DNA from: Escherichia phage saus132
Sequence record: NC_047884.1
Length of the DNA: 64,000 nt
Direction: 5' to 3' (one strand)
Shown: one piece after another, positions 1 to 64,000 of the stretch
Position numbering within the stretch: the first letter of the stretch is position 1
How the letters are laid out: the number at the start of each line of letters is the position of its first letter
Program-made: the position numbers and the translations under genes
The notes under the pieces: model-generated
The model's database searches: none
What the model saw: only the letters and a program-made list of their open reading frames with translations
What the model was told of the DNA's origin: nothing

Positions 1-70
1 AGTCACTCAGAATTGAACTGAGTTCCACTGCTTGCAAGGCAGTAAGTTTAACCAAATAACCTATGACCCC
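1..70 (-). tRNA. tRNA-Ala (anticodon UGC), partial; 3' acceptor end lies beyond window start
   Basis: Minus strand: acceptor GGGGTCA, U8, D stem GGTT/AACT, anticodon stem ACTGC/GCAGT with loop CTTGCAA, T arm CTCAG-TTCAATT-CTGAG; G3:U70 pair consistent with Ala identity. Confidence 0.6.
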
Positions 71-75
71 GAATT

Positions 76-154
76 TGGTGGAGAATAACGGAATCGAACC
101 GTTCTGATGTCCTCGGTGCAAGCGAGGTGTCCACTCCATGCAGACCCATTCCCC
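76..154 (-). tRNA. tRNA-like gene, anticodon UGC (Ala-type G3:U70), atypical G8 and 7-nt variable loop
   Basis: Minus strand: acceptor GGGGAAT/ATTCTCC, anticodon arm CCTCG-CTTGCAC-CGAGG, T arm AACGG-TTCGATT-CCGTT, encoded CCA. Confidence 0.45.
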
Positions 155-488
155 AAAATCTTTAAGTTTACTAAGGCTATTAGCTCGGTGTGCGTATTAC
201 CCTCAGACATTATCCAGTAGAGGATAACCGCTCTTCACAAACCCGATACACTATTCAGTTGCCGCTGAATCTAGTGGACTAATCTAGAACTTCTCCCGAG
301 TCGTAGGGATCGTGCTTTTTGGCAGCCAGTCCTAGGTCGAGCTAATACCTTAGTGAACTAAATTGATGGATATCAGACTAATTTTGCTACGGCGTTTATC
401 CTGAGGATCTCTTTTTCGGTAGCTCTGCTAGTGTAGACGTCATACACCTGATATCTAGGCAGCTATTTTCACATCAATTTATATAAAT

Positions 489-517
489 ATTATAACAAGA
501 AATTAAGCATTAAGCAA
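489..517 (-). promoter_or_regulatory. sigma70-type early promoter with conserved downstream UTR; drives ORF-free region and tRNA-Ala genes
   Basis: Minus strand -35 TTGCTT, 17-bp spacer, -10 TATAAT. Confidence 0.55.
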
Positions 518-869
518 GTACATTTTTAGCGATTTCTTGTAGTTCCTTAACGTCGCTAACGAAAAGGTAATCAGAGCTTCCAGAGTGCATACTCTGCATA
601 ACCACACCACCATCCGGTGCATCTTCTTTCAAAGTAATACCTAACCAGAACTTGGCAAAACTAGGTGTTACCTCACCTTGACTTGCCTTGAACACATCGC
701 CTTCTGTGATCTCTTGACCAGTGGAGAGTCCCATGTATGGTACGTTCAGATCAATATCTTTGTAGAACTCAGCTAGATCTTGCTCGAAATCCCAACCTTT
801 AGAGATAGCGAACTCCATTGTTACATGACCGAAATAGCCTTGAACCTTGCTTGATAATTGCATTTGCAA
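510..869 (-). CDS. hypothetical protein (119 aa)
   Basis: Clean ORF on the strand of flanking tRNA genes; no recognisable motif. Confidence 0.5.
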   Translation of the reverse strand: MQMQLSSKVQGYFGHVTMEFAISKGWDFEQDLAEFYKDIDLNVPYMGLSTGQEITEGDVFKASQGEVTPSFAKFWLGITLKEDAPDGGVVMQSMHSGSSDYLFVSDVKELQEIAKNVLA

Positions 870-888
870 TTCCTTATTTTGAGTTAAT

Positions 889-962
889 TGGTACTCGGTG
901 ATAGAATCGAACTATCGCAACCGCCGTGTAAAGACGGGGTTCTCCCATTAAACTAACCGAGC
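889..962 (-). tRNA. tRNA-Val (UAC)
   Basis: Acceptor GCTCGGT/ACCGAGT, anticodon arm CCGTC-TTTACAC-GGCGG, T arm GATAG-TTCGATT-CTATC, CCA encoded. Confidence 0.6.
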
Positions 963-1095
963 AAAAGACGTCCTATAATATAGGCTTCAACTACAAATTC
1001 ACAGAAACCTGCTAAAAACATACCTATTGTAAAATCGGCAGAGAATACATAGGAATCTTTTATTTTCTGCTTCATTAAGTAAAACCAGATAGTCA

Positions 1096-1413
1096 TTAAA
1101 ATCTCTCCATTCTAAAGCCAATGAAGTAAGGTGCATTACATGGAACATGCTTAAGATCTTTAAGAGTAATTTTACGTCCTAAGCGTCGTTCCATACAAGT
1201 GAAACATAGAACAATATCTTTGGGCTGCTCTTTTCTTATCTGATCCCAGACCCAATCTTCAACCATACACATTTCATGGTATTGTTCACAGTCTCGACAA
1301 TAGTGACACTGATGTTCTGGTACTTTTTGATTTTTAATACACAGTTCAGTAAAGCGTTTTCCGGCTCTGCCAGACATTTCTGATATTGTTTCTAGAACTT
1401 TGTTAATATTCAT
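1096..1413 (-). CDS. Cys/His-rich small protein (105 aa), probable zinc binding
   Basis: ORF with HxCHYCxxC and CFTC clusters. Confidence 0.5.
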   Translation of the reverse strand: MNINKVLETISEMSGRAGKRFTELCIKNQKVPEHQCHYCRDCEQYHEMCMVEDWVWDQIRKEQPKDIVLCFTCMERRLGRKITLKDLKHVPCNAPYFIGFRMERF

Positions 1414-1430
1414 AACAAATTCCTTTAAAT

Positions 1431-1509
1431 TGGTAGACCGCCTGGGACTCGAACCCAGAACCTTCCGGTTAAAAGCCGGGTGCTGCTAAACCAATTGAGC
1501 TAGCGATCT
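1431..1509 (-). tRNA. tRNA-Lys (UUU)
   Basis: Acceptor AGATCGC/GCGGTCT, anticodon loop CTTTTAA, T arm CTGGG-TTCGAGT-CCCAG, CCA encoded. Confidence 0.7.
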
Positions 1510-1511
1510 AT

Positions 1512-1676
1512 TTAGTACATATATACTTCTTTAATAGAGTAGACTTTTAAGTAAGGATGATTAATACCAAATTCCGCCATCACTTCGTTTTCATCTTTAC
1601 CGTAATGGGCTAGTGGATACTTCTTACGATCTTTGCTAGAACGTAGATCACTTACTTTTAAGCGAAATAATTTCAT
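1512..1676 (-). CDS. small hypothetical protein (54 aa)
   Basis: ATG with weak SD between two tRNA genes; hand-translated MKLFRLKVSDLRSSKDRKKYPLAHYGKDENEVMAEFGINHPYLKVYSIKEVYMY; below track cutoff. Confidence 0.3.
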   Translation of the reverse strand: MKLFRLKVSDLRSSKDRKKYPLAHYGKDENEVMAEFGINHPYLKVYSIKEVYMY

Positions 1677-1697
1677 TTCGAAATCCTTCTATTAAAT

Positions 1698-1775
1698 TGG
1701 AAGCGGGTGTAGGAATCGAACCTACCTCTTTCTAGCTTATGAGACTAGCGATCTCTACCAGAGATCTAACCCGCA
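1698..1775 (-). tRNA. tRNA with CAU anticodon (Met or Ile2)
   Basis: D stem GATC/GATC, anticodon arm CTAGT-CTCATAA-GCTAG, T arm GTAGG-TTCGATT-CCTAC, CCA encoded; 1-72 pair imperfect. Confidence 0.55.
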
Positions 1776-1781
1776 ATTGTT

Positions 1782-1859
1782 TGGTCTCCGTGGGAGGATT
1801 TGAACCCCCGACCCTACCGCCCCAAACGGAACGCTCTGGCCAAACTGAGCTACACGGAG
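1782..1859 (-). tRNA. tRNA-Pro (UGG)
   Basis: Acceptor CTCCGTG/CACGGAG, anticodon loop TTTGGGG (G37), T arm GGGGG-TTCAAAT-CCTCC, CCA encoded; one U-U mismatch in anticodon stem. Confidence 0.55.
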
Positions 1860-2336
1860 AATATTATCTTTTTAACCATAGTAAGGTTATACCTAACATG
1901 GTAAATCCAGTACCCAGCCCAATACTTTTTTCTATGAAATTGAAGGTATCAGTATTGACTGCGGTAATTAGTATAGGTATAGACCATAGTACCATGAATA
2001 CTTGAGCTATCTTATATTTCACTTTGCTTTCCTTCTTAACATTTTATAAGATATATTATACAGAGAATTAAGCAAAGTAGCAAATGAATTTTTAATAAAT
2101 TTACTTATTGCGTAGGCCACCTGGAGGGTTCAAGCCCCACGGCTGACAAAGAAGTTTGCGAGACTTCTCTTAAACGCCAGAATAGACCCGCCGATCTATC
2201 GGAACCTACTCAATAAGTAAACTTTCATTTACTTACACCTACCTGGTCGGGAGGATTTTCAGCGACTAGAACCGGCCGGAAACTCATCGCCTTGTTTATC
2301 TAGGAGTCCGTTCTCTAGGAAGCAGAAACCTAAATT

Positions 2337-2410
2337 TGGTGCGGTCGGAGGGAATCGAACCCTCAACTTCTGGTTGGCAACCAAAAATTATACCTTTTAA
2401 CTACGAACGC
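2337..2410 (-). tRNA. tRNA-Gly (GCC)
   Basis: Anticodon arm TTTGG-TTGCCAA-CCAGA, T arm GAGGG-TTCGATT-CCCTC, CCA encoded. Confidence 0.65.
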
Positions 2411-2608
2411 ATAATAAGTCAATCTAGGCAGGACTTGAACCTGCTATCACTTGTGCGGATTTACGAGAACCATTCTTTCACTCGAATCGAACGAGCTTCT
2501 ACCCTCGGCAAGCTGGTGTCCCCTCTCCACCACGCTAGAATGTTTGATAAAGAGTCCGGTGTAGCAATCCGTAAGGGTGCACCTACTGTAGCCTTTACTC
2601 TTTAAATT

Positions 2609-2685
2609 TGGTACACCCACTAGGACTTGAACCTAGAACCCTCCGCTTAAGAGGCGGTAGCTCTAACCATTGAGCTATGGATGTA
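2609..2685 (-). tRNA. tRNA with anticodon CUU (Lys-decoding); identity uncertain
   Basis: Acceptor ACATCCA/TGGGTGT, D stem GCTC/GAGC, anticodon arm ACCGC-CTCTTAA-GCGGA (27-43 mismatch), T arm CTAGG-TTCAAGT-CCTAG, CCA encoded. Confidence 0.5.
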
Positions 2686-2690
2686 TTATT

Positions 2691-2767
2691 TGGCGCGACC
2701 GATGGGATTCGAACCCACATTCTCTCCCGTGACAGGGGAGTACCATTACCAAGCCAGCCCCGATCGC
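2691..2767 (-). tRNA. tRNA-Asp (GUC)
   Basis: Acceptor GCGATCG/CGGTCGC, anticodon arm CTCCC-CTGTCAC-GGGAG, T arm GTGGG-TTCGAAT-CCCAT, CCA encoded. Confidence 0.75.
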
Positions 2768-2776
2768 ATAATTTGT

Positions 2777-2962
2777 TTACTCAGCTTTGAGTTTTTCGAT
2801 AGCTTCCTCAACCTCTTTTAGAGCTTCACGACGTGCATTCTGTTGCTGCATATCTTGAATTAATGTCAGTTTTTGGTTTTCAATTTCTTGATCCCAAACC
2901 TTAATATTATTAATCAGACTATCACGATCAGCTTCTAGTCGAGCAATTGCACGAGTTGTCAT
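2777..2962 (-). CDS. small coiled-coil protein (61 aa)
   Basis: ORF immediately upstream of a tRNA block, same strand. Confidence 0.4.
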   Translation of the reverse strand: MTTRAIARLEADRDSLINNIKVWDQEIENQKLTLIQDMQQQNARREALKEVEEAIEKLKAE

Positions 2963-3065
2963 ATCTATTTCCTCAGTTGTTAATGAAAAATGGTATCTGT
3001 GACTGAATTCGATATCAGCAATGATAGCTGGTTGGCTACCGGTTTACTTAACTCTACACAGAATT

Positions 3066-3143
3066 TGGCGGTTCCTGCTGGATTCGAACCAGCAACCCTC
3101 AACTTAACAAGATGCCGCTCTAACCAATTAGAGCTAAGGAACC
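3066..3143 (-). tRNA. tRNA-Asn (GUU)
   Basis: Acceptor GGTTCCT/AGGAACC, D stem GCTC/GAGC, anticodon loop TTGTTAA, T arm GCTGG-TTCGAAT-CCAGC; anticodon stem has mismatches. Confidence 0.55.
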
Positions 3144-3638
3144 ATATAAGTCAGAACTAGAGTTAATACGTTCTAGATATTTACTAAGATCCCTAGAATT
3201 TATACTAAACCACTCATGTTCTTTTAAGTCTTTGAAATATTGGTGAATTTGTTTTTCACCTTTTCGTTTGTCAAACCAAAACGACCAATGCTCTAGTTTA
3301 TAGTCCCTATAAGGACTATAAGTTTGATACTGAGCTAATCTCTCTTTTGGATTTTGACTCATACCTATTTTATACTGGTTTTTCCATGCAGGATTACTGA
3401 TACAGTATACAAAACCTTCAGAAATAGGAAGCTTATTTTCCTGTTTAAACTTTATAAAGGAAAGTGCGGCAAGTTTCCTCGAATACAGAGTATTTGTATT
3501 CTTTTTGGTATTACCACTGGTTCCTGAAAGATTTATATACTCTTCCATAAATCTTTGGATTAGTTCTGTGGTTATGTAGAAAGGCTCATTAGTAACAATG
3601 CCTTTCTCTACCAAGCTGTCAAAAACTTTTGTATGCAC
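3120..3638 (-). CDS. T5orf172-domain (GIY-YIG-like) protein, 172 aa
   Basis: Motif GFVYCISNP...YKIGMSQNPKERLAQY matches the T5orf172 consensus as recalled; 3' end overlaps tRNA-Asn by about 24 nt. Confidence 0.55.
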   Translation of the reverse strand: MHTKVFDSLVEKGIVTNEPFYITTELIQRFMEEYINLSGTSGNTKKNTNTLYSRKLAALSFIKFKQENKLPISEGFVYCISNPAWKNQYKIGMSQNPKERLAQYQTYSPYRDYKLEHWSFWFDKRKGEKQIHQYFKDLKEHEWFSINSRDLSKYLERINSSSDLYGSLALIG

Positions 3639-3659
3639 TACTTCTTTCCTTTAGTAATT

Positions 3660-3734
3660 TGGAGCATCCTGTTGGAATTGAACCAACCTAGACGATTTTG
3701 CAGACCGTCACCTAAGCCACTCGGACAAGGATGC
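3660..3734 (-). tRNA. tRNA-Cys (GCA)
   Basis: Acceptor GCATCCT/AGGATGC, anticodon arm ACGGT-CTGCAAA-ATCGT, T arm GTTGG-TTCAATT-CCAAC, CCA encoded. Confidence 0.65.
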
Positions 3735-3737
3735 AAA

Positions 3738-4010
3738 TTAATCTACTTCACACATATCATCATAGCCACAAGTTGGGCATTCCCAATGACATTCGTCATG
3801 CTCACCGCATTGAGCACATTCATAAATCTTTGGCTTTTCAACTTCTTCTAGATTAATAAATTCTAGATCATCGAAGTTACCAATGGATCTGGCATAGTAA
3901 CCATCGCCTGCGTCATAACCTGATTTACCACACTCACACATCTTAAACTCACGCAGATGTGTGAAGATATGTTCAGAGCCACAACACTTAAATTTAACTA
4001 ACTTTTTCAT
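3738..4010 (-). CDS. Cys-rich zinc-ribbon protein (90 aa)
   Basis: Several CxxC pairs (CCGSEH, CECG, CAQCG, CPTCG); early promoter immediately upstream. Confidence 0.5.
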   Translation of the reverse strand: MKKLVKFKCCGSEHIFTHLREFKMCECGKSGYDAGDGYYARSIGNFDDLEFINLEEVEKPKIYECAQCGEHDECHWECPTCGYDDMCEVD

Positions 4011-4038
4011 TTGCTTCTCCAGTTCAATTTATGTAATA

Positions 4039-4067
4039 ATTATACAGAACTTTAAGCGGTTAAGCAA
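4039..4067 (-). promoter_or_regulatory. early promoter cassette
   Basis: Minus strand -35 TTGCTT, 17 bp, -10 TATAAT. Confidence 0.55.
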
Positions 4068-4347
4068 CTACATTTTTCAGAAATATGATGCCTTTCTTTT
4101 TCTTCTTATACTTCCACGTTAACGGGTTCTGTCGATTATGAACGCTTGAGATCTTTGTCTCGTCAAAGTTCTTCAATACCATGTAATCACAGGCCAACTG
4201 TTCTAGTGGAATGTGATCTCCGTCAAAAGCGTAAACGTAAGGCTGTTGACTGGCACGATAATGATAGACTTTGTTAATTCTGCGTTTCAGTGACTTATCC
4301 GCACAGTAAATAAAGAAGTTTTCAGGATGCATCAGCATCTCCTTCAA
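4060..4347 (-). CDS. hypothetical protein (95 aa)
   Basis: ORF; no recognisable motif. Confidence 0.45.
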   Translation of the reverse strand: MKEMLMHPENFFIYCADKSLKRRINKVYHYRASQQPYVYAFDGDHIPLEQLACDYMVLKNFDETKISSVHNRQNPLTWKYKKKKKGIIFLKNVVA

Positions 4348-4349
4348 AT

Positions 4350-4424
4350 TGGTGCACCCTGTTCGAATTGAACGAACCTCTCAAGCTCTTCAGGCAAGCG
4401 CTAATCCATCTCAGCTAAAGGTGC
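4350..4424 (-). tRNA. tRNA-Phe (GAA)
   Basis: Acceptor GCACCTT/AGGGTGC, D stem GCTG/TAGC, anticodon loop CTGAAGA, T arm GTTCG-TTCAATT-CGAAC; two U-U mismatches in anticodon stem. Confidence 0.55.
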
Positions 4425-4430
4425 AAATAT

Positions 4431-4508
4431 TGGCAAACCTACTAGGACTCGAACCTAGACCGTACGGTTTTGGAGACCGACATGCTGTCCAGTAACACTC
4501 TAGGAATG
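4431..4508 (-). tRNA. tRNA-Trp (CCA); acceptor stem poorly paired
   Basis: Anticodon arm TCGGT-CTCCAAA-ACCGT, T arm CTAGG-TTCGAGT-CCTAG, CCA encoded; 5' boundary approximate. Confidence 0.45.
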
Positions 4509-4515
4509 CAGAAAT

Positions 4516-4592
4516 TGGCGTCCTGTGCGGGGATCGAACCCGCAAATCCTACCTTGAAAGGGTAGTGACTTTACCAGTTTGTCTAACAGGAC
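4516..4592 (-). tRNA. tRNA-Glu (UUC)
   Basis: Acceptor GTCCTGT/ACAGGAC, anticodon arm CTACC-CTTTCAA-GGTAG, T arm GCGGG-TTCGATC-CCCGC, CCA encoded. Confidence 0.8.
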
Positions 4593-4599
4593 TTAAATT

Positions 4600-4690
4600 T
4601 GGTGTTGGATGATGGAGTCGAACCACCCGAGACCCTTCCGAGTCGGCAGATTTACAGTCTACTTCGCTACCTCTACGATACTAATCCAAC
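4600..4690 (-). tRNA. tRNA-Tyr (GUA), long variable arm
   Basis: Acceptor GTTGGAT/ATCCAAC, anticodon arm GTAGA-CTGTAAA-TCTGC, long variable arm, T arm GGTGG-TTCGACT-CCATC, 91 nt with CCA. Confidence 0.75.
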
Positions 4691-4814
4691 ATATTTGAAT
4701 GAAAAGTAAGTCGGTTAAACTCAAGGTGGAATATTTCAGGATTTCCTGACTTTACCCCTAAAAGCAACTCGCTTAATTACTTCTCATTCAGATATGTTTC
4801 CAAATTAGATAAAT

Positions 4815-4843
4815 ATTATATCAAGTTTTAAGGCACTGAGCAA
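4815..4843 (-). promoter_or_regulatory. promoter for tRNA block Tyr-Glu-Trp-Phe; -35 overlaps a 12-bp-stem hairpin (4833-4871)
   Basis: Minus strand -35 TTGCTC, 17 bp, -10 TATAAT; inverted repeat GCACTGAGCAAG/CTTGCTCAGTGC. Confidence 0.5.
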
Positions 4844-4879
4844 GTCAAATTTTAAAGAACTTGCTCAGTGCTGTATCAG

Positions 4880-5173
4880 TTAATCAAATGAAGGAGTGAC
4901 TTTCAAAGTGAATGGAAGTTCGAATACCTCTTCACCTTCATCAGTAACAGTGACTACTCGACCCTCTAGCTTATTCATGCTGATTTCAACATCAGCCGTA
5001 GCATCAGGAGCCATACCAGCCTCAATACATTGAGCTTTGATCTCTGGAAGAAGTTCTACATTGTAGAAATAAAGCCACTCGATCTCACCTTCCCAACCAC
5101 CCCAGGATTTACATACTGAGCTTTCAATACCAGTTGCTGCAAAACGTTTTAACATTCTGATTCCTCTCATCAA
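4880..5173 (-). CDS. hypothetical protein (97 aa)
   Basis: ORF downstream of early promoter cassette. Confidence 0.5.
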   Translation of the reverse strand: MMRGIRMLKRFAATGIESSVCKSWGGWEGEIEWLYFYNVELLPEIKAQCIEAGMAPDATADVEISMNKLEGRVVTVTDEGEEVFELPFTLKVTPSFD

Positions 5174-5184
5174 CTTATATAACT

Positions 5185-5214
5185 ATTATAGCAGAAATCT
5201 TAAGCAAAAAGCAA
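5185..5214 (-). promoter_or_regulatory. early promoter cassette
   Basis: Minus strand -35 TTGCTT, 18 bp, -10 TATAAT. Confidence 0.5.
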
Positions 5215-5244
5215 GTACATTTTTAAAATTTCTGCTTGGAGGAG

Positions 5245-5517
5245 TTAAACTCCTGATTCTTCAGCCAGATCAAGCCCAACCAATGTGATTGCCATAATAG
5301 CCGCGCCATGTTCTTTCTCTCCTAGCTCTTTGGCTTGAGTGAGAATATTGAGGAATTGCTTTTGAAAATCTGCAACTTCTTCTGTCATGCCTGCTTCAGC
5401 AATAATTCCTTTCAGCATAAAGCGTTGTGCCGTAATTTCAGGATTAGCCATTTGTTTTCTCCAGTTATTTAGAATGTAAGCCAAACTTAGGATCATAGCG
5501 ATCGTAAGTAGTACCAT
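5245..5517 (-). CDS. hypothetical protein (90 aa)
   Basis: ORF; hydrophobic N-terminal segment. Confidence 0.45.
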   Translation of the reverse strand: MVLLTIAMILSLAYILNNWRKQMANPEITAQRFMLKGIIAEAGMTEEVADFQKQFLNILTQAKELGEKEHGAAIMAITLVGLDLAEESGV

Positions 5518-5602
5518 TAGTTGAAGCCTTGATGCTATGAAAACGACAATACATAAATTTACGCAGTGCTTTCTTAATAGCTTTCATTTTATTTCCTTAA
5601 TT

Positions 5603-5679
5603 TGGTAGGGGTGGTGGGATTCGAACCCACAAAACCTGAATTTTAAGTCCAGTACCTATGCCAATTCGATTACACCCCC
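5603..5679 (-). tRNA. tRNA with anticodon UAA (Leu-decoding) but short variable loop (type I)
   Basis: Acceptor GGGGGTG/CACCCCT, A73, anticodon arm CTGGA-CTTAAAA-TTCAG, T arm GTGGG-TTCGAAT-CCCAC, CCA encoded. Confidence 0.55.
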
Positions 5680-5687
5680 ATGTAATC

Positions 5688-6041
5688 TTAGCGAATCTCT
5701 AAACCCTGGAAATATCGAGGGAATGGAGAGCCAACTTCAAAATTGATGCCCCAGTTAAGTTCAACGAGTTCAGATTTATTAAGATCTAGGCCATTACCTT
5801 CAAAGATATAGCCGTAAACCGCAGGGAACATAGCTGCTAGATCTTCCATATCGGAATGAGCATTGTGTTCTTCACGTAACTGCTCAAACTCTTCAAAGAA
5901 CTTTTCTAGGAAGAACTCAGGTACGATGAACGTTACCACATCAGTAGAATCATCAGTACGATACACCGTAGCTTGGAACAAGCCAACACCTAAAAGGTTT
6001 ATTGCCGGAGTAGTAAAAATATCCATCTTAACCTCGCTCAA
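5688..6041 (-). CDS. hypothetical protein (117 aa)
   Basis: ORF; no recognisable motif. Confidence 0.45.
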   Translation of the reverse strand: MSEVKMDIFTTPAINLLGVGLFQATVYRTDDSTDVVTFIVPEFFLEKFFEEFEQLREEHNAHSDMEDLAAMFPAVYGYIFEGNGLDLNKSELVELNWGINFEVGSPFPRYFQGLEIR

Positions 6042-6213
6042 TGTCTAGAGAAATACCACATTCAGGATTAATACCAGAACCATTACAATATGTACAAACG
6101 TATGTATTATACCGTGTATCACCGGGTTCAGCATCGTTCCACTCACCTACTCCGAAGCATTTTGGGCAGGCACACTCTTCTAGCTCTTGCTTGAGTTCTT
6201 GAAATTTGGACAT
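6028..6213 (-). CDS. small zinc-finger protein (61 aa)
   Basis: CPKCFGVGEW and CTYCNGSG resemble DnaJ-type CxxCxGxG zinc finger repeats. Confidence 0.45.
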   Translation of the reverse strand: MSKFQELKQELEECACPKCFGVGEWNDAEPGDTRYNTYVCTYCNGSGINPECGISLDIERG

Positions 6214-6221
6214 ATAGTCTC

Positions 6222-6410
6222 CTAGTTAATTACTTTTGAGGCTTCTAAAGCATTGACGTAGTAAACGTCTTCTACTTTATACATATAGTCTACTACTTTG
6301 TCCATAGCATGTAGTTCAGATGTAGCCTTTACTAGTCTGTACCCTTGTTTAAACTCGTCCGAATGTTCTCTATCTTGTGCAAATTTAACAGAAACTATGA
6401 ATAATTCCAT
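6222..6410 (-). CDS. hypothetical protein (62 aa)
   Basis: ORF; no recognisable motif. Confidence 0.4.
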   Translation of the reverse strand: MELFIVSVKFAQDREHSDEFKQGYRLVKATSELHAMDKVVDYMYKVEDVYYVNALEASKVIN

Positions 6411-6429
6411 TAGTTGTCCTTATTTAATT

Positions 6430-6507
6430 TGGTGGCTCCCGGAGGATTCGAACCTACCTACCTTTCGCTTATGAGGCGACGGCTCATACCAAATGAGCTT
6501 GAGAACC
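6430..6507 (-). tRNA. tRNA with CAU anticodon (Met or Ile2), second copy
   Basis: Acceptor GGTTCTC/GGGAGCC, D stem GCTC/GAGC, anticodon arm GTCGC-CTCATAA-GCGAA, T loop TTCGAAT, CCA encoded. Confidence 0.6.
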
Positions 6508-6512
6508 AAATT

Positions 6513-6606
6513 TGGAGGAAGATGCCAGATTCGAACTGGCACACCGTGTCTCCACAGCTACTGGCTGTTTAGCAAACAGCTCCCTTACCTTTAGGGTTAA
6601 TCTTCC
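6513..6606 (-). tRNA. tRNA-Ser (GCU), long variable arm
   Basis: Acceptor GGAAGAT/ATCTTCC, anticodon arm GCTGT-TTGCTAA-ACAGC, long variable arm, T arm GCCAG-TTCGAAT-CTGGC, 94 nt with CCA. Confidence 0.8.
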
Positions 6607-6622
6607 AAATTTATGAATATAT

Positions 6623-6650
6623 TATATTAGAAATTTAGCTTCATGGCAAG
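6623..6650 (-). promoter_or_regulatory. promoter driving tRNA-Ser and tRNA(CAU)
   Basis: Minus strand -10 TATAAT plus conserved UTR-like sequence; -35 TTGCCA at suboptimal spacing. Confidence 0.45.
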
Positions 6651-7028
6651 AAAATTTTTCAAGTTTTCTGTATTCATTTCATCTAAATCCATGAGGGAAG
6701 TAAACCCATTTAGTTTTTTAGCAAAATTCTCACCAGCAGAATCATTATCGCCTACGGCTACTACTTTAAAAGGTTGTAATTTTAGCTGCTTTAGCAATGC
6801 TTTGCTAGGGGAAGATCCTAGCATTGCTAGTGCGGGATATCCCGCGTTGTGTAGTGCCACAGCTTTAAATACAGATTCTGCAACTAATACTAGGTCTTCA
6901 TTACCTGTAAGAGTTTCTAAACCCCATAGACATTGAGTAGAAGAATGCGTAAAATATTTAGCTTCAGAAGGACATTTTCCATGACCTTTAGCTGCACTAG
7001 GGTTATATGTTTGATATCCACGTAACAT
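6627..7028 (-). CDS. Toprim-domain protein (133 aa from first ATG); frame stays open upstream to an in-frame TAA at 7113-7115 that follows a 10-codon ATG-initiated leader
   Basis: Toprim-like Glu (LVLVAESVF) and DxD (VVAVGDNDSAGE) motifs; promoter and strong SD lie upstream of the ATG at 7143, not of the ATG at 7028. Confidence 0.5.
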   Translation of the reverse strand: MLRGYQTYNPSAAKGHGKCPSEAKYFTHSSTQCLWGLETLTGNEDLVLVAESVFKAVALHNAGYPALAMLGSSPSKALLKQLKLQPFKVVAVGDNDSAGENFAKKLNGFTSLMDLDEMNTENLKNFLAMKLNF

Positions 7029-7176
7029 GCCAGAGAAATCATACAGTGGAACTGTTAACCATCCATGTGGAGAGAGCCAACAGTGATACTTATCACTATC
7101 AAAGCCCCTAGATTAAAGATGTTGTTTTAACTCGTCAACAGTCATATATGACTCCTATCTATAATTTATAGAATAT

Positions 7177-7205
7177 ATTATATAGAAAATTTCGGCATTA
7201 AGCAA
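7177..7205 (-). promoter_or_regulatory. early promoter cassette upstream of Toprim-gene leader
   Basis: Minus strand -35 TTGCTT, 17 bp, -10 TATAAT. Confidence 0.6.
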
Positions 7206-7213
7206 GTGAAATT

Positions 7214-7510
7214 TTACTGAACACTGCACTGATACACTTGTTTGATACGTGTCACTGACTTCTTAGTTGGATTGATAGAAGAACCTTGCCACCAACGTGA
7301 TTCTGAGCTGAGAACAGCACCAGGAACAGCTTGTTCTTTTGGCAGAACAATATCAAAACATTGCTCACCCATATTATCTTTAATGTGTGACCAAATATCC
7401 AAAGTAAATCGTTCTAGCTTATTACAAACTTGAACTTGACAAAGTTCCTGTTGTGGAGCAGCAAATACAGAAGTAGATACTAGAGTCAATGCAAGTACAA
7501 TGCGTTTCAT
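7214..7510 (-). CDS. small secreted protein (98 aa) with cleavable signal peptide
   Basis: MKRIVLALTLVSTSVFAAPQQ signal-like N-terminus; start moved to ATG after SD GAGAGAGG (track start is a TTG inside the UTR). Confidence 0.5.
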   Translation of the reverse strand: MKRIVLALTLVSTSVFAAPQQELCQVQVCNKLERFTLDIWSHIKDNMGEQCFDIVLPKEQAVPGAVLSSESRWWQGSSINPTKKSVTRIKQVYQCSVQ

Positions 7511-7540
7511 ATTTGATTCCTCTCTCAAATTTATAAATAT

Positions 7541-7569
7541 ATTATACAGAAATTTTCTATATTAAGCAA
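7541..7569 (-). promoter_or_regulatory. early promoter cassette
   Basis: Minus strand -35 TTGCTT, 17 bp, -10 TATAAT, then ATATATTTATAAATTTGAGAGAGG UTR with SD. Confidence 0.65.
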
Positions 7570-7616
7570 GTGAAAATTTCTGTATAATAGCCCTCTAAGC
7601 GAGGGCTATAACTACT

Positions 7617-8309
7617 TTATTTGTTAACGCGTACAAAGTATCCTTTATAGGCTCCCATAATAGAGTTACCTAAGAATACTAGCCACATTGCTAGGATTGC
7701 ATAAGATGCACCTGTAGATTGAGCAGTTACAAGCCAAATGTATACAGTACCAATGTTAATAGCAATCCAGATCAGCCATTGTTCAGCATATTGTTTGACC
7801 ATAAGCCACATAGCAATCACACTACCAACCGCAGTAAATGCGTCAAGCATTGGGAATGGATCAGCGGTAGTAGCAAGGAAGCTGCCGTAACCTAAAGTAG
7901 CTACTGCTAGAATCCCTAGAGTCAGCAGAGCTTGGGCTTTAGTCAGAACCTTAGTTGGAACATCTGGCAGATTACTTGGCTTATTTTTATGCCATAAGTA
8001 CATTCCATAAAACTGCATAGGAACGTAGTATAGCAGGTTTAGTGCAGCGTTACCATAAAGATCTGCGTTTAAAGCTGTAATACCATATGTAAGAACACCC
8101 ACTAAGCCCCAAATATAGTTGGAAACACGTCCTTTTGCAACCAGAATAACACAAACCACATTGGTTATTGCAGTAGCCCAATCTAGAGCTGTACCATTAT
8201 AGTTTGCTAAACTAATGAAGACAACCGCTATGAACAGCCACAGATATTCCAGAGGTTTCCAGTTTTTAAAGTCATTTACGAGATAGTTAGTCATATTAAA
8301 ACTCTCCAA
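7617..8309 (-). CDS. pnuC: PnuC-like nicotinamide riboside transporter (230 aa)
   Basis: Size and multi-helix hydrophobic profile typical of PnuC; directly downstream of and overlapping the NadR-like gene. Confidence 0.65.
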   Translation of the reverse strand: MESFNMTNYLVNDFKNWKPLEYLWLFIAVVFISLANYNGTALDWATAITNVVCVILVAKGRVSNYIWGLVGVLTYGITALNADLYGNAALNLLYYVPMQFYGMYLWHKNKPSNLPDVPTKVLTKAQALLTLGILAVATLGYGSFLATTADPFPMLDAFTAVGSVIAMWLMVKQYAEQWLIWIAINIGTVYIWLVTAQSTGASYAILAMWLVFLGNSIMGAYKGYFVRVNK

Positions 8310-9351
8310 CGTTAAAGTGATGAATCAGCCAGTCTACTGCGTTTACTGCTTCGTCCATACGAACTTTGTAGTCCGGGGAGTCGATGTAAACAGTACGCCC
8401 TTCAGGGAACTGATTTGGAAATTCTTTCTTCATCTGCTCGAACAGTTCAGAAGTAATTGAACGATCGGAGTTAATACGTAAACCATCATCTACCCACTTG
8501 ACAGTAGGCGCTAGAACAATTACTAAATCGTAATGTTCTTCTTTTGCAATTGCTGTAACCACAGGGTTCTTACTATGTTCATAAAGTCTGTGGTAGAACT
8601 CAGTAATAAAAGCATTTGTATCCACAAACATGATCTTATTTGCAGTACGTTCTGCTTCAAACTCTAGCTCTTTGTGTCTGAACGCAATTTTACTATAGTC
8701 TTCGCTGGTAAGCAGATTTTCGTTACCAACTAGATCAACTTCACAATACGTTCGGCCATATTCTTCTACCCACGAAGTGTTGTATAGCTTCGCAAGGTAT
8801 TTTGTTAAAGTAGTCTTTCCTGAGCTTTCAGTCCCAATGATTACAACCTTACGCACGTAATCTTTACGAACTACGCTAGGAAGAAACTCCCAATACTTCA
8901 TAAGATCATTACGAATCATTGTAGCTGAGATTGGAACACGAGTCCGATCAGAATCTACAATATAATGACCAAACTTCGGCAGATATTTCTTATATTCTGC
9001 ATCATAGTCTAGTTCGCTAGAGAAAATGGTGATCTCAGGCAAATGTCCGTAATTTTCATTAAGGATTCTAGCATATTCCGGCCAACCATTCGGATATTCA
9101 GGAATATCATCTTCAATAGTGTACTCTACCGAAATGTGCTCAATATCCGCGTAAGTTTGTTCTAACCAACGAAGTCGATTCTTTAACTGTAATACTTCCT
9201 GATCACGTGTGTTCTGCTTATCCAACCAACGATTATCATGACTAACTACAACAATAACTCGTTCACACATAGTTGCTGCTGTGTTTATTAGGTTAATATG
9301 ACCACGCGTTAATGGTGCGAACTTACCAATTACTAGACCAGTCTTAATCAT
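8296..9351 (-). CDS. nadR: NadR-like bifunctional NMN adenylyltransferase / ribosylnicotinamide kinase
   Basis: N-terminal GKFAPLTRGH nucleotidyltransferase motif; C-terminal P-loop GTESSGKTTL; start taken at ATG after SD, not the track start inside the promoter. Confidence 0.75.
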   Translation of the reverse strand: MIKTGLVIGKFAPLTRGHINLINTAATMCERVIVVVSHDNRWLDKQNTRDQEVLQLKNRLRWLEQTYADIEHISVEYTIEDDIPEYPNGWPEYARILNENYGHLPEITIFSSELDYDAEYKKYLPKFGHYIVDSDRTRVPISATMIRNDLMKYWEFLPSVVRKDYVRKVVIIGTESSGKTTLTKYLAKLYNTSWVEEYGRTYCEVDLVGNENLLTSEDYSKIAFRHKELEFEAERTANKIMFVDTNAFITEFYHRLYEHSKNPVVTAIAKEEHYDLVIVLAPTVKWVDDGLRINSDRSITSELFEQMKKEFPNQFPEGRTVYIDSPDYKVRMDEAVNAVDWLIHHFNVGEF

Positions 9352-9381
9352 ATTTGATTCCTCTCTCAAATTTATAAATAT

Positions 9382-9410
9382 ATTATACAGAGAATTTAGC
9401 ATTCAAGCAA
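9382..9410 (-). promoter_or_regulatory. early promoter cassette for nadR-pnuC operon
   Basis: 29-nt block identical to the cassette at 7541; -35 TTGCTT, 17 bp, -10 TATAAT. Confidence 0.65.
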
Positions 9411-9562
9411 TCGAATTTTTTAACTTTTTAGTGGAAAAAATCTCAAGGCATTTAGTGGTAGCACGTTGTTGCTACAATAATAGTATATGATTCTAAAGAA
9501 TTAAAGAATTAAATACTAAAGACCTTAGTTGAATAACTTATGGGCTTTTCTTTTGCCTTAAA

Positions 9563-9601
9563 TACAGAAAAGCCCGCGCTCTCGGAGGAAACGCGGGCTT
9601 A
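9563..9601 (-). terminator. rho-independent terminator after SPFH gene
   Basis: GC-rich hairpin AAGCCCGCG...CGCGGGCTT then U-run on minus strand. Confidence 0.7.
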
Positions 9602-9623
9602 TTTCGAAGATTACGTGTAACTA

Positions 9624-10568
9624 TTACTTATTACGCATATCCATAATCATCTGGCCATCATAACCAGTACCTACAACAGTCTGAGGAACGCCACCCTGAT
9701 ATTTTTCAGCGCGTTTCATATCAACTTCCAGCTGTTTCCAGCGAATCATCTCTGGAGTGATGGTACGCTGCAGAGCGGTGTTAGCTTCAGCTTCTTTCTT
9801 AGCCGCATACAGTTTAGCATCTGCGTCACGTTCGTTAGCTACTGCCATATTTTCACGAGCAGAACGATCAGCCTCAGCTTGCTTAACTTTCTGCTGTGCT
9901 TCTTGTTCAACACGAGCTAGTTCAGCTTTTGCAGCGTTAACTTGTTCTTCACGAACTTTGGTGTTTTGTACCTGTTCCATGATTACCGGTGGCAGAGTAA
10001 TATCCTGAAGGAATACTTGCTTAACGGTGTAGCCATAAGGACGCGCATACTCTTCTACTTCTTGCTGAATAGCGGTTTGCAGTTGAGCCTGAATCTTAGC
10101 GTCGAACAGATCTTGTGCTTTTGGTACAGACTTACCAAACTCACGAATCGTAGACAGCATCTTCTCTTCAACGTACTTGTTCAGAGCTTGATCCTGAGTA
10201 CCTGCGTTAACACGGTTCATAGGAGCTTTAGCACCATCAAACTGCAACATAACGGTAATGTCAACTGTAGACTTAAACTTATCCTGGCTAGGAACCTGAA
10301 GTTTATCCAGTTTCATAGAAATATCTTTCGTACTAAAAGTATCAAAAGAGGCGAATGGGTTGACAATATGGAACCCCGGCAATACAGGATTAGGACTAAC
10401 TTTACCCAGGAAAGTCTGAGTTTTAACCGTACCGTCCTGAACAACTGTATAGGAATTGAGAGCCAGAATAAGAGCGCCAAGACCAACTACAGCACCAACA
10501 CCCCAACGTTTAATAGTACGAATTACTTTTTGATCGGAAGTCAGTTCTTTAGTGTTTTTAGTAAACAT
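9624..10568 (-). CDS. SPFH/band-7 (HflK/C, prohibitin-like) membrane protein
   Basis: N-terminal TM helix, central SPFH-like region, C-terminal Ala/Glu/Gln-rich coiled coil; rho-independent terminator downstream. Confidence 0.6.
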   Translation of the reverse strand: MFTKNTKELTSDQKVIRTIKRWGVGAVVGLGALILALNSYTVVQDGTVKTQTFLGKVSPNPVLPGFHIVNPFASFDTFSTKDISMKLDKLQVPSQDKFKSTVDITVMLQFDGAKAPMNRVNAGTQDQALNKYVEEKMLSTIREFGKSVPKAQDLFDAKIQAQLQTAIQQEVEEYARPYGYTVKQVFLQDITLPPVIMEQVQNTKVREEQVNAAKAELARVEQEAQQKVKQAEADRSARENMAVANERDADAKLYAAKKEAEANTALQRTITPEMIRWKQLEVDMKRAEKYQGGVPQTVVGTGYDGQMIMDMRNK

Positions 10569-10579
10569 ATATTTCCTTA

Positions 10580-10780
10580 TTATTTAGAAGAGTTAGCTAC
10601 TACAGTTACTTTAGTTGCAGAAATAAACAGGCTAGCATCCACAGCAAATTCAGGAGCTTTGATATCTCCGTTATGAAATATGACTATACCGGAGACTACT
10701 TCAAATGCTAGCGCTGTAACATCGGTGGTATTTACTTGTGAATGTTCACCTACTACTTTTACTATATATCGTGTTTTCAC
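10580..10780 (-). CDS. hypothetical protein (66 aa)
   Basis: Short ORF between SPFH gene and tRNA-Arg. Confidence 0.35.
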   Translation of the reverse strand: MKTRYIVKVVGEHSQVNTTDVTALAFEVVSGIVIFHNGDIKAPEFAVDASLFISATKVTVVANSSK

Positions 10781-10806
10781 TTTATTTTCCTAGCAGTTAA
10801 TAAAAT

Positions 10807-10881
10807 TGGCCGAGGTGACAGGATTCGAACCTGCATAAAGGAATTTAGAAGACTCCTGCCTATCCCTTAGACTACACCCCG
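10807..10881 (-). tRNA. tRNA-Arg (UCU)
   Basis: Acceptor CGGGGTG/CACCTCG, anticodon arm GGAGT-CTTCTAA-ATTCC, T arm GCAGG-TTCGAAT-CCTGT, CCA encoded. Confidence 0.7.
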
Positions 10882-11740
10882 TTTAGGTATTTTTAAGAAC
10901 TCTTATAAAAGCTCTTAAAGATACCCGACGGTAGGTAGGGTCAGCCCCCTCAGATTAAGCTCTGCAGCCCTTCCGTCAGACAATATCTTCCAGTTTAAGT
11001 CAGGGTGACTTTGTGGTTATGTTCTCCGTATGTGAAGAACTCGGTTAGGCTTAGGTCATGACTCCCAGCCTACTGCTGCCGCTCAACAGGAATTATCGCG
11101 AATTACCTGTACTATTGGGCACCATTAGTGACATCTCTCATGTCAGCGTTTCCCACTCTCATATTCACGCGGTCTGTTAGAATCGCACCTCCGATTTTCG
11201 ATGCGAAGCTGGATGCCTAGTCTCAGGTTAAACGGGGCACACACTAGGCAGTGATCCCGAGTTCCGAGTTTGGTTGAGGCCGTCAGGTTTCCTCGTGGTT
11301 TAGCTGTTTCGATTCTAACCTAATACTGATCAGGTGGCGTACCTCCTGAACTGTCATAGTATGTACTCCAGCAGCGAATGCTTATCCGGTATAAGCCCGA
11401 GTTATCTGATTCTTTCCGACCGCAGGATTCGAACCTGCATCTTCCACCAGTTACGGTTTGATATTACCGTTTATACTAGGACGGCAGTGTTATCACATAA
11501 GTCAGTTCGACACCCCACTAACATAAACTAGAGAAGAGTTTACGAGATTTCGGGACAGCTCCCGAGTTTTCCGCAGATTTTCAGTTCCCTATCAATAGCA
11601 ATAAGCGTTAGCTCGTAGCCTCTCTCAGAGTACTTACTAGTCTCCAACTCACCGACTCTATTCAGTGGAATAGCTATCCTAGTAGGAATCACTAAACTCA
11701 CTCAGCGTAATCGGCTCGCTGTTCTCTAATTTATGAATCT

Positions 11741-11769
11741 ATTATACAGAATTTTGAGGCGTTTAGCAA
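11741..11769 (-). promoter_or_regulatory. early promoter facing an 860-nt ORF-free region and tRNA-Arg
   Basis: Minus strand -35 TTGCTA, 17 bp, -10 TATAAT. Confidence 0.6.
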
Positions 11770-11777
11770 ATCAATTT

Positions 11778-12221
11778 TTAATTAAATTCGCCAGCAACCT
11801 GAGCAGCAATGCCACCGTCGTAACGACCAGGAAACTCTTCCTTAATCGCTTTCATCAGCATACCTTTTGTAATCCCAGGGTTCAACTTAACTAATTCTGC
11901 AAAGTATTTGCGAATCTCAGAATCAGATAACTGAGGCGGCAGATACTGTTGTAGCCATTTGTTCAGTATATACTCATACTGAGCAGACTGCAAGCTATAA
12001 TTATCAAGGTCTTGACCGTGAAGTTTAGCTTTCGTCTGATTAATGCTTTTCAGTTGAGCTTTTAGATAAGATACAAACTGTTCAGAAGTAATGAAGTCTT
12101 TATCAACACGCTGAAGATCTCCGATTATGGTCTGGTAGCTTTTAGCTACTTCTTTATCAGAACCATCAACCTTAGATTCCTGCAAAGCCCTACGCAAAAC
12201 ATCTAGAATATTCTCTTCCAT
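11778..12221 (-). CDS. hypothetical protein (147 aa)
   Basis: ORF; no recognisable motif. Confidence 0.5.
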   Translation of the reverse strand: MEENILDVLRRALQESKVDGSDKEVAKSYQTIIGDLQRVDKDFITSEQFVSYLKAQLKSINQTKAKLHGQDLDNYSLQSAQYEYILNKWLQQYLPPQLSDSEIRKYFAELVKLNPGITKGMLMKAIKEEFPGRYDGGIAAQVAGEFN

Positions 12222-12259
12222 TATTTAATTCCCAGTGCTTGGTTAAAAGATTGTTCTGT

Positions 12260-12391
12260 CATAACTGCCGAGACTTTAGCGAAATCAAACTTCTTAGGGT
12301 TTGTAGTAATTTCAGCAACGTTAGTAGTTTTAACTGTTTTCGTAGTACGGATACCACGAGTATTAACACCAATAATTACAACTGATTTCAT
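12260..12391 (-). CDS. small hypothetical protein (43 aa)
   Basis: ATG with SD GAGAGGAAG directly downstream of early promoter 12423-12451; hand-translated; below track cutoff. Confidence 0.3.
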
Positions 12392-12422
12392 ATTTCGCTT
12401 CCTCTCATTAATTTATGAAAGT

Positions 12423-12451
12423 ATTATACAGAAATTTAAGGCTTTAAGCAA
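12423..12451 (-). promoter_or_regulatory. early promoter cassette
   Basis: Minus strand -35 TTGCTT, 17 bp, -10 TATAAT. Confidence 0.6.
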
Positions 12452-12459
12452 TCGAATTT

Positions 12460-12927
12460 TTAAGTTTTCTTAACCACAGGCTTGTAGAATGTATGGCCTT
12501 GAATCTTCGTTGTTTTCTTAAACTTCTTTGTCCAGTACGGTTTATCTTTACCACTATGGAAGTATAACGCTCCATGTGTTGGATCTTGTGGTAAATCAAC
12601 GTAGTATATCACTCTAGCTAAATTCTTAGCAACTTGCCAAGCCTCATCGGTTTTATCAACTTTTGGTCTCCTGGCCACCCAAGAGAACTGGTTAGACTGA
12701 TATACTACTTTACAGTAAGAATCAGGAAAAGTACCAGAGTTAACACGGTTTTTAGTAACCTGTGCAACTGCGATCATTCCTTTAGTGCCCTCACCTCGTG
12801 CTTCGAAGTAGATATTTTTTGCAATGCAATCAATCTGCTTTGAGTCGTAGGTCGCATGACTATTGAAGCTATAGGTTAGGGCAGCTATTAAAAGCAAAGC
12901 TGCCTTCATTTTATTTACTCCGGCCAA
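12460..12927 (-). CDS. secreted cell-wall hydrolase, SleB/CwlJ-like
   Basis: Signal peptide MKAALLLIAALTYSFNSHA; NIYFEARGE motif characteristic of SleB-type hydrolase domain. Confidence 0.55.
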   Translation of the reverse strand: MAGVNKMKAALLLIAALTYSFNSHATYDSKQIDCIAKNIYFEARGEGTKGMIAVAQVTKNRVNSGTFPDSYCKVVYQSNQFSWVARRPKVDKTDEAWQVAKNLARVIYYVDLPQDPTHGALYFHSGKDKPYWTKKFKKTTKIQGHTFYKPVVKKT

Positions 12928-13232
12928 TCGTACTCAATACGATTAGGGCTTTCTTGATACCCTTCGTCTAAGAGATCATTACGCATGGTCTCTTTAGCTA
13001 CTGGGTTCGAGGTTACTAGTACCACTTTCTTGGGTCTCTGACCAAATTCTAGGAGTAAACGAAGAATTTGATAACCTTCCATACCATCTACAGCCAGATC
13101 GTTATCCATATAAACGAAATGACCTGTGGTATCGGTTTTATTCAGAAACTCAACAGCGGCTTCGGGGGTTCGAATGATAATGTCCATTCCATGAAGGTTA
13201 CGCACATCATCAATCAGAATATGAAAAATCAT
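12915..13232 (-). CDS. hypothetical protein (105 aa)
   Basis: ORF downstream of early promoter cassette. Confidence 0.5.
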   Translation of the reverse strand: MIFHILIDDVRNLHGMDIIIRTPEAAVEFLNKTDTTGHFVYMDNDLAVDGMEGYQILRLLLEFGQRPKKVVLVTSNPVAKETMRNDLLDEGYQESPNRIEYDWPE

Positions 13233-13262
13233 AATAGCCTCGTCTCATCAATTTAAAAATAT

Positions 13263-13291
13263 ATTATACAGAAAACTAAACTAATTAGCAA
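13263..13291 (-). promoter_or_regulatory. early promoter cassette
   Basis: Minus strand -35 TTGCTA, 17 bp, -10 TATAAT. Confidence 0.6.
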
Positions 13292-13675
13292 ATACATTTT
13301 TAAATTGAGAGACTAGTAAACCGATAAACAGCCTAGAGGCGCCACAGGCCATATCTTATGAGCCATGTACCTTTGATCTAGGGTTTGAATCATCAACGAA
13401 TACTTTGCATCTTTTAGCTTTAGAAGGTTAGAAGTTTGAGTGCTTTTAACTTTTCAGCTTTCATACTTGAGCGTTGATCTTTGAAGTTGTGTTGGTACTA
13501 CCAACGACCTTTTGTTTTTACGTGTCAGATTAAATGTCTGATGTAATAAACATAATCTCCAATAGATTATACTTTATAGTATGGTCAGCGGTCTTATTTA
13601 ACCTCGTATTTCAACCGCTGCTGCGAGGTAAGATGCTTGGGCTTTCGTCTACCGATTTACTAGTCTTTTAAATTA

Positions 13676-14314
13676 TTACTCTACTTCGATAAAAGTAGAG
13701 GCGTTGGACTCAGACAGAACAAAGTCAACGTTAGTTGCAAAGTCCTGGTATTCTTCGTCGTGTTGCTTGATCAGCTTTTCCAGCTCCAGCGGATCGATCA
13801 GGAACGGAGTGTTCTTGAGTTCCAGCAGGTTAAGCTGCATCTTAACTTCATCCTCGGAAGTCTTCTTGTCGCGGGTAGCCATGGTATCCTGCAAACGCTC
13901 ATACTTGGCATCAAACTGAGCCTTCTGAGTGTTAAACTTAACAGTAGCAGCATGGAACTGCTTACGCATGTTAGCCAGCAACTGAGCCTTGAGTTCCATA
14001 GAACGCTTAGCTTCGATTGCTTCCGCAACAGTCATAGAGCGAGAGCCGATCTCTACAACAGTTTCAGCATTGCTCTTGATCAGCGCAGCTTTCAGACGAT
14101 CACGCTGGGACATCATATCCAGCAGAGACTGGAAATCAGTCTTAATACGAGTAGACAGAGCATCTACTTCGATTGCAGCGCCAACTACAACTTGGTTCTT
14201 GTCCTTACCTTCACCAACAGCAATCAAAAGCTGTTGTTCAGTAGCTTTACGGATTTTAGCTTCCAGAGACTTGATAGTTGCCAGAGCACGAGTTTTAGAG
14301 ATACGAGTAGTCAT
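13676..14314 (-). CDS. hypothetical coiled-coil protein (212 aa)
   Basis: Long ORF, charged and heptad-like composition. Confidence 0.55.
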   Translation of the reverse strand: MTTRISKTRALATIKSLEAKIRKATEQQLLIAVGEGKDKNQVVVGAAIEVDALSTRIKTDFQSLLDMMSQRDRLKAALIKSNAETVVEIGSRSMTVAEAIEAKRSMELKAQLLANMRKQFHAATVKFNTQKAQFDAKYERLQDTMATRDKKTSEDEVKMQLNLLELKNTPFLIDPLELEKLIKQHDEEYQDFATNVDFVLSESNASTFIEVE

Positions 14315-14367
14315 TATTTGCTTCCTTATATGAAGTTTGAGATTTGAATTTGTTTTAAAATGGTCTA

Positions 14368-14550
14368 TTACAGACCGATTGCCAGCAGAGTGCGCAGAAC
14401 AGTATCAGAACTGTTATCAATATTCGGATTAGCGCGATTCAGCACGTTAAAGATTTTCTGGATGCCGGACTGACGCTCAGCCATACGACGCAGACCCAGG
14501 TTACGTTTTGCTACTTTACCATTTTTACGGACGTTTTTAGATACTGGCAT
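14368..14550 (-). CDS. small basic protein (60 aa)
   Basis: ORF downstream of promoter cassette; Lys/Arg-rich. Confidence 0.4.
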   Translation of the reverse strand: MPVSKNVRKNGKVAKRNLGLRRMAERQSGIQKIFNVLNRANPNIDNSSDTVLRTLLAIGL

Positions 14551-14590
14551 AATTATTTTCCTTTTGTTGTTCTCTCAAATTTATGAATAT

Positions 14591-14619
14591 ATTATACAGA
14601 ATTTTGGAGCTGAAAGCAA
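14591..14619 (-). promoter_or_regulatory. early promoter cassette
   Basis: Minus strand -35 TTGCTT, 17 bp, -10 TATAAT. Confidence 0.6.
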
Positions 14620-14620
14620 A

Positions 14621-15322
14621 TCAAATTTTGATTTTTTCGATCATGATGGCTACACAATAACTTTCAACTAAAGCATCGAATGCTGGATCATGCTTCACGG
14701 GATAGATTCCATAACGAATGGTGTCCATCTTTTCCATTTTAGCTTTTGCCCAGCTAGCACCTTCGGCTTCTAGATCTTTATAACTATAACCAGCTTGCAT
14801 CCACTGATTACGGAAAGATCGAACGTTACCTAAGTTCCAGAATTTCCACGGAACTATTTCTTCATGGGTTCCGGCATGGAACGTATTTGCAGAGTAGATA
14901 GTCATATCAAACTCTGGGCCATTGCCGTAATACAGAGCATTATCTCCTAGAGACAATTCCATAATGTTCTGAGCCATAGAGAAGGCAGCGTAATTAGAAC
15001 CTACATCATTAGTGCAGTGATGCTTACCATCACGGAAGGCAATCAGTTTCGGATTGCGATTAGTCAATGCTTCTACTATATGGCAAGCTGAAGTACTCAG
15101 TCTAGCTTGTTCCATCCAGAATGCAATAGTAGAGGCAGTTACCTTAGCACCCGCATTAAGCTGATCCTGAACGTCTAGAGTAACGAAAACCAGATCAGGA
15201 TCTTTATCAATTCCGTGCATCGCTACAAAAGCGAAAGAAGGCATTGCGATATGAGTAGTACCGCAATTTCCTGGAGTACCTAGAGATTCAATGTCCAGCA
15301 TACCAAAGGGCTTGAATTTCAT
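14621..15322 (-). CDS. putative DEDD-type 3'-5' exonuclease (233 aa)
   Basis: N-terminal LDIESLG (DxE) and C-terminal HDPAFDA (H-x4-D) motifs. Confidence 0.45.
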   Translation of the reverse strand: MKFKPFGMLDIESLGTPGNCGTTHIAMPSFAFVAMHGIDKDPDLVFVTLDVQDQLNAGAKVTASTIAFWMEQARLSTSACHIVEALTNRNPKLIAFRDGKHHCTNDVGSNYAAFSMAQNIMELSLGDNALYYGNGPEFDMTIYSANTFHAGTHEEIVPWKFWNLGNVRSFRNQWMQAGYSYKDLEAEGASWAKAKMEKMDTIRYGIYPVKHDPAFDALVESYCVAIMIEKIKI

Positions 15323-15352
15323 AATTATGTCCTTTATTGTTGTAGAAAACTA

Positions 15353-15565
15353 TTAAAGAGCTGTCTCTTTAATAGACTCCCACTGTTTGGGGTCTTTCAG
15401 AGGAATTTCCTCTTCTTCAAACAGGTCTGTTCCATTTTCGTTAACATCCCAGTTTTCTTCCATGATTTCTTCTAGAAGCTCATGTTTAGAAAGACGAGTG
15501 TAGTCTCTAGCAGACTTATGAGTGCTAGCACGGTTAAAATCATTCTTTGCAACGAAGTTACGCAT
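15353..15565 (-). CDS. hypothetical acidic protein (70 aa)
   Basis: ORF. Confidence 0.4.
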   Translation of the reverse strand: MRNFVAKNDFNRASTHKSARDYTRLSKHELLEEIMEENWDVNENGTDLFEEEEIPLKDPKQWESIKETAL

Positions 15566-15573
15566 AGTTTCTC

Positions 15574-15598
15574 CAAATAAGAGGGGCTTTCGCCCCCT
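15574..15598 (-). terminator. rho-independent terminator
   Basis: Hairpin GGGGC-TTTC-GCCCC with U-rich tail on minus strand. Confidence 0.55.
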
Positions 15599-15606
15599 GA
15601 TTTAAA

Positions 15607-15822
15607 TTACTTGCCCAGTAGTTTAAGGATATTTTCCTTAATAGTTTGAGCAGATTTTTCACTCTTATTGGTTTCAGCCAGTTTCAGAGCGAGTTCTTCC
15701 TGCTGTTTCTGAATATCAGCAGCAGTTTTCTGGTCAGCTTCAATACGAGCTTGAAGTTCATCAGTAATAGTGGTAAAGGAAGCAACGATTTCAGTAACGG
15801 AACGTGGTTTCTTAGAGAACAT
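15607..15822 (-). CDS. hypothetical coiled-coil protein (71 aa)
   Basis: ORF followed by terminator hairpin. Confidence 0.45.
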   Translation of the reverse strand: MFSKKPRSVTEIVASFTTITDELQARIEADQKTAADIQKQQEELALKLAETNKSEKSAQTIKENILKLLGK

Positions 15823-15854
15823 AAAAATATCCTTAATTAGTCAGAGAAAGAGTT

Positions 15855-15878
15855 AATATATGGGGCTTTCGCCCCATC
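15855..15878 (-). terminator. terminator-like hairpin
   Basis: Hairpin GGGGC-TTTC-GCCCC; weak U tract. Confidence 0.4.
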
Positions 15879-15883
15879 AATCA

Positions 15884-16399
15884 TTACTTCGCTTTACGCT
15901 TACGAGCAGGTTTAGCGGATTTACGATCAGAAGCACCAGTAAACTTAATACCGATACCATAGCACAGAGCGCGAACGTTGTCACGGCTGTACTCTACACC
16001 GAAGATATTCGGTTTAACGGAGCCAAACTGTCCACGCGATTCACGCATTACGTCAGCCATTGGCTTACGCTTCTGATTGACTGCTTTTTCGTAGTCTTTC
16101 AGAGCCATACCGTTGCGGGCGAACATTTCAGCACCGCCGTTAAAGCTCAGAGTTACCGGTACAGACTTATGACCTTCACCCTTGATGAACACAACCTGCT
16201 TAGCAGTTGCGCGAGTAGAGTTCTTGGCCTTCGGCTTCTGGCGAACCGGAGCCGGAGACTTCAGGGCAGTCTGAGCCTGAGCATCAGTAGGATGCTTACG
16301 CAGATGACGTTCCAGACGAGCCTTACGATTGGCTTCGGTCTGAGCGAAAGTTTTAACTGCCGGAGCTGCCTGAGTTTTTGCGTTTTTCTGCTTAGCCAT
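15884..16399 (-). CDS. highly basic protein (171 aa), possible nucleic-acid binding
   Basis: Lys/Arg/Ala-rich N- and C-termini; promoter cassette upstream. Confidence 0.5.
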   Translation of the reverse strand: MAKQKNAKTQAAPAVKTFAQTEANRKARLERHLRKHPTDAQAQTALKSPAPVRQKPKAKNSTRATAKQVVFIKGEGHKSVPVTLSFNGGAEMFARNGMALKDYEKAVNQKRKPMADVMRESRGQFGSVKPNIFGVEYSRDNVRALCYGIGIKFTGASDRKSAKPARKRKAK

Positions 16400-16437
16400 T
16401 ATTTGTTTTCCTTTTTGTTGATCAATTTATGAGATAT

Positions 16438-16466
16438 ATTATACGAAATTTTGAAGCGTTTAGCAA
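16438..16466 (-). promoter_or_regulatory. early promoter cassette
   Basis: Minus strand -35 TTGCTA, 17 bp, -10 TATAAT. Confidence 0.6.
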
Positions 16467-16482
16467 ATGAATTTTTTAAAAA

Positions 16483-16761
16483 TTATCTGCCAATCATCTT
16501 AGCTTGTTCCTCACTGGAAACGTACTGATAACCACCCTTGTTATACGCAGGAGCAGTACACAGTTTCTTGCGCTCAATTTCTTCTTGAGCTTTGCGTTCC
16601 CTTTCGGCTAATTCTTCGTCTAGGTAAACTAGACGTTGCTCCGGAGGTGGTGGAAGCCTAGTTTCTGGCTCACCAATATTTGCCTTTCTGATCTGACGCG
16701 GAGGTTGTGCGCGTTTTCTCAAAGGTTTAAATCCTAATGAATTTGAGTTGTAAATTCGCAT
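16483..16761 (-). CDS. hypothetical protein (92 aa)
   Basis: ORF downstream of promoter cassette. Confidence 0.45.
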   Translation of the reverse strand: MRIYNSNSLGFKPLRKRAQPPRQIRKANIGEPETRLPPPPEQRLVYLDEELAERERKAQEEIERKKLCTAPAYNKGGYQYVSSEEQAKMIGR

Positions 16762-16788
16762 AAAGCCCTCCTCACTTTCAATACGAAT

Positions 16789-16817
16789 ATTATACTAAAT
16801 TCGAGGGCTTTAAGCAA
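16789..16817 (-). promoter_or_regulatory. early promoter cassette
   Basis: Minus strand -35 TTGCTT, 17 bp, -10 TATAAT. Confidence 0.6.
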
Positions 16818-16837
16818 GTGAATTTTTAATTTATTTA

Positions 16838-17326
16838 TTACATCTCAGCAAGTTCTTGCTCAGTAATTACAGTATTGCATAGAGCATCAACTTCTTCGTT
16901 ACCACGAATACCTGAGTGACCTTTAACCTTAACAAAGGTTGGGTTAGTATCATGGAAATTAATATACTGTTGAGTTAGTTTAAACGCTTCTTGCCAGAGT
17001 TCTAGATTAAGAGGAGTTTCACCATCTCCTTTCTTCCATCCTTTCTTCTGCCAAGACCACATCCAGCTTTCCATACCATTTTTGCAGTAAGCAGAATCAG
17101 TGTATATAATTACTGGACGATTATCTTTCTTAGTAGACCAACGAAGAACTTCAACAATTGCAGTGAGTTCCATTTCATTGTTAGTAGTTTTAGGACTGAA
17201 GCCAGATTTAGAGCCAATACGATCATCATTATCATTATAGACAACGAATCCCCACGCACCTAAACCAGGATTGCCTTTACATGCACCATCTGTATATATG
17301 TGGAAAACCGACATTATTTGCTCCAA
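16838..17326 (-). CDS. rnhA: ribonuclease H
   Basis: YTDGAC, EMEL, YTDSAY and GHSGxxGNEEVDALC motifs of RNase HI. Confidence 0.85.
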   Translation of the reverse strand: MEQIMSVFHIYTDGACKGNPGLGAWGFVVYNDNDDRIGSKSGFSPKTTNNEMELTAIVEVLRWSTKKDNRPVIIYTDSAYCKNGMESWMWSWQKKGWKKGDGETPLNLELWQEAFKLTQQYINFHDTNPTFVKVKGHSGIRGNEEVDALCNTVITEQELAEM

Positions 17327-17583
17327 TCAATTTCAAGCCAAAAACCTTCACGCTGTTCATACTTAGCTTCCACAACATAACCTAGTTTGCTAAGTTTTTG
17401 CATAACGCTATTTCTAGCGTTTTCTGAGTATTCAGTCAATCCCTGGATGTGACAGTTAAATTCTTTATCTTTGATAGCTTTGTCAATCTCTACGGCAATA
17501 AGTGATTCTAAATCAAGTACTTCCTTTTTAATACTAGCAATAGTATTTTGTTTTGCTTCTAAAGCAGATAAAAGAATAGACAT
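17314..17583 (-). CDS. hypothetical protein (89 aa)
   Basis: ORF. Confidence 0.45.
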   Translation of the reverse strand: MSILLSALEAKQNTIASIKKEVLDLESLIAVEIDKAIKDKEFNCHIQGLTEYSENARNSVMQKLSKLGYVVEAKYEQREGFWLEIDWSK

Positions 17584-17585
17584 AT

Positions 17586-18164
17586 TTATTCTCCAATTAC
17601 TAAAACATCATGTTGAGAAGATACACCACACATATAATCTGCACAATGCGTAAAAGCCAGATCAATGATTTCAAATATATCATCTACATCTAAATCTGTG
17701 GCTCGACAATCCGCAATAGCTAAACCTGTACGAATACTGGAAAGTACATCTTCTCCTCCACAGCCTACACCGGCATATTCAACTTCTAGGATAGAAGCAT
17801 TAGATTGGAAAATAAAGATTCTTCCTTTGTAGAGCATAATAAATTGTCCCAGATTAGGTTCAGCATATTTTTCATTTTTCTTTTCGCCAAAATCTTTCTG
17901 GTTAAACATATCACGTAATTTAGGTACTATTTCCGTATATAAATATTTATCATCGGAAATATCTGCTAAACGTGGTGGTATAGTAAAGCTATGCTCTAGT
18001 AATTGTCCCATGTAGAAGGAACTAGTGTATCCGAAGTACAAATCATCGGAGATTTTGAATACTTTCGGATTTTTAACCAGCAGTTTCGTATAGCCATTAG
18101 AACCCATACGATCACCAGCTAAGTATACTTTATCTTTATATTTAAATGCTACTATGGCTGTCAT
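17586..18164 (-). CDS. Ntn-hydrolase, HslV/proteasome-beta-like protein (192 aa)
   Basis: N-terminal MTAIVAF (Thr2 nucleophile position), VYLAGD and AGVGCGG motifs resemble HslV. Confidence 0.4.
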   Translation of the reverse strand: MTAIVAFKYKDKVYLAGDRMGSNGYTKLLVKNPKVFKISDDLYFGYTSSFYMGQLLEHSFTIPPRLADISDDKYLYTEIVPKLRDMFNQKDFGEKKNEKYAEPNLGQFIMLYKGRIFIFQSNASILEVEYAGVGCGGEDVLSSIRTGLAIADCRATDLDVDDIFEIIDLAFTHCADYMCGVSSQHDVLVIGE

Positions 18165-18194
18165 TATTAAATCCTTCTGTCAAATTAGAAGTAT

Positions 18195-18223
18195 ATTATA
18201 TTTGAATTTCACTAAGTAAGCAA
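18195..18223 (-). promoter_or_regulatory. early promoter cassette
   Basis: Minus strand -35 TTGCTT, 17 bp, -10 TATAAT. Confidence 0.6.
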
Positions 18224-18262
18224 ATGAAATTTAAATATAATAGCCCCGAAGGGCTATTTGAA

Positions 18263-18616
18263 TTAGATTATAATCAAGATTATTAGGGCGTATGTCAGAT
18301 AATGCAGTAACTGATCAAATCCTAAAGCTATCCAAAACTTAGCATCGCTTATAGCATATTTACAGCGTTGTGCTTTCCAATAATCTATAATAAAGTGTAG
18401 AATTAATTCCATAATAGCTAAAGCTATAGACATTCCTGGTGATGTGAATAGGATTAGAATTGCAAATGTTAACCCAGCATGTACTAGCGAATGGGTTAAT
18501 AATGGAAGTTTCCACCCTATTTTATGCGTCTTTCTTAGCATATATGGTGTTTGGAGTGGATAATCGGCCATAAAATGTTTTAGAAAGAATATGACAAATA
18601 ATAGTATAATTAACAT
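18263..18616 (-). CDS. small integral membrane protein (117 aa)
   Basis: Several hydrophobic helices. Confidence 0.5.
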   Translation of the reverse strand: MLIILLFVIFFLKHFMADYPLQTPYMLRKTHKIGWKLPLLTHSLVHAGLTFAILILFTSPGMSIALAIMELILHFIIDYWKAQRCKYAISDAKFWIALGFDQLLHYLTYALIILIII

Positions 18617-18619
18617 ATG

Positions 18620-19474
18620 TTACACCGTAAATGGATATGCAATAGCAGGATGGTGTTCATAGCCATGAACAGTAAAATCATCCTTACTTACCCACGTTAA
18701 TACATCATCCAAAGTTCTAATATTTGGATTGATTTCTAAAGTAGGAGGTGCAAAAGGTTCACGATCGAATTGCTTGTGCTCCATCAGAACATTATACTGA
18801 TCTTCATAGATATGAAGATTGATAATCTTTTGACGAGCAATACCTGGCTTAAGACCTGTAATCTGTGCCATAATAGCTAGAAGTGCATAGCATTGTACCA
18901 TATTAAATACTTGGCCCAGCAAGAAATCATTAGACCTCTGGAAAGAGTTTAGGTATAGTGTATCACCTAAAATAGAGAATTGATGGGTATGCATACACGG
19001 ACGTAGGCATCCTTTACGAAATTCCCCAGGGTTCCAAAAAGTTAAAATTTCTCCACGATCGTCAATCCCTCTTTTCAAATTATGATAGACTTTGGCTAAC
19101 TGATCAAATACCATACCATCAGAATTAGTCCAATGACGTCCTTGAACACCATAGACTCGTCCCATATCATCCTCGCCTTTACGGAATGGATTACCTAGCC
19201 AGGCAATATTTTCATTTGCATTAGCATTCCATGTATTAACACCAATAGCGCGGAATTGTGCTGCTGAGTCGTACCCACGGAGATATCCGATCATTTCCAT
19301 TATTGCTTGTTTAGCAAATGCTTTACGAGTAGTTACTAGCGGCAGTTCTCCTGCTCCTACGTTAAAGGTAAAGTCTGCATCAATAATGGTTAGGCAACGA
19401 ACCCCTGTTCTAGGATTCGTTACCCATACACCCTCTTCAATAATACGTTTTCCAGTTTCAATATATTGGCGCAT
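18620..19474 (-). CDS. thyA: thymidylate synthase
   Basis: [12 protein letters not shown] and PCMHTHQF motifs resembling ThyA signatures; overlaps DHFR stop (ATGA). Confidence 0.75.
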
Positions 19475-20001
19475 TAATAAGTCACCAGTTCTTGTACAAA
19501 AGATAAACTTTTGTCTGCATTATGCCCTACTGCATAGTCCATCCTAGTTGCTGTTGAATTAGTCATAGTAATATGATGGTGAAGATGTACATCAGCAGAT
19601 AATGGTGTAACTGAATTAATAGTAGATACATACGCCATATCTAGATGATTATTGACGTACATTTCAAGAAGCAGAGTTGCTCCTCCTAATACTACAGTTA
19701 CTTCTTCCTTGAGGAAATCAGGCAGACTGTACCCAATATTACTTATGCGTGTGGCTGATCCTACAGAGTTCGGTAGTGGTCTATTTGCATAAATAAATAG
19801 GTCAGAATCCCCTAGTATTCTTTTTTGCAGAGTCTCAGGGAATGCTAACCAAGTTCCTGCTCCTACAATAATATTGTCAGGTGCTAGAGAATCCAAAGTA
19901 GCATAGAAGATATCTAGTTCTTCTTTGAAAGAACCCCAAGGGAGTTTACCATTGAGGCCGAACTCCCCATTCGGCCCAGTTGCATAGATTGCTGCTATCA
20001 T
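19474..20001 (-). CDS. dihydrofolate reductase
   Basis: N-terminal [22 protein letters not shown] typical of DHFR; operon context with thyA and nrdB. Confidence 0.7.
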
Positions 20002-21146
20002 TAGAACATACCCTCAAATTCGTTGCCAAGATCTTTCAGAGTATCCATAGATGTTTCTGTGACTTGACCTACACGATATGCTGCGCCAATCTGAATCTCT
20101 TGCGGAGCAGGTTGTAAAGATGTAGTATCCAACCAGTTCATGATCCACGGAATAGGGTTCTTAGTAATTACAGGTAAGTGGCTTGGCCATTCTACACCAA
20201 TGTGCATAAATGCGTTACGTCCTACAAAGTAAAGGTATTCTTCAAGCAGTTCTGCGTTCAAACCAATCAGACTACGGCCTTTAAAGATAAAGTGACCCCA
20301 TTCAATCTCAGTTTTCAGAGTTTTTAGGAGTTGTGTTGGTGCTTTAGCTAATGCTTCATCTACCAGATCTTTATCAAATTGCTGAAACATAATCTGGATG
20401 ATAGCTTTAGACATTTGAGTATGTAGAGCTTCATCTTTAGCGATTAATTGCAGGTTCTTAGCAATACCTTGCAGAATATCGTTCTCTGCTAGAGCAAAGG
20501 TACATGCAAAGGATGCGTAGAACTGCATTGCTTCCAGACCGTAGATTGCAAAGTAAGCATCTAACAGCTTAGCCTGAGTTTCACGTTTAACTTCAGGGAA
20601 CTCAGTTTCTGGATAAGTATTATCACCACGATGATCACGTACTGCAAGGAAATACTGACCTAACAGATACAATTCATCAAACAGTTCAACAGAATCTGCG
20701 ATACGTGCAAATGCTTCTTGGTTTTTAGTTACAGAATCAATAAATTCTGCTGGATCAGTCAGAACGTTACGAATAATATTACTATACGCACGGCTGTGCA
20801 GATCTTCGAAGTAGCTCCACTGCTTGAGCATACCCTCCAATTCAGGACGGCTTACAAGCGGCATAATAGCTGCTTCAGGAGCACGGCTAATGAAAGAATC
20901 TGTTTGGGTCTGCCATGCTAAGTTCAGGAGAGTAATTTCCTGAATATCACGCGGAAGGTTTGGCCATTGTTTCTTATCGGCTTCCAGACTGATTTCAGTT
21001 TCAGTCCAAAATTGAGAACGTTGCAGAAGTGCTAGACGCTCAAGTTCAGGATGTGCTACACGAACGTAATCTGCGATACCAAGAGAATCGCCCAGGAAAA
21101 GGTCAGCGTTAGTATGATCCCAATTCAGGTTTAGTAAAGTAGTCAT
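20001..21146 (-). CDS. nrdB: ribonucleotide reductase class I small (beta) subunit
   Basis: Size and ferritin-like helical composition; adjacent to nrdA. Confidence 0.8.
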   Translation of the reverse strand: MTTLLNLNWDHTNADLFLGDSLGIADYVRVAHPELERLALLQRSQFWTETEISLEADKKQWPNLPRDIQEITLLNLAWQTQTDSFISRAPEAAIMPLVSRPELEGMLKQWSYFEDLHSRAYSNIIRNVLTDPAEFIDSVTKNQEAFARIADSVELFDELYLLGQYFLAVRDHRGDNTYPETEFPEVKRETQAKLLDAYFAIYGLEAMQFYASFACTFALAENDILQGIAKNLQLIAKDEALHTQMSKAIIQIMFQQFDKDLVDEALAKAPTQLLKTLKTEIEWGHFIFKGRSLIGLNAELLEEYLYFVGRNAFMHIGVEWPSHLPVITKNPIPWIMNWLDTTSLQPAPQEIQIGAAYRVGQVTETSMDTLKDLGNEFEGMF

Positions 21147-21177
21147 TGATTTTCCTCTTTCTCACTATTTCAGGAAT

Positions 21178-21206
21178 ATTATAGCAAATCTGGTAGCGAT
21201 TAGCAA
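21178..21206 (-). promoter_or_regulatory. promoter for nrdB-DHFR-thyA operon
   Basis: Minus strand -35 TTGCTA, 17 bp, -10 TATAAT. Confidence 0.6.
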
Positions 21207-21212
21207 GTAAAA

Positions 21213-21695
21213 TTATAAACTATCAAGCTCCAATAGTTTAGCATCGCGCCATTCTATAGCATCCTCTAATTCTTTAAATGTTTTAGTATGTTTTACACCT
21301 TTCCTAGCTATTTGGACTTGATAAGATCCACTTGCTTTTTGGTGTATATTTTTAATACCTAACTTATTGTCCTTATGTGCTCCAACGTTCTTTCCATTAC
21401 TAAATCTGTTAGAGGCTAGTAAATTAATTGCTCTATTATCATGACGTATTCTATTATCATGATCTACTTCTTTTGGGATGTACCCATGCGTAATATAGAA
21501 TGCTAGGATATGTGCGTAGTATTTTGTACCTCTTACCTGCATTACTATGTATCCTGAGCATTTTTCCAAAGAGCCTGCCTCTTTGCCTGCAAACTTAGTA
21601 TTAAATGATTTATCTTCTCTAGGTTTGTGGGTAAAGATTCCGGTTTCTGGATTATAGTCAAATAACTCAGCTATTTCTTTGTATTTTTCTTCCAT
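21213..21695 (-). CDS. HNH homing endonuclease
   Basis: HNH core DHDNRIRHDNRAINLLASN; lies between nrdA and nrdB. Confidence 0.7.
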   Translation of the reverse strand: MEEKYKEIAELFDYNPETGIFTHKPREDKSFNTKFAGKEAGSLEKCSGYIVMQVRGTKYYAHILAFYITHGYIPKEVDHDNRIRHDNRAINLLASNRFSNGKNVGAHKDNKLGIKNIHQKASGSYQVQIARKGVKHTKTFKELEDAIEWRDAKLLELDSL

Positions 21696-21723
21696 AATCT
21701 AAAATTACAGCCATTATAGGCCT

Positions 21724-21747
21724 AATAAAGGGGCTTTCGCCCCTTAT
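21724..21747 (-). terminator. terminator after nrdA
   Basis: Hairpin AAGGGGC-TTTC-GCCCCTT then U-run on minus strand. Confidence 0.55.
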
Positions 21748-21750
21748 TTA

Positions 21751-24144
21751 TTATAATTGACAACCACCAGATGCGCATCCAGCAGCAGCTTCCTCTCCTG
21801 CACCTCCACCATTTTCAGTGTTGAAGTTTGCATAATAAAAGGTTTTCCAACCGTACTTAACAGCAGTCATAAAGTCACGAACTACTACTGGGCCGGGAAT
21901 GATTTCATTCTCGAACTTGGTGTAGTCATAGTACATATTCGTACTGATAGACTGGCTGAAGAATTTCTGCATGGTTGCTACCCATTTGATCCACTCGATA
22001 CGATCTACATCATAAGCCAGTTTATAGCTCATTAATGTATCCCAATCAGTTGCACCTGGAGCAATTGCAATTACTTTATTCACTGCACTACCCTTGATAG
22101 ATACGATCTTACGGGGCGGTTCGATAGAGTTAGTAACACCTAGCAGTACAGAGGAACTTTCACCTGGCATCTGAGCAGTCAGAACAGAGTTGCGCATACC
22201 ATATTTCAGAATATCTGCACGCAGAGATTCCCAATCCATTTCTAGACCTACAGTTACCAGTTCATCAACAGTTTTCTTGTACGTGTCGATTACCAGAGTT
22301 CCTTGCGAAGGCTTAGTACGATTAAACCAGTCACATGCACCTTGTTCTTTAGCCAGACGTACAGAGGCTTTATGTAGGAAGTAGGACAGCTTTTCAGCTT
22401 CACGGTGAATCCAGTTACGTGCTTCAACACCTTCGTAAGCCAAACCTTCTGCTGCCATTGCACCTGCTGCGTTCATCAGACCAATACCAACGTTACGACG
22501 TTTCTTAGCCGTGTATTCCATAGTTGGGAATGGATAATCCTGAATCTCGATGATTGTATCAACGAATTTCAGAAGGATGTAGCAAGTTTTCTCCCATTCA
22601 GCCAGAGATTCCATGCGGCCTAGTACAACACCACCTAAGTTACACAGAGATACTTCACCAATATCTTCTGGACGCATATCGTCTAACTGATCTTGGGTTT
22701 TATACAGTTCCGTAACGTGATGGAATGGACGGGTTGGCTGAGTAATTTCAACACAAAGGTTGGTCATACGAATCGGGTCAAGGAAGTTACCATGACGGTT
22801 AGATTCACCAATGTGATGAGCATACATACGCCCTGTTTCCATACGGATACGTAACCAAGTATCTAGGATTTCTTTTGCAGAGATTCTAGGAGCTGCTGGA
22901 ATTGTTTTTCCTTCGTGGTCGATCTTTGTAAGAGATGCCACACGTTTCTCCGCTGCCACGTAGATTTCTTCAAACTTAGCCTCATCTTCACCATAAAACG
23001 CTTCATGAACTTCTGGTGCGTAGAAGTAGGACATTAGCGTAATATCTTCGTTTTTCAGGTAACGTTTTAACAGAAGGTTGTTAAAGCTCAGAGAATAATC
23101 CATCTTATCGATTTTATTCTCGTCTGTAGCACGTTGCTGCTTAACCTGCATCAACTGAATGATTTCAGGATCGAAGTATGGATAAGACACAGTAGCAGAA
23201 CCGCCACGGGTTTGCTGAGTGTTAGCTTTTACTGAACGGTCAATGTGTCGATAATATGGCAGTTTTCCGGAATGCGGGAATGCCCCATTTCGCACCGGAT
23301 CAGCAATTGATCGGCTTTCAAGATGATACCCGATTCCCGCTCTGGCTGCGACCATTTTGAAGACGATATGCTCGGCTGTGTCGATTGAATCCAGCGTGTC
23401 AGTGGAATCCACGAGGCAACAACTAGCAAATCCACGGTCACTAGAGCGCAGGCCAACCAGTGGCGGCGTAGGAACGTTGATTTTGTGGAGCGACATTGCA
23501 TTGTAGAGGTCGATTGCATCTAGAATTGTCCAGTTAGGTTGAGATAACATCGCCATTGCCATACCCATGTAGGCAAACTGCGGGGTTTCATAAATTTCAC
23601 CAGTTGCAATATTACGACGAGAATACTTGTCGAAGAACTGTTTCAGTCCACCACTGGTGAATAAACGATCGCGATCATGATCAATAACTTGGTTCAGAGC
23701 GTCAAACTGATCATCGCTAATCCATGCACTCATGTCTTCCCAAGCGCCAACACGAACCATATGATCGTGGAAGAAACGCAGAGAAGGTGGTTCGAAGGAA
23801 TCATATAGGCGTTTACGCATCTGCGCAAGACGTAATTCCTTTGCTGGCACATCGTATGCTGGGTTATCTTTGATAAGACCTTCAGCGGCTTTAATTAACG
23901 CATCCATTAGGGTATCGGAATCTACAACACCTTTAGGTAGAGTTTTTTGAGCAGACATAGTGATGGCTGACCAGCTCACATCAACTGTTTTGCAGCCATA
24001 TACTGCCCAACCATTGAGTTTTTCAGGAGCAAAGTCTTCTACAGTACCGTCACGTTTAATTACTTTTGTAATTCTAAAGTCCATTGCGGTTTCCTTTTTA
24101 TAGTTCTCAGGATTTAGATAGTATTCTACTTTGTTTTGAGTCAT
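21751..24144 (-). CDS. nrdA: ribonucleotide reductase class I large (alpha) subunit
   Basis: 797 aa; NLCVEITQP active-site motif; C-terminal Cys pair. Confidence 0.85.
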   Translation of the reverse strand: MTQNKVEYYLNPENYKKETAMDFRITKVIKRDGTVEDFAPEKLNGWAVYGCKTVDVSWSAITMSAQKTLPKGVVDSDTLMDALIKAAEGLIKDNPAYDVPAKELRLAQMRKRLYDSFEPPSLRFFHDHMVRVGAWEDMSAWISDDQFDALNQVIDHDRDRLFTSGGLKQFFDKYSRRNIATGEIYETPQFAYMGMAMAMLSQPNWTILDAIDLYNAMSLHKINVPTPPLVGLRSSDRGFASCCLVDSTDTLDSIDTAEHIVFKMVAARAGIGYHLESRSIADPVRNGAFPHSGKLPYYRHIDRSVKANTQQTRGGSATVSYPYFDPEIIQLMQVKQQRATDENKIDKMDYSLSFNNLLLKRYLKNEDITLMSYFYAPEVHEAFYGEDEAKFEEIYVAAEKRVASLTKIDHEGKTIPAAPRISAKEILDTWLRIRMETGRMYAHHIGESNRHGNFLDPIRMTNLCVEITQPTRPFHHVTELYKTQDQLDDMRPEDIGEVSLCNLGGVVLGRMESLAEWEKTCYILLKFVDTIIEIQDYPFPTMEYTAKKRRNVGIGLMNAAGAMAAEGLAYEGVEARNWIHREAEKLSYFLHKASVRLAKEQGACDWFNRTKPSQGTLVIDTYKKTVDELVTVGLEMDWESLRADILKYGMRNSVLTAQMPGESSSVLLGVTNSIEPPRKIVSIKGSAVNKVIAIAPGATDWDTLMSYKLAYDVDRIEWIKWVATMQKFFSQSISTNMYYDYTKFENEIIPGPVVVRDFMTAVKYGWKTFYYANFNTENGGGAGEEAAAGCASGGCQL

Positions 24145-24207
24145 TATGCAAGTACAATTTTTCAGATAAAAAGAGCCCGGATATTTTCATACCCAGGCTC
24201 GTCTGTC

Positions 24208-24450
24208 TTACCATTTAAGTTTATCGGCTTGATCAAGTAACTGCTGTTGTATTTCTCGGTTAAAGAGAATATCTACAGAAGTACTTAGTTCATTATAGTT
24301 GAAAGGCCGATTTGGATTAGAGGCTACAATTTTCCACGCTAGGGTAGTCTTAGGACTTTCTTCTCCTTCCTTACGTGTAATCATATTAGCAGCACTCAAT
24401 GAAGTACGGTGGATCTTAGTTTTGCGGTGCAGATGTACGACGTTTCCCAT
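24208..24450 (-). CDS. hypothetical protein (80 aa)
   Basis: ORF between nrdA and phoH. Confidence 0.4.
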   Translation of the reverse strand: MGNVVHLHRKTKIHRTSLSAANMITRKEGEESPKTTLAWKIVASNPNRPFNYNELSTSVDILFNREIQQQLLDQADKLKW

Positions 24451-24451
24451 A

Positions 24452-25213
24452 TTACACCTTCCCCATATCCTTAAAGATATCGTAGAATGCTTTAGACTCT
24501 GGTGAGCGAACGTTGTCGATCAGTTCGATCATAGAGAAAGGAGAGTTTTCGTACTTCTCATAGACTTCCATAAGAAGTGCTAGACCTGAATCACCCTTGA
24601 TGTCTTTCTGAGCTATATCTCCACAGATAATTAGACGACAATCTTGTCCGACACGAGTCAAGAGACAGATCATTGCTTCAACGGAGATATTCTGAGCTTC
24701 ATCGACAATTACATAGGAGTTGTTGAAAGTTCGGCCACGGGCATGTTCGATAGCCAGGAATTTGATTTTCTGACGTTCGACATATCCTTTGTAGGCGTGA
24801 TCACCGATTGCCCATTTCATGCCATCGGCTATTGGTTCCAACCAAGGCTCTAGCTTTTCTGCTAGATCACCTGGGAGCATACCAAGAGATTTACCTAGAG
24901 GTTCGTTCGGACGCACGAGGATCACTTGCTCAATATCTGAGTGAATGTCTACGAGTTCCTGAGCTGCAAGAACGGACGGAATAAAGGTTTTACCAGTACC
25001 TGGTTCACCGATACCCACAGTCACTGTGTTGTTCTTGATCATATTGATATATGATTTTTGCTCACGGTTTTTACCAACTAGGGATTTAGCAACTGGATTG
25101 GCGTAATCACCAGAGAAATCTGCTTGAATTACGTTACTCTCATACTTGTTGCCACGCTTTCTTGAACCATTGCGGTTCTCTCTTTTTTGACGTGCTTTTC
25201 CCATAAATAACAC
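24452..25213 (-). CDS. phoH: PhoH-like ATPase
   Basis: Walker A GEPGTGKTF and Walker B VIVDEAQN. Confidence 0.85.
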   Translation of the reverse strand: MLFMGKARQKRENRNGSRKRGNKYESNVIQADFSGDYANPVAKSLVGKNREQKSYINMIKNNTVTVGIGEPGTGKTFIPSVLAAQELVDIHSDIEQVILVRPNEPLGKSLGMLPGDLAEKLEPWLEPIADGMKWAIGDHAYKGYVERQKIKFLAIEHARGRTFNNSYVIVDEAQNISVEAMICLLTRVGQDCRLIICGDIAQKDIKGDSGLALLMEVYEKYENSPFSMIELIDNVRSPESKAFYDIFKDMGKV

Positions 25214-25277
25214 TCCTATAGTGTACTTCGCTAACAGAGGATCAACAAAAAGATCTTGTTTATCAACTTACAAATAT

Positions 25278-25306
25278 ATTATACCAATATATGCGGGAGA
25301 AAGCAA
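25278..25306 (-). promoter_or_regulatory. promoter for phoH-nrdA block in divergent intergenic region
   Basis: Minus strand -35 TTGCTT, 17 bp, -10 TATAAT. Confidence 0.6.
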
Positions 25307-25498
25307 CTACAATTTTAAATAAGCCTATGATATTGCATTTAAATAAAAAATTTGCTTGCTTTTATTGGGAGATGTATGGTACTAGATAATCATTTTATAT
25401 CGCGTACACGGGCGCGTGATTATACTATTTTTAATAGAGGTTGGCAAATAAAATTTTTTGACTCAGATCATGTTACAGAACTTTATAGTAAAATATTG

Positions 25499-25527
25499 TT
25501 GACATCCGCCTTCGAATGAGTTATAAT
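25499..25527 (+). promoter_or_regulatory. promoter for nrdD
   Basis: -35 TTGACA, 17 bp, -10 TATAAT, SD GAAGGAGGG. Confidence 0.65.
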
Positions 25528-25556
25528 AGTAGTCTTAGTTAGAGAAGGAGGGTATA

Positions 25557-27431
25557 ATGAATCGCAATGAAGAACTAAAATATAAAGGAATGCAGTCCTT
25601 AATTCGAAACTGCAAAGAAATTATCGAAGGTTCAGCAGATGAAGAGCTGCTGTTTAATAATGCCAATAAGCCCTCAGAACGTTTCCCTACACAAAGGGAT
25701 ATGCTTGCAGGGGAATTGAGTAAATATCTGATTCTGGAAGAAATGCCAATCCAGATTCGAAATGCTCACATGATTGGTGATATTCACTTCCATGATGCTG
25801 ATTACGCTGCGTTAGGTATGACTAACTGTTGCCTGGTTGCTTTGGAAGATATGTTGAAGAATGGTATGAAGGTTGGTAATGCTGAAATCAGTACGCCAAA
25901 CTCCATTACTACTGCGGCTGCTATTACAGCTCAGATTATCACTCAGGTTAGCTCACACCAATATGGTGGTACTTCTGTAGACCGATTAGATGAAGTATTG
26001 GCTCCTTATGTTCGTAAGTCTTACGATAAGAATCATGCGTTTGCAAAACGTTGGACTAAGGATGAAGCCAAAGCATCTGTAATGGCTACGGAAATGACTG
26101 AGAAAGAAGTTTACGATGCCTGTCAAGGTCTAGAGTATGAAATCAATACGATGTTCAACTCTAATGGTCAGAGTCCATTTATTACCTTTGGTTTTGGTCT
26201 AGGAACTTCCTGGGAAGCACGTCTTGTACAGAAAGCAATCTTAGAAGTGCGTATGGATGGTTTGGGTATCAATAAACGTACAGCTATCTTCCCTAAACTG
26301 GTATTTGTTTTGCGTGATGGCGTAAATATGAAACCTGGTGATGTTAACTATGATATCAAGAAGTTAGCTATGAAATGTACTGCTGAACGTATGTATCCTG
26401 ACTACATCAGTTATGATAAGGTTGTAGAAGTTACGGGAGACTACAAAGTCTCTATGGGCTGTCGTTCATTCCTGGCTGCTGCGGAAGATGGTGAAACTTC
26501 TGGTCGTAACAACTTAGGCGTTGTTTCCGTAAACCTTCCTCGAATCGCTATCGAAGCGGAAGGAAATATTGATCTATTCTTCGATCTGCTTGAGCTGCGT
26601 GTGGATACCGCGTTAAAAGCATTGGAGTGGAGGGTTGATCGCTTAAAATACATCCAAGCTAAAGCTGCGCCCATCCTCTATATGTCAGGAGCCTTTGGAT
26701 TACGTCTGGGGCCAGATGAATATGTGTTTGATCATTTCTACAAGCGTGCTTCTGTATCTCTAGGATATATTGGTTGCCACGAAATGTTGCAGCTCATGTT
26801 TGGTAAAGATGTAGATACAATGTCTGAGTCTTGTATCAAGTTCGTTCAACGTGTGCTACAATACATGCGTGATCGTGCTGATCAGAAGAAGGAAGAGACT
26901 CAATTAGGGTATAGTCTGTATGCTACACCATCTGAATCTCTATGTGATCGCTTCTGTCGTCTAGATCGTGAGTATTTCCCAGAGCATGAAGATATTCTGG
27001 CTAAAGGATATTACACTAACTCTCATCACCTTGATGTGGAGCGTAAGGTTGCTCCGAACGTGAAGTTCGATTATGAGTCTAACTTTACCCCAATTGCTTC
27101 TGGTGGGTGCATTTCCTATGTGGAATTGCCTGATATGAAACGATTCCCAGATGCGCTGGAGTGGGTTATTAACTATGCTGCAAGTAAAGTTCATTACTTC
27201 GGTATTAATACTCCAGTAGACTCTTGTGGGGAATGTGGATTCTTGGGTGAAACTATAGCTTCTGAGGATGGTTTCAAATGCCCAATTTGTGGCAACCATG
27301 ATCCTGAGACTCTTGAGGTAACTCGTCGAGTTTGCGGATATCTTGGAAATCCAGGTGCTCGTCCATTTAACCCAGGTAAACAACATGAGGTTATGGGTCG
27401 AGTGAAACATCAGGACATTCGCGCTAAATAA
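25557..27431 (+). CDS. nrdD: anaerobic ribonucleoside-triphosphate reductase
   Basis: C-terminal glycyl-radical motif RVCGYLG and CPICGNHD zinc site; SD GGAGGG. Confidence 0.85.
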   Translation: MNRNEELKYKGMQSLIRNCKEIIEGSADEELLFNNANKPSERFPTQRDMLAGELSKYLILEEMPIQIRNAHMIGDIHFHDADYAALGMTNCCLVALEDMLKNGMKVGNAEISTPNSITTAAAITAQIITQVSSHQYGGTSVDRLDEVLAPYVRKSYDKNHAFAKRWTKDEAKASVMATEMTEKEVYDACQGLEYEINTMFNSNGQSPFITFGFGLGTSWEARLVQKAILEVRMDGLGINKRTAIFPKLVFVLRDGVNMKPGDVNYDIKKLAMKCTAERMYPDYISYDKVVEVTGDYKVSMGCRSFLAAAEDGETSGRNNLGVVSVNLPRIAIEAEGNIDLFFDLLELRVDTALKALEWRVDRLKYIQAKAAPILYMSGAFGLRLGPDEYVFDHFYKRASVSLGYIGCHEMLQLMFGKDVDTMSESCIKFVQRVLQYMRDRADQKKEETQLGYSLYATPSESLCDRFCRLDREYFPEHEDILAKGYYTNSHHLDVERKVAPNVKFDYESNFTPIASGGCISYVELPDMKRFPDALEWVINYAASKVHYFGINTPVDSCGECGFLGETIASEDGFKCPICGNHDPETLEVTRRVCGYLGNPGARPFNPGKQHEVMGRVKHQDIRAK

Positions 27432-27436
27432 TGAAT

Positions 27437-27470
27437 CAGCCAGGTTGCTAGTCGACCTGGCTTTTATTTT
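27437..27470 (+). terminator. rho-independent terminator after nrdD
   Basis: Hairpin AGCCAGGT...ACCTGGCT then TTTTATTTT. Confidence 0.7.
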
Positions 27471-27473
27471 ATT

Positions 27474-27502
27474 TGCTTTCGAGCTAAAACTTAGGTATAA
27501 TT
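27474..27502 (+). promoter_or_regulatory. promoter
   Basis: -35 TTGCTT, 17 bp, -10 TATAAT. Confidence 0.6.
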
Positions 27503-27518
27503 GTACAAGGAGGGCTAA

Positions 27519-28205
27519 ATGGTACGAAGGAAGTTAGATAAAGACACTATCAATAAAGATTTAGAGCCTAGAAGAATTAAGCTAATAAGTGAGTATTCTG
27601 GAATCCTTAATAAAGGCACATTCATATGTAGTGTAGGTCATACATGGGAAGCTACTGTTAATAATGTAAGGAATAGCAAATCTGGCTGTCCAATATGCGC
27701 AGGTACTTTTAAACTTACTAAAGATTCGGTAAATGAAGGGTTACGTAGTAGGGGTATTACTCTTATTGGAGAGTATAAAAATAATGCTACTAAAACTCTT
27801 TTTGAATGTGAGCATGGGCATAGGTGGGAAGCCACAGTAGGCAATGTAAAGAATAAAAATTCTGGGTGTCCTGTGTGCGATACTGATTGGAATACCCCTG
27901 GTTTTATATACATTATGTGTAGTAGTATGGGAACTAAAATAGGAATTAGTATCTCTCCTGAAAGACGGTGGAAAGAGATAGTTAAAAGCTCCAATATACT
28001 AGATTTATATATTTTTGGTGTCTATTCAATAGATTCTGGTACCAAATCTAAAAGTAGGTCTATCGAGAAACAGACTCATGAATATTTTTCAGAATATAGA
28101 TTAAAGTATACAGGATTTGCTGGATGTACTGAATTCTTTGATATATCTCCCATAGCCGTAGAAAAGCACTTAATTAATAATGGGTGTATAAAGGTAGAAA
28201 AATAA
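27519..28205 (+). CDS. zinc-ribbon repeat protein with C-terminal T5orf172 (GIY-YIG-like) domain
   Basis: Two repeats CxxGHxWEATVxNVxNxxSGCPxC, then GFIYIMCSSMGTKIGIS. Confidence 0.5.
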   Translation: MVRRKLDKDTINKDLEPRRIKLISEYSGILNKGTFICSVGHTWEATVNNVRNSKSGCPICAGTFKLTKDSVNEGLRSRGITLIGEYKNNATKTLFECEHGHRWEATVGNVKNKNSGCPVCDTDWNTPGFIYIMCSSMGTKIGISISPERRWKEIVKSSNILDLYIFGVYSIDSGTKSKSRSIEKQTHEYFSEYRLKYTGFAGCTEFFDISPIAVEKHLINNGCIKVEK

Positions 28206-28214
28206 ATAAAGTAC

Positions 28215-28245
28215 TTGCTTATATTACTTTTATTTGATATTATAT
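28215..28245 (+). promoter_or_regulatory. promoter
   Basis: -35 TTGCTT, about 17 bp, AT-rich -10, conserved UTR-like sequence. Confidence 0.5.
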
Positions 28246-28270
28246 TATTATAAATTAGAGAGGAGGGTGT

Positions 28271-28630
28271 ATGAAATTAAAACCATTTATTGTTGTATCT
28301 AAACTAGGGCATTATCACGTAGGAGTAGATACAATTCAGGAAGCTATTTTTGCTGCTACAGGTGATTACTCATTACTAGAAGGTATTGGGTATCCTACAT
28401 TACTAGGAGACTTCGTAGAGCAAGAACTAGATATTACTGTCTATAATCCTATATATGAAGAACCTGAAGACTTAAAAGAGACTCTAGAATTTGTATACTG
28501 GAACCACTTACAAGTATTTAATGTTACCTCTAATGGCACAGAGGATTTCTCTTCTGCTATTAAGTATTATATTAAACAAGTTTACTATGATTATTTCTAT
28601 GAGGATATTGGAGCGGAGCTAAAAGTATGA
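28271..28630 (+). CDS. hypothetical protein (119 aa)
   Basis: ORF with SD GAGGAGGG. Confidence 0.5.
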   Translation: MKLKPFIVVSKLGHYHVGVDTIQEAIFAATGDYSLLEGIGYPTLLGDFVEQELDITVYNPIYEEPEDLKETLEFVYWNHLQVFNVTSNGTEDFSSAIKYYIKQVYYDYFYEDIGAELKV

Positions 28631-28830
28631 AAAACGTAAAACATCTTAAGTATCGCTTAATTTACAACGGACGTATGGAAATAGAAGATCTAGCTCAGCT
28701 AGCGATCAATTCAGATGAAGTTACAGTTCGTGCTTTGTCCATCGAGAAGCTGCGTGCTTCTTACGAAAATCGTATTATGGAATTAGAGGAGAAACTTTAT
28801 GGCATTCTCGAGTCAGAAGCTACCAGGTGA
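28627..28830 (+). CDS. hypothetical protein (67 aa)
   Basis: ORF overlapping upstream stop. Confidence 0.4.
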   Translation: MKNVKHLKYRLIYNGRMEIEDLAQLAINSDEVTVRALSIEKLRASYENRIMELEEKLYGILESEATR

Positions 28831-29044
28831 AAATGTTAGTCTTATTGATCTGAATAAGCTCAATCAAGAGTTTCAGGGAGTTTTAATGAAGCACTGGGAA
28901 ACTGGTTATAAGGATGGTGTTGAATCCTGTGCTACTATGCTAGAAGTTCTTGCTGATAACCTAGTGGAGAAAGGCAATAAAGAATTAGCTGAGCTGTTAG
29001 ACAGTATTGGGCAAAACTTTAGAGAACAGGTGAAAAATGCGTAG
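28799..29044 (+). CDS. hypothetical protein (81 aa)
   Basis: ORF. Confidence 0.4.
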   Translation: MAFSSQKLPGENVSLIDLNKLNQEFQGVLMKHWETGYKDGVESCATMLEVLADNLVEKGNKELAELLDSIGQNFREQVKNA

Positions 29045-29888
29045 ACTAATCGTTGTTAGTGGTGCAGGTTTGAGTGTAGATAGTGGTGTTCGTGCTTTCC
29101 GTACTGATACTGCTAGTGGGAAATCCTTGTGGGATGAGTACGATCTAGAGGAAGTATGTAGCTTGCCTAACTTTGAAGCTGGCTTCCGTCGCTTCTGTGG
29201 TGAAGATGATCCTAACTACTTCAGTGCTCGTTTCCCTGGCATTGATGAAGATGGTAACGATCTGTATCTCAAGACTCATGAGTTCTACAACATGCGTCGT
29301 CAGGAATTACAGACTGTTGAGCCTAACATTGCCCATCTGCGAATTGCAGAATGGTTCCAGCGTTATGGTGCGGATAGCGTGAAGAACTTCACTACTAACG
29401 TTGATGACCTTCTGGAGCGCGCTGGTATCCCTCGTGATGAAATCATCCATGCTCACGGATACTTGAAAGAGGTGATCTATCGTCGGGGTCGCAATCAAAT
29501 CATCGAAGATGTTGGATACACTGCAATTGTTCCTGAAGATTACGAATGGGTAAAACCAAACGTGGTGTTCTTTGGTGAAACAGCTCCGTGGTACATGGGT
29601 CAGATCAACCTGTTTGATACGCTTACTAGCAATGATATGGTTATTGTGGTGGGTTGTAGCAACCAAGTTATCAACTTCAACTGGGAATTATTCCCTGCTG
29701 TATGTCGTGGAACTAAGATGATGGTTGTTAACCCTCAAGTTCGTTATGATGAACAGCTTGAGTATGAGAAACGTGGTGTTACTGTATGGCGGGCTGGAGC
29801 TGCCGAAGTTTTTGGTAACAAGAATTTCATTGGTCAAGTAGAAGCCTTTATGGAAGGAACTATTTATGCACCGCAAGAGCATGTGTGA
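29037..29888 (+). CDS. SIR2-like NAD-binding protein (283 aa)
   Basis: VVSGAGLSVDSGVRAFR NAD-binding motif and IHAHGY catalytic His region; no clear CxxC...CxxC zinc ribbon. Confidence 0.6.
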   Translation: MRRLIVVSGAGLSVDSGVRAFRTDTASGKSLWDEYDLEEVCSLPNFEAGFRRFCGEDDPNYFSARFPGIDEDGNDLYLKTHEFYNMRRQELQTVEPNIAHLRIAEWFQRYGADSVKNFTTNVDDLLERAGIPRDEIIHAHGYLKEVIYRRGRNQIIEDVGYTAIVPEDYEWVKPNVVFFGETAPWYMGQINLFDTLTSNDMVIVVGCSNQVINFNWELFPAVCRGTKMMVVNPQVRYDEQLEYEKRGVTVWRAGAAEVFGNKNFIGQVEAFMEGTIYAPQEHV

Positions 29889-30048
29889 TCTTTTAGTATG
29901 GCCGGACGGTAGTTGGTGCTACCGTTTCGAATTTGCTACCGATGACTTCTCATGGAAGAGTGATGATTTCTGCGTTATCTATGAGGATACAGCAGAATGG
30001 AAAGAGTTCCTTATTAAGGAGGGAGAATATGGTGAAGAAGATTTTTAA
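29866..30048 (+). CDS. hypothetical protein (60 aa)
   Basis: ORF. Confidence 0.35.
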   Translation: MHRKSMCDLLVWPDGSWCYRFEFATDDFSWKSDDFCVIYEDTAEWKEFLIKEGEYGEEDF

Positions 30049-30214
30049 GGGTATCTGGAAGGGTCTAGTATGGTTTGTCAACCTAATTGGTATGATTACC
30101 ATTTATTCTCTGTTCCTATCTGTTATGTGGGGTAAAGGTGAGCTGAAGGTTCCGGTTCCTTTTACTGATGAAGTTAAAGTCTGGACGTGGGATGCTACTG
30201 GTGGAAATAAGTAA
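30029..30214 (+). CDS. small membrane protein (61 aa)
   Basis: ATG after SD AAGGAGGGAG; hydrophobic core. Confidence 0.4.
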   Translation: MVKKIFKGIWKGLVWFVNLIGMITIYSLFLSVMWGKGELKVPVPFTDEVKVWTWDATGGNK

Positions 30215-30707
30215 TACTCCTGTGATTTTCCTGGATATTGATGGGGTACTCAATTCGAGCATCTCTCACCATCATGCTCTAGACAGTGAAAAGCTGTTCT
30301 TTGGCAGTGATTGGGTTTATAAGCCATTACTCCAGGTTTTTCAGAACTTTCTTAAACCCTCCCCAATAATGATTGTTGGGGTCTCTTCATGGTTTTCTGT
30401 ACGAAATGAAATGGAGAACGTTCAGATTATGACCGGACTCGGTTTGATCGATCGTTTCCTTGGTACAACAGATTTTACTGGAGGTGGTTTATATCGGGGT
30501 AATTCTGTTTTACGTTTCGTCGAAAAACATAAGCTCAAGCATTGGTGTGTCTTAGACGATGCTGGTGCTATGATGTATCAATTTCCTACTGTTATTGTAA
30601 ATGGCAGGACTGGAGTAAACCTTCAAGATTTAAATGCTATAAGCTATATGCTGGAATTTAGTCCAGATCTTGAAATGTGTAAGGCTCTTCAGAAACTTAA
30701 GGTATAA
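30168..30707 (+). CDS. HAD-superfamily phosphatase-like protein
   Basis: N-terminal VIFLDIDGVLN (DxDG) motif; start may be ATG at 30192. Confidence 0.5.
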   Translation: MKLKSGRGMLLVEISNTPVIFLDIDGVLNSSISHHHALDSEKLFFGSDWVYKPLLQVFQNFLKPSPIMIVGVSSWFSVRNEMENVQIMTGLGLIDRFLGTTDFTGGGLYRGNSVLRFVEKHKLKHWCVLDDAGAMMYQFPTVIVNGRTGVNLQDLNAISYMLEFSPDLEMCKALQKLKV

Positions 30708-30709
30708 GC

Positions 30710-31138
30710 ATGTTCAATAATATTTTCATGAAAGAGGTAAATCCTATGCTCCTCAACTTCTGGCGTTCTCTCCCTAATGGTATGTATAATGAAACCATCA
30801 ATCTGCTTAAGATTTGGTGTGAGAATAATGATATCTTCTTATCCTTTAAAGGCCCACTAGAGGAAGCTCCATGTATTGGAGTTAGTGTGGATTTAGGTGA
30901 GGGAGTAGAAGAGATTGTAGACTGGAAAGAACTCGATGAAATGGGTCTGGTTTTTGCCTTAAATCATAAGCTGTTTATGCCTGCAAATCACCGTCTTATT
31001 GTAAATTATCGCACTGGTGAAGCTCCTGCTTTCCAGGTAAATGAACGTGAGGGCTGGTCATATTCGCCCGAGGAAGTAAATGAGGGGATTCAGAAACTTC
31101 GTCGTTTCGGGTATATGATCCCAGGTTTAACTGCTTAA
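30710..31138 (+). CDS. hypothetical protein (142 aa), paralog of next gene
   Basis: Shares FALNxxxF...ETGExP and LxRxGxxxPGL motifs with 31148-31543. Confidence 0.5.
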   Translation: MFNNIFMKEVNPMLLNFWRSLPNGMYNETINLLKIWCENNDIFLSFKGPLEEAPCIGVSVDLGEGVEEIVDWKELDEMGLVFALNHKLFMPANHRLIVNYRTGEAPAFQVNEREGWSYSPEEVNEGIQKLRRFGYMIPGLTA

Positions 31139-31147
31139 GGAGGCAGA

Positions 31148-31543
31148 ATGGAACAAGTATTTTGGCGTCAGATAGATCCTAGTTTGGTAGAGCGTGCTGA
31201 GGGGCTCCTTGCACGTTGGTTGGGGGTTGACAAGGTTAGTGTAACATTTCCGTTTACTTCTGTAACAGACCCTAGTGTAGGTGTCTTTGTGGACGAAGAT
31301 GAAGATGATGGTTGGGAAGCTGACTGGAATGAATTGTCCAGTATGGGCTTGATTGTTGCCCTCAACTTCTCTATATTCCATCCACGTGGCTTAGCCATTA
31401 CACGTGACCCCGAAACTGGTGAATCCCCTTATCTTTTGCAAGTAGAAGATGATATTTGGGAGTACACCGAAGATATTCTCGAAGAAGCTAAAGGTCAATT
31501 AAATCGCATTGGGATCTATGTTCCAGGCCTAAATGATGATTGA
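31148..31543 (+). CDS. hypothetical protein (131 aa), paralog of previous gene
   Basis: Tandem paralog; SD AAGGAGG. Confidence 0.5.
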   Translation: MEQVFWRQIDPSLVERAEGLLARWLGVDKVSVTFPFTSVTDPSVGVFVDEDEDDGWEADWNELSSMGLIVALNFSIFHPRGLAITRDPETGESPYLLQVEDDIWEYTEDILEEAKGQLNRIGIYVPGLNDD

Positions 31544-31634
31544 TTTTCATTAGTCCAATCCTGATTACCGAGTCATTTTGGCTCGGTTTTCTCTGTGCTC
31601 AAAGACACTGATAGCACCTTCGGAAAAATTTTAC

Positions 31635-31663
31635 TTGCAGGATGCTCAAAATCTTGATATAAT
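31635..31663 (+). promoter_or_regulatory. promoter with conserved UTR-like sequence but no ORF for about 500 nt
   Basis: -35 TTGCAG, 17 bp, -10 TATAAT. Confidence 0.55.
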
Positions 31664-32159
31664 ATTTATATTGAATTGAGAGACATTAGTAAAAATTGAT
31701 TTTGCTAATTTTTCTTGTTTACAATCCGCAATACGGAACAGTTAGGCTGCCCCATTAAGGGTTGTTTTAACTATTACTAGTGTTTATACTGCATTAGTTA
31801 ATTATCAATTAAGTGATCTGCGTACCCTGAATTCGGAAAGGTAAATCCAAACCGTGCATATTTAGCTCGTTATATAGGCAGAGCTTTATATGGGGGTGCG
31901 AACGAAAAGAGCAGCGAATGGTGACACGTCCAGTAGCCACCTACCAATAGGATAGTGAGGGCAATCAGAATCGGCTTAGCGGCCAATGACCTAGGTTCTG
32001 ATCTGGATAAGAGTTAAGAGAGCGCAGCACTGAGGTATGATAACTTATTCATACTGCTTGATGATGATTAATGTTTGTGTAAATGGTAGTAATAGTTGTT
32101 CTATTCTTTTGAATAGTCCTAAAGAAAGATATCCGAATAACCAACATAGGAGTATTGTT

Positions 32160-34949
32160 GTGTTCTCAATCCTACAAGGTCACGCAGGATTTTCCAGAGA
32201 TAAAGCCACTGGCATCTGGAAAGAGATCAAAGTGGAAGACTACACCTTTGCAAAGCGATTCTCTAAAGAGCATCCAGAAGGTAAACCAGCTTCCATGCCC
32301 TTCAAATTTGATGTACTTGAAGAACTTGACCCGCAAAACCTTGCTGAAATGTTACCTATCATGCGTCGTCTTACCAAAGACCCGCATATTGTAGCTATTC
32401 GTGGTAAATGTTTAGCTCCAAAAGATAATGTGCGTCGTACCAGAGGAAACTTTAATGTATCCAATCCTAGTCATATTATTGCTATGGACGTGGATGGTAT
32501 TGTAGATACTGGTGGCTATGACAAGTTTAATCTTGTCGGCATGGCACGTCATATTATTAAGATGTTGAATAGTATTAGTGAGGATATGTTTCCTCTTGAT
32601 GCAGGGTTTATTGCTCATGCATCGTCTTCGGCTGGCTTAAAACCAGGTATCCGAATGCACTTAATGCTAGAATCTAATGTCAAGGTAACGCAGGGGCAAT
32701 TAAAATTCCTATTTACATCCATCAATGACAGTAGTAAGCAAAAGTATGGCTTTGATATTGCTGACTTAGCTTATTATTCTTCTGTTCAGCTTCACTATTT
32801 CGCAGATCCCTTATTTGATGATGGTATAGTCGATCCGTTTAAAGCGGAGAATAAACCACGTCTTGTGTATGTTAAGGGTTCGAAAGTGAATCTACCCAAT
32901 AACCTAGTTGACTTTGAAACAACTAGAGGTGAGTTTAAAGAAGAATTCTACTCCTTACTTGACCAAATTAAAGGCAAGAAGGCTGCATCTGATAAAGTGG
33001 AAGAAACCATCAGCGAACTAGAAGAAGCTGAGGATGGGGTGTACCTGCGTATTATCCCAAAACTTTATCACAGAGCGTTAGAAGATGGTGTTGACTTTAC
33101 GTGGTTAGAACGTGAGATTAAACCAGCTTTATCTGAGTATATTGCGACTAAAGATAATAGTCGTAATATTCAAGATTACTTTAATAACGGTCGTAAGCAG
33201 GCTCTCAAAGCCTTTGTAAATAACTCCAAACGTGAGATTCCACCAAACTTAAAAGGTGTACCATTAAAACGTCTAGACACAGATTCTCCACCAGAAGTTC
33301 CATACCTGAAAATTAACATTGTACCACCAAAAGGACATTTAACATTTGTTAAGGCAAGTCTTGGTACGGGTAAAACTACAGCAGTAACTAAGTGGCTAGA
33401 TGCAGGTGTTCTTCCAGGGAACTTTATTGCAATCACAAATACTAGGGCACTTGTATCTTCTAACGCGAAGAAATTCGGTGCTGGCCAGTATGATAAGTCA
33501 GTTGATATGCTGAACTTCAAACGTGGTGCTATTGATCGTATGTCTTCAACTATTCACTCTATCCATAAGTTCAAGAGCTTTGTGGGTCAGATTGATACGA
33601 TCTTTATTGATGAATGTGATGCAGTAATGAACGATCTGTTATTCGCTCCGGTTGTTAAAAACCGTCGTGAATGTATTCAGGTTCTTCGTGATATTCTTAT
33701 TACTGCAAAAACGGTGATCTTATCTGATGGGGATATCAGTGCAGAAACGATTGAAGCCTATGGTTCTTTGATTGATTTTGATAAACCGGTTGCGTTCTAT
33801 AATCATCACCGTAAAATGCTGGCAAAAGCTCATGCTTATGAATTCCCTGACGAATCCAGTATTTGGGTTGCACTTCAAACATCTCTAGAGATGGGTGAGA
33901 AGTCAATCCTAGTATCTGACTGTGGACCAGATGAACTGAATGAAAAGGGAATGGCATTACGTCGTAATACGGGTGCGTTAGTTAAAGAAATTCACTCAAA
34001 CTCTACGTCTGATGTAGATATCCGTCGTATTCTGGATTATACAACTAATGAGCTAATTGATCAACAGATTGATTGTTTGTTATGTAGTCCATCTGTAACG
34101 AGTGGTGTTGACTTTAACTATTTTGATAACGTATTCGTAATCACTAGAACCTCAAACCAAGCGCCAAACATGCGTTTTCAAGCAATCAGGCGCGACCGTG
34201 GTGCTCAGAACATTTATTATTTTATTGATAAATCTACGAGTGGATTTTCTGCGGGTTCCGAGCAATATAATATTGACGAAGGTTGGATTGAGTTAGCCCA
34301 ACAACTGTACGCACGTCGCCGTGAGCTGGAATCTAGAAACTATACCAGTACTTTGCGTTATTATCTTCTCGATCAAGGTGCAACTATCGATATTTTCAGC
34401 GAAAGCTGGGGAACTATCGAAGGTGCAGGCAAAGAGTATATAGAAGAGCGAATCAAAGCTATTTTGCACTCAACTCCTGAATATTGCGCACCACGTCATG
34501 CAGACGCCTATGAAGCCAAGTTACTTCTGGTTCGCTATTATCATCTGGATTCTATTAAAGATGTAATAGTGGAACACGTTGAACAGTATATTAAGGATAA
34601 ACCAAACGATAGAGCTGCATTCTTCCATAAGATGCACGACATGTTCTGGGAAGATATTAAAAAGTGTTCAAACGTAACAATCAAACCGTTTATCGAAGCT
34701 CTTAAGAATAAGAAGAAGGATTTCTTCCTTAAGACAGGTCAGAGCGCTAACCCAAAATATGCTCGTATGTATCTTGGCATGATGGGTATCGGTAAAGATC
34801 TGGATACGGAAAAGATTGTGGACTGGTACAGAACTTACTGTAAGATCGAATGTATGCCGATTCCAGTTAAGTTTATGACAGATGAAGAACGTCAGATGCA
34901 TGAGGAAGCTCTTGCTGAATTGGGGGCTAGAAATGACAGCGAAGAATAA
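32160..34949 (+). CDS. putative replication helicase / origin-binding protein (about 930 aa)
   Basis: Walker A FVKASLGTGKTT and Walker B IFIDECDA; start set at GTG 32160 after SD AGGAG (track start ATG 32037 has no SD). Confidence 0.55.
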   Translation: MFSILQGHAGFSRDKATGIWKEIKVEDYTFAKRFSKEHPEGKPASMPFKFDVLEELDPQNLAEMLPIMRRLTKDPHIVAIRGKCLAPKDNVRRTRGNFNVSNPSHIIAMDVDGIVDTGGYDKFNLVGMARHIIKMLNSISEDMFPLDAGFIAHASSSAGLKPGIRMHLMLESNVKVTQGQLKFLFTSINDSSKQKYGFDIADLAYYSSVQLHYFADPLFDDGIVDPFKAENKPRLVYVKGSKVNLPNNLVDFETTRGEFKEEFYSLLDQIKGKKAASDKVEETISELEEAEDGVYLRIIPKLYHRALEDGVDFTWLEREIKPALSEYIATKDNSRNIQDYFNNGRKQALKAFVNNSKREIPPNLKGVPLKRLDTDSPPEVPYLKINIVPPKGHLTFVKASLGTGKTTAVTKWLDAGVLPGNFIAITNTRALVSSNAKKFGAGQYDKSVDMLNFKRGAIDRMSSTIHSIHKFKSFVGQIDTIFIDECDAVMNDLLFAPVVKNRRECIQVLRDILITAKTVILSDGDISAETIEAYGSLIDFDKPVAFYNHHRKMLAKAHAYEFPDESSIWVALQTSLEMGEKSILVSDCGPDELNEKGMALRRNTGALVKEIHSNSTSDVDIRRILDYTTNELIDQQIDCLLCSPSVTSGVDFNYFDNVFVITRTSNQAPNMRFQAIRRDRGAQNIYYFIDKSTSGFSAGSEQYNIDEGWIELAQQLYARRRELESRNYTSTLRYYLLDQGATIDIFSESWGTIEGAGKEYIEERIKAILHSTPEYCAPRHADAYEAKLLLVRYYHLDSIKDVIVEHVEQYIKDKPNDRAAFFHKMHDMFWEDIKKCSNVTIKPFIEALKNKKKDFFLKTGQSANPKYARMYLGMMGIGKDLDTEKIVDWYRTYCKIECMPIPVKFMTDEERQMHEEALAELGARNDSEE

Positions 34950-35166
34950 AAAGTGGGAAACAAGGAAGTTTCCCGTAAAAGAACGTAAAACTTCTGTTTA
35001 CGATACTGCGGAGAAACTATGTAGGGTTGTACCACCTCGTCTCGCGGGCATCCCTAACGTCTCCATATGGTTACTTAAACAACGGAAGACTCGTGTGTCT
35101 CTTCGCATTGGCTTTGAGTTAGATAAAGTCTATGCTGAACTTGCTTCTTTGCTCAAAGAATCGTAA
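34932..35166 (+). CDS. hypothetical basic protein (78 aa)
   Basis: ORF overlapping helicase stop. Confidence 0.35.
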
Positions 35167-35174
35167 AAATTTAT

Positions 35175-35203
35175 TTGCTTTCAGAAAAATTTTTCTGTAT
35201 AAT
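35175..35203 (+). promoter_or_regulatory. promoter
   Basis: -35 TTGCTT, 17 bp, -10 TATAAT, conserved UTR and SD. Confidence 0.65.
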
Positions 35204-35234
35204 AGATTCATAAATTTGAGAGAGGAGTTTAAAT

Positions 35235-35939
35235 ATGGCTGGTTCTCGTAGAAAGAAACTTATCCATGAAATCCCTGATGAAACCTTTAAAAAGGTTATT
35301 GAACATCTAGAGAATGGTGGTACTAAGAAAGCAGCATGTGAAATGCTCGGCGTTTCTTCTAACCCAACTATGGAACGAATGATCGAGGAATGGAGAGATC
35401 GTCAGGTTCAAGTTGCGGAAATGAAAAAGAAGAAGCGCGGAACACTGATTGAAGGTGTTGAGCTTGCAAACGTAATTGAACAGTATCTTTCTGGTGATTC
35501 TTTTGAAGAAATCGCTGATCGTAATTATCGTTCTGTAGCGATGATTAAATCTGTTCTAGAACGTTACGGTGCTCTGCTTCGTTTAAATGATACTGTTGAT
35601 CCATTGAATCCTCCATTGATTCCTGATGATGCAATGGCAGAGGAATTTGAAGTTGGTGAACTTGTTTGGGTTCCTGGCTATCAGTGTATTGGTGAAATCA
35701 AGAAAGCAATGACTAACCCAGTTGGTTGCTATCGTGTTTGGTTGTTATCAGAAGGTAAACAACAGAACGTTCACTATATGCACTACGAATTAGCTTCTGT
35801 TAAACATCTGGAAAAGCTGGGAGTTGATGTTAAAGCTCTTGGCTTTAAATGGAGCCGTGAAGAAGTTATCACGTTGGTTAATGAAGCTGTTAAAGCTGCA
35901 CTGAAACTCGATAAAGAGAAAGGAAAACGCCGTGAGTAA
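35235..35939 (+). CDS. putative HTH DNA-binding protein (234 aa)
   Basis: N-terminal HTH-like GGTKKAACEMLGVSSNPTMERMIE; promoter cassette upstream. Confidence 0.5.
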   Translation: MAGSRRKKLIHEIPDETFKKVIEHLENGGTKKAACEMLGVSSNPTMERMIEEWRDRQVQVAEMKKKKRGTLIEGVELANVIEQYLSGDSFEEIADRNYRSVAMIKSVLERYGALLRLNDTVDPLNPPLIPDDAMAEEFEVGELVWVPGYQCIGEIKKAMTNPVGCYRVWLLSEGKQQNVHYMHYELASVKHLEKLGVDVKALGFKWSREEVITLVNEAVKAALKLDKEKGKRRE

Positions 35940-36186
35940 ACTAACTGATCTGTTAAAAGCTGGAGACGTAAAATATCTCCAGCGAGATAGCTGGGAAAAT
36001 AATACTTATTCTACCACTATCATCAAAGTAGATGTTGATAATAACAACATTATAGAATTTACTTGGTGGTGGTCTAAAGATGGGCGCACTAAACCCACGC
36101 TAGACGATGCATCGTGGAAAACCACTGAGCTAACTCTAGACGAAGCCCTAGCTGACGATTGGGAGATCGTTGAACTAGATGTGTAG
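35932..36186 (+). CDS. hypothetical protein (84 aa)
   Basis: ORF. Confidence 0.45.
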   Translation: MSKLTDLLKAGDVKYLQRDSWENNTYSTTIIKVDVDNNNIIEFTWWWSKDGRTKPTLDDASWKTTELTLDEALADDWEIVELDV

Positions 36187-36206
36187 CAGTTACTGAAAAA
36201 TTTCAG

Positions 36207-36235
36207 TTGCTCAATCCTATAATTCTTGATATAAT
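36207..36235 (+). promoter_or_regulatory. promoter
   Basis: -35 TTGCTC, 17 bp, -10 TATAAT. Confidence 0.55.
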
Positions 36236-36293
36236 ATTCTCATAGTTTGAAAGAACTATTCTGTTTAATTCTTAATTAAGGAAATTCAAAAAT

Positions 36294-36704
36294 ATGACTA
36301 CTCCAACTCAGTGGACTGATGAACTGTTCGAAAAAATGTCTTCCGATTACGTTGCTCGTATGGAGCAATTCCCAGAAGATGAGCGTCCGGGCGTTAGCAT
36401 GGAAATTGTTAGCGAAATTGCTCAGGAAAATGGTGTAACTCCGAACGGTTTCCGTATGAAGCTGACCAAAGCAGGTCTGTATATCAAGAAAGCTGCTGGC
36501 TCTACTTCTAAATCAAGCGCATCTACTGGAGAAAAAGCTTCTGGTGGTTCTCGTACTTCCAAAGCTCAGGCTCACTCCGATCTTCGCTCTGCATTCTCTG
36601 ATGCTGGCTTAGCACCGGACTTCCTGGACGACGCAATCATCGACAAGCTGACTGGTAAAGCAGCTGCTCATCTGGCAGAAGCTATCAGAGCTATCACTAA
36701 GTAA
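36294..36704 (+). CDS. hypothetical protein (136 aa) with one HTH-like module; host-like codon usage
   Basis: Module EIAQENGVTPNGFRMKLTKAGLYIK; codons rich in CTG/CGT/GCT/GGT. Confidence 0.5.
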   Translation: MTTPTQWTDELFEKMSSDYVARMEQFPEDERPGVSMEIVSEIAQENGVTPNGFRMKLTKAGLYIKKAAGSTSKSSASTGEKASGGSRTSKAQAHSDLRSAFSDAGLAPDFLDDAIIDKLTGKAAAHLAEAIRAITK

Positions 36705-36740
36705 TTCTTAGATAAATCCACCAACACAAGGAATACAGTT

Positions 36741-37037
36741 ATGAATAAAGCTGAAATTATTGCTCAATGCGAAAAATTTGGTGAGTTTTATCTTCATTAC
36801 GAAAAACTTCGTCAGAAAGGAACCACGTATCTTCAGGGTACGATGGAATTTGATCCAGCTCAGGATAAATACCTGGCTGAGCGTATTAAACGTGAGCGCA
36901 TCCGTAAGCCGAAAGAGGATGAAATCCTCGTTTTCTCTCGTACTAACGATAGCTTCCGTTTCATTCCTGTTGCGAAAGTTCGCCGTGTGACGAGCCTCCA
37001 GTCAGAGTTAGATCGTGCTTCTCCAGTAGGCCGATAA
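36741..37037 (+). CDS. hypothetical protein (98 aa)
   Basis: ORF followed by terminator. Confidence 0.5.
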   Translation: MNKAEIIAQCEKFGEFYLHYEKLRQKGTTYLQGTMEFDPAQDKYLAERIKRERIRKPKEDEILVFSRTNDSFRFIPVAKVRRVTSLQSELDRASPVGR

Positions 37038-37045
37038 GAAACCAA

Positions 37046-37070
37046 TTAGCCCCTATATGGGGCTTTTTGT
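37046..37070 (+). terminator. rho-independent terminator
   Basis: Hairpin AGCCCC-TATAT-GGGGCT then TTTTTG. Confidence 0.65.
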
Positions 37071-37087
37071 GTATTTGGGATATGTAA

Positions 37088-37396
37088 ATGAGCGATCAGG
37101 TAAATCAAAACTATGAAGGACACGTTGACGACCAGTCCATCATGCTTTGGGAGAAGGAGGGGGAACAAGTAAGACTAACCGTATCTGAATTTCGTGGGAA
37201 TCTATACATGGGAATTCGTTACTGGCTCCAAGATATTACTGGAGAGTGGTTTCCAACGAAATCCGGCTTCTCTTTTCCTTATACCCTAGAAACTACATCA
37301 CAGCTATTCTACGCTTTTACGCAAATCCTCAGTGAATCCGAGGTCTTGCATGAAGTACAGAAACGAGCTGAAGAACTCAAAGCCAAGAATGCCTAG
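37088..37396 (+). CDS. hypothetical protein (102 aa)
   Basis: ORF. Confidence 0.45.
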   Translation: MSDQVNQNYEGHVDDQSIMLWEKEGEQVRLTVSEFRGNLYMGIRYWLQDITGEWFPTKSGFSFPYTLETTSQLFYAFTQILSESEVLHEVQKRAEELKAKNA

Positions 37397-37423
37397 TTCT
37401 TGGCTTTTTCTTTATAAATGTAC

Positions 37424-37452
37424 TTGCTTTCATCCCTATTTTCTTATATAAT
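37424..37452 (+). promoter_or_regulatory. promoter
   Basis: -35 TTGCTT, 17 bp, -10 TATAAT, conserved UTR. Confidence 0.6.
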
Positions 37453-37481
37453 AGTTATATAAATTAATGAGAGGGGTGAAT

Positions 37482-37754
37482 ATGAAAAAGATAAAAATAA
37501 GTCCACTTAAACCTTTACCGTACATAGGACAGTCTTTAGTTCTTTCCTGGGAAGAAAAGCTCAATGGAGAGAAGGTACGTATGGTTCGACAGGGGTATAA
37601 ACTTATATCTCTCGCTTACGAAGCAAACACATTAGTTGCTGATATTTACTCTCCAATAACTCAAAGAGTGGGAAGTACTACCTATCTTTGCTTATGTAAG
37701 AACTTTACATGGCAGGGGGATACTATTCAGCCTAAAGCATATGAGGTACAGTAA
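37482..37754 (+). CDS. hypothetical protein (90 aa)
   Basis: ATG after SD GAGAGGGG. Confidence 0.45.
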   Translation: MKKIKISPLKPLPYIGQSLVLSWEEKLNGEKVRMVRQGYKLISLAYEANTLVADIYSPITQRVGSTTYLCLCKNFTWQGDTIQPKAYEVQ

Positions 37755-37949
37755 ATGGCAATAACACTTCCAAAGATTCAAGCAAAACTTAATTTGCTCT
37801 CCATAGCAAGAATCAATTACCAGGATAGTATCGGCACTCCAAACCAGAAAGCGTACAAAGATGCGTGGTTGAAAGAAGCTGCTGATTTAGCTGGTATGGC
37901 TGCGCAGTATAGTAAAGAACTCAAAATGGAAATCGCAGATGATGAATAA
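37755..37949 (+). CDS. hypothetical protein (64 aa)
   Basis: ATG directly after upstream TAA, SD GAGGT 9 nt upstream. Confidence 0.4.
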   Translation: MAITLPKIQAKLNLLSIARINYQDSIGTPNQKAYKDAWLKEAADLAGMAAQYSKELKMEIADDE

Positions 37950-38913
37950 TGTAAAAGACTTTATTAAACGTTGTCAAGAAGCGTACTACCAGGGAATGAG
38001 TCTTATTTCCGATGAAGAATATGATCGTCTGATTAAAAGATTCCCACTAGAGGAAGAAATCGGACCGAAAGGTGATATCCCTCATTTGTATCGTATGTAT
38101 TCTTTGCAGAAAGTCTATTACGATCGTGGTGATAAAGCTCCATTCAACCCACTTGGTCAGGTTGAAACTGATAAGTTAGATGGTTGTGCGATTTCTCTAT
38201 TATATATTAATGGTGAATTTATTCAAGCGTTAACTCGTGGTAACGGTATTCTAGGGAATGATGTAACGCATAATGTTAAAATGCTGAACATCCCTAAAAC
38301 TATCTCCCAAAAAGTTCCAACTCAAATCACTGGTGAAGTTCTCATCACTAAAGAAGTAGAGAACAAACGTAACTATGCTTCCGGTGCTATTAACTTGAAA
38401 GATAGTGATGATTTCATGCAACGTATTGGTGAAGGTGGTTTAATCTTCGTTGCATATGGTATCCAGTGTTCAGCGGAAACAGTCGGTATTACAGAAGCCT
38501 ATTTAAAAGATATGCTTTGGCTAGAGAATGAGAACTTCTTGACAGTTGTTAATGTTCGTTCCTTCTTTAAGTGGATTCCGACGGATGGTAAAGTTGTTCG
38601 TATTAATGATAACAACAAATTCTTCCGTGAAGGTTGGACTAATAAATTTCCTCGCGGTGCATTTGCTATTAAAGAGGATGAAGAAGGCGAAATTACCACA
38701 CTTGTTAAAGTTGAATGGCAAGTAGGGGCTTCTGGTAAAGTAACTCCAGTTGGTTATTTCGAACCGGTGATTATTGATGATGCCACAATCGTTAAAGCAA
38801 CTCTTAATAACGTTGATTATATTAACGCTCTCGATTTAGAGATCGGTTGCCAGATTCGAGTGATTCGTGCTGGTGGTGTAATCCCTTGTATAGTAGAGCG
38901 AGTATACGACTAA
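37939..38913 (+). CDS. NAD-dependent DNA ligase, adenylation-domain part
   Basis: KxDG adenylation motif (VETDKLDGCAIS). Confidence 0.75.
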   Translation: MMNNVKDFIKRCQEAYYQGMSLISDEEYDRLIKRFPLEEEIGPKGDIPHLYRMYSLQKVYYDRGDKAPFNPLGQVETDKLDGCAISLLYINGEFIQALTRGNGILGNDVTHNVKMLNIPKTISQKVPTQITGEVLITKEVENKRNYASGAINLKDSDDFMQRIGEGGLIFVAYGIQCSAETVGITEAYLKDMLWLENENFLTVVNVRSFFKWIPTDGKVVRINDNNKFFREGWTNKFPRGAFAIKEDEEGEITTLVKVEWQVGASGKVTPVGYFEPVIIDDATIVKATLNNVDYINALDLEIGCQIRVIRAGGVIPCIVERVYD

Positions 38914-38963
38914 TTCGTAACCCTTTGCTACCCGTTTACCATGTCGGAATTATAAAGTGGTTA

Positions 38964-38992
38964 TTGACATTTTCGCCGCTTAGGTATATACT
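38964..38992 (+). promoter_or_regulatory. promoter in the gap between the two ligase ORFs
   Basis: -35 TTGACA, 17 bp, -10 TATACT. Confidence 0.55.
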
Positions 38993-39056
38993 ATTATCAT
39001 TCAGTTGAGGGATAGAAAGTTATGGCGAGGGTAAGCAAAGTTAGTTAAAATTGTAG

Positions 39057-39085
39057 TTGCTAAATGCTTAAATACTTGCTATAAT
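39057..39085 (+). promoter_or_regulatory. promoter immediately upstream of ligase C-terminal ORF
   Basis: -35 TTGCTA, 17 bp, -10 TATAAT, conserved UTR. Confidence 0.6.
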
Positions 39086-39115
39086 ATTTATATAAATTGA
39101 TAAGGAAGAAATTTG

Positions 39116-39895
39116 ATGAAAATCGAAATTCCAACACAATGTCCCTCTTGTGGTTCTAAGCTAGATCTTGTCAACGGGCAATTATTCTGTAGGAATAAGT
39201 CCAACTGTCCAGCACAATCAAGTAAGTTAATCGAGAACTTCTGCACAAAAATGAAGTTAAAGGGCTTTGGCCCGAAAACTATTGAGAAGCTGGAACTGAC
39301 TAAGATCTCAGAACTGTTTTACCTGACCGAAGAAGATTTGGTCGGAGCTGTGGGTAGCAAGGTTGCCGCTAAGTTGATTAGCGAGTTAAATACTAAGGTT
39401 CGCGGAGACATTGACTTTGGTTCGGTTCTCGGTTCTTTAGGAATTCCTCTTATTGGAGAGGTTGCAGCAAAGAAACTGTCCCAAAATTGCACTAGCTTCC
39501 ACGATGTGAAGGCTGACGGCAAGGCTGGAGAAAATTACAAAACCTGGCTAAATTCCCCACAAGGCAAGGATGTTATTGAATTACCATGGAAATTCTCAAC
39601 TGGTATTCGAGGTACTAAAGCTGATATCATCATTACGGATGATTTAGTTGCCCAGCCAAATGGAATCACGATCTGTATTACCGGATCTTTGCAAGATTTT
39701 GCAAATCGAACGGATGCAACAAACTATTTAGAAAGTCTAGGATATACGGTTAAGAAATCCGTTACCAAAGACGTCAAATACCTAATCTGTGAGGATGAAT
39801 CAAAACGTTCTTCCTCATCTTATAAGAAAGCCGAAACGAATGGGATAGAAATCCTGTCGATTAAAGAACTATTGGAGAAAAATAATAATGTCTAA
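39116..39895 (+). CDS. NAD-dependent DNA ligase, C-terminal part (zinc finger, HhH, BRCT-like)
   Basis: Cys4 site CPSCGSKL...CRNKSNCP; own promoter and SD upstream. Confidence 0.7.
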   Translation: MKIEIPTQCPSCGSKLDLVNGQLFCRNKSNCPAQSSKLIENFCTKMKLKGFGPKTIEKLELTKISELFYLTEEDLVGAVGSKVAAKLISELNTKVRGDIDFGSVLGSLGIPLIGEVAAKKLSQNCTSFHDVKADGKAGENYKTWLNSPQGKDVIELPWKFSTGIRGTKADIIITDDLVAQPNGITICITGSLQDFANRTDATNYLESLGYTVKKSVTKDVKYLICEDESKRSSSSYKKAETNGIEILSIKELLEKNNNV

Positions 39896-40655
39896 ACTGA
39901 ACTGGAACGTAGAAGGTGTAACCGAGTCTCTGAAAGCAAAAGCCACTGCTCTGGGTGTTGCTGTAATCTCTCAAGAACAAGTAGCTGCTATCGCTGCTGA
40001 ACTGGCTACCGAGACTGGTAAAGACGTTACCGCTCGCTCTGTTGGCTCTAAGCTGCGTAAAGAAGGTTTCGAAGTACAGAAAGCTAACGAAGTACAGAAA
40101 TCCCCGTGGACTCCTGAGCAGGAAGCTGAACTAGTTGATTTCCTGAACGCTCATGCTGGTCAGTATACTTACGCTGAAATCGCTGCTGCTGTAGCTGGTG
40201 GTCAGTTCGGTGCTAAGCAGGTACAGGGTAAGATCCTGAGTCTGGAAATGACTGCTTCTGTTAAGCCAACTGAAAAAGCTGCTGCTGTTCGTTCCTTCAC
40301 TCCTGACGAAGAAACTGATTTCGTTAATCAGGTTGTTGCTGGTGCTACTATTGAAGCTATCGCTGCTCACTTCGGTCGTAATATTAAGCAGATCCGTGGT
40401 AAAGCTCTGAGCCTGCTTCGTGAAGGTCGTATCGCTGCTATGCCGGTACAGGAAACATCAAGTGCTAAGACTCGTGAAGATCTGTTAGAAGGTCTGGATC
40501 TGGCTTCCATGACTGTTGCAGAAGTTGCTGAGAAAACTGGTAAGTCTGAGCGCGGTGTTAAATCTATGCTGTCTCGTCGTGGTCTGGTTGCTAAGGACTA
40601 TGATGGTGCTGCTAAGCGTGCTAAACTGGATGCAAAAGCTGCGGCTGCTGAATAA
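39888..40655 (+). CDS. protein with four tandem HTH-like modules (255 aa); host-like codon usage
   Basis: Repeated modules (ELATETGKDVTARSVGSKLRKEGFEVQK, EAIAAHFGRNIKQIRGKALSLLREG, EVAEKTGKSERGVKSMLSRRGLVAKD); terminator downstream. Confidence 0.5.
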   Translation: MSKLNWNVEGVTESLKAKATALGVAVISQEQVAAIAAELATETGKDVTARSVGSKLRKEGFEVQKANEVQKSPWTPEQEAELVDFLNAHAGQYTYAEIAAAVAGGQFGAKQVQGKILSLEMTASVKPTEKAAAVRSFTPDEETDFVNQVVAGATIEAIAAHFGRNIKQIRGKALSLLREGRIAAMPVQETSSAKTREDLLEGLDLASMTVAEVAEKTGKSERGVKSMLSRRGLVAKDYDGAAKRAKLDAKAAAAE

Positions 40656-40671
40656 TCTGGTAAATTAAACC

Positions 40672-40706
40672 TAAGGGGAGGGGGCTATGCTCCTTCCCCT
40701 TTTTGC
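40672..40706 (+). terminator. rho-independent terminator
   Basis: G/C-rich imperfect hairpin AAGGGGAGG...CCTTCCCC then TTTTTG. Confidence 0.55.
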
Positions 40707-40737
40707 ATTTAGAAGGCACGAAAGCGTGCAAAGGAGA

Positions 40738-42210
40738 ATGACCTTGTTTAACGTGCAAGCTGTAGTGTTGAAGATGCTTCTCGCTTCTGAACAGAAGCAA
40801 ATAGCATTGGAAACATTCTCAAAACTGCATAAAGATCATTTTAATGACGCTTTCTCCTCAATTTACCAAGCCGTCCAGAATTATTATAAGAAATATAACG
40901 CAATGCCGTCCATTGACGCACTGATGCTTGAGGCCAATAGGAACGCCCGCCTTTCTCAAGCTCTTGTCGTCTTAGCTAACACTCAAATTCCAGAAGTGAG
41001 CATGGAACAGGCACTTGAAGTCCTAGAAGCTGAATATACACAGGATCTATTCCTGAAACTTCTAGAAACAGACGTGCTTCAAGATTTAACAATGCTGGAT
41101 CAGGGAGAAATTCTCAATCGAGTTGCCTCCCTTCACTTAAAATTAGAAGAGAAAGTAACGAATACTGGAAAGGTATTCAACGCAGACACAATGCGTATTT
41201 TCCAGAGAGAAGAAGATACCAAACTGAACTTGATCGCTCTTGGTATTTGTAATGAGTTCGACGCTCAAATTGGTTTAGCTCGCACAGAAACGTTACTGCT
41301 TGGTGGTTGGCGTGGTACTGGTAAATCCATTATCTGTTCAAACATACAGGTTCAGCAATATTTGAATGGAGACATTGCTCCATATTTCTCAATTGAGATG
41401 AAAGAGCACGAAGTGTTTAGACGTAATCTGGCTATGTTAGCTGGAGTATCTGCATTAGCAATGCGTAATAACACTCTTGAAGGTGCTGCTCTGTTGAGAT
41501 TAGCCAGAACTAGGGCTAGAATGTTTAATGGTGGTGAAGAGCTTTTCGATAGTTTCGTTAAGCAATACACTATGGCTAAAATGAGTGACTTCTATGATAT
41601 GGAAAGTAAACTCCTTGAAGGCTATGAGCTTCACACTCCTATGATCATCGTTTACGATCCTGAACTGTCTATTACGACGGTTGACGTAGAATTAAATAAA
41701 CTAGTTGCTAAGTATGGTGATAAGGTTACTGTAGCTCTTCTAGACTATATTAACCAAACAAGACTTCCAGATTCAAAGACCATTGACATGTATGACTGGA
41801 AAGAACAGATGGTTGTTAGTTCGTCTTTCAAATCTATCTGCCAGAAACATAACGTGGCTGGTGTTGCTCCTTACCAGATTGACCAAGATGGTAGAACGCG
41901 TATGTCTAAAGGGATTCTTGATTCCGCAGATATGGCTGCTAATCTTAATGCTGCAAAAGCTGATAATGGTCAAGGTGCTATTATGTTTGACTTCGTTAAG
42001 ACTCGTTCCTCTGATAGTGTGAAGTTTATGCCTAAGATGAACTGGGAAACTCTGCGAATGGATAACACTACCAACCTAGCAATGGAAGATATTGCGCAAA
42101 TGGAAGCTGAGTTCGTTATTCCTATTGAAAAGGATAAACCAGCTCAACCTAAACGTGCTAAGAAAGACAAAGCTGAAAATTCAACAGGTGAACAGGCCAG
42201 CGATATATGA
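40738..42210 (+). CDS. putative replicative helicase (DnaB/RecA-fold ATPase)
   Basis: Walker A-like GGWRGTGKS; start at ATG after SD AAGGAGA (track start lies in the upstream terminator). Confidence 0.6.
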   Translation: MTLFNVQAVVLKMLLASEQKQIALETFSKLHKDHFNDAFSSIYQAVQNYYKKYNAMPSIDALMLEANRNARLSQALVVLANTQIPEVSMEQALEVLEAEYTQDLFLKLLETDVLQDLTMLDQGEILNRVASLHLKLEEKVTNTGKVFNADTMRIFQREEDTKLNLIALGICNEFDAQIGLARTETLLLGGWRGTGKSIICSNIQVQQYLNGDIAPYFSIEMKEHEVFRRNLAMLAGVSALAMRNNTLEGAALLRLARTRARMFNGGEELFDSFVKQYTMAKMSDFYDMESKLLEGYELHTPMIIVYDPELSITTVDVELNKLVAKYGDKVTVALLDYINQTRLPDSKTIDMYDWKEQMVVSSSFKSICQKHNVAGVAPYQIDQDGRTRMSKGILDSADMAANLNAAKADNGQGAIMFDFVKTRSSDSVKFMPKMNWETLRMDNTTNLAMEDIAQMEAEFVIPIEKDKPAQPKRAKKDKAENSTGEQASDI

Positions 42211-43097
42211 GTAGAATAACAGAACTACTTGATCTGAAAGGCATTGAATACAAAGACACAGGTGGGGACATCCTCATCTGTTGTCTCAATCCAGATCATG
42301 ATGATAAACACCCAAGCTTGCGTATTGATCCTGAATCAGGTATTATGCATTGCTTGAGCTGTGGCTTCGGTAGAGGAATACCGAGCATTTACCATTATTT
42401 TAATGAGACTCAGTACAGACAGTCCCCAAGATTGTCACAAGTACATAAAAAGATTTCAGAGATTAGGAATGGATCTACGAATCTTGCAATTCCTGAATCT
42501 GCTTACCTTTTCGAAGGTGATTTCCGAGGTATCAGTTCTAAGACCTTGAAGAAATATTTTGCTTTCCAACATCAAGCAGACTGGGAAGGCAGAATTGTAT
42601 TCCCAATAACAGATGCTGTTGGACGCAATATCCTATTCCTGGGACGTTCTATAAACAGTTCTGCCCCTCCTAAATACTTAGTAAAACCAAAACAAGTTTC
42701 ACCACCGATTTTCCCTGTACGATATAATACACCAGTTCTTGTTCTAGTTGAAGGTATCTTTGATATGTTAAATCTAGAAGACAATGGTGTAGATTATGCT
42801 TCTTGCTGCTTTGGTACACATCAGTTTACATCTGATAACATTGCGGATAAGTTTAGTCCTTACATTATTGCTGGAGTAAGAGTAGTTGTTATCTTGCTAG
42901 ATAATGATGCCTCTGGTAATAAAGCTGCCCAAGCACTAGCGAAGCTAATTCGTACAAAAACACGTTTAACACCTGTAGTTGGTAACTTCCTTCTTCCAGA
43001 AGGCAAAGACCCAGGTGACTTAAATAAAGAAGAGATCGATATGTTGGCTCAACGTATTGAAATTTTAGTTGCCGAATCGCTCAAAGATTTGGTATAA
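42207..43097 (+). CDS. DNA primase (zinc-binding plus Toprim)
   Basis: Zinc motif CCLNPDHDDKHPSL...HCLSCG; Toprim EGIFD and LLDNDASG. Confidence 0.8.
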   Translation: MSRITELLDLKGIEYKDTGGDILICCLNPDHDDKHPSLRIDPESGIMHCLSCGFGRGIPSIYHYFNETQYRQSPRLSQVHKKISEIRNGSTNLAIPESAYLFEGDFRGISSKTLKKYFAFQHQADWEGRIVFPITDAVGRNILFLGRSINSSAPPKYLVKPKQVSPPIFPVRYNTPVLVLVEGIFDMLNLEDNGVDYASCCFGTHQFTSDNIADKFSPYIIAGVRVVVILLDNDASGNKAAQALAKLIRTKTRLTPVVGNFLLPEGKDPGDLNKEEIDMLAQRIEILVAESLKDLV

Positions 43098-43159
43098 TAT
43101 ATTGGTAAGTTAGAGAAGAAACACTGAAGTTATACTTACTTACCAAAAGGAGACTAAAT

Positions 43160-45727
43160 TTGAAAATTGCAGTAGTTGATAAAGCTCTAAATAACACTCG
43201 TTATGATAAACACTTCCAGCTTTATGGTGAGGAAGTTGATGTATTCCATATGTGTAACGAGAAGTTATCTGGCCGTTTGCTGAAAAAGCATATTACAATC
43301 GGAACTCCAGATAACCCGTTCGATCCGAACGATTACGATTTTGTTGTACTAGTTGGTGCTGAACCTTTCCTGTATTTCGCAGGTAAGAAAGGTATCGGTG
43401 ATTATACTGGTAAACGTGTAGAGCATGGAGGCTATGCCAACTGGATTGCAAGTATTAGTCCAGCTCAGCTACACTTTAAACCTGAAATGAAACCAGTTTT
43501 CGATGCAACTGTTGAAAGTATTCATGACATTATTAATGGTCGTGAGAAGATTGCAAAAGCTGGTGATTATCGTCCTATTACTGATCCAGATGAAGCTGAA
43601 GAATACATCAAGATGGTGTATAATATGGTTATCGGACCTATCGCATTCGACTCCGAAACCTCAGCTCTGTATGCTCGTGATGGTTATCTTCTTGGTGTTT
43701 CTATGTCTCACCAAGAGTATCAGGGTGTCTATATTGACTCTGACAGCATTACCGAAGTAGCTGTACATTATCTCCAGAAAATTCTGGATAGCAAGAATCA
43801 TCAGATCGTTTTTCATAACTTGAAGTTCGATATGCACTTTTACTCCTATCATCTAGGACTTTCCTTCGAGAAAGCACATAAAGAGCGTAGACTTCATGAT
43901 ACCATGTTGCAACACTATGTTCTTGATGAACGTCGTGGTACTCACGGCTTGAAATCTCTGGCTATGAAGTATACTGACATGGGCGATTATGACTTTGAAC
44001 TGGATAAGTTCAAGGATGATTATTGCAAGGCACATAAGATCAAAAAAGAGGATTTCAGCTATGATCTGATTCCTTTTGATATTATGTGGCCATATGCTGC
44101 AAAAGATACCGATGCTACTCTGCGTCTGCATAACTTCTTCTTACCAAAAATTGAGAAGAACGAAAAGCTTTGCAGTCTATACTACGAAGTTCTGATGCCT
44201 GGTTGTGTATTCCTGCAACGTGTTGAAGATCGTGGTGTACCGATTTCCGTTGATCGCTTGAAAGAAGCTCAGTATCAGTTGACACATCGATTAAATATGG
44301 CTCGTGAGAAGCTGTATACTTATCCAGAAGTCGTTCAGCTGGAGAAGAATCAGAACGAAGCGTTTAACCCGAACTCTGTTAAGCAACTCCGTGTTCTTCT
44401 GTTTGATTATGTTGGTTTGACTCCAACTGGTAAACTGACGGATACAGGTGCAGATTCTACAAATGCAGAAGCTCTGAATGAACTGGCTACTCAGCACCCG
44501 ATTGCTAAAACTCTGCTAGAGATTCGTAAGCTGACTAAGCTGATCTCTACTTATGTTGAGAAGATTCTTCTGAGCATCGATGCAGATGGTTGCATTCGTA
44601 CCGGTTTCCACGAACACATGACTACTTCTGGTCGTCTGAGTTCTTCTGGTAAGCTAAACCTGCAACAGTTACCACGTGATGAATCTATTATCAAGGGTTG
44701 TGTAGTAGCTCCCCCTGGATATCGTGTAATCGCATGGGACTTAACAACTGCGGAAGTTTATTACGCTGCTGTACTGTCTGGTGACAGAAACATGCAACAA
44801 GTATTTATCAACATGAAGAATGAGCCGGATAAATACCCTGACTTCCACTCAAACATCGCACACATGGTATTTAAACTGACCTGTGAACCACGTGATGTTA
44901 AAAAGCTGTTCCCAGCTCTGCGTCAGGCTGCTAAGGCAATTACCTTCGGTATTCTGTATGGTTCTGGCCCAGCGAAAGTAGCTCATTCTGTTAACGAAGC
45001 TCTTCTGGAACAGGCTGCTAAGACAGGTGAACCGTTTGTTGAATGTACCGTTGCAGATGCTAAGGACTATATCGAAACTTACTTCGGTCAGTTCCCTCAG
45101 CTTAAGCGTTGGATTGATAAGTGCCACGATCAGATCAAGAACTTTGGATTCATCTATAGTCACTTTGGTCGTAAGCGTCGTCTGCACAACATCCATTCCG
45201 AAGATCGTGGTGTTCAGGGTGAAGAAATCCGTTCTGGATTTAACGCAATCATTCAGTCTGCATCTTCTGATAGCCTGTTGTTAGGTGCTATTGATGCTGA
45301 TGAAGAAATCCTGTCACTGGGTCTAGGAAAAGAGATGAAGATCGTCATGTTGGTTCACGACTCCGTGGTTGCCATTGTACGTGAAGATCTGATCGATCAG
45401 TATAACGAGATTCTGATTCGTAACATCCAGAAGGATCGTGGTATTAGTATCCCTGGCTGCCCAATCGGTATTGATTCTGATTCTGAGAAAGGTGGTTCTC
45501 GCGACTACTCTTGTGGTAAGATGAAGAAACAGCACCCATCAATCGCTTGTATTGATGATGATGAATATACTCGTTATGTTAAGGGTGTATTACTCGATGC
45601 AGATTTCGAGTATAAGAAGTTAGCTGCAATGGATAAAGAGCATCCAGACCACAGCAAGTACAAGGATGATAAGTTTATTGCTGTATGTAAAGATCTGGAT
45701 AATGTGAAAAGGATTTTAGGTGCTTGA
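43160..45727 (+). CDS. DNA polymerase, family A, with 3'-5' exonuclease domain (855 aa)
   Basis: Exo I FDSETSAL, motif B RQAAKAITFGILYG, motif C VHDS; length matches T5 polymerase as recalled; TTG start. Confidence 0.9.
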   Translation: MKIAVVDKALNNTRYDKHFQLYGEEVDVFHMCNEKLSGRLLKKHITIGTPDNPFDPNDYDFVVLVGAEPFLYFAGKKGIGDYTGKRVEHGGYANWIASISPAQLHFKPEMKPVFDATVESIHDIINGREKIAKAGDYRPITDPDEAEEYIKMVYNMVIGPIAFDSETSALYARDGYLLGVSMSHQEYQGVYIDSDSITEVAVHYLQKILDSKNHQIVFHNLKFDMHFYSYHLGLSFEKAHKERRLHDTMLQHYVLDERRGTHGLKSLAMKYTDMGDYDFELDKFKDDYCKAHKIKKEDFSYDLIPFDIMWPYAAKDTDATLRLHNFFLPKIEKNEKLCSLYYEVLMPGCVFLQRVEDRGVPISVDRLKEAQYQLTHRLNMAREKLYTYPEVVQLEKNQNEAFNPNSVKQLRVLLFDYVGLTPTGKLTDTGADSTNAEALNELATQHPIAKTLLEIRKLTKLISTYVEKILLSIDADGCIRTGFHEHMTTSGRLSSSGKLNLQQLPRDESIIKGCVVAPPGYRVIAWDLTTAEVYYAAVLSGDRNMQQVFINMKNEPDKYPDFHSNIAHMVFKLTCEPRDVKKLFPALRQAAKAITFGILYGSGPAKVAHSVNEALLEQAAKTGEPFVECTVADAKDYIETYFGQFPQLKRWIDKCHDQIKNFGFIYSHFGRKRRLHNIHSEDRGVQGEEIRSGFNAIIQSASSDSLLLGAIDADEEILSLGLGKEMKIVMLVHDSVVAIVREDLIDQYNEILIRNIQKDRGISIPGCPIGIDSDSEKGGSRDYSCGKMKKQHPSIACIDDDEYTRYVKGVLLDADFEYKKLAAMDKEHPDHSKYKDDKFIAVCKDLDNVKRILGA

Positions 45728-46217
45728 TTTCAAATTGCCCGTATATGCTTTACGGGCGTTTGTATCAATTGAGCAGGAAGGTGATTATTCCGTAATTACA
45801 ACAAGATATAATAAATATGTGCTAGATAACAGGAAGTTGCCTGGCACATTCTCTCAACGTAGATTAGACCTATTCGAGAAGCGGAAAGAATTACCTTATA
45901 AGCTCTATCCTATTCGTGGTAGAATATCAATGTTGTCCCAATTAGTTGGGTCAAAGCGTAGCCAGTTCATAGATTCTGATGGAAATCTTATTAATTGGAA
46001 GAAAACTACGTTCTATGATGTTATCACGTCTAAAGTTCTGCATTCTGCAAGAATTTATAATGGAAAGTATCAATGTTATGTGGCCAAAGTTCCATATCCA
46101 TTCGTACTATCCTATGTTCCAGCTTATATAAGCTATATTCTGGTAAATAATAGCCCTGTTATTTACCAAGTCCATCAAGAGGAGCCTGAAATTCCTAGAC
46201 TTAGAATAAAATTATGA
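45720..46217 (+). CDS. hypothetical protein (165 aa)
   Basis: ORF overlapping polymerase stop. Confidence 0.45.
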   Translation: MLDFKLPVYALRAFVSIEQEGDYSVITTRYNKYVLDNRKLPGTFSQRRLDLFEKRKELPYKLYPIRGRISMLSQLVGSKRSQFIDSDGNLINWKKTTFYDVITSKVLHSARIYNGKYQCYVAKVPYPFVLSYVPAYISYILVNNSPVIYQVHQEEPEIPRLRIKL

Positions 46218-47560
46218 AGGTTGTTATATCTAATAAAGCCTATTTCAAGCCCGATGATGAACTCTGGGATTACTGTAGTAAACAAACTACTTATCACATC
46301 GAGACAATGACTAGTAAATACCCTATTATGTATAAGAATAGTGGTGTTGTTGCTAAAGAGATTAAGTGGATTCCCGTTACGCGTCTGGATTTACTAGAGG
46401 CTAAGGGAGTAAAATACGAATTAGTTGATAAACGCACGTTATCTCCGGTAGAAATACCAGAACCTCAGTTCAAGCTACGTGAAGAAGATCAGCTTCCTAT
46501 ATATGAAGAGTGTGATGATACTTGTATTATCAATGGTAAGCCTGGATTTGGTAAAACTATCTTAGCTCTAGCTCTTGCGTATAAGTTTGGTCAGAAAACT
46601 CTGGTAATCTGCACTAACACATCCATTCGTGAAATGTGGGCTGCAGAAGTTCGTAAATGGTTTGGGTTCGAGCCTGGTATTATAGGTTCTGGAAAGTATA
46701 ATATTGATCCACCAATCGTGGTCAGTAATATACAAACAGTGAACAAACATGCGAATAATCTTTCTAAGGTATTCGGTACTGTTATAGTTGATGAAGTTCA
46801 CCACTGTGTAGCTACAACTTTCACTAATTTCCTAGAGATCTCATGTGCTCGCTACAAGATCGGTCTATCAGGTACATTAAAACGTAAAGATGGGCTACAA
46901 GTTATGTTCAAAGATTTCTTTGGATATAAGATCTTTAGTCCCCCTGTTAATAACACTGTTCCACCCACAATCCATAGGTACTCCGTACCTGTCGAGTTAT
47001 CAGGAAACCAGAACGTACCGTGGGCACTACGTGCTAATGATGTATATAATCATCCTGAATATCGGGAAACTATTATAAACCTAGCACATTTATATGTGTC
47101 TATGGGGCATAAGGTTCTCTTTGTAAGTGATAGGACGGAACTAATCCAAACAATATTAGAAGCTCTCGCACAACGTGGTGTTACAACCTATGAGATTATA
47201 GGTGCAACTCCTTTGGATGACCGATTGAGAATCCAGAAAGATGTAGCGGAGGGCGGACCCTGTGTGCTTGCAGCAGCTCAGAGTATCTTCTCAGAAGGTA
47301 TTTCTCTTAACGAGCTGTCTTGTTTAATAATGGGAAGTCTCATTAATAATGAATCTCTCATAGAACAGTTAGCAGGCCGCGTTCAACGTATTGTTGACGG
47401 AAAGTTAGATCCGATTGTTGTAGATTTAATTATGAAAGGAGGTACTGGTTTAAGACAGGCTTCTGGACGTATGGCCGTGTATCGCAATAATGCATGGAAA
47501 ACTATTACTATGACTCCGGAGAAAGCAGTTAGATTAGCCCAGGAAGTATTTAAGGCATAA
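46214..47560 (+). CDS. SF2 DNA helicase
   Basis: Walker A GKPGFGKT and DEVH box VIVDEVHH. Confidence 0.8.
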   Translation: MKVVISNKAYFKPDDELWDYCSKQTTYHIETMTSKYPIMYKNSGVVAKEIKWIPVTRLDLLEAKGVKYELVDKRTLSPVEIPEPQFKLREEDQLPIYEECDDTCIINGKPGFGKTILALALAYKFGQKTLVICTNTSIREMWAAEVRKWFGFEPGIIGSGKYNIDPPIVVSNIQTVNKHANNLSKVFGTVIVDEVHHCVATTFTNFLEISCARYKIGLSGTLKRKDGLQVMFKDFFGYKIFSPPVNNTVPPTIHRYSVPVELSGNQNVPWALRANDVYNHPEYRETIINLAHLYVSMGHKVLFVSDRTELIQTILEALAQRGVTTYEIIGATPLDDRLRIQKDVAEGGPCVLAAAQSIFSEGISLNELSCLIMGSLINNESLIEQLAGRVQRIVDGKLDPIVVDLIMKGGTGLRQASGRMAVYRNNAWKTITMTPEKAVRLAQEVFKA

Positions 47561-47561
47561 A

Positions 47562-48092
47562 ATGATAACACAAGATAAGCTCAAAGAACTTTTCGAGTAT
47601 AACCCAGATACAGGTGATTTTACTCGTAGAGTAGCTAAAGGTAGAGCTGCAAAAGGAAGTATTGCTGGATCTCGTAACTCTAATGGTTATGTCTATATAA
47701 AAATAGATAAAATATCTTATCCTGCACATAGGCTTGCCTTCCTATACGTGGAAGGCAGGCTTCCTGAAGAGATAGACCATATTAATCGTATAAGATGGGA
47801 TAATAGGTGGAATAACTTGCGAGAGACCACACATCAACAAAACTGCAGAAATAGAAACACTAGAAGTACTTCTGGATATTTAGGCGTACATTGGGATAAT
47901 AATTCTTCTAAATGGAAGGTAGAGATAACTAACTGTATAGGTGTTAAAATATACGGTGGGTTATTCCCTTATGAGGAATTAGAGTTAGCTATAGATAAAG
48001 CTAATGAACTTAGAGCACAGCATCTAGGCATGGATTCCAGACAAGAACTATTCAAAGGATATATTTGTCGACGTGAGGACTTAGATAAGTAA
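47562..48092 (+). CDS. HNH homing endonuclease
   Basis: HNH core DHINRIRWDNRWNNLRETTHQQN; N-terminus similar to the nrd HNH. Confidence 0.75.
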   Translation: MITQDKLKELFEYNPDTGDFTRRVAKGRAAKGSIAGSRNSNGYVYIKIDKISYPAHRLAFLYVEGRLPEEIDHINRIRWDNRWNNLRETTHQQNCRNRNTRSTSGYLGVHWDNNSSKWKVEITNCIGVKIYGGLFPYEELELAIDKANELRAQHLGMDSRQELFKGYICRREDLDK

Positions 48093-48100
48093 AATTGCAT

Positions 48101-48129
48101 TTGGCAACTGCTCATAATTATTGTATAAT
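48101..48129 (+). promoter_or_regulatory. orphan promoter cassette (no ORF follows; hairpin 48155-48178 downstream)
   Basis: -35 TTGGCA, 17 bp, -10 TATAAT, UTR ATACACATAAATTTGAGAGAG. Confidence 0.5.
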
Positions 48130-48201
48130 ATACACATAAATTTGAGAGAGAAAGTTTCGGATTGATAAGAAAGTCCGAAGCAGAAAAATAAAAATTGTAC
48201 T

Positions 48202-48230
48202 TGTCAAATCCTCCCGATTTAATGTATAAT
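48202..48230 (+). promoter_or_regulatory. promoter
   Basis: -35 TTGTCA, 17 bp, -10 TATAAT, conserved UTR then ATG. Confidence 0.6.
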
Positions 48231-48257
48231 ATATACATAAATTGATGAGAGACAAAA

Positions 48258-48620
48258 ATGAAATTCTTTGATTACGAGAGAATTTACCTCTTAGCTAGAG
48301 GAAACTCCGACCTGATTGTCAAGCTATTTAATAGAATGCTTGCAGAGCCTGATGCTCACCAGTTACTGGTCGGTTCTTCATTCATCTTGAATGAATCAAC
48401 TATTGTTGATAACCCTTACAAATTGTCTAATAGACAACTGGCAGAATATCTAGGAATTCTAAGTCTACGAAATTATGCCGAATATAAGTTTACAAACGAT
48501 CCGAGTTTGGACATGCAATATGTCCCCATATGGATACCACGTTCTGTAATCGACACTAACCCACTAATTGCAATCAATAAATCGAAGATAATCTTTAAAG
48601 AGGAAATAAAATATGGCTAA
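48258..48620 (+). CDS. hypothetical protein (120 aa)
   Basis: ORF after promoter cassette. Confidence 0.5.
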   Translation: MKFFDYERIYLLARGNSDLIVKLFNRMLAEPDAHQLLVGSSFILNESTIVDNPYKLSNRQLAEYLGILSLRNYAEYKFTNDPSLDMQYVPIWIPRSVIDTNPLIAINKSKIIFKEEIKYG

Positions 48621-49386
48621 GTCTTGGGGCGAAACTACTGGCGGTTCTAACGATAAAATCGACTTCCTGAAATTCAACAACGGTGTAACTCGTGTTCGTA
48701 TCGTTTCTGGTGTTCTTCCACGTTATGTCTACTGGCTGACTAACAAAGATGGTAATGCAGCTCCGTTTGAGTGCCTGCGTTTCAACCGTACTAAAGAGAG
48801 CTTCGTTCGCGGTAAAGCTGACCCGATTCACGAAATGGGCTTCTTCGAGAAAGAGCTGGACAAAGATGGTAATCGTGTTCCGCTGAAACCGAAGAAAAAC
48901 TACATCGCTTTCGTTATCGACCGTTCTGATAACAAACTGAAAGTTATGGAAGTTAAAGCTACGATCCTGAAAGGCATCCAGTCTATCATGAAGCAGCTGA
49001 AACTGTCCGACCCGTTCGATATCGATATTTCTATCGAGAAGAAAGGTAAAGGCTTCGATACTGAGTACGATGTACAGCAGATCGCAGCAATGCAGTTCCA
49101 GATGGCTCTGAAAGATCCTACTAGCGCAGAAGCTAAACTGCACGCCGCAGATGCCGATATCCTCGGTGAAGCTATGTGTGATGATACTGGTGAGTTCATC
49201 AAGTTTGAAAAAGTTCCTTCTCTGGAAGAAACCTACCCGGTTCCGTCCTACGAAGAGCAGAAAGAAGCTATTCTCGCCTTCATGGAAGGTCGTGAGAAGC
49301 AAGACGGCGGTGACGCTAAGTCTGGTGGTGATGCTGGTTCTCAGAAAGGCATCGACGCTGAAGCTGCTAGCGATCTGGACGACTAA
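48613..49386 (+). CDS. putative ssDNA-binding protein (257 aa)
   Basis: Acidic C-terminal tail (ASDLDD) typical of SSBs, host-like codon usage, position before recombination nuclease genes. Confidence 0.45.
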   Translation: MAKSWGETTGGSNDKIDFLKFNNGVTRVRIVSGVLPRYVYWLTNKDGNAAPFECLRFNRTKESFVRGKADPIHEMGFFEKELDKDGNRVPLKPKKNYIAFVIDRSDNKLKVMEVKATILKGIQSIMKQLKLSDPFDIDISIEKKGKGFDTEYDVQQIAAMQFQMALKDPTSAEAKLHAADADILGEAMCDDTGEFIKFEKVPSLEETYPVPSYEEQKEAILAFMEGREKQDGGDAKSGGDAGSQKGIDAEAASDLDD

Positions 49387-49391
49387 TAAAC

Positions 49392-49420
49392 CAAGGGGAG
49401 CTACGGCTCCCTTTCTTTTT
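49392..49420 (+). terminator. rho-independent terminator after SSB-like gene
   Basis: Hairpin AAGGGGAGC-TACG-GCTCCCTT then TCTTTTT. Confidence 0.7.
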
Positions 49421-49425
49421 AACTT

Positions 49426-50403
49426 ATGAGAATACTATTTAGTGCTGATCATCATATCAAATTAGGACAAGATAAAGTTCCAAAGGAATGGCAGAAGCGT
49501 CGCTTCCTGATGCTAGGAGAACGGTTAAATGACATATTCCATAATCATAACTGTGATCTGCATATTGCTGGTGGTGATATTCTTGATGTTGCCGACCCAT
49601 CGTCGGAAGAAATAGAACTTCTTGAACAGTTCATGTCAAGACTTGACCATTCAGGCAAGATCTTCACTGGGAACCATGAAATGTTAACTAAAACTATTTC
49701 ATGTCTGTATCATTATGCAGGAGTTATTAATAAAGTAACAAACGGAAATTGGGAAGTCATTACTAAACCATATCGTTCTCCTGAATTTGATATTATCCCT
49801 TATGATGAAATCCACAAACCAAAGTGGAAACCATCTGAGTCAAAACTATGTTTCACGCATGTTCGTGGTGAAATCCCTCCACATGTAAAACCAGAGATTG
49901 ATCTAACGAGGTATAACTGTTATGACACTGTAATTGCTGGCGATTTACATTCTTATACTAATAGTCAAACTGTTGGTTCTACTAGACTTCTTTATCCAGG
50001 ATCTCCATTAACTACATCGTTCCATAGAGAACGAACAAAAGGTACAAATGGTTGTTTTATCATTGATACCGACACATTAAAAGTAGAATGGATTGAACTT
50101 GGTGACTTACCACAACTGATTCGTAAAACAATCGGAGTTGGTGAGGAAATGGAGCCTAGTGACTATGACCGTGTAATTTATGAAGTCACTGGTGACGTCG
50201 TTCAGTTAAAGTCTATTAAAGATTCTGATCTCTTAGATAAAAAGATTAACCATCGAGTTACTAAAGATGCTAAGTTAAATCTTGTTGATCTTGATATGTT
50301 AGGCGAGCTTGAGCTTTACTTCCGTGAAGTTGAAAAGCTGTCTCAAGACGACATTGATAGAATCTTGGCTAGAGCTGCTAAATATGTCAAAGATTATAAT
50401 TAA
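49426..50403 (+). CDS. SbcD/Mre11-like nuclease
   Basis: Phosphoesterase motifs ADHH, GGDILD, GNHE. Confidence 0.85.
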   Translation: MRILFSADHHIKLGQDKVPKEWQKRRFLMLGERLNDIFHNHNCDLHIAGGDILDVADPSSEEIELLEQFMSRLDHSGKIFTGNHEMLTKTISCLYHYAGVINKVTNGNWEVITKPYRSPEFDIIPYDEIHKPKWKPSESKLCFTHVRGEIPPHVKPEIDLTRYNCYDTVIAGDLHSYTNSQTVGSTRLLYPGSPLTTSFHRERTKGTNGCFIIDTDTLKVEWIELGDLPQLIRKTIGVGEEMEPSDYDRVIYEVTGDVVQLKSIKDSDLLDKKINHRVTKDAKLNLVDLDMLGELELYFREVEKLSQDDIDRILARAAKYVKDYN

Positions 50404-52222
50404 GACACTAAAATTCAGCAACGTTATGTCTTACGGTAAGGATACCGTAATTCATTTCGATAAGAATCCAGTTACTCAGTTAATCGGAGGAAACGGTCTA
50501 GGGAAGTCCACTATTGCTACTGTTATTGAGGAATTGTTTTATAACAAGAACTCACGTGGTATCAAGAAGGACGCCCTATTCTCTTGGGGTTCTCCGAAGA
50601 AAGAGTATGATATGCATGCTTACTTCTCGAAAGATGAAGATGAGTATGAATTGCATAAAGTAGTTAAATCAACTGCTAAGGTTACACTGATTAAGAATGG
50701 AGAAGATATCAGTGGACACACAGCAACTCAAACGTACAAGATGATTGAAGAGATTATGGGTGGTGACTTCCAAACATTCACTAAACTAATCTATCAATCT
50801 GTTGGTTCCAATCTAGACTTCCTCAAAGCAACTGATGCAACACGTAAAGCTTTTCTTGTTAATCTGTTCAATCAGGAACAGTATAAAGAGATGTCAGAAA
50901 CTATTAAGGCTGATCGTAAAGAAGTGGCAAGTACGTTAAGTAACTTGCAAGGCCAGATGGCCGTAATTACGAAGATCCTCAATGGAAAAGGTAATCTCGG
51001 AAGTTTACAGGAGCCAGTTGAAGTTCCAGAATTTGATGAAGAACCGTTAGCACAAGAACTTACTGAATCGAAAATTAAGGCGGCATTAGCCAAGTCACAA
51101 GAGGCTAATATTACTAAACTCCGTAATTTGGACAAAGCTGTACAAGTTGCCGAACAATCTTTCGAGCCTTTCAAAAATTTCCCTGCGCCCACCGACCAAT
51201 CTGAAGAGATCTCAAGTGTTACGCGTGACTTAACGATTGTTGCCTCACGTGCGGGAGAAGTCAAGAAACGTTATCAGAAGTTTAAGCAAGAGGCTTCAAA
51301 TACTGAATGTCCTACTTGTGGTACGCATCTTGATACAACTGCTGCTCAAAAAGCAATGGATATGGCTAGAACAGAATATGATCCTCTGTTTAAAGAGAAA
51401 CAATCTCTTGAAGCTACATTGGAGCAGTTGAAGAAAGAACAAGTCGAGTACACTGCGTATACTAGAGCTAAGGATGCTTTGGATAAGGCAATAGAAGCTA
51501 GGGACGAGTTCAAAAATTCAATGAGTGATGCTTCTTTTGAAGAACTCAATGTGCAAATCCTACAGGTGCAAATCCGACAATTAGAACAGGAAATCGCTGA
51601 TGGCCGTTCTAAAGTTGCAATTGCCAAAGAGCATAATGTAAATGTCGAATTAGCCAATGCAAAATATAAAGCGAAACTAGAACAGATTGAAAAAGCTGAG
51701 GCAGAAATGTCTGAGATAACGTCCAAACTGGATGGAGTATCAGAAGCTGTTGCTGATCTTGATATTCTGATCGCTGCATTGAAAAATCTGGTAGGATATA
51801 AACTAGAGCATAGTGTGAAAGTATTTGAGGAATTGATTAATAAATATCTTTCTATTATGACTGGTGGTAAGTTCGCACTTGGATTTGAACTTGATGAAAC
51901 TAAATTACAAGTAGTAATCTTCAATGATGGAAACCGCACCAGTATGGAGAACTGCTCTACAGGTCAGCAAAGTAGAATTAACCTAGCAACTCTGTTAGCA
52001 ATTCGAATGCTGTTAACATCTATTAGTAAAGTTAATATTAATCTTCTGTTCCTTGACGAAGTTATTAGCTTTATTGATACGAAAGGACTTGATACTCTCG
52101 TTGAATTATTAAATGAGGAGGATAGTCTGAATTCTATCATTGTTTCTCATGGGCATACGCATCCATTAGCCCATAAGATTACTGTCAAAAAAGATGCAGA
52201 AGGATTTTCCTACTTAGAATAA
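50384..52222 (+). CDS. SbcC/Rad50-like ATPase
   Basis: N-terminal Walker A GGNGLGKST, central coiled coil, C-terminal Walker B LLFLDE; start at in-frame ATG 50384. Confidence 0.85.
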   Translation: MSKIIIKTLKFSNVMSYGKDTVIHFDKNPVTQLIGGNGLGKSTIATVIEELFYNKNSRGIKKDALFSWGSPKKEYDMHAYFSKDEDEYELHKVVKSTAKVTLIKNGEDISGHTATQTYKMIEEIMGGDFQTFTKLIYQSVGSNLDFLKATDATRKAFLVNLFNQEQYKEMSETIKADRKEVASTLSNLQGQMAVITKILNGKGNLGSLQEPVEVPEFDEEPLAQELTESKIKAALAKSQEANITKLRNLDKAVQVAEQSFEPFKNFPAPTDQSEEISSVTRDLTIVASRAGEVKKRYQKFKQEASNTECPTCGTHLDTTAAQKAMDMARTEYDPLFKEKQSLEATLEQLKKEQVEYTAYTRAKDALDKAIEARDEFKNSMSDASFEELNVQILQVQIRQLEQEIADGRSKVAIAKEHNVNVELANAKYKAKLEQIEKAEAEMSEITSKLDGVSEAVADLDILIAALKNLVGYKLEHSVKVFEELINKYLSIMTGGKFALGFELDETKLQVVIFNDGNRTSMENCSTGQQSRINLATLLAIRMLLTSISKVNINLLFLDEVISFIDTKGLDTLVELLNEEDSLNSIIVSHGHTHPLAHKITVKKDAEGFSYLE

Positions 52223-52225
52223 AAC

Positions 52226-52708
52226 ATGGCCGTAGATAGTAGAGAGAAAGGTAAACGTGGTGAATATCAGGTAAGAGATATACTGCGTGAACGTACAGGT
52301 CTTGAGTGGGAACGTGTTCCAGGTTCTGGTGCTTTTGGCCAGAGCCATGGACTGAAAGGTGACATCTACCTTCCACCACAAAGCGGACACATTAGTAAAT
52401 ACTGCTTCGAAGTTAAGTGGTATAAAGATGATAACATATCAAGTAATTTATTTAACGTTGGTGAATCCACTCTAGAGAAGTGGTGGCAGCAGTGTTCCCG
52501 TGAAGGTGAACAGATGAACTCCAAACCAGCTTTAATATTCAAGAAAGACAGAGGACAGTGGTTAATTGCTTTGGATAGCTCAGACCCGATGGTCGACAAC
52601 TTAATGAGTCGTACCCATATGGTGTTAAATAAGAAAGACATGGAAATCGTAATCGGGTTATTCGAACCGTGGTTACATCACGCATCTGTTGAGGACTTAA
52701 TTAAATAA
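52226..52708 (+). CDS. putative PD-(D/E)xK nuclease (160 aa)
   Basis: GDIYL...EVK arrangement resembles D...ExK core. Confidence 0.45.
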   Translation: MAVDSREKGKRGEYQVRDILRERTGLEWERVPGSGAFGQSHGLKGDIYLPPQSGHISKYCFEVKWYKDDNISSNLFNVGESTLEKWWQQCSREGEQMNSKPALIFKKDRGQWLIALDSSDPMVDNLMSRTHMVLNKKDMEIVIGLFEPWLHHASVEDLIK

Positions 52709-53583
52709 TGAGTAAATCCTGGGGAAAATTTATTGAAGAGGAAGAAGCTGAGCTGGCTTCTCGTCGCAACCTAATGATTGTTGATGGAACTAACTTAGGC
52801 TTCCGCTTCAAACATAATAATAGTAAGAAACCATTCGCTTCAAGTTATGTTTCTACAATTCAATCTTTAGCAAAATCCTATTCAGCTAGAACTACAATCG
52901 TTCTCGGCGATAAAGGAAAGTCTGTATTCCGTTTAGAACATCTTCCCGATTACAAAGGGAACCGTGACGAAAAGTATGCACAACGTACAGAAGAAGAGAA
53001 AGCACTAGATGAACAGTTCTTCGAGTATCTTCGTGATGCTTTCGAGTTGTGTGAAACCACATTCCCAACTTTCACTATTCGTGGTGTAGAAGCAGACGAT
53101 ATGGCAGCTTATATTGTTAAGCTCATTGGTCATTTATATGATCACGTTTGGCTGATCTCTACTGATGGTGACTGGGATACTCTATTAACTGATCGAGTTT
53201 CTCGCTTCTCCTTCACCACACGTCGTGAGTACCATCTTCGTGATATGTATGAACATCATAACGTTGATGATGTAGATCAGTTTATCTCTCTGAAAGCAAT
53301 TATGGGAGATCTTGGTGATAACATCCGTGGTGTTGAAGGCATCGGTGCAAAACGTGGTTATAATATTATCCGTGAATTTGGTAATGTTCTGGATATTATT
53401 GATCAACTCCCTCTGCCTGGGAAACAGAAATATATACAGAATCTAAATGCATCGGAGGAGTTGCTTTTCCGAAATTTGATTCTGGTTGATTTACCGACCT
53501 ATTGTATAGATGCTATTGCTGCTGTGGGTCAAGACGTACTAGATAAGTTTACGAAAGATATTTTGGAGATCGCAGGACAATGA
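52708..53583 (+). CDS. flap endonuclease / 5'-3' exonuclease (291 aa)
   Basis: N-terminal MSKSWGKFIEEEE...MIVDGTNLGFR and length match T5 flap endonuclease as recalled. Confidence 0.9.
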   Translation: MSKSWGKFIEEEEAELASRRNLMIVDGTNLGFRFKHNNSKKPFASSYVSTIQSLAKSYSARTTIVLGDKGKSVFRLEHLPDYKGNRDEKYAQRTEEEKALDEQFFEYLRDAFELCETTFPTFTIRGVEADDMAAYIVKLIGHLYDHVWLISTDGDWDTLLTDRVSRFSFTTRREYHLRDMYEHHNVDDVDQFISLKAIMGDLGDNIRGVEGIGAKRGYNIIREFGNVLDIIDQLPLPGKQKYIQNLNASEELLFRNLILVDLPTYCIDAIAAVGQDVLDKFTKDILEIAGQ

Positions 53584-54026
53584 TTAAAATTAAACTAACT
53601 CATCCAGATTGCATGCCAAAGATTGGTTCTAATGATGCCGCAGGTATGGATCTGCGTGCATTCTTTGGTACTAACCTTGCAGCAGATTTACGTGCTATTG
53701 CACCAGGCAAATCCCTTATGATTGACACCGGTGTCGCGGTGGAAATTCCGCGAGGTTGGTTTGGTCTGGTAGTTCCTCGCAGCTCTTTAGGTAAGCGTAA
53801 ACTGATGATCGCAAACACCGCAGGAGTGATCGACTCAGACTACCGTGGTACTATTAAGATGAACCTTTATAACTATGGTTCTGAAATGCAAACTCTGGAG
53901 AATTTCGAGAGACTTTGTCAGCTAGTAGTACTACCACACTACTCAACTCATCATTTTGAAATCGTTGACGAACTAGAGGAGACTGATCGTGGAGAAGGCG
54001 GCTTTGGAAGCTCAGGAAGTAAGTAA
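53580..54026 (+). CDS. dut: dUTPase
   Basis: dUTPase motifs AGMDL, PRSSL, GVIDSDYRG, RGEGGFGSSG. Confidence 0.9.
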   Translation: MIKIKLTHPDCMPKIGSNDAAGMDLRAFFGTNLAADLRAIAPGKSLMIDTGVAVEIPRGWFGLVVPRSSLGKRKLMIANTAGVIDSDYRGTIKMNLYNYGSEMQTLENFERLCQLVVLPHYSTHHFEIVDELEETDRGEGGFGSSGSK

Positions 54027-54255
54027 TTTTGTTGGTCCTACTATGGTAGGAGTAGGCGTAGATCAATCTAACTTTTACAAGATTGACGTTAAATACGTTG
54101 AACCTGAGAAAATAGTACTGAGAGTTGGTGCATCTGGTGTAGTAGAACAGTGGGATGAAGAAGGATTTATCGCACTTTGCACTGAATCTCAAGATCCTAT
54201 GCTTAAAGCCATGCTAGCAGTATATAACTTAGGTAGTATTGCAGGTAGTAGATAA
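53989..54255 (+). CDS. hypothetical protein (88 aa)
   Basis: ORF overlapping dut 3' end, before bidirectional terminator. Confidence 0.35.
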   Translation: MEKAALEAQEVSNFVGPTMVGVGVDQSNFYKIDVKYVEPEKIVLRVGASGVVEQWDEEGFIALCTESQDPMLKAMLAVYNLGSIAGSR

Positions 54256-54257
54256 TA

Positions 54258-54295
54258 AGAAACCCCAGTGGACAATCCACTGGGGTTTCTTTATA
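54258..54295. terminator. bidirectional terminator between convergent early (plus) and tail (minus) transcription units
   Basis: 12-bp perfect stem AAACCCCAGTGG/CCACTGGGGTTT with A/T tracts on both sides. Confidence 0.7.
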
Positions 54296-54314
54296 TTACG
54301 TATATATATATATA

Positions 54315-55640
54315 TTATGAGTTATCTGGCGTAATGAGCTCGCTCACAAGTTTTTTCAGTTCGTCTAGCTCTTGTTCTAAAGTAGCAACTTTTAGTTTCA
54401 ATTCGTCTGTTTCCTTCTGTTGCTTATCATTATCCTCAATTATTTCTTTAATTGCGTTGGTGAGTAACGCCGTCACACCTGCATAGTTAATTGAAAGATA
54501 ATCCGTGTCTGCTACTTTGTAGACAGCTTCTGGTAAAACAGTTACAACGTCTTGAGCAATTAAACCAGCTTCTTCCGTGTAAAAAGAATGTTCGTTTTCC
54601 TCTAAGCTATTACGTTTGAAGTAGGTGTATCCCTGTAAGACTTTAACTTTATCTTTTGCGGATACTATTTCTTTTAACTGAGCTTTAAGGCGTATATCAG
54701 ATGTGCTTTGCCATGCGACGGCCGTAGCTTGTCCCGCGCTATTGAAACCATAAGATGTATTTCCAACTAGAAGACGCTGGTAGGGGTTCCCATCCCCATA
54801 AATAACAACATCAGCGCCAGATGCAAAAGTATCACCCCATCTAACTGATTTCCAAATATTTACACCGCCGTCCCTAGACGGGATTTCCACTAACAGACCA
54901 GCCGCCCGATCTCGCCATTCACCATGACCGCCAGCTTGCACTTGACCCGCTATAAGCGCACTACCGGCCCCAGCACGAACACCGTATACATACATACCAC
55001 GAGAGTCATTAGGCGCTGAACTGGAGATAGCGCGTAGGGTGGAAAATCCATTCCCATTAAAAGTACAGAGATTAAGTGAATCGGTATAAACATCTAAAAC
55101 ACCATCACTACGCTGTGCAAATCCAGTGTCACTATCACCAATAGCAATAGATCGAGCACCTAAACCCTGTGCGTCACCCGGAGTACCAATTGACATACGA
55201 TCGGTTACTGCTAATGTTGCTGTACGGGATTTGCCAGAAACACCCAAAGCGTTAATAGATAAAAGCCCTGAATTATTGAACGTACAATATGATTCTATAT
55301 TATTTGATAGATTCTTAGTGTGAATTACGGTTTGGGTTTCACCAGTGGCACCATTAATCGCATTATAAAAACGCGATTGGGAACGTGCCGAGCCTGACGT
55401 AGAATATAATGTACTATGATAGATCCCACCATTAGTAGATTCAATATCATAACGAGTAAGAGCATTAACACCGCTAAAGGTAACAGTTTGACCTTCGCCT
55501 AATCGAAGATTAGTACGAGCACCGTTTACATCTGTTGCACCTGTACCGCCAGCACCAATAGGAAGAGCTGATGTAGCGTTATCGCTATTTCTAGCAACTC
55601 GCCAATCGCCATTATTAGCAATCCGGAGTTCATATGTGGC
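54315..55640 (-). pseudogene. ltf: L-shaped tail fibre distal segment with C-terminal S74 chaperone domain; in frame with upstream segment, no own ATG/SD
   Basis: 442 sense codons directly after the TAA in the same frame; Gly-rich fibre sequence; C-terminal TSDIRLK...coiled coil matches the autoproteolytic chaperone-domain signature. Confidence 0.65.
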
Positions 55641-57242
55641 TTATGGGTTAGTAAATGCGTTATAATCACCTAAAGTAGTTCCAGTTGTTTGTCTAACAGA
55701 ATCAACGCCGAGATTCCCTCGAGCTGAAACTTTATCTGTAAGGTCCGCGAGGTTCTGGTCCTTTTTCAAAGACGCTTGCATAACCTGTGCTGCAGATGCA
55801 GCCGCTGTCTCCGCTCTATCTGCTGCACTGGTGGCGTTAGTAGCTTTCTCACTTGCCGTTGTAGCGCTACCAGCGGCCTCTGTAGCCTTTTGCGTAGCTG
55901 TGGTAGCCTTTTGTGTAGCTAAAGCCGCAGCATCTTCTGCTGCTTCTCTCAGCGGTGTCATTGCGTTCAGTGATTCAGTTTTAGCAGTATTAATAGCGTT
56001 AACACCAGCGACCTTGGCTGTGTTAACACCACCAATCGCGCTAGATTTAGCACTTCCTATTGCCGTTAACGCTGCGTCTTTTGACTGGGTAATGCTGGTT
56101 GTTGCATCCGTTTTAGCGGTATTAATTTCTCCAACAGCACCGTCTTTAATAGTTTGCGTGTCGCTCTTTAACTGCTCAACGTCGGACTTAAGATTCTGTA
56201 CTGTGATCACAGCTTGCATAGCAGTACTCGCGCTACCTGATGCAGCTTGTTGAGCTAACTTAGCAGCGTCTTCACTAGCTTTTGAGTTAATTTCGCTAGT
56301 CTTTGCATTAGTTTCTGAATTTTTTGCTGCTAATGCTGATGTAGAGGCTTGTGTAGCGAATGTTTCTGCTTCATCTCTGAATCCTTTGGATTCAGAGGCA
56401 GAGGCAGCGGATAGGGCAGCATTAGTCTCACTATTTTTTGCTGCTGCTGCATATGCTGCTGCATTAGTCTCACTAGTTTTTGCCTTAGTCTCACTAGTTT
56501 TTGCATTAGTCTCACTAGTTTTTGCATTAGTCTCACTAGTTTTTGCCTTAGTCTCACTAGTTTTTGCATTAGTCTCACTAGTTTTTGCTGCTATTTGTGA
56601 TGTAGCAGCAGCATTTTTACTTGCTAATGCATTAGTTTCGCTAGTAGCAGCATTCATAGCCGAAGTAGCTGCCGCTAATTCGGAAGCTTTAGCGTTAGTC
56701 TCTGAAACTTCAGCGTTAGTCTCAGAAGTTTTTGCTGCTGTTTGTGAAGCTGCTGCCGCATTTTTACTTGCTAATGCATTAGTTTCAGAAGTCTTGGCAT
56801 TAGTCTCAGAAGTTTTTGCGTTAGTTTCAGAAGTTTTTGCTGCGTTTTTGCTTGCTAAAGCTGCTATTTCAGAAGCCTTAGCACTAGTTTCAGAAGTCTT
56901 GGCATTAGTTTCTGAAGTTTTAGCATTTGTAGCAGAAGTTGCTGCGGCTGTTTGAGAGGCGGCAGCTGCATTTTTACTAGTTAATGCATTAGTCTCGGAA
57001 GTCTTAGCGTTTGTCTCAGAAGTTTTTGCATTGATTTCTGATGTTTTTGCAGCATTCTCAGAATCTTTTGCTGCCGCAGCAGAAGCAGCAGAGGCCTCAA
57101 CAGCCGCTGTTAGTTGACCAGCAGTAATAGAACTAATAGAATTACCTAAAACTACTGTATATTTAGGATACTTACTAGCAGTAGTTGTAGTGTCATCTAT
57201 GTTCAGAGTCTGCTGTACAATAATTTTAGTTTTAAGTGCCAT
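55641..57242 (-). CDS. ltf: L-shaped tail fibre, N-terminal 533-codon segment ending at in-frame TAA (55641-55643)
   Basis: Fibrous Ala/Thr/Ser/Asn-rich heptad repeats; first gene after the pb4-like gene; frame continues past the TAA. Confidence 0.7.
   Translation of the reverse strand: MALKTKIIVQQTLNIDDTTTTASKYPKYTVVLGNSISSITAGQLTAAVEASAASAAAAKDSENAAKTSEINAKTSETNAKTSETNALTSKNAAAASQTAAATSATNAKTSETNAKTSETSAKASEIAALASKNAAKTSETNAKTSETNAKTSETNALASKNAAAASQTAAKTSETNAEVSETNAKASELAAATSAMNAATSETNALASKNAAATSQIAAKTSETNAKTSETKAKTSETNAKTSETNAKTSETKAKTSETNAAAYAAAAKNSETNAALSAASASESKGFRDEAETFATQASTSALAAKNSETNAKTSEINSKASEDAAKLAQQAASGSASTAMQAVITVQNLKSDVEQLKSDTQTIKDGAVGEINTAKTDATTSITQSKDAALTAIGSAKSSAIGGVNTAKVAGVNAINTAKTESLNAMTPLREAAEDAAALATQKATTATQKATEAAGSATTASEKATNATSAADRAETAAASAAQVMQASLKKDQNLADLTDKVSARGNLGVDSVRQTTGTTLGDYNAFTNP
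56419..57080. repeat. tandem 21-bp repeat array inside ltf (6 near-perfect copies 56461-56586, degenerate copies flanking), encoding heptad repeats of type TSETNAK
   Basis: Direct reading: GCATTAGTCTCACTAGTTTTT / GCCTTAGTCTCACTAGTTTTT repeated head-to-tail. Confidence 0.85.
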
Positions 57243-57664
57243 TATTTAGTTACTCCATCGCTGATGTATACTTTACCTTCCATAATACGGAAAGAATTGA
57301 CTTCAGAGCCAATCACATCACGAGTCATTAGGATATCATAATAACCAGCAAAACGTTGTCTTGGGTTATACTTATCACGTTCTTTAGATGCTTTTTCACC
57401 AATATTAGTAGTGTCTACAATGGAAAGACTAATTGCAGCAGCACCTTGAGCAGCATCAATAACATGAGTTTTAAAGTTAGCTAGAACCTCGGCGTTCTCA
57501 TCTAGACTAGATTTAATAGTTCCTCGGAGTGAATATCCGGTTAAGTTAATAGGAACTTCTGTTGGTGGATATACACTGTCGTCAACATCCATAAACTGCA
57601 TGATAAGACCATAAGGCACTTTCTCATCAACAATAATATCAATAACTCGGTTTTCTGTACTCAT
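57242..57664 (-). CDS. small tail protein (140 aa), possibly collar/fibre-attachment
   Basis: Position between pb4-like and ltf genes; 1-nt ATGA overlap with ltf. Confidence 0.4.
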
Positions 57665-57669
57665 TATAA

Positions 57670-59727
57670 TTACCTTATATGGATATACCCACTATTTAGG
57701 TCTATCTTCATCTTGTAGTATGCTTCAGGGTTTCCTGATAACGCAGCATTTCTATCGTATATTATATTAACACCTATTTGTGATAAGAAGGCATTTCCTG
57801 CCACAATCTTATCAGCAGTTACAGTTCCATTAACAATCATGTTGCCATGAAGAACCATTGCAGGGTTAATCCATCCACCCCCGTTCCATTGGCGGGTAAA
57901 TGCTGTTTGTGGAGCATTACTGTTAAATTGTGTTAAGACATCGTATTTAACTGGAGGTTTTCCAAAGTTATTTTGGAAGAATGCATTAGCCTGTCCATCA
58001 TCCCAACCACCTAATCCAGGAATACCCATGGAGTACATCCCAGGACCACGCTGTCCATCACGCCCTATAGTACCTTCAGTACCACTCCACTGAACCACAT
58101 CAGACCAGCTAGTACCTTCAAGAAGTTTGTTAGTAACTGGATCAAGTGTACCAGTAGTAGTATAGATATTTTGTGTCATATCTGTACGATTAGGTGGAGT
58201 TTTTGACCAACCAGGAGGTGGATAATCTTGTTCTAGCGGTTTGGTGGGTAGAGATGTTGCTAACTTATAAACAAATACTGTTTGTTTACCCTGTAATCCA
58301 GTACCAATATCTACGTCACCATTTGGTGTTCCAATTACTACACCACTAGAAATACGTAGGGTAGTACCATCATAACGTATCCATTGTGTAGCATTACCAA
58401 TATCTAATTTAGCTTTGGCAGAGGTATTATCCATGCCCATCCAAATACCAGAGTTATTATCTCCCCAAGATTTACCTTGAGTGTAAATTGCTGGATTATC
58501 TTTACCAGACAAGTTAGTCATAATAAAGTTTGCAGCATTAATATCTCTAGTGATTACTTTACCATCAACGTTAACAACACGGTTTATAGGGTCGAAAGAA
58601 ATAGGTGCTTTACCTTCTCTATCTAGCAGACCAATGTTAATAGCACCAGTAGCTGCATCAATTAGGAATGTTTGTCTCCATATTTCCCCATCTTTCATAC
58701 TACCCTTAATAAAGGCATAGTTAACATCAATACCCGTCTCATTGACAAAACTATTATCTAGAGGAGTATCTTCATTCAGAATAAATGTTACAGGAGCTGA
58801 TTCTGTTATATCTTGTTTGTTTGGTCCCCAGGCAATTGATGAAACCTTAAAGGTATGTTCAACTTTCCATGGGAATGATATAATCGTTGCAGCTCTAGCA
58901 GCACCCACGTTTATCTTTTGAGCTTTAGCCCATCCGGTTTTAGCGTATTCCTCGGAGTTTATATAAGTAACCAAGAACTCACGAACATTAGCACCAGCAC
59001 CGCGTTCCCAATCCCACTCAATTCTAACATCATATCGTTCTTTACCATCAGCAATTCGTGCAGCTTTAAAAACAATATCGATAGGTGCAGTAGGAGGAAC
59101 AAAATTATAAGCTACAGTTAGAATACTAGGGGACTCATAGTAACCAGAAGAATCAACTGTAACACCATCAGGCATAGTTACTTGACCAGATATTCTGATC
59201 TTATAATCTCCGATAGGAACTCCACCAAATTTAATAGTAGAACCTAAAGCCCCAATGTAATACTTAGTCCAAGGACTATCTTCCGTGGCTGTACTTTTTA
59301 ACTCAATAGTACAGTAACTTGCTTCACCAGTAGTTTCCACAACAACTATCGGTGCGCCCACCCCAACATCCACTGGTTCTGACTCAGACCTTGCTGTAAC
59401 AATTATTGGCTTCTCTTTTGTTTTAAAGTTAGTTTCATTAGAGAGGTTAATACCAATTTTTGCATTTAAAAGTTCTGAGTCAATAATTGAGTCATAAAAA
59501 GCTCCCTGAACCTGATAGGTAGTTGAGGGAGTTAAATTATTGATCATAACAAAGAAAGTGTCGATCCCAGTGAAATCTCTTCTATCCACTTCTTCGCCAA
59601 GTTTAAGCCAGAATGATCTACCGATAACATCGTAGTCGGTATAGATAGAATGCTGGATATACGCCATCGTATACCCAGTCATAATACTATTTAAGACCAT
59701 CTTGGCTGGTGCATTATTAGAAATCAT
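57670..59727 (-). CDS. tail baseplate protein, T5 pb4-like (685 aa)
   Basis: Size and gene order relative to T5 (pb4 about 688 aa). Confidence 0.55.
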
Positions 59728-62577
59728 TTAAATAGATGCCCAATCCACAGATTGCTCGCCATTATCACCTTCTGCTCTTATACGGAAGCGTAACTTCCTA
59801 TTAATACCTAGAGCATCCTCGTTATGAAGAGCATAGTCTGCCTTATTGTATATCAGTAGATAATCGTAGACATACTGATCTTCAATTCGTACACTTCTTA
59901 ATAAACGATCTAGGTTATCGTAGATTTCGAGAGTGTAGAAGATTCCATCAATGATATCTTCTTCTGGAATTCTATCCCAGGCCAACTTAACGTCTGGTCC
60001 TACAAACTCCGATGCATCTCCTGAAGCTGTATTAGTAACCCTGAAATTACTAACGACGCTTAAGTTTTTAGCAGAGTTAAGTTCTACCGATAGTGTTACA
60101 GGAGAACTTCGTCTACCATTAATATCTACAGCTCTAATCTCAAAGACTGCTAAACCAGCAGGTTCTCCAATAATTTCTTGGATCATTCGTAGATTTGGAT
60201 TAGTTTCTAGTTGCTGTACGATATAAGGATCAGCATGTCCAGAATGAACGATGGAGTAATAAACAACGTTATTAGTTAAGCTAGGAAGCCAAGATAGCTC
60301 ACCATTCTTACCAATAGATCCTACTTGTCCACCCGGTGTTGGTGTGTACATAAAGTCTCTAGGGGGCAGTACGTTATTACTAACATCAGGGATATCGTTA
60401 CCACTATTATCAACCTGCTCGGAGTTAATGAATACATCCTCACCATACTCTTGCAGTGTAATATTAATCTTACCTTCTCTAGAGTTTTCAACTTCATCAA
60501 CTAGGAAGTATTTCTTATCCCAACCATAACGACCATATGTAAAAGCAACCGGATCGTTAGGCTCAATACCTATGAAATGATATGGTAATGAGAATGTGAG
60601 AGTTCGTGAGTAACGAGATTTTTTCAGTTCTCTATCTGCAAAGCTACGTGCAGTATAATAGTTAGTGATGTTTGCAAAAGAAAGCTGAAGTTTTTTATCT
60701 AATCCTTTATCTTGTTCTTTAAATACAGAATTAAAGAATGTGATAGAGTTAGTTTTCCAACTTAATGCAGGATCTAATATAGAGGCTTGTACTGAGTTGA
60801 ATTTATTTCTGCCAGTAGTATCTGACAATTCCAGATCACCATAGGTATCTAAGAAGTCAATCTCCAGTGGAGTATTCGAGAACTTCTCAACAGTTATTCT
60901 ATACTGACCAGATAAGTTGTTGATAGCACCCCCATAAGACTCTATTAATCCCTGCACGTTTTTAAATACTGACTCAGAGGTATCGAGAATAGTGTTCATT
61001 TGAACTATTTGTCTATTCTCTCCTACAGCATCAGTCCATCCAACGTATCTCCAGTAGGGTTGCCAAGAAACCTGATAGGATTCATCAATTATATCCAGAA
61101 TAGCTGCTTCTTGAATAAGTTGCTGGAGAGGGAACTGATCAATAGTGATATTAGCACCATAGCGATCAGAGGTTAGGTAGTCCAGAGTTTGCCAGATACC
61201 ATTTAAGCTAGTCTTATCAGCAGTTACTCTACCATCTGAATGATAGATCTTAATCTTCTTACCTTGAACTTCAGCGCTAACTTCTGGAATTTCTGTTCTG
61301 TTTTCATTAATAGTAAAGCGAACAATAGCGTAAGCAGTATCTAACAGTTTATAACGAGAGTCCCAGTATTCTGGTCCATTCTCATTCATGTTCTGTAGGT
61401 AGAAACCTTTCTCTTTTGCAATGTTAACTAGAACATCCGCAGCAGATTGGTCTGCTTTACCATGATAAGTCCAGATACGTATATCGCCATTACCATCGTT
61501 ATACCTATATTCCTGTCCATGAACAGAGGGTTCAGAGCTTGATTGACCAGAAGCAATACGTTGCATGGTATCTCCAGCTACTTTCTTAGTACCAAAGCAA
61601 GTACGAGACTTACTATCGTTAGGATCAATACAGATCATTGGTACATCACCAAAGTAGAAATCTAGAAATCCATCAATCTCACCCTCACAGAAGGCGTATA
61701 CTATATATACGATATTAGGGTTATGCAGCTCAGTATCCGCAAATACGGGGATTCCAGGGATTTTCTGAGTTCCATACACTACTGGAAGGAACTTAGCCGC
61801 TAAGTTAAAATCGATGTCAACTTCCTTAGTCACAGTCTCATAGTATTTCTTTAGGCTATAGCTTCTAGAAAGACCAAATAACTTTTTCTTAGACTGTAAC
61901 TTGTAACGCTCTTCCTGAACCTGATATTTAGCAAGAATAGAAATACTCTTGTTAGCGTGGAAGAATCCATAGTCCTCTTGATATTCAGGTCGCTTAGCAC
62001 CATTAGATGGAACTAATTGGCCAGCAACAATCTCAAGTCCCCTATGGTCAGCATCGTCTGTGAAACGTCCGTTTACTCTATCAAAGTCGTAAAACTGGTT
62101 CGAACAGTTCCATGTGATAGTGGATGTGCTAATTCCAGAAGTACCAATGTTATCCTTAATACCACCACCAGTGATTTTACCACGGAAGTAAAGTAAAGGA
62201 CCATTAGTGTCTGGATCTACAGGAAGAATGTTACCTTCTTCATCAATAACCGCTTGATGGATTGAGATGGATCTATCTAGGAATGATACACCATTTTGGA
62301 CTAGTTTTAATACTTCATCCTCAGCAGTACCTGTGATAGTAAAAGAAAGACTACCAATGGAAAGATCTCTATTTTGTTTATGTGTTGTTATAGACTTAAC
62401 CTTACCGGATGTATAAAGAATCCCATTATATCTTACATCTCTAAAATAATCTGTAAGATATATGTAGGCAGAACTTGATCCAGTAGAGCTTGGCAATTCA
62501 AGAGTAATAAGGCATGCAGTTTTTATTTTATTATTAGTTCTTAAATACTCTCTTGCACTGTCAAGAATTTTCTTCAT
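59728..62577 (-). CDS. baseplate hub protein, T5 pb3-like (949 aa)
   Basis: Length identical to T5 pb3 as recalled; gene order. Confidence 0.6.
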   Translation of the reverse strand: MKKILDSAREYLRTNNKIKTACLITLELPSSTGSSSAYIYLTDYFRDVRYNGILYTSGKVKSITTHKQNRDLSIGSLSFTITGTAEDEVLKLVQNGVSFLDRSISIHQAVIDEEGNILPVDPDTNGPLLYFRGKITGGGIKDNIGTSGISTSTITWNCSNQFYDFDRVNGRFTDDADHRGLEIVAGQLVPSNGAKRPEYQEDYGFFHANKSISILAKYQVQEERYKLQSKKKLFGLSRSYSLKKYYETVTKEVDIDFNLAAKFLPVVYGTQKIPGIPVFADTELHNPNIVYIVYAFCEGEIDGFLDFYFGDVPMICIDPNDSKSRTCFGTKKVAGDTMQRIASGQSSSEPSVHGQEYRYNDGNGDIRIWTYHGKADQSAADVLVNIAKEKGFYLQNMNENGPEYWDSRYKLLDTAYAIVRFTINENRTEIPEVSAEVQGKKIKIYHSDGRVTADKTSLNGIWQTLDYLTSDRYGANITIDQFPLQQLIQEAAILDIIDESYQVSWQPYWRYVGWTDAVGENRQIVQMNTILDTSESVFKNVQGLIESYGGAINNLSGQYRITVEKFSNTPLEIDFLDTYGDLELSDTTGRNKFNSVQASILDPALSWKTNSITFFNSVFKEQDKGLDKKLQLSFANITNYYTARSFADRELKKSRYSRTLTFSLPYHFIGIEPNDPVAFTYGRYGWDKKYFLVDEVENSREGKINITLQEYGEDVFINSEQVDNSGNDIPDVSNNVLPPRDFMYTPTPGGQVGSIGKNGELSWLPSLTNNVVYYSIVHSGHADPYIVQQLETNPNLRMIQEIIGEPAGLAVFEIRAVDINGRRSSPVTLSVELNSAKNLSVVSNFRVTNTASGDASEFVGPDVKLAWDRIPEEDIIDGIFYTLEIYDNLDRLLRSVRIEDQYVYDYLLIYNKADYALHNEDALGINRKLRFRIRAEGDNGEQSVDWASI

Positions 62578-63188
62578 AGACTTTCCCTCAAGGAAAGTGA
62601 AATACCAGTATATGTACCATTGCTATTTAACGTAGAGCCGAAGCTATCTCCATTCATTAATTTAGTTCTAAATAGAATACCATTAAATACCGGTTTCTCA
62701 CTACCCGTAGTAGTAATGAATAGATCAGGATAAACACTTATATTCCAAGTATTTCCTGCTGTGTTGATAGAAGTGATTTTATACACTTTTGGATGATTGG
62801 ACAACTTAAATAAATCGCCTGGTTTAGGCAGTCCACGAAGTGTACCTTTAGTGTACATAATAACTGTTGAACCTTTTTGTCCAGCAGGAATATTTACAGC
62901 ACTAGTATCACCACGAACTCGGAAAGCCTCATATTGTGGTAATAACACATCAATATAGCTACCTGTTCTTTTATAATCTAGGATGAATGAGTCTAATTTA
63001 GCAAATTCATCTGGGAATAATTCTGGATAAGAGATATTAATACCCCAATATTGAGCAGACACCTTAACCTCCCTAACTTTACCATTGGGTAATTCATCAC
63101 GAATCATAGGGTCATTGTCTACTAAGTTAACGCTTTCAAAACCTAACCCTGATAGCTCTGGGTTCGTGTATGGGTCTGGTAGTCTCAT
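62574..63188 (-). CDS. distal tail protein, T5 pb9-like (204 aa)
   Basis: Length identical to T5 pb9 as recalled; follows tape measure gene. Confidence 0.55.
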   Translation of the reverse strand: MRLPDPYTNPELSGLGFESVNLVDNDPMIRDELPNGKVREVKVSAQYWGINISYPELFPDEFAKLDSFILDYKRTGSYIDVLLPQYEAFRVRGDTSAVNIPAGQKGSTVIMYTKGTLRGLPKPGDLFKLSNHPKVYKITSINTAGNTWNISVYPDLFITTTGSEKPVFNGILFRTKLMNGDSFGSTLNSNGTYTGISLSLRESL

Positions 63189-63214
63189 AGTTAATTTCTC
63201 CTCTTAATAACAAT

Positions 63215-63243
63215 ATTATAATAGGATTGGAAAATTTTATCAA
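63215..63243 (-). promoter_or_regulatory. promoter-like element upstream of pb9-like gene
   Basis: Minus strand -35 TTGATA, 17 bp, -10 TATAAT, SD GAGGAG. Confidence 0.4.
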
Positions 63244-63261
63244 GAAATTTTTATTTTTCCA

Positions 63262-63290
63262 TAAAGAAAAGGAGGACATAAAGTCCTCCT
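63262..63290 (-). terminator. hairpin with U tract directly after tape-measure stop codon
   Basis: Stem GGAGGAC/GTCCTCC followed by UUUUCUUU on minus strand. Confidence 0.45.
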
Positions 63291-63296
63291 CCAGTA

Positions 63297-64000
63297 TTAA
63301 GAATTACCAAGTGATTTCAGGGTGGTTCCATTCTCATTAAGAGCCTGTTCCACGGCATCCCTGAAAGCAGCACTGTTACTCGAAGCAAAGTCTCGGAAGC
63401 TAGCCGCATCCATCGTACTGATGTTCAGCACAATAGGTCTACCCGATGTACTCTTTGAAGATCCTTTGAGTTCATCAGTAGGAGTAGCCTTCATCGGAAC
63501 CATAGGAGTGATTACTTCGGTACCATGCTCACCCATCTGGTAACTAACTCCAGGGTACATATTACCACCTTCTGCACGAGGTACGAAAGAGTTCGCATTA
63601 CCAATCCCTTGATCTCCTCTAATATAAGAAAGTTCTCCTGCGTTAGCCGACATAGAAACGTCCACGTTCTTCTGGCGCTCTCCAAGAGACAAGTATTGAG
63701 CTGTATCAGTACCCGAGTCTCCAATAGAAGACATACCAGATGCAGAGGATGCTTGTGCAAGAGACAATGCACCTGCAACACCTGCGGCAATCATAAGAGG
63801 AATAGACCAGGGGTAGGGAACAGCTGTTGCTGCTTGCATCACCGCTACTGCCGTCTGAATAATGATTTGCTTCTTAGCTGCATCCTGCTGGATCTTAACC
63901 TTTTCCGCTTCCAGTTTCTTGAGCTTAGCTTTAGATGCTTCGGATTTACCGTCACGTTTTTGCTCTGCTGCAATAGCCTGATCAATAGCGGATACTTGAT
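63297..64000 (-). CDS. tail tape measure protein (pb2-like), C-terminal part; gene continues beyond window end
   Basis: Frame open to the window edge; Ala/Ser/Gly-rich C-terminus; position upstream of pb9-like gene. Confidence 0.55.
   Translation of the reverse strand, partial: QVSAIDQAIAAEQKRDGKSEASKAKLKKLEAEKVKIQQDAAKKQIIIQTAVAVMQAATAVPYPWSIPLMIAAGVAGALSLAQASSASGMSSIGDSGTDTAQYLSLGERQKNVDVSMSANAGELSYIRGDQGIGNANSFVPRAEGGNMYPGVSYQMGEHGTEVITPMVPMKATPTDELKGSSKSTSGRPIVLNISTMDAASFRDFASSNSAAFRDAVEQALNENGTTLKSLGNS

What the first reader, a model, noticed from the sequence alone, without database searches (positions are those of the whole stretch)
31664..32159. About 500-nt ORF-free leader between a promoter cassette and the helicase/origin-binding gene
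Seen in sequence: promoter at 31635-31663 with the conserved UTR start, a second promoter-like element (TTGCTA...TACAAT, about 31699-31730), then a GC-richer stretch (about 31850-32030) with no ORF; the most plausible helicase start (GTG 32160 with SD AGGAG) lies about 500 nt downstream. Inference: structured regulatory leader, small RNA, or a replication origin next to its binding protein.
Basis: partly seen in the sequence, partly recalled or inferred. Interest (0 to 1): 0.35.

Follow-up and report, generated by a model that had tools for sequence, protein, structure and literature searches.

The report
Large structured RNA leader in T5 phages
The 500-base gene-free stretch before the replication helicase gene D2 of this T5-like phage encodes a large, intricately folded RNA that is conserved in shape, but hardly in sequence, across T5-like phages of enteric bacteria and matches no RNA family in Rfam.

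Summary
The window is a T5-like phage (100% identical to phage chee130_1 over the 1 kb tested). A T5-type early promoter (31626-31663) is followed by about 490 nt with no conserved ORF. The helicase gene D2 starts at GTG 32160, not ATG 32037.

The leader is a structured RNA on the D2-sense strand:
- a 5' hairpin;
- a hairpin carrying an invariant 25-nt core (31731-31755);
- a roughly 35-bp AU-rich stalk (31768-31808 / 32058-32098);
- a GC-richer multi-helix core closed by that stalk.

Five sequence types from four phage genera keep the same helices, although their central 320 nt are only 61-68% identical in forced global alignment. On 28 unique sequences, 94% of cells pair, against 34-47% when partners are slid. 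Twenty-one of 43 pairs show changes on both sides, and 0 of 500 shuffles reach this. Abundant G.U pairs place the structure on the + strand.

There is no Rfam match, no host similarity, and no copy in 185,579 bacterial and archaeal genomes. Iterons, DnaA-box clusters and a local skew switch are all absent.

Function is inferred, not shown. I favour a cis-acting, probably RNase III-processed, leader of D2 mRNA. A trans-acting RNA or a primer/origin RNA remain live rivals. The "second promoter" is not supported.

The parts
31567..31594 (+). Intrinsic terminator of the upstream gene (31148-31543): a 9-bp hairpin followed by a T run
   Evidence: Annotated as a terminator in T5 records. Conserved, with compensatory changes, in Klebsiella and Pectobacterium phages.
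31626..31663 (+). T5-type early promoter: A/T tract, -35 TTGCAG at 31635-40, 17-nt spacer, extended -10 TGaTATAAT at 31655-63. The inferred transcription start is near 31670.
   Evidence: T5P32 annotation. In phages carrying an HNH-endonuclease gene insertion, a different promoter sits at the same position before the 5' hairpin.
31678..31716 (+). H0: 5'-terminal hairpin of the transcript (GAGAGACAUUAGUAAAA...UUUUGCUAAUUUUUCUU)
   Evidence: Folds. A 5' hairpin at the same place, with a different sequence, is seen in types C, D, E, F and G.
31696..31725 (+). Judged not to be a promoter, because it is the 3' arm of H0 plus the 5' arm of P1.
   Evidence: 9/12 match at chance frequency. Split by an 88-nt insert in 51 phages. 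Not conserved in Klebsiella or Pectobacterium types.
31721..31765 (+). P1 hairpin carrying the invariant core AUACGGAACAGUUAGGCUGCCCCAU (31731-31755). It has an outer helix, GG/CC pairs, an AA bulge, a CAGU/GCUG stem and a variable 3-nt loop.
   Evidence: Klebsiella phages show a G-C to A-U compensatory change inside the core and a different outer helix (CCGAGCAU/AUGCUUGG).
31768..31808 (+). P2 stalk, 5' arm (about 35 bp with small bulges, 20% GC)
   Evidence: Inverted repeat I1. Folds. Five of the 9 basal pairs have changes on both sides. The extended stalk covaries in the non-A types.
32058..32098 (+). P2 stalk, 3' arm (30% GC)
   Evidence: Same as for the 5' arm.
31812..32031 (+). GC-richer (48%) multi-helix core. 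P3 31812-23/32022-31. Three-way junction 31822-28/31893-99, with hairpins at 31834-54 and 31857-92. Hairpin c 31911-25. Py 31928-33/32003-08. Hairpin d 31936-62. P4 31964-72/31994-32002, capped by the GGCUUAGCGGCC hairpin at 31973-84.
   Evidence: Six of 9 P3 pairs and 7 of 8 P4 pairs have changes on both sides. Five of the six double compensatory changes between the window and T5 subtypes fall here (31821:32024, 31930:32006, 31937:31961, 31965:32001, 31966:32000).
32034..32055 (+). P5 hairpin between the 3' arms of P3 and P2. In types B-E its loop is the conserved AAGUUGCCACC; type A has an unrelated hairpin there.
   Evidence: (32035:32054 G-C to A-U).
32101..32116 (+). P6: small hairpin CUAUUC-UUUU-GAAUAG just 3' of the stalk. 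It has no U tract, so it is not a terminator.
   Evidence: Klebsiella CUAUC/GAUAG and DU_PP_V CUUUCC/GGAAAG are read. No terminator was found.
32117..32147 (+). Variable linker between the RNA domain and the ribosome-binding site. No structure is predicted for it.
   Evidence: Alignment A1.
32148..32162 (+). Shine-Dalgarno AGGAG (32148-52), 7-nt spacer, GTG start codon (32160-62) of D2
   Evidence: Active T5 D2 was expressed from this start (PMC3632103).
32160..34949 (+). D2 gene (929 aa): bipolar SF2 helicase, annotated 'replication origin binding protein'
   Evidence: PF02399; phrog_3712, aligned end to end. PMC3632103.
32037..32159 (+). Spurious 41-codon in-frame extension, used as the D2 start in some GenBank records
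   Evidence: Sw2 and PMBT31 annotations; closed by stop codons in all other types.

Best explanation
The gap is the template for a large structured RNA of about 390 nt within a 490-nt leader. I found no description of this RNA family in Rfam 15 or in the literature held here. It is transcribed from a strong T5 early promoter as the 5' part of the D2 helicase mRNA.

Shown by the evidence: the RNA has a 5'-terminal hairpin and a hairpin carrying an invariant 25-nt core. A 35-bp AU-rich stalk follows, closing a compact GC-richer core of about 10 helices that includes the universally kept GGCUUAGCGGCC hairpin. A short linker then leads to the ribosome-binding site and GTG 32160.

Inferred: the domain acts in cis on D2 expression. 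The long double-stranded stalk is a likely RNase III substrate. Cleavage there would detach the compact core, possibly as a stable RNA. It would leave a D2 mRNA with a short, open leader, so that synthesis of the replication helicase depends on folding, processing or factor binding of this RNA.
For: Identity and context. The window is a T5-like phage. The promoter belongs to the T5 early-promoter family. No terminator lies between the structure and D2.

Start codon. It is fixed at 32160 (PMC3632103).

Structure.
- The + strand folds with z = -4.66, against -2.78 for the - strand.
- RNAalifold finds 48 pairs, 26 of them with compensatory changes.
- The named helices P1, P2, P3 and P4 are 94.0% paired, against 34-47% for slid partners.
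- 21 of 43 pairs have changes on both sides, against 4-10 for slid partners, and 0 of 500 shuffles reach this.
- About 17% of cells are G.U wobbles, including invariant ones. This assigns the structure to the D2-sense strand.
- Six further double compensatory changes separate the window and T5 subtypes, against only two disruptions.
- A full fold of the non-A types has the same topology.
- The spacing from the core to the P4 hairpin is constant at 213-223 nt across sequence types whose central domains are only 61-68% identical.

Transcription matters. When an HNH-endonuclease gene is inserted upstream, a different promoter is placed at exactly the same point before the 5' hairpin.

Not coding. 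There is no conserved ORF.

Conserved synteny. A 590-600-nt gap precedes D2 in Sugarlandvirus and Myunavirus. The regions at the same position in Providencia and Proteus phages are also strongly structured, with z = -3.3 and -3.6.
Against: There are no expression, 5'-end or processing data, so RNase III cleavage and the cis effect are pure inference from the 35-bp stalk.

The ribosome-binding site is not visibly sequestered by a conserved pairing.

Proteus phage Stubb has a second perfect sigma-70 promoter between the structured region and D2. D2 there does not depend on the leader's promoter, which fits an RNA with a function of its own.

Twelve or more helices with invariant islands are more than a processing site or translational operator normally needs.

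Homology of the Providencia and Proteus regions to this RNA is not demonstrated (nhmmer negative).
Confidence: 0.45

Rival explanations
1. A trans-acting stable noncoding RNA that merely shares a promoter with D2. The compact core is released from the primary transcript and works on its own, for example as a scaffold, as a decoy against a host defence or host enzyme, or as a ribozyme. This would resemble other large 'ornate' RNAs carried by phages.
For: - The complexity and invariant islands exceed what simple cis control needs.
- The stalk-closed architecture resembles processing stalks that release stable RNAs.
- Proteus phage has its own perfect promoter for D2 downstream of the structured region and another perfect promoter in front of it.
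- An optional 88-nt module and wholesale swapping of central types behave like a self-contained RNA gene.
Against: - No terminator or defined 3' end.
- Always directly upstream of D2 and in the same orientation.
- No complementarity or similarity to E. coli sequences.
- No second site in the window matching the invariant core.
- No resemblance to any Rfam family.
Confidence: 0.27
2. The leader is a transcription-dependent replication origin. Its transcript is a structured primer precursor, as with ColE1 RNA II or the promoter-driven R-loop origins of T4 and T7. It would prime or open DNA next to the gene of the putative initiator helicase D2.
For: - T5 origins were mapped by electron microscopy near the centre of the molecule (Davison preprint 10.1101/866236, citing Bourguignon 1976).
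- The leader lies at 48.5-48.9% of the T5 genome and at 52% in chee130_1.
- D2 has a herpesvirus origin-binding-protein-type helicase domain and was proposed as an initiator (PMC3632103).
- There is a strong promoter, AT-rich flanks and a structured transcript.
Against: - No iterons or tandem repeats.
- No DnaA-box cluster.
- No GC-skew inflection here. The skew and transcription switch lies about 7 kb to the left, at roughly 46% of the genome, which is equally 'central'.
- Vibrio T5-like phages with D2 homologues have a long upstream gap that shows neither excess predicted structure nor repeats.
- The only origin-like protein-binding motif is a single UL9-box-like 9-mer, confined to type A (read).
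Confidence: 0.18
3. The conserved pairings act in single-stranded DNA, for example as a primosome-assembly or single-strand initiation signal, rather than in RNA.
For: Covariation with G.T wobbles on one strand is formally compatible with a folded DNA strand. The locus sits next to replication genes.
Against: At 390 nt it is far larger than known single-strand initiation signals. A strong promoter is always kept, or replaced, immediately upstream. A 5' hairpin at the transcript start makes sense only for RNA.
Confidence: 0.04
4. There is nothing special here: a spacer, a decayed gene, or the N-terminal part of D2 starting at ATG 32037.
For: Some GenBank records start D2 at the ATG and annotate small ORFs in the gap.
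Against: The upstream frame is closed in all other types. Homologues and the PHROG profile start at 32160. There is no conserved ORF. Compensatory evolution is incompatible with neutral spacer.
Confidence: 0.02

Closest known systems
Large 'ornate' noncoding RNAs of bacteria and phages (ROOL, GOLLD, and also HEARO, OLE, raiA)
   Same: Several hundred nucleotides long, with many helices and invariant islands in otherwise variable sequence. GC content stands out from an AT-rich genome. Phage-borne, as ROOL and GOLLD often are. Function unknown when first found. (The comparison rests on my own knowledge of these families.)
   Different: No match to any of their Rfam models. It lies in the 5' leader of a replication gene rather than beside tRNA clusters. 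Its distribution is narrow, limited to T5-like phages of Enterobacterales. No independent 3' end is visible.
ColE1 RNA II, and the promoter-dependent origins of T7 (phi1.1A/B) and T4 (oriF, oriG)
   Same: A strong promoter drives a long transcript whose fold (RNA II) or persistence (R-loop) starts DNA synthesis. The locus is next to replication genes and near the mapped centre of the genome. (From my own knowledge.)
   Different: No origin has been mapped here. There is no antisense regulator, no evidence of an RNA-DNA hybrid, and no DNA repeats.
RNase III processing stalks (rRNA precursors, T7 early mRNA sites, lambda N leader)
   Same: Long-range pairing of flanking sequences into a helix of more than 20 bp that encloses a compact RNA or precedes a gene.
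   Different: Cleavage is untested. The enclosed element is not a known RNA. The stalk is interrupted by several bulges.
Structured mRNA leaders that control translation of phage replication genes (T4 gene 32 and gene 43 operators), and riboswitches or T-boxes
   Same: Cis position in a 5' UTR, directly upstream of the regulated gene.
   Different: It is 5-10 times larger than phage translational operators. No known aptamer is present (Rfam negative). No conserved pairing with the ribosome-binding site was seen.
Herpesvirus oriS/oriL with UL9 origin-binding protein
   Same: D2 shares the UL9-type helicase domain (PMC3632103).
   Different: There are no paired or repeated binding boxes. The similarity of D2 to UL9 covers the helicase region (PF02399 match, residues 391-533), not a DNA-binding domain.

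Membership tests
Any Rfam 15 RNA family (including RNase P, tmRNA, 6S, ROOL, GOLLD, HEARO, OLE, raiA, riboswitches, group I/II introns, ribozymes) | Covariance-model match at or near the gathering score | tested here: not met
   The gathering scan of the window found only tRNAs. A permissive scan of 31450-32300 gave only a terminator-like hit at E = 0.35. A permissive scan of types B-G found nothing in the domain.
Conserved structured RNA (generic) | Base pairs maintained by compensatory substitutions beyond controls | tested here: met
   94% of cells paired against 34-47% with slid partners; 21 of 43 pairs with changes on both sides; 0 of 500 shuffles. Supported.
Conserved structured RNA (generic) | Strand specificity (G.U pairs) and thermodynamic stability above shuffles | tested here: met
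   About 198 of 1190 cells are G.U or U.G, including invariant ones. z = -4.66 on the + strand against -2.78 on the - strand.
Conserved structured RNA (generic) | Actually transcribed | not testable with these tools
   Only inferred, from a family-type strong promoter and from promoter replacement at the same point.
Bacterial or phage DNA replication origin of the iteron/DnaA type | Clustered repeated initiator-binding sites (iterons or DnaA boxes) | tested here: not met
   No tandem repeats. Only chance-level two-copy repeats. One 8/9 DnaA box, with window-wide counts at chance level.
Bacterial or phage DNA replication origin of the iteron/DnaA type | Strand-composition switch at the origin | tested here: not met
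   The cumulative GC-skew minimum is at about 24 kb of the window, not 31.7 kb, and it coincides with the switch in gene orientation.
Transcription-primed origin (ColE1 RNA II-like or T4/T7-like) | Promoter-driven transcript forming a primer or R-loop at the initiation site | not testable with these tools
   A promoter and a structured transcript are present. The mapped T5 origin is 'near the centre'. There are no data on hybrids or initiation.
Independent small RNA gene | Own promoter and own terminator or defined 3' end | tested here: not met
   A promoter is present, but there is no intrinsic terminator between 31664 and 32160, nor in the Proteus or Providencia loci.
RNase III substrate | Helix of about 20 bp or more of double-stranded RNA | tested here: met
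   The P2 stalk has 19 + 16 bp with small bulges and covaries. This is prediction only.
RNase III substrate | Cleavage by RNase III in vivo or in vitro | not testable with these tools
   No data. A literature search for T5 and RNase III found nothing relevant.
D2 / phrog_3712 'replication origin binding' helicase (the downstream gene) | Full-length match to the family profile from the proposed start codon | tested here: met
   phrog_3712 matches residues 1-926 to profile positions 1-927 of 927, E = 0. PF02399 matches at 391-533. The N-termini of seven homologues align at MFSIL.

The most novel reading that the evidence does not exclude
This may be a previously unrecognised class of large structured RNA specific to T5-like phages, whose compact core has an activity of its own. 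That activity could be a replication-initiation or primer RNA working with the D2 helicase at the long-sought central T5 origin. It could instead be a catalytic or scaffold RNA, or a decoy against host defence. In either case it would be more than a passive mRNA leader.
Probability: 0.4. Interest if true: 0.8.

Novelty: new member of a known kind. Interest (0 to 1): 0.62.

Why it matters
T5 has been a model phage for 70 years, yet its replication origin and the control of its replication genes are still undefined. A 390-nt RNA conserved by covariation sits at the centre of the genome, directly in front of the putative initiator helicase. It is driven by one of the strong T5 early promoters. 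That makes it a concrete, testable candidate for either role.

It would also add a new family to the short list of large structured RNAs of unknown function, in a genetically tractable phage-host pair where deletion, probing and cryo-EM are straightforward.

There is a practical consequence too. Many GenBank records mis-start D2 at an upstream ATG or annotate spurious small ORFs inside this RNA.

Tried and rejected
1. Metagenome scan with a 16-base core pattern. It gave almost only chance hits; two real copies (L079, L138) survived filtering.
2. Two-island pattern in viral contigs. It was too loose, and most of the listed loci are probably chance matches. I did not screen them.
3. First genome scan. 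It used a wrong gap range, so its null result is invalid. I repeated it with the correct 205-232 nt gap and found 0 hits.
4. Covariance model of a sub-domain. MAFFT misaligned the isolated Py/P4 sub-domain, and the full alignment (421 columns) exceeds the model builder's limits. No model was built.
5. Structure-aware MAFFT modes are not installed.
6. nhmmer profiles did not link the Providencia, Proteus or Vibrio upstream regions to the family. Their membership stays open.
7. An RNase P-like reading of the core (ACAGAAC..CCGGCU resembles the 3' strand of P4, from memory). Rejected, because Rfam showed no RNase P signal at E <= 10.
8. Pairing of the core GGAAC with GUUCU 3' of the stalk. It is kept only as a possible alternative. 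It shows only one-sided changes, whereas the local hairpin has a double change.
9. A UL9 box-like 9-mer (CGTTCGCAC, - strand of 31897-31905). It occurs only in type A and is treated as coincidence.
10. Bourguignon 1976 (PMC515544) is not held, so the exact EM origin coordinates could not be read.
11. Literature searches for any earlier description of this RNA found nothing.

Full report
**Context.** Over the 1,001 bases tested, the window is 100% identical to T5-like phage chee130_1 (Epseptimavirus) and about 92% identical to T5 itself. The gene downstream of the finding is T5 D2, a characterised bipolar SF2 helicase that is annotated 'replication origin binding protein' (PMC3632103). The gene upstream (31148-31543) ends with an intrinsic terminator at 31567-31594.

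**Observation check.**
- Promoter. The promoter is real by family resemblance. An A/T tract, TTGCAG, a 17-nt spacer and TGaTATAAT occupy 31626-31663. This is one of 14 such promoters in the window, against 0.01 expected by chance.
- Cassette. The conserved post -10 cassette recurs 10 times against 0.5 expected. Three T5 reference records annotate the promoter (T5P32) and nothing else up to D2.
- ORF-free stretch. The stretch lacks any ORF over 43 aa. The longest ORFs differ completely among the sequence types.
- GC content. GC rises to 47-51% at 31850-32000.
- Second promoter. TTGCTA and TACAAT are only 12 nt apart. The alternative TTGATT-18-TACAAT is a 9/12 match, and such matches occur at chance frequency here. 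The element is split by an 88-nt insert in 51 phages and is not conserved in Klebsiella or Pectobacterium phages. Its conservation in E. coli and Salmonella phages is explained by its being part of two RNA helices.

**Start codon.** Annotators disagree between ATG 32037 in Sw2 and PMBT31 and GTG 32160 in T5, chee130_1 and Lindwurm. Five results settle it in favour of 32160:
- tblastn alignments start at residue 1 of the GTG protein, even in Vibrio phages.
- Klebsiella and Pectobacterium phages have ATG exactly at that position.
- Seven homologues align from MFSIL, while the 41-aa extension has no counterpart.
- The PHROG profile aligns end to end.
- The upstream frame is closed by stop codons in every other type, in My1 directly before the ATG.

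Wong et al. purified active T5 D2 from the same start.

**What the leader is.** Aligning relatives shows nearly invariant 5' and 3' parts flanking a central 300 nt. That central part exists in distinct sequence types: A (window, T5), B (Lindwurm, DT57C), C (Klebsiella Sugarlandvirus), D (Pectobacterium My1) and E (Pectobacterium DU_PP_V). Their pairwise identity in forced global alignment is only 61-68%. All types nevertheless share short islands: the 25-nt core AUACGGAACAGUUnGGCUGCCCCAU, the sequence GGCUUAGCGGCC and, in types B-E, GAGAAGUG and the loop AAGUUGCCACC. The spacing between the core and the GGCUUAGCGGCC hairpin is almost constant at 213-223 nt.

The + strand folds much better than shuffled sequence (z = -4.66) and better than the - strand (z = -2.78).

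RNAalifold on 28 unique sequences finds 48 pairs, 26 of them with compensatory changes. I then named helices P1, P2, P3 and P4 and tested them with the covariation counter:
- 94.0% of cells pair, against 84.9% in column shuffles and 34-47% when partners are slid by 1-3 columns.
- 21 of 43 pairs have changes on both sides, against 4-10 for slid partners.
- 115 cells show a double change, against 6-19 for slid partners.
- 0 of 500 shuffles reach any of these measures.

Examples: P3 is CUGCGU/GCGCAG in types A and B, CUACAC/GUGUAG in DT57C, My1 and DU_PP_V, and CUAGAA/UUCUAG in Klebsiella. P4 is CAGAAUC/GGUUCUG, CAAAUC/GAUUUG, CCACA/UGUGG, AUACG/CGUAU or GUGCGGGU/ACCCUGCAC, depending on type.

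About 17% of cells are G.U wobbles, several of them invariant. These would be A.C mismatches on the other strand, so the structure belongs to the D2-sense strand. Within type A alone, the window and T5 subtypes differ by six fully compensatory double substitutions and only two disruptions. A consensus fold of the 16 non-A sequences gives the same topology.

**Architecture in window coordinates.**

| Element | Coordinates | Notes |
|---|---|---|
| H0 | 31678-31716 | 5' hairpin |
| P1 | 31721-31765 | hairpin carrying the core; the core is itself a stem with a variable triloop and a G-C to A-U swap in Klebsiella |
| P2 | 31768-31808 / 32058-32098 | stalk of about 35 bp, 20-30% GC |
| P3 | 31812-23 / 32022-31 | |
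| Three-way junction | 31822-31899 | |
| Hairpin c | 31911-25 | |
| Py | 31928-33 / 32003-08 | encloses hairpin d and P4 |
| Hairpin d | 31936-62 | |
| P4 | 31964-32002 | capped by the GGCUUAGCGGCC hairpin |
| P5 | 32034-55 | |
| P6 | 32101-16 | |
| Linker | 32117-32147 | variable; no structure predicted |
| SD | 32148-52 | AGGAG |
| Start | 32160 | GTG |

The core is 48% GC, against 39.9% for the window.

**Distribution.** The core motif occurs once per genome in 32 IMG/VR contigs, all of 96-123 kb, the size of T5-like genomes. It is absent from 185,579 bacterial and archaeal species genomes when searched together with the P4 hairpin at the right spacing. It has no similarity to E. coli genomes. 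No Rfam family matches in any type, and no paper describing it was found.

Providencia and Proteus T5-like phages have, at the same place, a strong promoter, a 5' hairpin and a 600-700-nt ORF-poor region. That region folds well (z = -3.3 and -3.6). It contains GCUUAGCGGCG or CCUUAGCGGG inside a helix of different sequence. Sequence profiles do not link these regions to the family, so I leave their membership open. Vibrio T5-like phages have a long gap that shows no excess predicted structure (z = +1.4) and has no repeats.

**Clues to function.**
1. A promoter directly before H0 appears to be required. In Shivani, 8sent1748 and Kenya-K15, an HNH-endonuclease gene insertion replaced the upstream sequence, and a different promoter sits at the same spot.
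2. No terminator separates the RNA from D2, so D2 is translated from this transcript.
3. The 35-bp stalk enclosing a compact core looks like an RNase III processing stalk. This is inference only.
4. In Proteus phage Stubb, a perfect 12/12 promoter heads the structured region. A second 12/12 promoter lies between that region and D2. This suggests the RNA has value beyond delivering D2 mRNA.
5. An optional 88-nt module between H0 and P1 occurs on both A and B backgrounds, once per genome. The RNA is therefore modular.
6. DNA-level origin signatures are absent: no iterons or tandem repeats, no DnaA-box cluster and no local skew switch.
7. The locus lies at 48.5-52% of the genome, where electron microscopy placed T5 origins 'near the centre'. 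However, the divergent-promoter and skew-switch zone about 7 kb to the left is equally central.

**Verdict.** That this is a conserved, large structured RNA on the D2-sense strand is well supported, at about 0.9. What it does is inferred.
- I favour a cis-acting leader, probably processed by RNase III, that governs D2 helicase expression (0.45).
- A trans-acting stable RNA comes next (0.27).
- An RNA-primed origin follows (0.18).
- A single-stranded-DNA signal (0.04) or a spacer or N-terminal extension (0.02) are unlikely.

It matches no family in Rfam 15 and no description was found in the literature held here. I file it as a new member of the known kind 'large structured RNAs and structured mRNA leaders'. 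Interest is moderately high, because T5 is a classical and tractable system and the element sits where the unidentified origin and the replication initiator meet.

Noticed in passing
window 1-11500, - strand: A cluster of 18-19 tRNA genes, typical of T5-like phages. Two weak Rfam tRNA hits (4606-4687 and 11414-11485) sit at the gathering score; the second is not called by ARAGORN.
   Followed up: no
L006 (DT57C) 1597-1693; equivalent to an insertion between window 31709 and 31710: An 88-97-nt insert flanked by the direct repeat TTTTTCTT lies between the 5' hairpin and P1 of the leader RNA. It is present once per genome in 51 phage records, on both type-A and type-B backgrounds. It is an optional module rather than a dispersed mobile element.
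   Followed up: partly
L007 (Shivani) 1016-1468; L207 and L208 216-668: A free-standing HNH homing-endonuclease gene is inserted between the upstream gene and the leader in some Tequintaviruses. It brings a different promoter (TTGCAA-17-TATAAT) that lands exactly before the 5' hairpin.
   Followed up: yes
window 30710-31138 and 31148-31543: The two genes just upstream are tandem paralogues of the same unknown-function family (phrog_2502, E = 7e-60 and 2e-58).
   Followed up: no
window 31897-31905 (- strand CGTTCGCAC): This 9-mer is identical to 9 of the 11 bases of the herpes simplex UL9 origin box I (CGTTCGCACTT, recalled from memory). D2 is the phage relative of the UL9 helicase. It is present only in type A (window, T5) and absent from types B-E, so it is probably coincidence.
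   Followed up: partly
window 31578-31679 (+), 31809-31940 (-), 32037-32159 (+): Annotation errors in public records. Small 'hypothetical proteins' are called over the terminator and promoter and inside the RNA (Sw2, PMBT31). D2 is started at the non-conserved ATG 32037 in several genomes.
   Followed up: yes
window about 24000-26000: The cumulative GC skew reaches its minimum here. T5-type promoters point leftward up to 25456 and rightward from 31626 (and 28238). This divergent-transcription zone, at about 46% of the phage genome, is another candidate for the 'central' replication origin.
   Followed up: no
L196 (Proteus phage Stubb) 705-733 and 1435-1464: Two perfect 12/12 sigma-70 consensus promoters bracket a roughly 700-nt ORF-poor, strongly folding region upstream of the D2 homologue. 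The motif GCCTTAGC occurs twice (1089-1096 and 1413-1420).
   Followed up: partly
window 35166-35222: A promoter closely resembling the classical T5 P_N25 promoter used in expression vectors (AAAATTTATTTGCTTTCAG...TATAATAGATTCATAAATTTGAGAG; resemblance from memory) precedes the gene at 35235.
   Followed up: no
window 31716-31727 versus 32161-32172: The 5' arm of P1 (UGUUUACAAUCC) is nearly repeated at the very start of the D2 coding sequence (UGUUCUCAAUCC). In principle this would let the D2 start region compete for the 3' arm of P1 (GGGUUG). The repeat is not conserved in Klebsiella or Pectobacterium types, so it is probably chance.
   Followed up: partly

What the first reader, a model, noticed from the sequence alone, without database searches (positions are those of the whole stretch)
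36294..40655. Family of HTH-like modules in genes with host-like codon usage
Seen in sequence: 36294-36704 has one module and 39888-40655 four tandem modules of the form E-[IV]-A-x-E-x-G-x(4-6)-[RK]-[GS]-[VF]-[KR]-x-x-L-[KRS]-[KR]-x-G. Both genes, and the SSB-like gene 48613-49386, use CTG/CGT/GCT/GGT/AAA-type codons unlike the AT-rich codons of neighbours. Inference: abundantly expressed DNA-binding or host-mimicking proteins.
Basis: partly seen in the sequence, partly recalled or inferred. Interest (0 to 1): 0.4.

Follow-up and report, generated by a model that had tools for sequence, protein, structure and literature searches.

The report
Phage T5 D3/D5 DNA-binding proteins

Summary
The window is a T5-like phage (Epseptimavirus), 2 nt different from MF431736 positions 32001-96000. 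36294-36704 is the D3 gene, 39888-40655 is D5 (98% identical to T5 D5) and 48613-49386 is the single-strand DNA-binding protein.

D5, SSB and D3 have the three highest codon adaptation values of 79 genes (0.77, 0.77, 0.71; mean 0.42; z = 7-12). Their orthologues in a Vibrio phage are again the three most codon-biased genes.

The bias reflects selection for expression, not host origin or mimicry: D5's GC3 equals the phage mean and it has no match in 5,426 E. coli genomes.

Published work already shows D5 is very abundant, binds DNA, and triggers a retron through an HTH. Verdict: already known; the tandem GcrA-like architecture and the A2/D3/D5 link are modest additions.

The parts
36207..36235 (+). 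Promoter-like site upstream of D3 (TTGCTC, 17 nt spacer, TATAAT)
   Evidence: Read directly from the sequence. It falls below the scan tool's threshold for the first hexamer, so it is an inference only.
36294..36704 (+). D3 gene (136 aa), orthologue of T5 D3; phrog_1725 'DNA binding protein'
   Evidence: CAI 0.707, rank 3 of 79.
36306..36491 (+). D3 N-terminal three-helix HTH module (residues 5-66)
36492..36557 (+). D3 disordered Ser/Thr/Lys/Gly-rich linker (residues 67-88)
   Evidence: pLDDT dips below 50 within residues 68-86 and there is no secondary structure.
36558..36701 (+). D3 C-terminal helical domain (residues 89-136) with the invariant KLTGK motif; unrelated to the module
   Evidence: Alignment A2 invariants K118 to K122. 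Helices 90-103, 113-118, 121-135. hhalign against every module E>0.2.
38964..38992 (+). Promoter-like site (TTGACA, 17 nt, TATACT; 11 of 12) upstream of ligB-D5
   Evidence: A consensus match only.
39057..39085 (+). Promoter-like site (TTGCTA, 17 nt, TATAAT, with extended -10 TG) upstream of ligB-D5
   Evidence: A consensus match only.
39888..40655 (+). D5 gene (255 aa, 27.0 kDa, pI 6.8), orthologue of the T5 D5 DNA-binding protein; its start overlaps the ligB stop by 8 nt
   Evidence: tblastn 97.9% identity to NC_005859 D5. phrog_323 E=9e-71. CAI 0.770, rank 1 of 79. Mass and pI.
39897..40079 (+). D5 module 1 (residues 4-64)
   Evidence: AF2 helices 11-22, 29-43, 49-58. Invariant W6, R50, S51, K55, L56, R57.
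40101..40253 (+). D5 module 2 (residues 72-122)
   Evidence: Helices 76-88, 95-101, 109-118. Invariant Q113, G114, K115, L117. hhalign to GcrA-N 82.5% probability.
40290..40433 (+). D5 module 3 (residues 135-182)
   Evidence: Helices 139-150, 155-162, 166-178. Invariant G171, K172, L174. M2-M3 E=1e-9.
40473..40601 (+). D5 module 4 (residues 196-238), with a vestigial first helix
   Evidence: Helices (205-207), 210-217, 221-231. Sub-threshold Sigma70_r4_2 hit, 25.1 bits against a 25.7 cutoff.
40605..40652 (+). D5 C-terminal Ala/Lys-rich helix (residues 240-255)
   Evidence: Helix 240-254. Conserved DGAAKRAKLD.
40673..40701 (+). Intrinsic-terminator-like hairpin (13-bp stem, 8 G-C pairs, T run) directly after D5
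48613..49386 (+). Single-strand DNA-binding protein gene (257 aa; 'D11' in a Vibrio phage annotation); shares the codon bias but not the module
   Evidence: phrog_1607 E=2e-103. CAI 0.768. Module HMMs find nothing in it.

Best explanation
D3 and D5 are early genes in the replication cluster of a T5-like phage. They encode abundant, largely sequence-non-specific double-strand-DNA-binding proteins built from a shared three-helix HTH module of about 50-60 residues.

D5 is a string of four such modules joined by short conserved linkers and ending in a basic Ala-rich helix. D3 has one module, a disordered linker and an unrelated helical C-terminal domain.

Inferred mechanism. Helix 3 of each module lies in the major groove, as in the GcrA DNA-binding domain. 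The residues invariant across D5 orthologues (Trp/Phe at the module start, Gly-Lys in helix 3) align with GcrA residues that contact the DNA (W3 and K39 the phosphate backbone, G38 a base). Three of GcrA's five other base-contacting residues (R33, H41, R42) are replaced by non-polar or small residues. One D5 molecule could therefore clamp several successive grooves and coat replicating phage DNA.

Because such proteins are needed stoichiometrically with DNA, D5, D3 and the SSB have been selected for the host's translationally optimal codons. That explains their 'host-like' codon usage.

Shown here: gene identity, the repeat, the fold class, the codon bias and its conservation. Taken from the literature: abundance, DNA binding and the phenotypes. 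Inferred: groove-by-groove coating and lack of sequence specificity.
For: Identity and synteny:
- The region is 100% identical to MF431736 and its sister isolates.
- D5 is 97.9% identical to T5 D5.
- The order D2-D3 ... ligA ... ligB-D5-helicase-primase-polymerase is conserved in Salmonella phage rutana and Vibrio phage Thalassa.

Repeat.

Fold:
- The D5 model has pLDDT 93 and four tri-helical units.
- A GcrA-N profile against the modules gives M2 82.5%, M3 72%, M1 68% probability; the control gives 0.1%.
- GcrA contacts DNA through W3, K39, G38 and other residues (PMC5887438). These align with invariant W74, K115, G114 and G171, K172.
- T5 A2, annotated as a DNA-binding protein, carries the same module (94.7% probability, E=5.6e-8).

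Expression:
- CAI ranks 1-3 and z = 7-12.
- The Vibrio phage orthologues have the three lowest Nc values of 43 genes.
- D5 is very abundant in T5 and BF23 lysates (PMC10644984) and a major protein in phiR2-01 proteomics (PMC8624392).

DNA binding and function:
- McCorquodale 1979, as cited in PMC12630848.
- An AlphaFold3 model places a D5 HTH on retron msDNA, and D5 remodels the retron complex in mass photometry (bioRxiv 10.64898/2026.07.11.737809).
- Retron escape mutations in D5 fall on nearly invariant module residues G53, W74 and G232.
Against: - No module reaches the curated threshold of any Pfam family. The GcrA and Myb relationships rest on fold and on profile-profile probabilities of 68-83%, not on significant sequence hits.
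- Foldseek on the whole chain found nothing with E<0.01.
- Non-specific coating and the footprint are inferred. I could not read the original 1979-83 biochemistry, so cooperative double-strand binding rests on my own recollection and on a secondary citation.
- D5 is near neutral (pI 6.8), which is unusual for a DNA-coating protein.
- A retron-escaper T5 reportedly carries a W74* stop in D5, which sits oddly with an essential role.
- D3's role is unknown beyond its 'DNA binding' label.
Confidence: 0.8

Rival explanations
1. D5 is a sequence-specific transcription factor or sigma-like subunit that redirects host RNA polymerase to T5 late promoters. The HTH modules would read promoter elements, as region 4 of sigma does or as GcrA does while bound to sigma-70.
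For: - Many records annotate it as 'transcription factor D5', 'transcriptional regulator' or even 'RNA polymerase sigma factor'.
- Module 4 scores 25.1 bits to Sigma70_r4_2 against a 25.7 cutoff.
- The best fold match, GcrA, is a sigma-70-bound activator (PMC5887438).
- D5 mutants are reported defective in late gene expression (title of McCorquodale 1979, cited in PMC12630848).
Against: - No sigma region 2 and no GcrA sigma-interacting domain: there is no PF04542 or PF07750 hit, and TIGR02937 scores 13 bits against a 42.9 cutoff.
- Abundance comparable to capsid protein (PMC10644984) and ribosomal-protein-level codon adaptation are far beyond what a promoter-specific factor needs.
- Three of GcrA's five non-glycine base-contacting residues (R33, H41, R42) are replaced by non-polar or small residues in modules 2 and 3.
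Confidence: 0.12
2. The codon usage is host-like because the genes were recently captured from an enterobacterial host, or because the proteins mimic a host protein.
For: - The CAI values equal those of E. coli ribosomal proteins.
- A preprint describes D5 as mimicking a retron winged-helix protein (bioRxiv 10.64898/2026.07.11.737809).
Against: - No blastn match in 5,426 complete E. coli genomes.
- D5's GC3 of 0.324 equals the phage mean of 0.328.
- The 901 phage records with a tblastn hit are named for phages of Vibrio, Salmonella, Escherichia, Klebsiella, Proteus and other hosts; the ones examined are T5-like (Demerecviridae).
- Orthologues in a Vibrio phage show the same rank-1-to-3 bias.
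- The retron 'mimicry' is generic HTH-DNA binding, not mimicry of a host housekeeping protein.
Confidence: 0.03
3. The modules are chance resemblances between Ala/Lys-rich helical segments, so there is no true repeat family.
For: - The literal motif matches nowhere.
- Several module pairs are weak: M2-M4 E=0.024, M2-D3N E=0.008.
- Module 4 and D3N score only 12-16% probability against GcrA.
Against: - M2-M3 E=1e-9 and 2e-6 from the single sequences.
- The similarly helical D3 C-terminal control scores E>0.2 against every module.
- Conserved residues fall at equivalent helix positions in 40 orthologues.
Confidence: 0.03

Closest known systems
Bacteriophage T5 gene D5 product (T5.118; 'DNA-binding protein D5' or 'transcription factor D5')
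   Same: 97.9% amino-acid identity, the same 255-residue length, and the same position between ligB and the replicative helicase. It is the same protein in a sister genus.
   Different: Nothing substantive. The four-module description and the GcrA-like fold assignment are my additions; I did not find them stated in the papers I could read.
Bacteriophage T5 D3 protein and T5 pre-early protein A2
   Same: D3 is the direct orthologue (94-99% identity to the closest of many T5-like D3 proteins). A2 shares the N-terminal module (hhalign 77% to D3, 94.7% to D5 module 1), the overall length (135 against 136 aa) and a Gly/Ser/Lys-rich linker.
   Different: A2 lies in the first-step-transfer region, outside this window, and belongs to a different temporal class. 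Its C-terminal half shows no detected similarity to the D3 C-terminus.
[quoted passage not shown]
   Same: - Full-length module alignment at 68-83% hhalign probability.
- The Trp at the start and the Gly-Lys in the recognition helix align with GcrA DNA-contacting residues (PMC5887438).
   Different: - No PF07750 sequence hit.
- No sigma-70-interacting domain.
- Four tandem copies rather than one.
- Several of GcrA's base-reading residues (R33, H41, R42) are not conserved.
- GcrA is a low-copy, methylation-sensing activator.
Tandem Myb/SANT and homeodomain-like repeat proteins (c-Myb R1-R3, CDC5L/Cef1, SNAPC4, Tc3 bipartite domain, Timeless DBD)
   Different: The Pfam Myb score of 17.7 bits is below the 24.4 cutoff. 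The characteristic triad of regularly spaced tryptophans is absent. The context is a phage protein, and binding is presumably non-specific.

Membership tests
T5 D5 protein family (PHROG 323) | Full-length sequence homology to T5 D5 | tested here: met
   tblastn 97.9% identity over residues 1-240 to NC_005859 D5. phrog_323 E=8.7e-71 over residues 1-253.
T5 D5 protein family (PHROG 323) | Position in the early replication cluster, directly after ligB and before the helicase and primase | tested here: met
T5 D5 protein family (PHROG 323) | High abundance in infected cells | not testable with these tools
   The proxy is met: CAI rank 1 of 79. Direct evidence exists only for T5, BF23 and phiR2-01 in the literature (PMC10644984, PMC8624392).
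T5 D5 protein family (PHROG 323) | Binding to double-strand DNA | not testable with these tools
   Inferred from HTH folds and from the literature on T5 D5.
T5 D3 protein family (PHROG 1725) | Full-length sequence homology and synteny after D2 | tested here: met
   phrog_1725 E=1.3e-49 over residues 1-136. D3-named homologues at 94-99% identity. Synteny.
GcrA family (Pfam PF07750) | N-terminal DNA-binding-domain fold | tested here: met
   [not shown]
GcrA family (Pfam PF07750) | Sequence match to the family model at its curated threshold | tested here: not met
   PF07750 is absent from the hit lists even at E<=10 for the whole proteins and for the isolated modules. A GcrA-N HMM built here finds nothing with E<0.4 in the window.
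GcrA family (Pfam PF07750) | C-terminal sigma-70-interacting domain | tested here: not met
   D5 is filled by four modules plus one helix, and the D3 C-terminus has no GcrA match. No dedicated sigma-interacting-domain profile was run.
Myb/SANT (Pfam PF00249) | Match at the gathering threshold, and the conserved tryptophan triad | tested here: not met
   17.7 bits against a 24.4 cutoff. There is only one conserved aromatic residue, at the start of the module.
Sigma-70 family | Region 2 plus region 4 at curated thresholds | tested here: not met
   No region 2 hit. Sigma70_r4_2 scores 25.1 against 25.7. TIGR02937 scores 13.1 against 42.9.
Phage SSB (PHROG 1607), for 48613-49386 | Full-length homology | tested here: met
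   E=2.3e-103 over residues 1-256. No solved relative by sequence.

The most novel reading that the evidence does not exclude
A2, D3 and D5 form a phage-specific paralogous family of GcrA-DBD-like DNA binders deployed in successive temporal classes. D5, as a four-module 'phage chromatin' protein present at near-structural abundance, would coat the replicating genome. That coat could be the unidentified non-specific factor by which T5-like phages, including Epseptimaviruses such as this one, escape Dam/Dcm and restriction-modification methylation. It might also contribute to nuclease insensitivity and to the early-to-late transcription switch.
Probability: 0.15. Interest if true: 0.6.

Novelty: already known. 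Interest (0 to 1): 0.2.

Why it matters
It matters little as a discovery. D5 is a classical T5 gene product whose abundance, DNA binding and HTH nature are in the literature.

The useful residue has three parts.
- A precise domain map: four tandem GcrA/Myb-like modules in D5, one in D3 and one in A2. This explains why the retron escape mutations fall where they do, and it corrects database labels such as 'sigma factor' and 'hypothetical protein'.
- A clean example of translational selection in a phage. The three DNA-coating proteins are the most codon-biased genes both in this phage and in a phage of another host.
- A testable candidate, D5 coating, for the unexplained hypomethylation of T5-like genomes.

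Tried and rejected
- The literal regex of the finding gave zero matches. I replaced it with profile tests.
- Pfam and NCBIfam on the whole proteins and on isolated modules gave only sub-threshold HTH hits and no family assignment.
- PF26822 is listed for some D3 and D5 homologues in the precomputed table. It is not in the local Pfam copy, so I could not identify it.
- PDB sequence searches with the D5, D3 and M2+M3 profiles found no solved relative and did not retrieve GcrA. The strongest hit was a designed repeat protein, which I regard as uninformative.
- The T5 A1 N-terminus, reported elsewhere as GcrA-like by fold (bioRxiv 10.1101/2022.08.27.505566), shows no sequence or profile signal to the modules.
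- The exhaustive D3-profile search found 202 clusters, nearly all 90-150 aa D3-like proteins. No D5-length protein appeared among the 150 listed, so it gave no independent D3-D5 link.
- The original D5 paper (PMC353123) and the Davison 2015 review (PMC4743489) are not held.
- The DRT4 paper's T5 'DNA-binding protein' is ORF55, not D3 or D5.
- Host origin was rejected.


Full report
**What the window is.** A megablast of 36000-41000 hits five T5-like isolates at 100% identity (MF431736 and sisters, record positions 68000-73000), and hundreds of T5-like phages at 90-98%. The whole window differs from MF431736 32001-96000 at two positions. The record is classified as Epseptimavirus, family Demerecviridae. 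In well-annotated relatives the two ORFs of the finding are 'D3 protein' and 'D5 protein', and 48613-49386 is the ssDNA-binding protein. D5 is 97.9% identical to T5 D5. PHROG assignments agree: phrog_1725 'DNA binding protein', phrog_323 'transcriptional regulator, D5-like' and phrog_1607 SSB.

**Check of the repeat.** The underlying repeat is real.
- I aligned 40 D5 orthologues down to 48% identity (A1) and 19 D3 orthologues (A2), then cut A1 into four slices.
- Profile-profile scores were M2-M3 E=1.2e-9, M3-M4 8e-5, M1-M4 3e-4, D3N-M4 1.5e-5 and D3N-M1 9e-5.
- The D3 C-terminal domain, used as a helical negative control, scored E 0.2-0.7 against everything.
- The uncut families align D3 2-71 with D5 1-68 at 86.7% probability, E=4e-6.
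- Modules 2 and 3 of the window protein alone give BLASTP E=2e-6 at 40% identity.
- Among the 79 window proteins, the module HMMs pick each other out reciprocally. Only faint extra signals appear in D2 and two small ORFs.

**Structure.**
- AlphaFold2 with A1 gives pLDDT 93 and four three-helix units: 11-22/29-43/49-58, 76-88/95-101/109-118, 139-150/155-162/166-178 and (205-207)/210-217/221-231. A terminal helix follows at 240-254. Module 4 has only a stub of helix 1.
- D3 (pLDDT 76) has one such unit (9-23/31-45/50-59), a disordered linker and a separate helical domain.
- Whole-chain Foldseek was uninformative.
- To make this a test rather than a recollection, I retrieved real GcrA proteins and compared their N-terminal profile with the modules. 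Results were M2 82.5%, M3 72%, M1 68%, M4 12%, D3N 16% and the control 0.1%.
- In those alignments GcrA W3, G38 and K39 fall on D5's invariant W74, G114/K115 and G171/K172. In GcrA, W3 and K39 contact the phosphates and G38 contacts a base (PMC5887438). GcrA's base-reading residues R33, H41 and R42 are replaced by non-polar or small residues.
- No module reaches any Pfam or NCBIfam threshold, and PF07750 never appears. These are therefore GcrA/Myb-like folds, not members of those families. The 'sigma factor' label in some records fails its membership test.

**The family extends beyond the window.** The T5 pre-early protein A2 is annotated as a DNA-binding protein needed for second-step DNA transfer. 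It matches D5 module 1 at 94.7% probability (E=5.6e-8) and the D3 N-terminus at 77%. It resembles D3 in length and linker. The A1 N-terminus has been reported as GcrA-like by fold (bioRxiv 10.1101/2022.08.27.505566) but shows no sequence signal here.

**Check of codon usage.**
- I derived CAI weights from 26 E. coli K-12 ribosomal-protein genes plus rpoA, tufA and fusA. They correlate at r=0.98 with the Sharp and Li table as I recall it.
- D5 (0.770), SSB (0.768) and D3 (0.707) rank first to third of 79 CDS. The mean is 0.416, and the E. coli reference genes average 0.68.
- Keeping each protein sequence and redrawing codons from the phage's own usage gives z = 11.9, 12.2 and 7.0.
- CTG is 81% of Leu codons against 21% elsewhere. 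ATC is 78% against 31%, TTC 92% against 50% and CCG 60% against 15%. AAA is not distinctive.
- D5's GC3 (0.324) equals the phage mean (0.328), and D5 has no blastn match in 5,426 complete E. coli genomes. This is not a compositional or transfer signal.
- In Vibrio phage Thalassa (D5 about 50% identical, different host), the D5, D3 and D11/SSB orthologues have the three lowest Nc values of 43 genes: 31.4, 32.6 and 35.4 against a median of 46.1. The bias is therefore a conserved, expression-linked trait.

**What is already published.**
- It was 'very abundant' in T5 and BF23 lysates (PMC10644984) and among the major proteins in phiR2-01 proteomics (PMC8624392).
- A July 2026 preprint identifies T5 D5 as the trigger of retron-Kva2 through an HTH predicted (AlphaFold3) to bind msDNA. 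Escape mutations were G53D, W74*, V149I and G232D in D5, and E30Q and G85D in D3. G53, W74 and G232 are nearly invariant module positions in my alignment.

**Gene context.** Two promoter-like sites (38964-38992 and 39057-39085) precede ligB. The D5 start overlaps the ligB stop by 8 nt, and a strong terminator-like hairpin follows D5 at 40673-40701. D5 (CAI 0.77) and ligB (CAI 0.33) therefore probably share a transcript but differ in translational tuning. D3 has its own TTGCTC-17-TATAAT element at 36207-36235.

**Verdict.** The inference 'abundant DNA-binding proteins' is right; 'host-mimicking' is not. The object is already known. The additions are the explicit four-module GcrA/Myb-like architecture, the A2-D3-D5 module family, and the conserved top-three codon bias. 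Non-specific groove-by-groove coating is my inferred mechanism and remains untested here.

Noticed in passing
window 9624-16399, minus strand (15884-16399, 13676-14314, 14368-14550, 15607-15822, 9624-10568): A second set of early genes has very high codon adaptation: CAI 0.60-0.70, z 6-10, and Nc 32-37 for the three of at least 80 codons. Most have no known function (phrog_4516, 5252, 2380). One is labelled 'tail fiber protein' (phrog_1491), which looks doubtful for a 212-aa gene in the early region, and one is labelled 'lipoprotein' (phrog_200). They are probably other abundant early proteins.
   Followed up: partly
NC_005859 (T5) 3727-4134, locus L005; outside the window: The T5 pre-early DNA-binding protein A2 appears to be a paralogue of D3. 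It has the same length (135 against 136 aa), the same N-terminal module (hhalign 77% to D3, 94.7% to D5 module 1) and a similar Gly/Ser/Lys linker (GGGSSIRKAHY against GGSRTSKAQAH).
   Followed up: partly
window 36558-36701 (D3 residues 89-136): The D3 C-terminal domain carries an invariant K-L-T-G-K motif and has no confident fold or sequence match. By eye it resembles a helix-hairpin-helix, which I did not test.
   Followed up: no
window 47562-48092 and 21213-21542: The two HNH homing-endonuclease genes have among the lowest CAI values in the window (0.220, the lowest, and 0.251, third lowest). This fits selfish insertions under weak translational selection.
   Followed up: no
window 37942-39895: The NAD-dependent DNA ligase is split into ligA and ligB genes, separated by about 200 nt that contain two strong promoter-like sites. 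ligB (CAI 0.33) overlaps the start of D5 (CAI 0.77) by 8 nt.
   Followed up: partly
window 1-10900, minus strand: A dense phage tRNA gene cluster (about 20 tRNAs) is interspersed with small ORFs. The relation between the phage tRNA set and the codons avoided by the high-CAI genes was not examined.
   Followed up: no
homologue tables: A Pfam family absent from the local library, PF26822, is precomputed on some D5 homologues and also on some D3 homologues. This is an independent hint of a shared domain, but I could not find out what the family is.
   Followed up: partly
window 35235-35939 (D2): D2 (phrog_3611 'helicase') has sub-threshold HTH_28 and HTH_23 hits near its N-terminus, and a faint match of residues 78-112 to D5 modules 3 and 4 (E 0.03-0.12 in a 79-protein search). 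It may carry a further diverged copy of the module.
   Followed up: no

What the first reader, a model, noticed from the sequence alone, without database searches (positions are those of the whole stretch)
37939..39895. NAD-dependent DNA ligase encoded as two ORFs separated by a 200-bp promoter-bearing spacer
Seen in sequence: the adenylation-domain ORF (KxDG motif) ends at 38913; the zinc-finger/HhH/BRCT part starts at 39116; the gap contains two sigma70-type promoters and no intron-like structure or endonuclease ORF. As recalled, T5 ligase is also annotated as two subunits. Inference: a stable split gene whose halves must associate, possibly the footprint of an excised mobile element.
Basis: partly seen in the sequence, partly recalled or inferred. 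Interest (0 to 1): 0.4.

Follow-up and report, generated by a model that had tools for sequence, protein, structure and literature searches.

The report
T5-type two-subunit NAD-dependent DNA ligase
This is the already-described split DNA ligase of T5-like phages: two genes, ligA and ligB, make one enzyme and are separated by a spacer holding two named T5 promoters, so it is real but not new.

Summary
ORF 37939-38913 encodes domain Ia, the nucleotidyltransferase domain (KxDG, K79) and the OB fold of an NAD-dependent ligase. ORF 39116-39895 encodes the Zn finger, HhH and BRCT domains. The 202-bp spacer has stops in all frames, two sigma70 promoters, no Rfam match and no significant RNA fold.

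It is not new. The window is 100% identical to published T5-like Epseptimavirus genomes. T5's RefSeq record annotates ligA, promoters P-K28b and P-K28a, ligB and D5 in the same arrangement. [quoted passage not shown] PDB 9hu3/9i5i hold a homologous two-chain complex from a Providencia T5-like phage.

Comparison of about 90 loci adds detail.
- The break always falls in the OB-to-Zn linker.
- A near-consensus promoter lies just upstream of ligB in 39 of 46 distinct lineages.
- The gap content varies from 56 nt to 1.5 kb and includes GIY-YIG, T5orf172, thioredoxin, ThyA/ThyX and DprA-like genes.
- Syntenic relatives with an unsplit ligase of about 560 aa exist.
- Both halves are under strong purifying selection.

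The "excised mobile element" origin is neither shown nor excluded. Interest is low.

The parts
37379..37407 (+). Intrinsic-terminator-like hairpin that ends the upstream transcription unit
   Evidence: 12-bp stem followed by a T-run. T5 annotates a terminator and a promoter in the equivalent upstream region.
37424..37452 (+). Early-type promoter (TTGCTT-17-TATAAT) heading the unit orf95-orf64-ligA
   Evidence: a member of the 23-copy TTGCT-N18/19-TATAAT family. T5 annotates a promoter directly upstream of ligA.
37939..38913 (+). [quoted passage not shown] GenBank start is 37942. Its start overlaps the stop of the upstream 64-aa ORF.
   Evidence: PF01653 scores 82.9 bits and PF03120 77.1 bits. 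PDB 9hu3_A matches at E 1.6e-106. dN/dS against T5 is 0.049.
38914..39115 (+). 202-bp non-coding spacer at the OB/Zn-finger linker position. It has stops in all frames, no terminator, no Rfam family and no significant fold.
   Evidence: It is 197/202 identical to T5, with all differences at 38915-38943.
38964..38992 (+). Promoter P1 (TTGACA-17-TATACT), homologous to T5 promoter P-K28b (feature transfers to window 38944-39018)
   Evidence: 11/12 match; the -35 TTGAC and most of the -10 are invariant in 8 divergent spacers. T5 RefSeq annotation.
39057..39085 (+). Promoter P2 (TTGCTA-17-TATAAT with an extended -10 TG, an upstream A-tract and a downstream ATAAATTGA), homologous to T5 promoter P-K28a (feature transfers to window 39037-39111)
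39102..39108 (+). Shine-Dalgarno-like AAGGAAG, 7-9 nt before the ligB ATG
   Evidence: Read directly from the sequence.
39116..39895 (+). ligB: NAD-dependent DNA ligase subunit B (C4 Zn finger at C9/C12/C25/C31, HhH region, BRCT)
   Evidence: PDB 9hu3_B matches at E 9.2e-80. Residue 3 aligns to E. coli LigA (2owo) residue 402. dN/dS against T5 is 0.098.
39888..40655 (+). D5 gene (DNA-binding protein). Its start overlaps the ligB stop by 8 nt (ATGTCTAA), so it is co-transcribed with ligB and probably translationally coupled to it.
40673..40701 (+). Strong intrinsic-terminator-like hairpin that closes the ligB-D5 unit
   Evidence: 13-bp stem with 8 GC pairs, followed by a T-run.

Best explanation
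This is the T5-type two-subunit NAD+-dependent DNA ligase. LigA (324 aa: Ia, nucleotidyltransferase, OB) carries the active-site lysine and reacts with NAD+ to form the enzyme-adenylate. LigB (259 aa: Zn finger, HhH, BRCT) supplies the DNA-binding clamp modules needed for the steps after adenylation. The two polypeptides assemble non-covalently into the equivalent of a compact single-chain LigA. The break lies exactly in the OB-to-Zn-finger linker, and no residues are lost. The spacer is a transcription-unit boundary rather than an intron or a remnant. It holds two tandem host-sigma70 promoters, the homologues of T5 P-K28b and P-K28a. These start the ligB-D5 unit, which ends at the terminator at 40673-40701. 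ligA is the last gene of the preceding unit, which starts at the promoter at 37424-37452. No terminator follows ligA, so ligB and D5 probably receive transcription from all three promoters. Shown here: the domain content, the split point, conservation of the split and of the promoters, purifying selection on both halves, and homology to a deposited two-chain complex. Inferred: physical association and activity of this particular pair, promoter activity in this phage, and read-through from ligA into ligB.
For: Identity and annotation. [quoted passage not shown] T5 RefSeq has ligA, P-K28b, P-K28a, ligB and D5 in the same order with the same 202-bp spacer.

Literature. The split T5 ligase is cited as a discovery of the 2005 T5 genome paper (PMC1684257). 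The T5 subunits are listed in PMC3632103.

Solved homologue. PDB 9hu3/9i5i contain both chains. Chain B is 100% identical to LigB of Providencia phage PR1/PSTCR5.

Split point. LigA residue 321 aligns to 2owo residue 390, and LigB residue 3 aligns to 2owo residue 402. The linker from GxxIP to the first Cys is 16 aa (8+8), against 17-29 aa in fused relatives.

Need for both halves. LigN truncated to Ia-NTase-OB self-adenylates but does not ligate.

Conservation. 0 of 86 loci are fused, with the same gene order and the same break. dN/dS is 0.049 and 0.098.

Promoters. Both are conserved across 8 genera-level spacers. 39/46 distinct lineages have a >=10/12 promoter 23-41 nt upstream of ligB, against 5.4% of shuffles, and 29/46 have >=11/12 against 0.43%. 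Window 38944-39115 is invariant against T5 although dS in the flanking genes is 0.23-0.66. P2 is one of 23 family members in the window.
Against: Nothing contradicts the explanation, but there are limits. No experiment on this exact protein pair is available here. I could not find the paper behind 9hu3, so its interface and activity are not known to me. Promoter activity is taken from T5's annotation and from conservation, not measured for this phage. The absence of a terminator after ligA rests on a simple scan, and the annotators of Providencia phage PR1 placed a terminator in their spacer. The 46 lineages in the promoter survey are related, so they are not independent samples.
Confidence: 0.92

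Rival explanations
1. The split is the scar of a mobile element. A free-standing homing-endonuclease gene inserted into a once-continuous ligase gene at the OB/Zn linker and was later lost, leaving the spacer. This would resemble the 'genes in pieces' nrdA of Aeromonas phage Aeh1, as I recall it.
For: Unsplit ligases of about 560 aa exist at the same syntenic locus in distant T5-like relatives (L090 and L091). The gap holds GIY-YIG-superfamily ORFs in several lineages: a GIY-YIG gene in phage SP3 (PF01541, 26 bits against a cutoff of 22.6), and T5orf172-domain ORFs in marine contigs. In SP3 the adjacent 190 bp of ligA falls to 68-77% nucleotide identity with mostly conserved amino acids, which looks like a co-conversion or immunity patch.
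Against: The window's spacer contains no endonuclease remnant. The SP3 gene lies upstream of both intact promoters and occurs in only 3 of 50,697 phage records, so it is a recent arrival in a gene that was already split. Many lineages have only a 56-64 nt gap consisting of one promoter. The universal companion of the split is the promoter, not an endonuclease. Intergenic gaps next to conserved genes are generic landing sites for such elements, so their presence says little about origin.
Confidence: 0.15
2. The split persists because separate expression is useful. LigB, together with D5, is made at a different level or time from LigA. This would tune ligase activity, or LigB may have a second, ligase-independent DNA-binding role.
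For: ligB heads its own unit with two strong promoters, and no terminator was detected after ligA, so ligB mRNA should be at least as abundant as ligA mRNA. The promoter upstream of ligB is conserved across very divergent lineages. In the fused relatives, D5 follows the ligase directly with no promoter in between.
Against: There are no expression data. The promoter could be selected for D5 alone, with the split a neutral by-product tolerated because the break falls at a domain boundary. The fused relatives show that a single chain works in the same module.
Confidence: 0.25
3. One half is a decaying or non-functional remnant of a broken gene, and the phage relies on the host LigA.
For: None beyond the bare fact of the interruption.
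Against: Both ORFs are intact in all 86 loci, down to 35-45% identity. dN/dS is 0.05 and 0.10. The catalytic KxDG and the four Zn-finger Cys are conserved. A homologous pair has been solved as a complex.
Confidence: 0.01
4. The two ORFs are joined into one protein by RNA splicing (intron), protein splicing (split intein), or frameshifting or read-through.
For: None.
Against: There are multiple stops in all three frames of the spacer. There is no Rfam family at E<=1, and the fold z-score is -0.9. The conserved elements of the spacer are promoter hexamers, not structure. 324 + 259 = 583 aa is about the length of fused relatives (555-578 aa) and the linker is complete, so there is no room for intein halves. 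The PDB entries contain two separate chains.
Confidence: 0.01

Closest known systems
Bacteriophage T5 ligA (T5.116) / ligB (T5.117) with promoters P-K28b and P-K28a (NC_005859)
   Same: Same gene order (ligA, two promoters, ligB, D5). Same 202-bp spacer, 197/202 identical. LigA and LigB are about 95-96% identical in amino acids. Same break point.
   Different: T5 lacks the two small ORFs (95 and 64 aa) that precede ligA in this window, so its ligA follows its promoter directly. Otherwise there is no material difference.
PDB 9hu3 / 9i5i: 'DNA ligase (NAD(+))' + 'DNA ligase subunit B' (chain B = Providencia phage PR1/PSTCR5 LigB)
   Same: Homologous over the full length of both chains (E 1.6e-106 and 9.2e-80). 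Same two-chain architecture and the same split between the OB fold and the Zn finger.
   Different: Roughly 60% identity by eye from the printed alignments. It comes from a different genus (Priunavirus). Its spacer was annotated with a terminator plus one promoter. I could not read its primary publication.
Single-chain bacterial LigA (E. coli 2owo, Thermus filiformis 1v9p)
   Same: Same domain order: Ia, NTase, OB, Zn, HhH, BRCT. The KxDG lysine, the four-Cys finger and the BRCT domain are all present.
   Different: One polypeptide of 670 aa against two totalling 583 aa. The phage enzyme is more compact, with a shorter Ia/NTase and HhH region, and it belongs to a distinct phage-type clade (98.5% bootstrap).
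Compact single-chain phage ligases of 555-578 aa (e.g. P0033 on L090, P0106 on L091)
   Same: Same compact family. Same syntenic replication module (D3-like, ligase, D5-like, DnaB, DnaG). 37-51% identity.
   Different: Continuous ORF with a 17-29 aa linker where the T5-type genes are interrupted. No promoter-bearing gap, and D5 follows directly.
'Genes in pieces' made by homing-endonuclease insertion (nrdA split by mobE in Aeromonas phage Aeh1; recalled from memory, not checked here)
   Same: An essential nucleic-acid-metabolism enzyme of a lytic phage is encoded as two ORFs that reassemble. Endonuclease genes are found in the gap in some relatives (SP3 and the marine contigs).
   Different: In this window and in most relatives the gap has no endonuclease gene. 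The conserved gap element is a promoter. The split is ancient and widespread rather than confined to one phage.

Membership tests
NAD+-dependent DNA ligase (LigA family) | Nucleotidyltransferase domain with the motif I KxDG active-site lysine | tested here: met
   KLDG at K79. PF01653 scores 82.9 bits against a cutoff of 27.
NAD+-dependent DNA ligase (LigA family) | N-terminal domain Ia that confers NAD+ specificity (conserved Tyr / Asp-x-x-Tyr-Asp residues) | tested here: inconclusive
   The sequence AYYQG...ISDEEYDRL aligns to T. filiformis YRYYV...ISDAEYDRL, but the local score is weak (4.8 bits). The close homologue 9hu3_A is deposited as 'DNA ligase (NAD(+))'. Cofactor use was not measured.
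NAD+-dependent DNA ligase (LigA family) | OB-fold domain after the NTase domain | tested here: met
   PF03120 scores 77.1 bits against a cutoff of 32.9, at residues 253-322. Residues 215-321 align to 2owo 284-390.
NAD+-dependent DNA ligase (LigA family) | C4 zinc finger, HhH region and BRCT domain | tested here: met
   Cys 9, 12, 25 and 31 are invariant in the LigB alignment. BRCT PF00533 scores 36.1 bits against 21.3. The HhH Pfam hit is below threshold (21.6 against 27), but residues 3-122 align to the 2owo Zn/HhH region 402-529.
NAD+-dependent DNA ligase (LigA family) | All domains on a single polypeptide (canonical form) | tested here: not met
   Two ORFs in different frames, with a 202-bp spacer that has stops in all frames.
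T5-type split ligase (LigA + LigB subunits) | Two adjacent same-strand ORFs, A before B, broken at the OB/Zn-finger linker | tested here: met
T5-type split ligase (LigA + LigB subunits) | Full-length homology of both halves to the T5 / Providencia-phage subunits | tested here: met
   95-96% amino-acid identity to T5 (L020). E 1.6e-106 and 9.2e-80 to 9hu3 chains A and B.
T5-type split ligase (LigA + LigB subunits) | Physical association of the two chains and nick-sealing activity that depends on both | not testable with these tools
   Supported indirectly by the two-chain PDB entries for a homologue and by the LigN truncation result.
T5 early promoters (P-K28a / P-K28b) | Sigma70 -35/-10 hexamers with 17-nt spacing at the positions annotated in T5 | tested here: met
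   The region 38944-39115 is identical to T5. P2 shares the family's A-tract and downstream ATAAATTGA box.
T5 early promoters (P-K28a / P-K28b) | Transcription initiation by host RNA polymerase in vivo or in vitro | not testable with these tools
   T5 genes are transcribed by host sigma70 RNA polymerase (abstract of PMC7472727). The names in the T5 record imply earlier mapping, but I could not read that literature.
Gene split by a resident homing endonuclease ('genes in pieces') | Endonuclease ORF between the two halves | tested here: not met
   No such ORF in the window's spacer. It is present only in relatives: SP3 GIY-YIG and the marine T5orf172 ORFs.
Intron- or intein-interrupted gene | Conserved RNA structure, or intein residues at the junction | tested here: not met

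The most novel reading that the evidence does not exclude
The break in the ligase gene may be kept by selection because it uncouples the two halves. A strong promoter, conserved at this position from marine phages to T5, would make LigB and the D5 protein in a different amount or at a different time from the catalytic LigA. That would give the phage a way to set how much active ligase exists, for example to leave the characteristic single-strand nicks of T5 DNA unsealed. The gap would also serve as a recurrent landing pad for homing endonucleases and cargo genes, and the gene has switched between split and fused states more than once.
Probability: 0.12. Interest if true: 0.5.

Novelty: already known. 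Interest (0 to 1): 0.15.

Why it matters
For this window it matters little. The split ligase, its two subunits and both spacer promoters are already annotated in T5 and its relatives, and a homologous heterodimer structure is deposited. The comparative results may be of modest use to people working on ligase architecture or phage gene organisation. They show that LigA tolerates a break at the OB/Zn linker across a very large phage clade. They show that a promoter is the constant occupant of the break. And they show that natural fused and split versions exist in the same syntenic module, which offers a ready-made comparison for asking why an enzyme is kept in two pieces.

Tried and rejected
- Rfam scan of 38700-39300 at E<=1 found nothing.
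- RNA fold of the spacer gave z = -0.9, so no structure.
- Read-through or frameshift is rejected, because all three frames have stops.
- An intein is rejected: the summed length equals that of fused relatives and the linker is complete.
- The tiny ORF in the spacer (ATG at 39022, 8 codons) is not conserved in the Klebsiella, Providencia or Aeromonas spacers, so I treat it as chance.
- The ORFs overlapping the spacer (38847-39008 on + and 39088-39246 on -) have no Pfam domain.
- The 64-aa ORF that phage smaug has between ligA and ligB is unrelated to the 64-aa ORF upstream of ligA in the window.
- A tree built on the LigB region alone was star-like. A first bootstrap run timed out. The concatenated A+B tree supports the compact family (98.5%) but not the deep branching order, so the number and direction of split/fusion events stay open.
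- Promoter-like sites inside the fused genes (one 11/12 hit each) are at chance level for 1.7 kb.
- The simple promoter scan is not enriched in the 4-kb region as a whole.
- One search used a wrong spacing in the pattern and is void. One search is the corrected count.
- Literature searches for the paper behind 9hu3/9i5i and for the P-K28 promoters found nothing in the held library.
- The dN/dS value for ligA against phiR2-01 is unreliable because of an indel.
Full report

Yes. The window has an ORF at 37939..38913 (+, 324 aa) and another whose ATG is at 39116 and which ends at 39895 (+, 259 aa). They lie in different reading frames. The 202 bp between them (38914-39115) contain stop codons in all three frames.

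Pfam places the NAD-dependent ligase adenylation domain (82.9 bits) and the ligase OB fold (77.1 bits) in the first ORF. It places BRCT (36.1 bits) and a sub-threshold HhH hit in the second. The first ORF has KLDG at K79. The second starts with a four-cysteine finger at C9, C12, C25 and C31.

The consensus scan finds two strong sigma70-type sites in the spacer: TTGACA-17-TATACT at 38964-38992 and TTGCTA-17-TATAAT, with a TG, at 39057-39085. It finds no terminator between the ORFs. That scan is not enriched over shuffles for the 4-kb region as a whole, so these two sites have to be judged on other evidence (section 4).

The spacer has no Rfam match at E<=1 and no significant RNA fold (z = -0.9). 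The two small ORFs that overlap it have no Pfam domain.

**2. What is it, and is it known?**

The region is 100% identical to several published T5-like phages (Epseptimavirus chee130_1 and others). It matches 455 phage records at megablast level. [quoted passage not shown]

The RefSeq record of T5 itself has, in the same order and with the same 202-bp spacing:
- ligA (T5.116)
- 'promoter P-K 28b'
- 'promoter P-K 28a'
- ligB (T5.117)
- D5

Transferred to the window, P-K28b covers 38944-39018 and contains P1. P-K28a covers 39037-39111 and contains P2.

[quoted passage not shown] The PDB holds two entries, 9hu3 and 9i5i, each with a chain named 'DNA ligase (NAD(+))' (339 aa) and a chain named 'DNA ligase subunit B' (248 aa). 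These match the two ORFs over their full lengths at E 1.6e-106 and 9.2e-80. Chain B is 100% identical to the LigB of Providencia phages PR1 and PSTCR5, which are Demerecviridae. I could not find the paper that belongs to these entries.

**3. Where is the break, and do the halves need each other?**

LigA residues 215-321 align to E. coli LigA (2owo) 284-390. LigB residue 3 aligns to 2owo 402. The cut therefore falls in the short linker between the OB fold and the zinc finger.

From the conserved GxxIP near the end of the OB fold to the first finger cysteine there are 8 + 8 = 16 residues in the split enzyme. Single-chain relatives have 17-29. Nothing has been lost, and there is no room for intein halves.

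In the LigN study, a LigA-type enzyme cut down to Ia-NTase-OB formed the enzyme-adenylate as well as the full-length protein but was inactive in ligation. That is the expected behaviour of LigA without LigB.

Both halves are under strong purifying selection. dN/dS against T5 is 0.049 for ligA (dS 0.66) and 0.098 for ligB (dS 0.23).

**4. The spacer is a promoter cassette.**

P2 belongs to a family. The pattern TTGCT-N18/19-TATAAT occurs 23 times in the window, against 0.15 expected. The copies share an upstream A-tract and a downstream ATAAATTGA box. One copy at 37424-37452, just after a terminator-like hairpin at 37379-37407, heads the unit that ends with ligA.

I aligned the ligA-ligB spacers of this phage, T5, a further T5-like contig (L028), Yersinia phiR2-01, Klebsiella B01, Providencia PR1, Aeromonas Akh-2 and another Aeromonas-type contig. 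The following are invariant while the rest of the spacer diverges:
- the -35 TTGAC of P1
- most of P1's -10
- the TTGC of P2
- P2's TTG-n-TAT extended -10

Against T5, the spacer differs at only five positions, all within 38915-38943. So 38944-39115 is identical, although synonymous sites in the flanking genes have diverged by 0.23-0.66.

ligB overlaps D5 by 8 nt (ATGTCTAA). A strong terminator-like hairpin follows D5 at 40673-40701.

The layout is therefore: promoter (37424), orf95, orf64, ligA, P1, P2, ligB, D5, terminator. No terminator was detected after ligA. That ligB and D5 are transcribed from all three promoters is my inference.

**5. How widespread is the split, and what sits in the gap?**

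Using an alignment of four LigB proteins I fetched 80 viral-contig loci and analysed them with six GenBank loci. None of the 86 has a fused ligase. Wherever both halves are on the contig they are separate same-strand ORFs, A before B, with A hits reaching the end of the query and B hits starting at residues 1-6.

The distance from the ligA stop to the ligB start varies:
- 56-64 nt in many marine contigs that are only 35-45% identical
- 73-98 nt in other marine contigs
- 178-202 nt in Aeromonas and T5-like phages
- 358 nt in phage smaug
- 443-1491 nt elsewhere

The longer gaps carry varied cargo:
- a 64-aa ORF (smaug)
- a DprA-like gene plus small ORFs (Vibrio Thalassavirus)
- thioredoxin plus T5orf172-domain ORFs (marine contigs)
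- thymidylate synthase ThyA (L059) or ThyX (L082)
- a 218-aa GIY-YIG endonuclease in Salmonella phage SP3 (PF01541, 26 bits against a cutoff of 22.6)

The constant feature is a promoter. In 39 of 46 distinct upstream regions there is a >=10/12 match to TTGACA-17-TATAAT ending 23-41 nt before the ligB start. In 29 of 46 the match is >=11/12. Shuffles give 5.4% and 0.43%. In the 56-64 nt gaps the TGA stop of ligA lies inside the -35 hexamer, tcTTGACt. These lineages are related, so the counts are not independent samples. Even so, the promoter survives where the rest of the gap is unalignable.

**6. The mobile-element idea.**

I found no HNH gene there, but there is a GIY-YIG gene in SP3 and one other phage, in 3 of 50,697 records.

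It sits immediately after ligA and upstream of both promoters. From window position 38938 onward the right flank is 98-100% identical to the window. The last ~190 bp of ligA drop to 68-77% nucleotide identity with the protein largely conserved. That is the kind of divergent patch seen next to homing-endonuclease genes. It suggests the element targets the 3' end of ligA. I infer this; it is not shown.

This is a recent insertion into an existing gap. It does not show how the gap arose. The T5orf172-domain ORFs in marine lineages show that such genes visit this gap repeatedly. A mobile-element origin of the split therefore remains possible, but nothing in this window supports it.

**7. Fused relatives and history.**

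A search of 1.84 billion representative proteins with LigB gave 3988 hits at E<=0.001. The top 150 contain:
- about 97 clusters of standalone LigB-like proteins of 225-275 aa, which start 7-10 residues before the first finger cysteine in 82 of the 100 proteins in the 225-275 aa range
- about ten compact single-chain ligases of 555-578 aa
- ordinary bacterial-type LigA of 610-720 aa

Two of the compact single-chain genes were located:
- P0033 lies on a contig collinear with window genes from 35250 to 40226, six genes at 30-42% identity.
- P0106 lies in a module with ThyX, D3-like, PC4-like, D5-like, DnaB and DnaG genes.

So unsplit versions occupy the same locus in distant T5-like phages, with D5 directly downstream and no internal promoter gap.

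A neighbour-joining tree of concatenated A+B sequences supports the compact phage-type family against bacterial LigA (98.5% of 200 bootstraps). It does not resolve the order inside the family. Split-only monophyly has 0% support. P0106 nests among split marine lineages in 99% of replicates. At least two changes of state are needed, and their direction is open.

**8. Verdict.**

The feature is real, functional and ordinary for this phage family. It is the T5-type two-subunit NAD-dependent ligase, with the T5 promoters P-K28b and P-K28a in the inter-subunit spacer.

Its 'excised mobile element' suggestion is unsupported here but not excluded as the ancient origin.

The novelty class is 'already known' and interest is low. 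The comparative points in sections 5-7 may or may not be in the literature I could not reach.

Noticed in passing
window 489-39085 (23 sites; e.g. 489-517 on -, 36207-36235 on +, 37424-37452 on +): There is a 23-member promoter family, TTGCT-N18/19-TATAAT, against 0.15 expected. Members share an upstream A-tract and a downstream ATAAATTGA box. All copies from 489 to 25306 are on the - strand and all from 27473 to 39085 are on the + strand. This implies divergent early transcription from a switch point near 25.3-27.5 kb.
   Followed up: partly
window 37462-37949: The two small ORFs upstream of ligA (95 aa at 37467-37754 and 64 aa at 37755-37949) have no Pfam domain. They are absent from T5, where ligA follows its promoter directly, and 37462-37761 has no counterpart in phage SP3. 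This looks like a small-ORF indel hot spot.
   Followed up: partly
L032 4184-4840 (Salmonella phage SP3, MG387042 64007-64663): A 218-aa GIY-YIG endonuclease gene is inserted between ligA and the two promoters. It is annotated only as a hypothetical protein or as ligase. The adjacent 190 bp of ligA are 68-77% identical to the window, against about 90% elsewhere, with mostly synonymous changes. This suggests a homing element that targets the 3' end of ligA.
   Followed up: partly
L003 3426-3986, L035 4284-4844, L037 4211-4903 (Vibrio Thalassavirus-type phages): A DprA-like gene (phrog_768, E 2e-49) plus one or two small ORFs sit between ligA and ligB in Vibrio phages. Its function in this context is unknown.
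   Followed up: no
L054 3158-4127, L055 4322-4932, L059 3571-4929, L082 3460-4929 (marine viral contigs): In marine relatives the ligase gap carries thioredoxin, T5orf172-domain (GIY-YIG-superfamily) ORFs and a thymidylate synthase. The synthase is ThyA in one lineage and ThyX in another, so analogous enzymes were captured at the same site.
   Followed up: no
L043-L084, 56-64 nt gaps (e.g. L047 4929-4989): In the shortest gaps the TGA stop codon of ligA is part of the -35 hexamer (tcTTGACt) of a 11-12/12 consensus promoter. The end of the first subunit and the start of the next transcription unit overlap physically.
   Followed up: partly
L090 2151-3857 and L091 5001-6674: Distant T5-like phages carry an unsplit compact ligase of 557-568 aa at the syntenic locus. 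P0106 (on L091) groups with split marine lineages in 99% of bootstraps, so the gene has changed between split and fused states at least twice.
   Followed up: partly
window 39888-40655: The D5 protein has a near-threshold match to sigma70 region 4 (PF08281, 25.1 bits against a cutoff of 25.7, residues 204-230) and several weak HTH hits. This is compatible with its annotated role as a DNA-binding transcription factor.
   Followed up: no
window 37939-37949 and 39888-39895: Start and stop codons overlap at both ends of the ligase pair: orf64/ligA (ATGATGAATAA) and ligB/D5 (ATGTCTAA). This suggests translational coupling within each transcription unit but not across the ligA-ligB gap.
   Followed up: no
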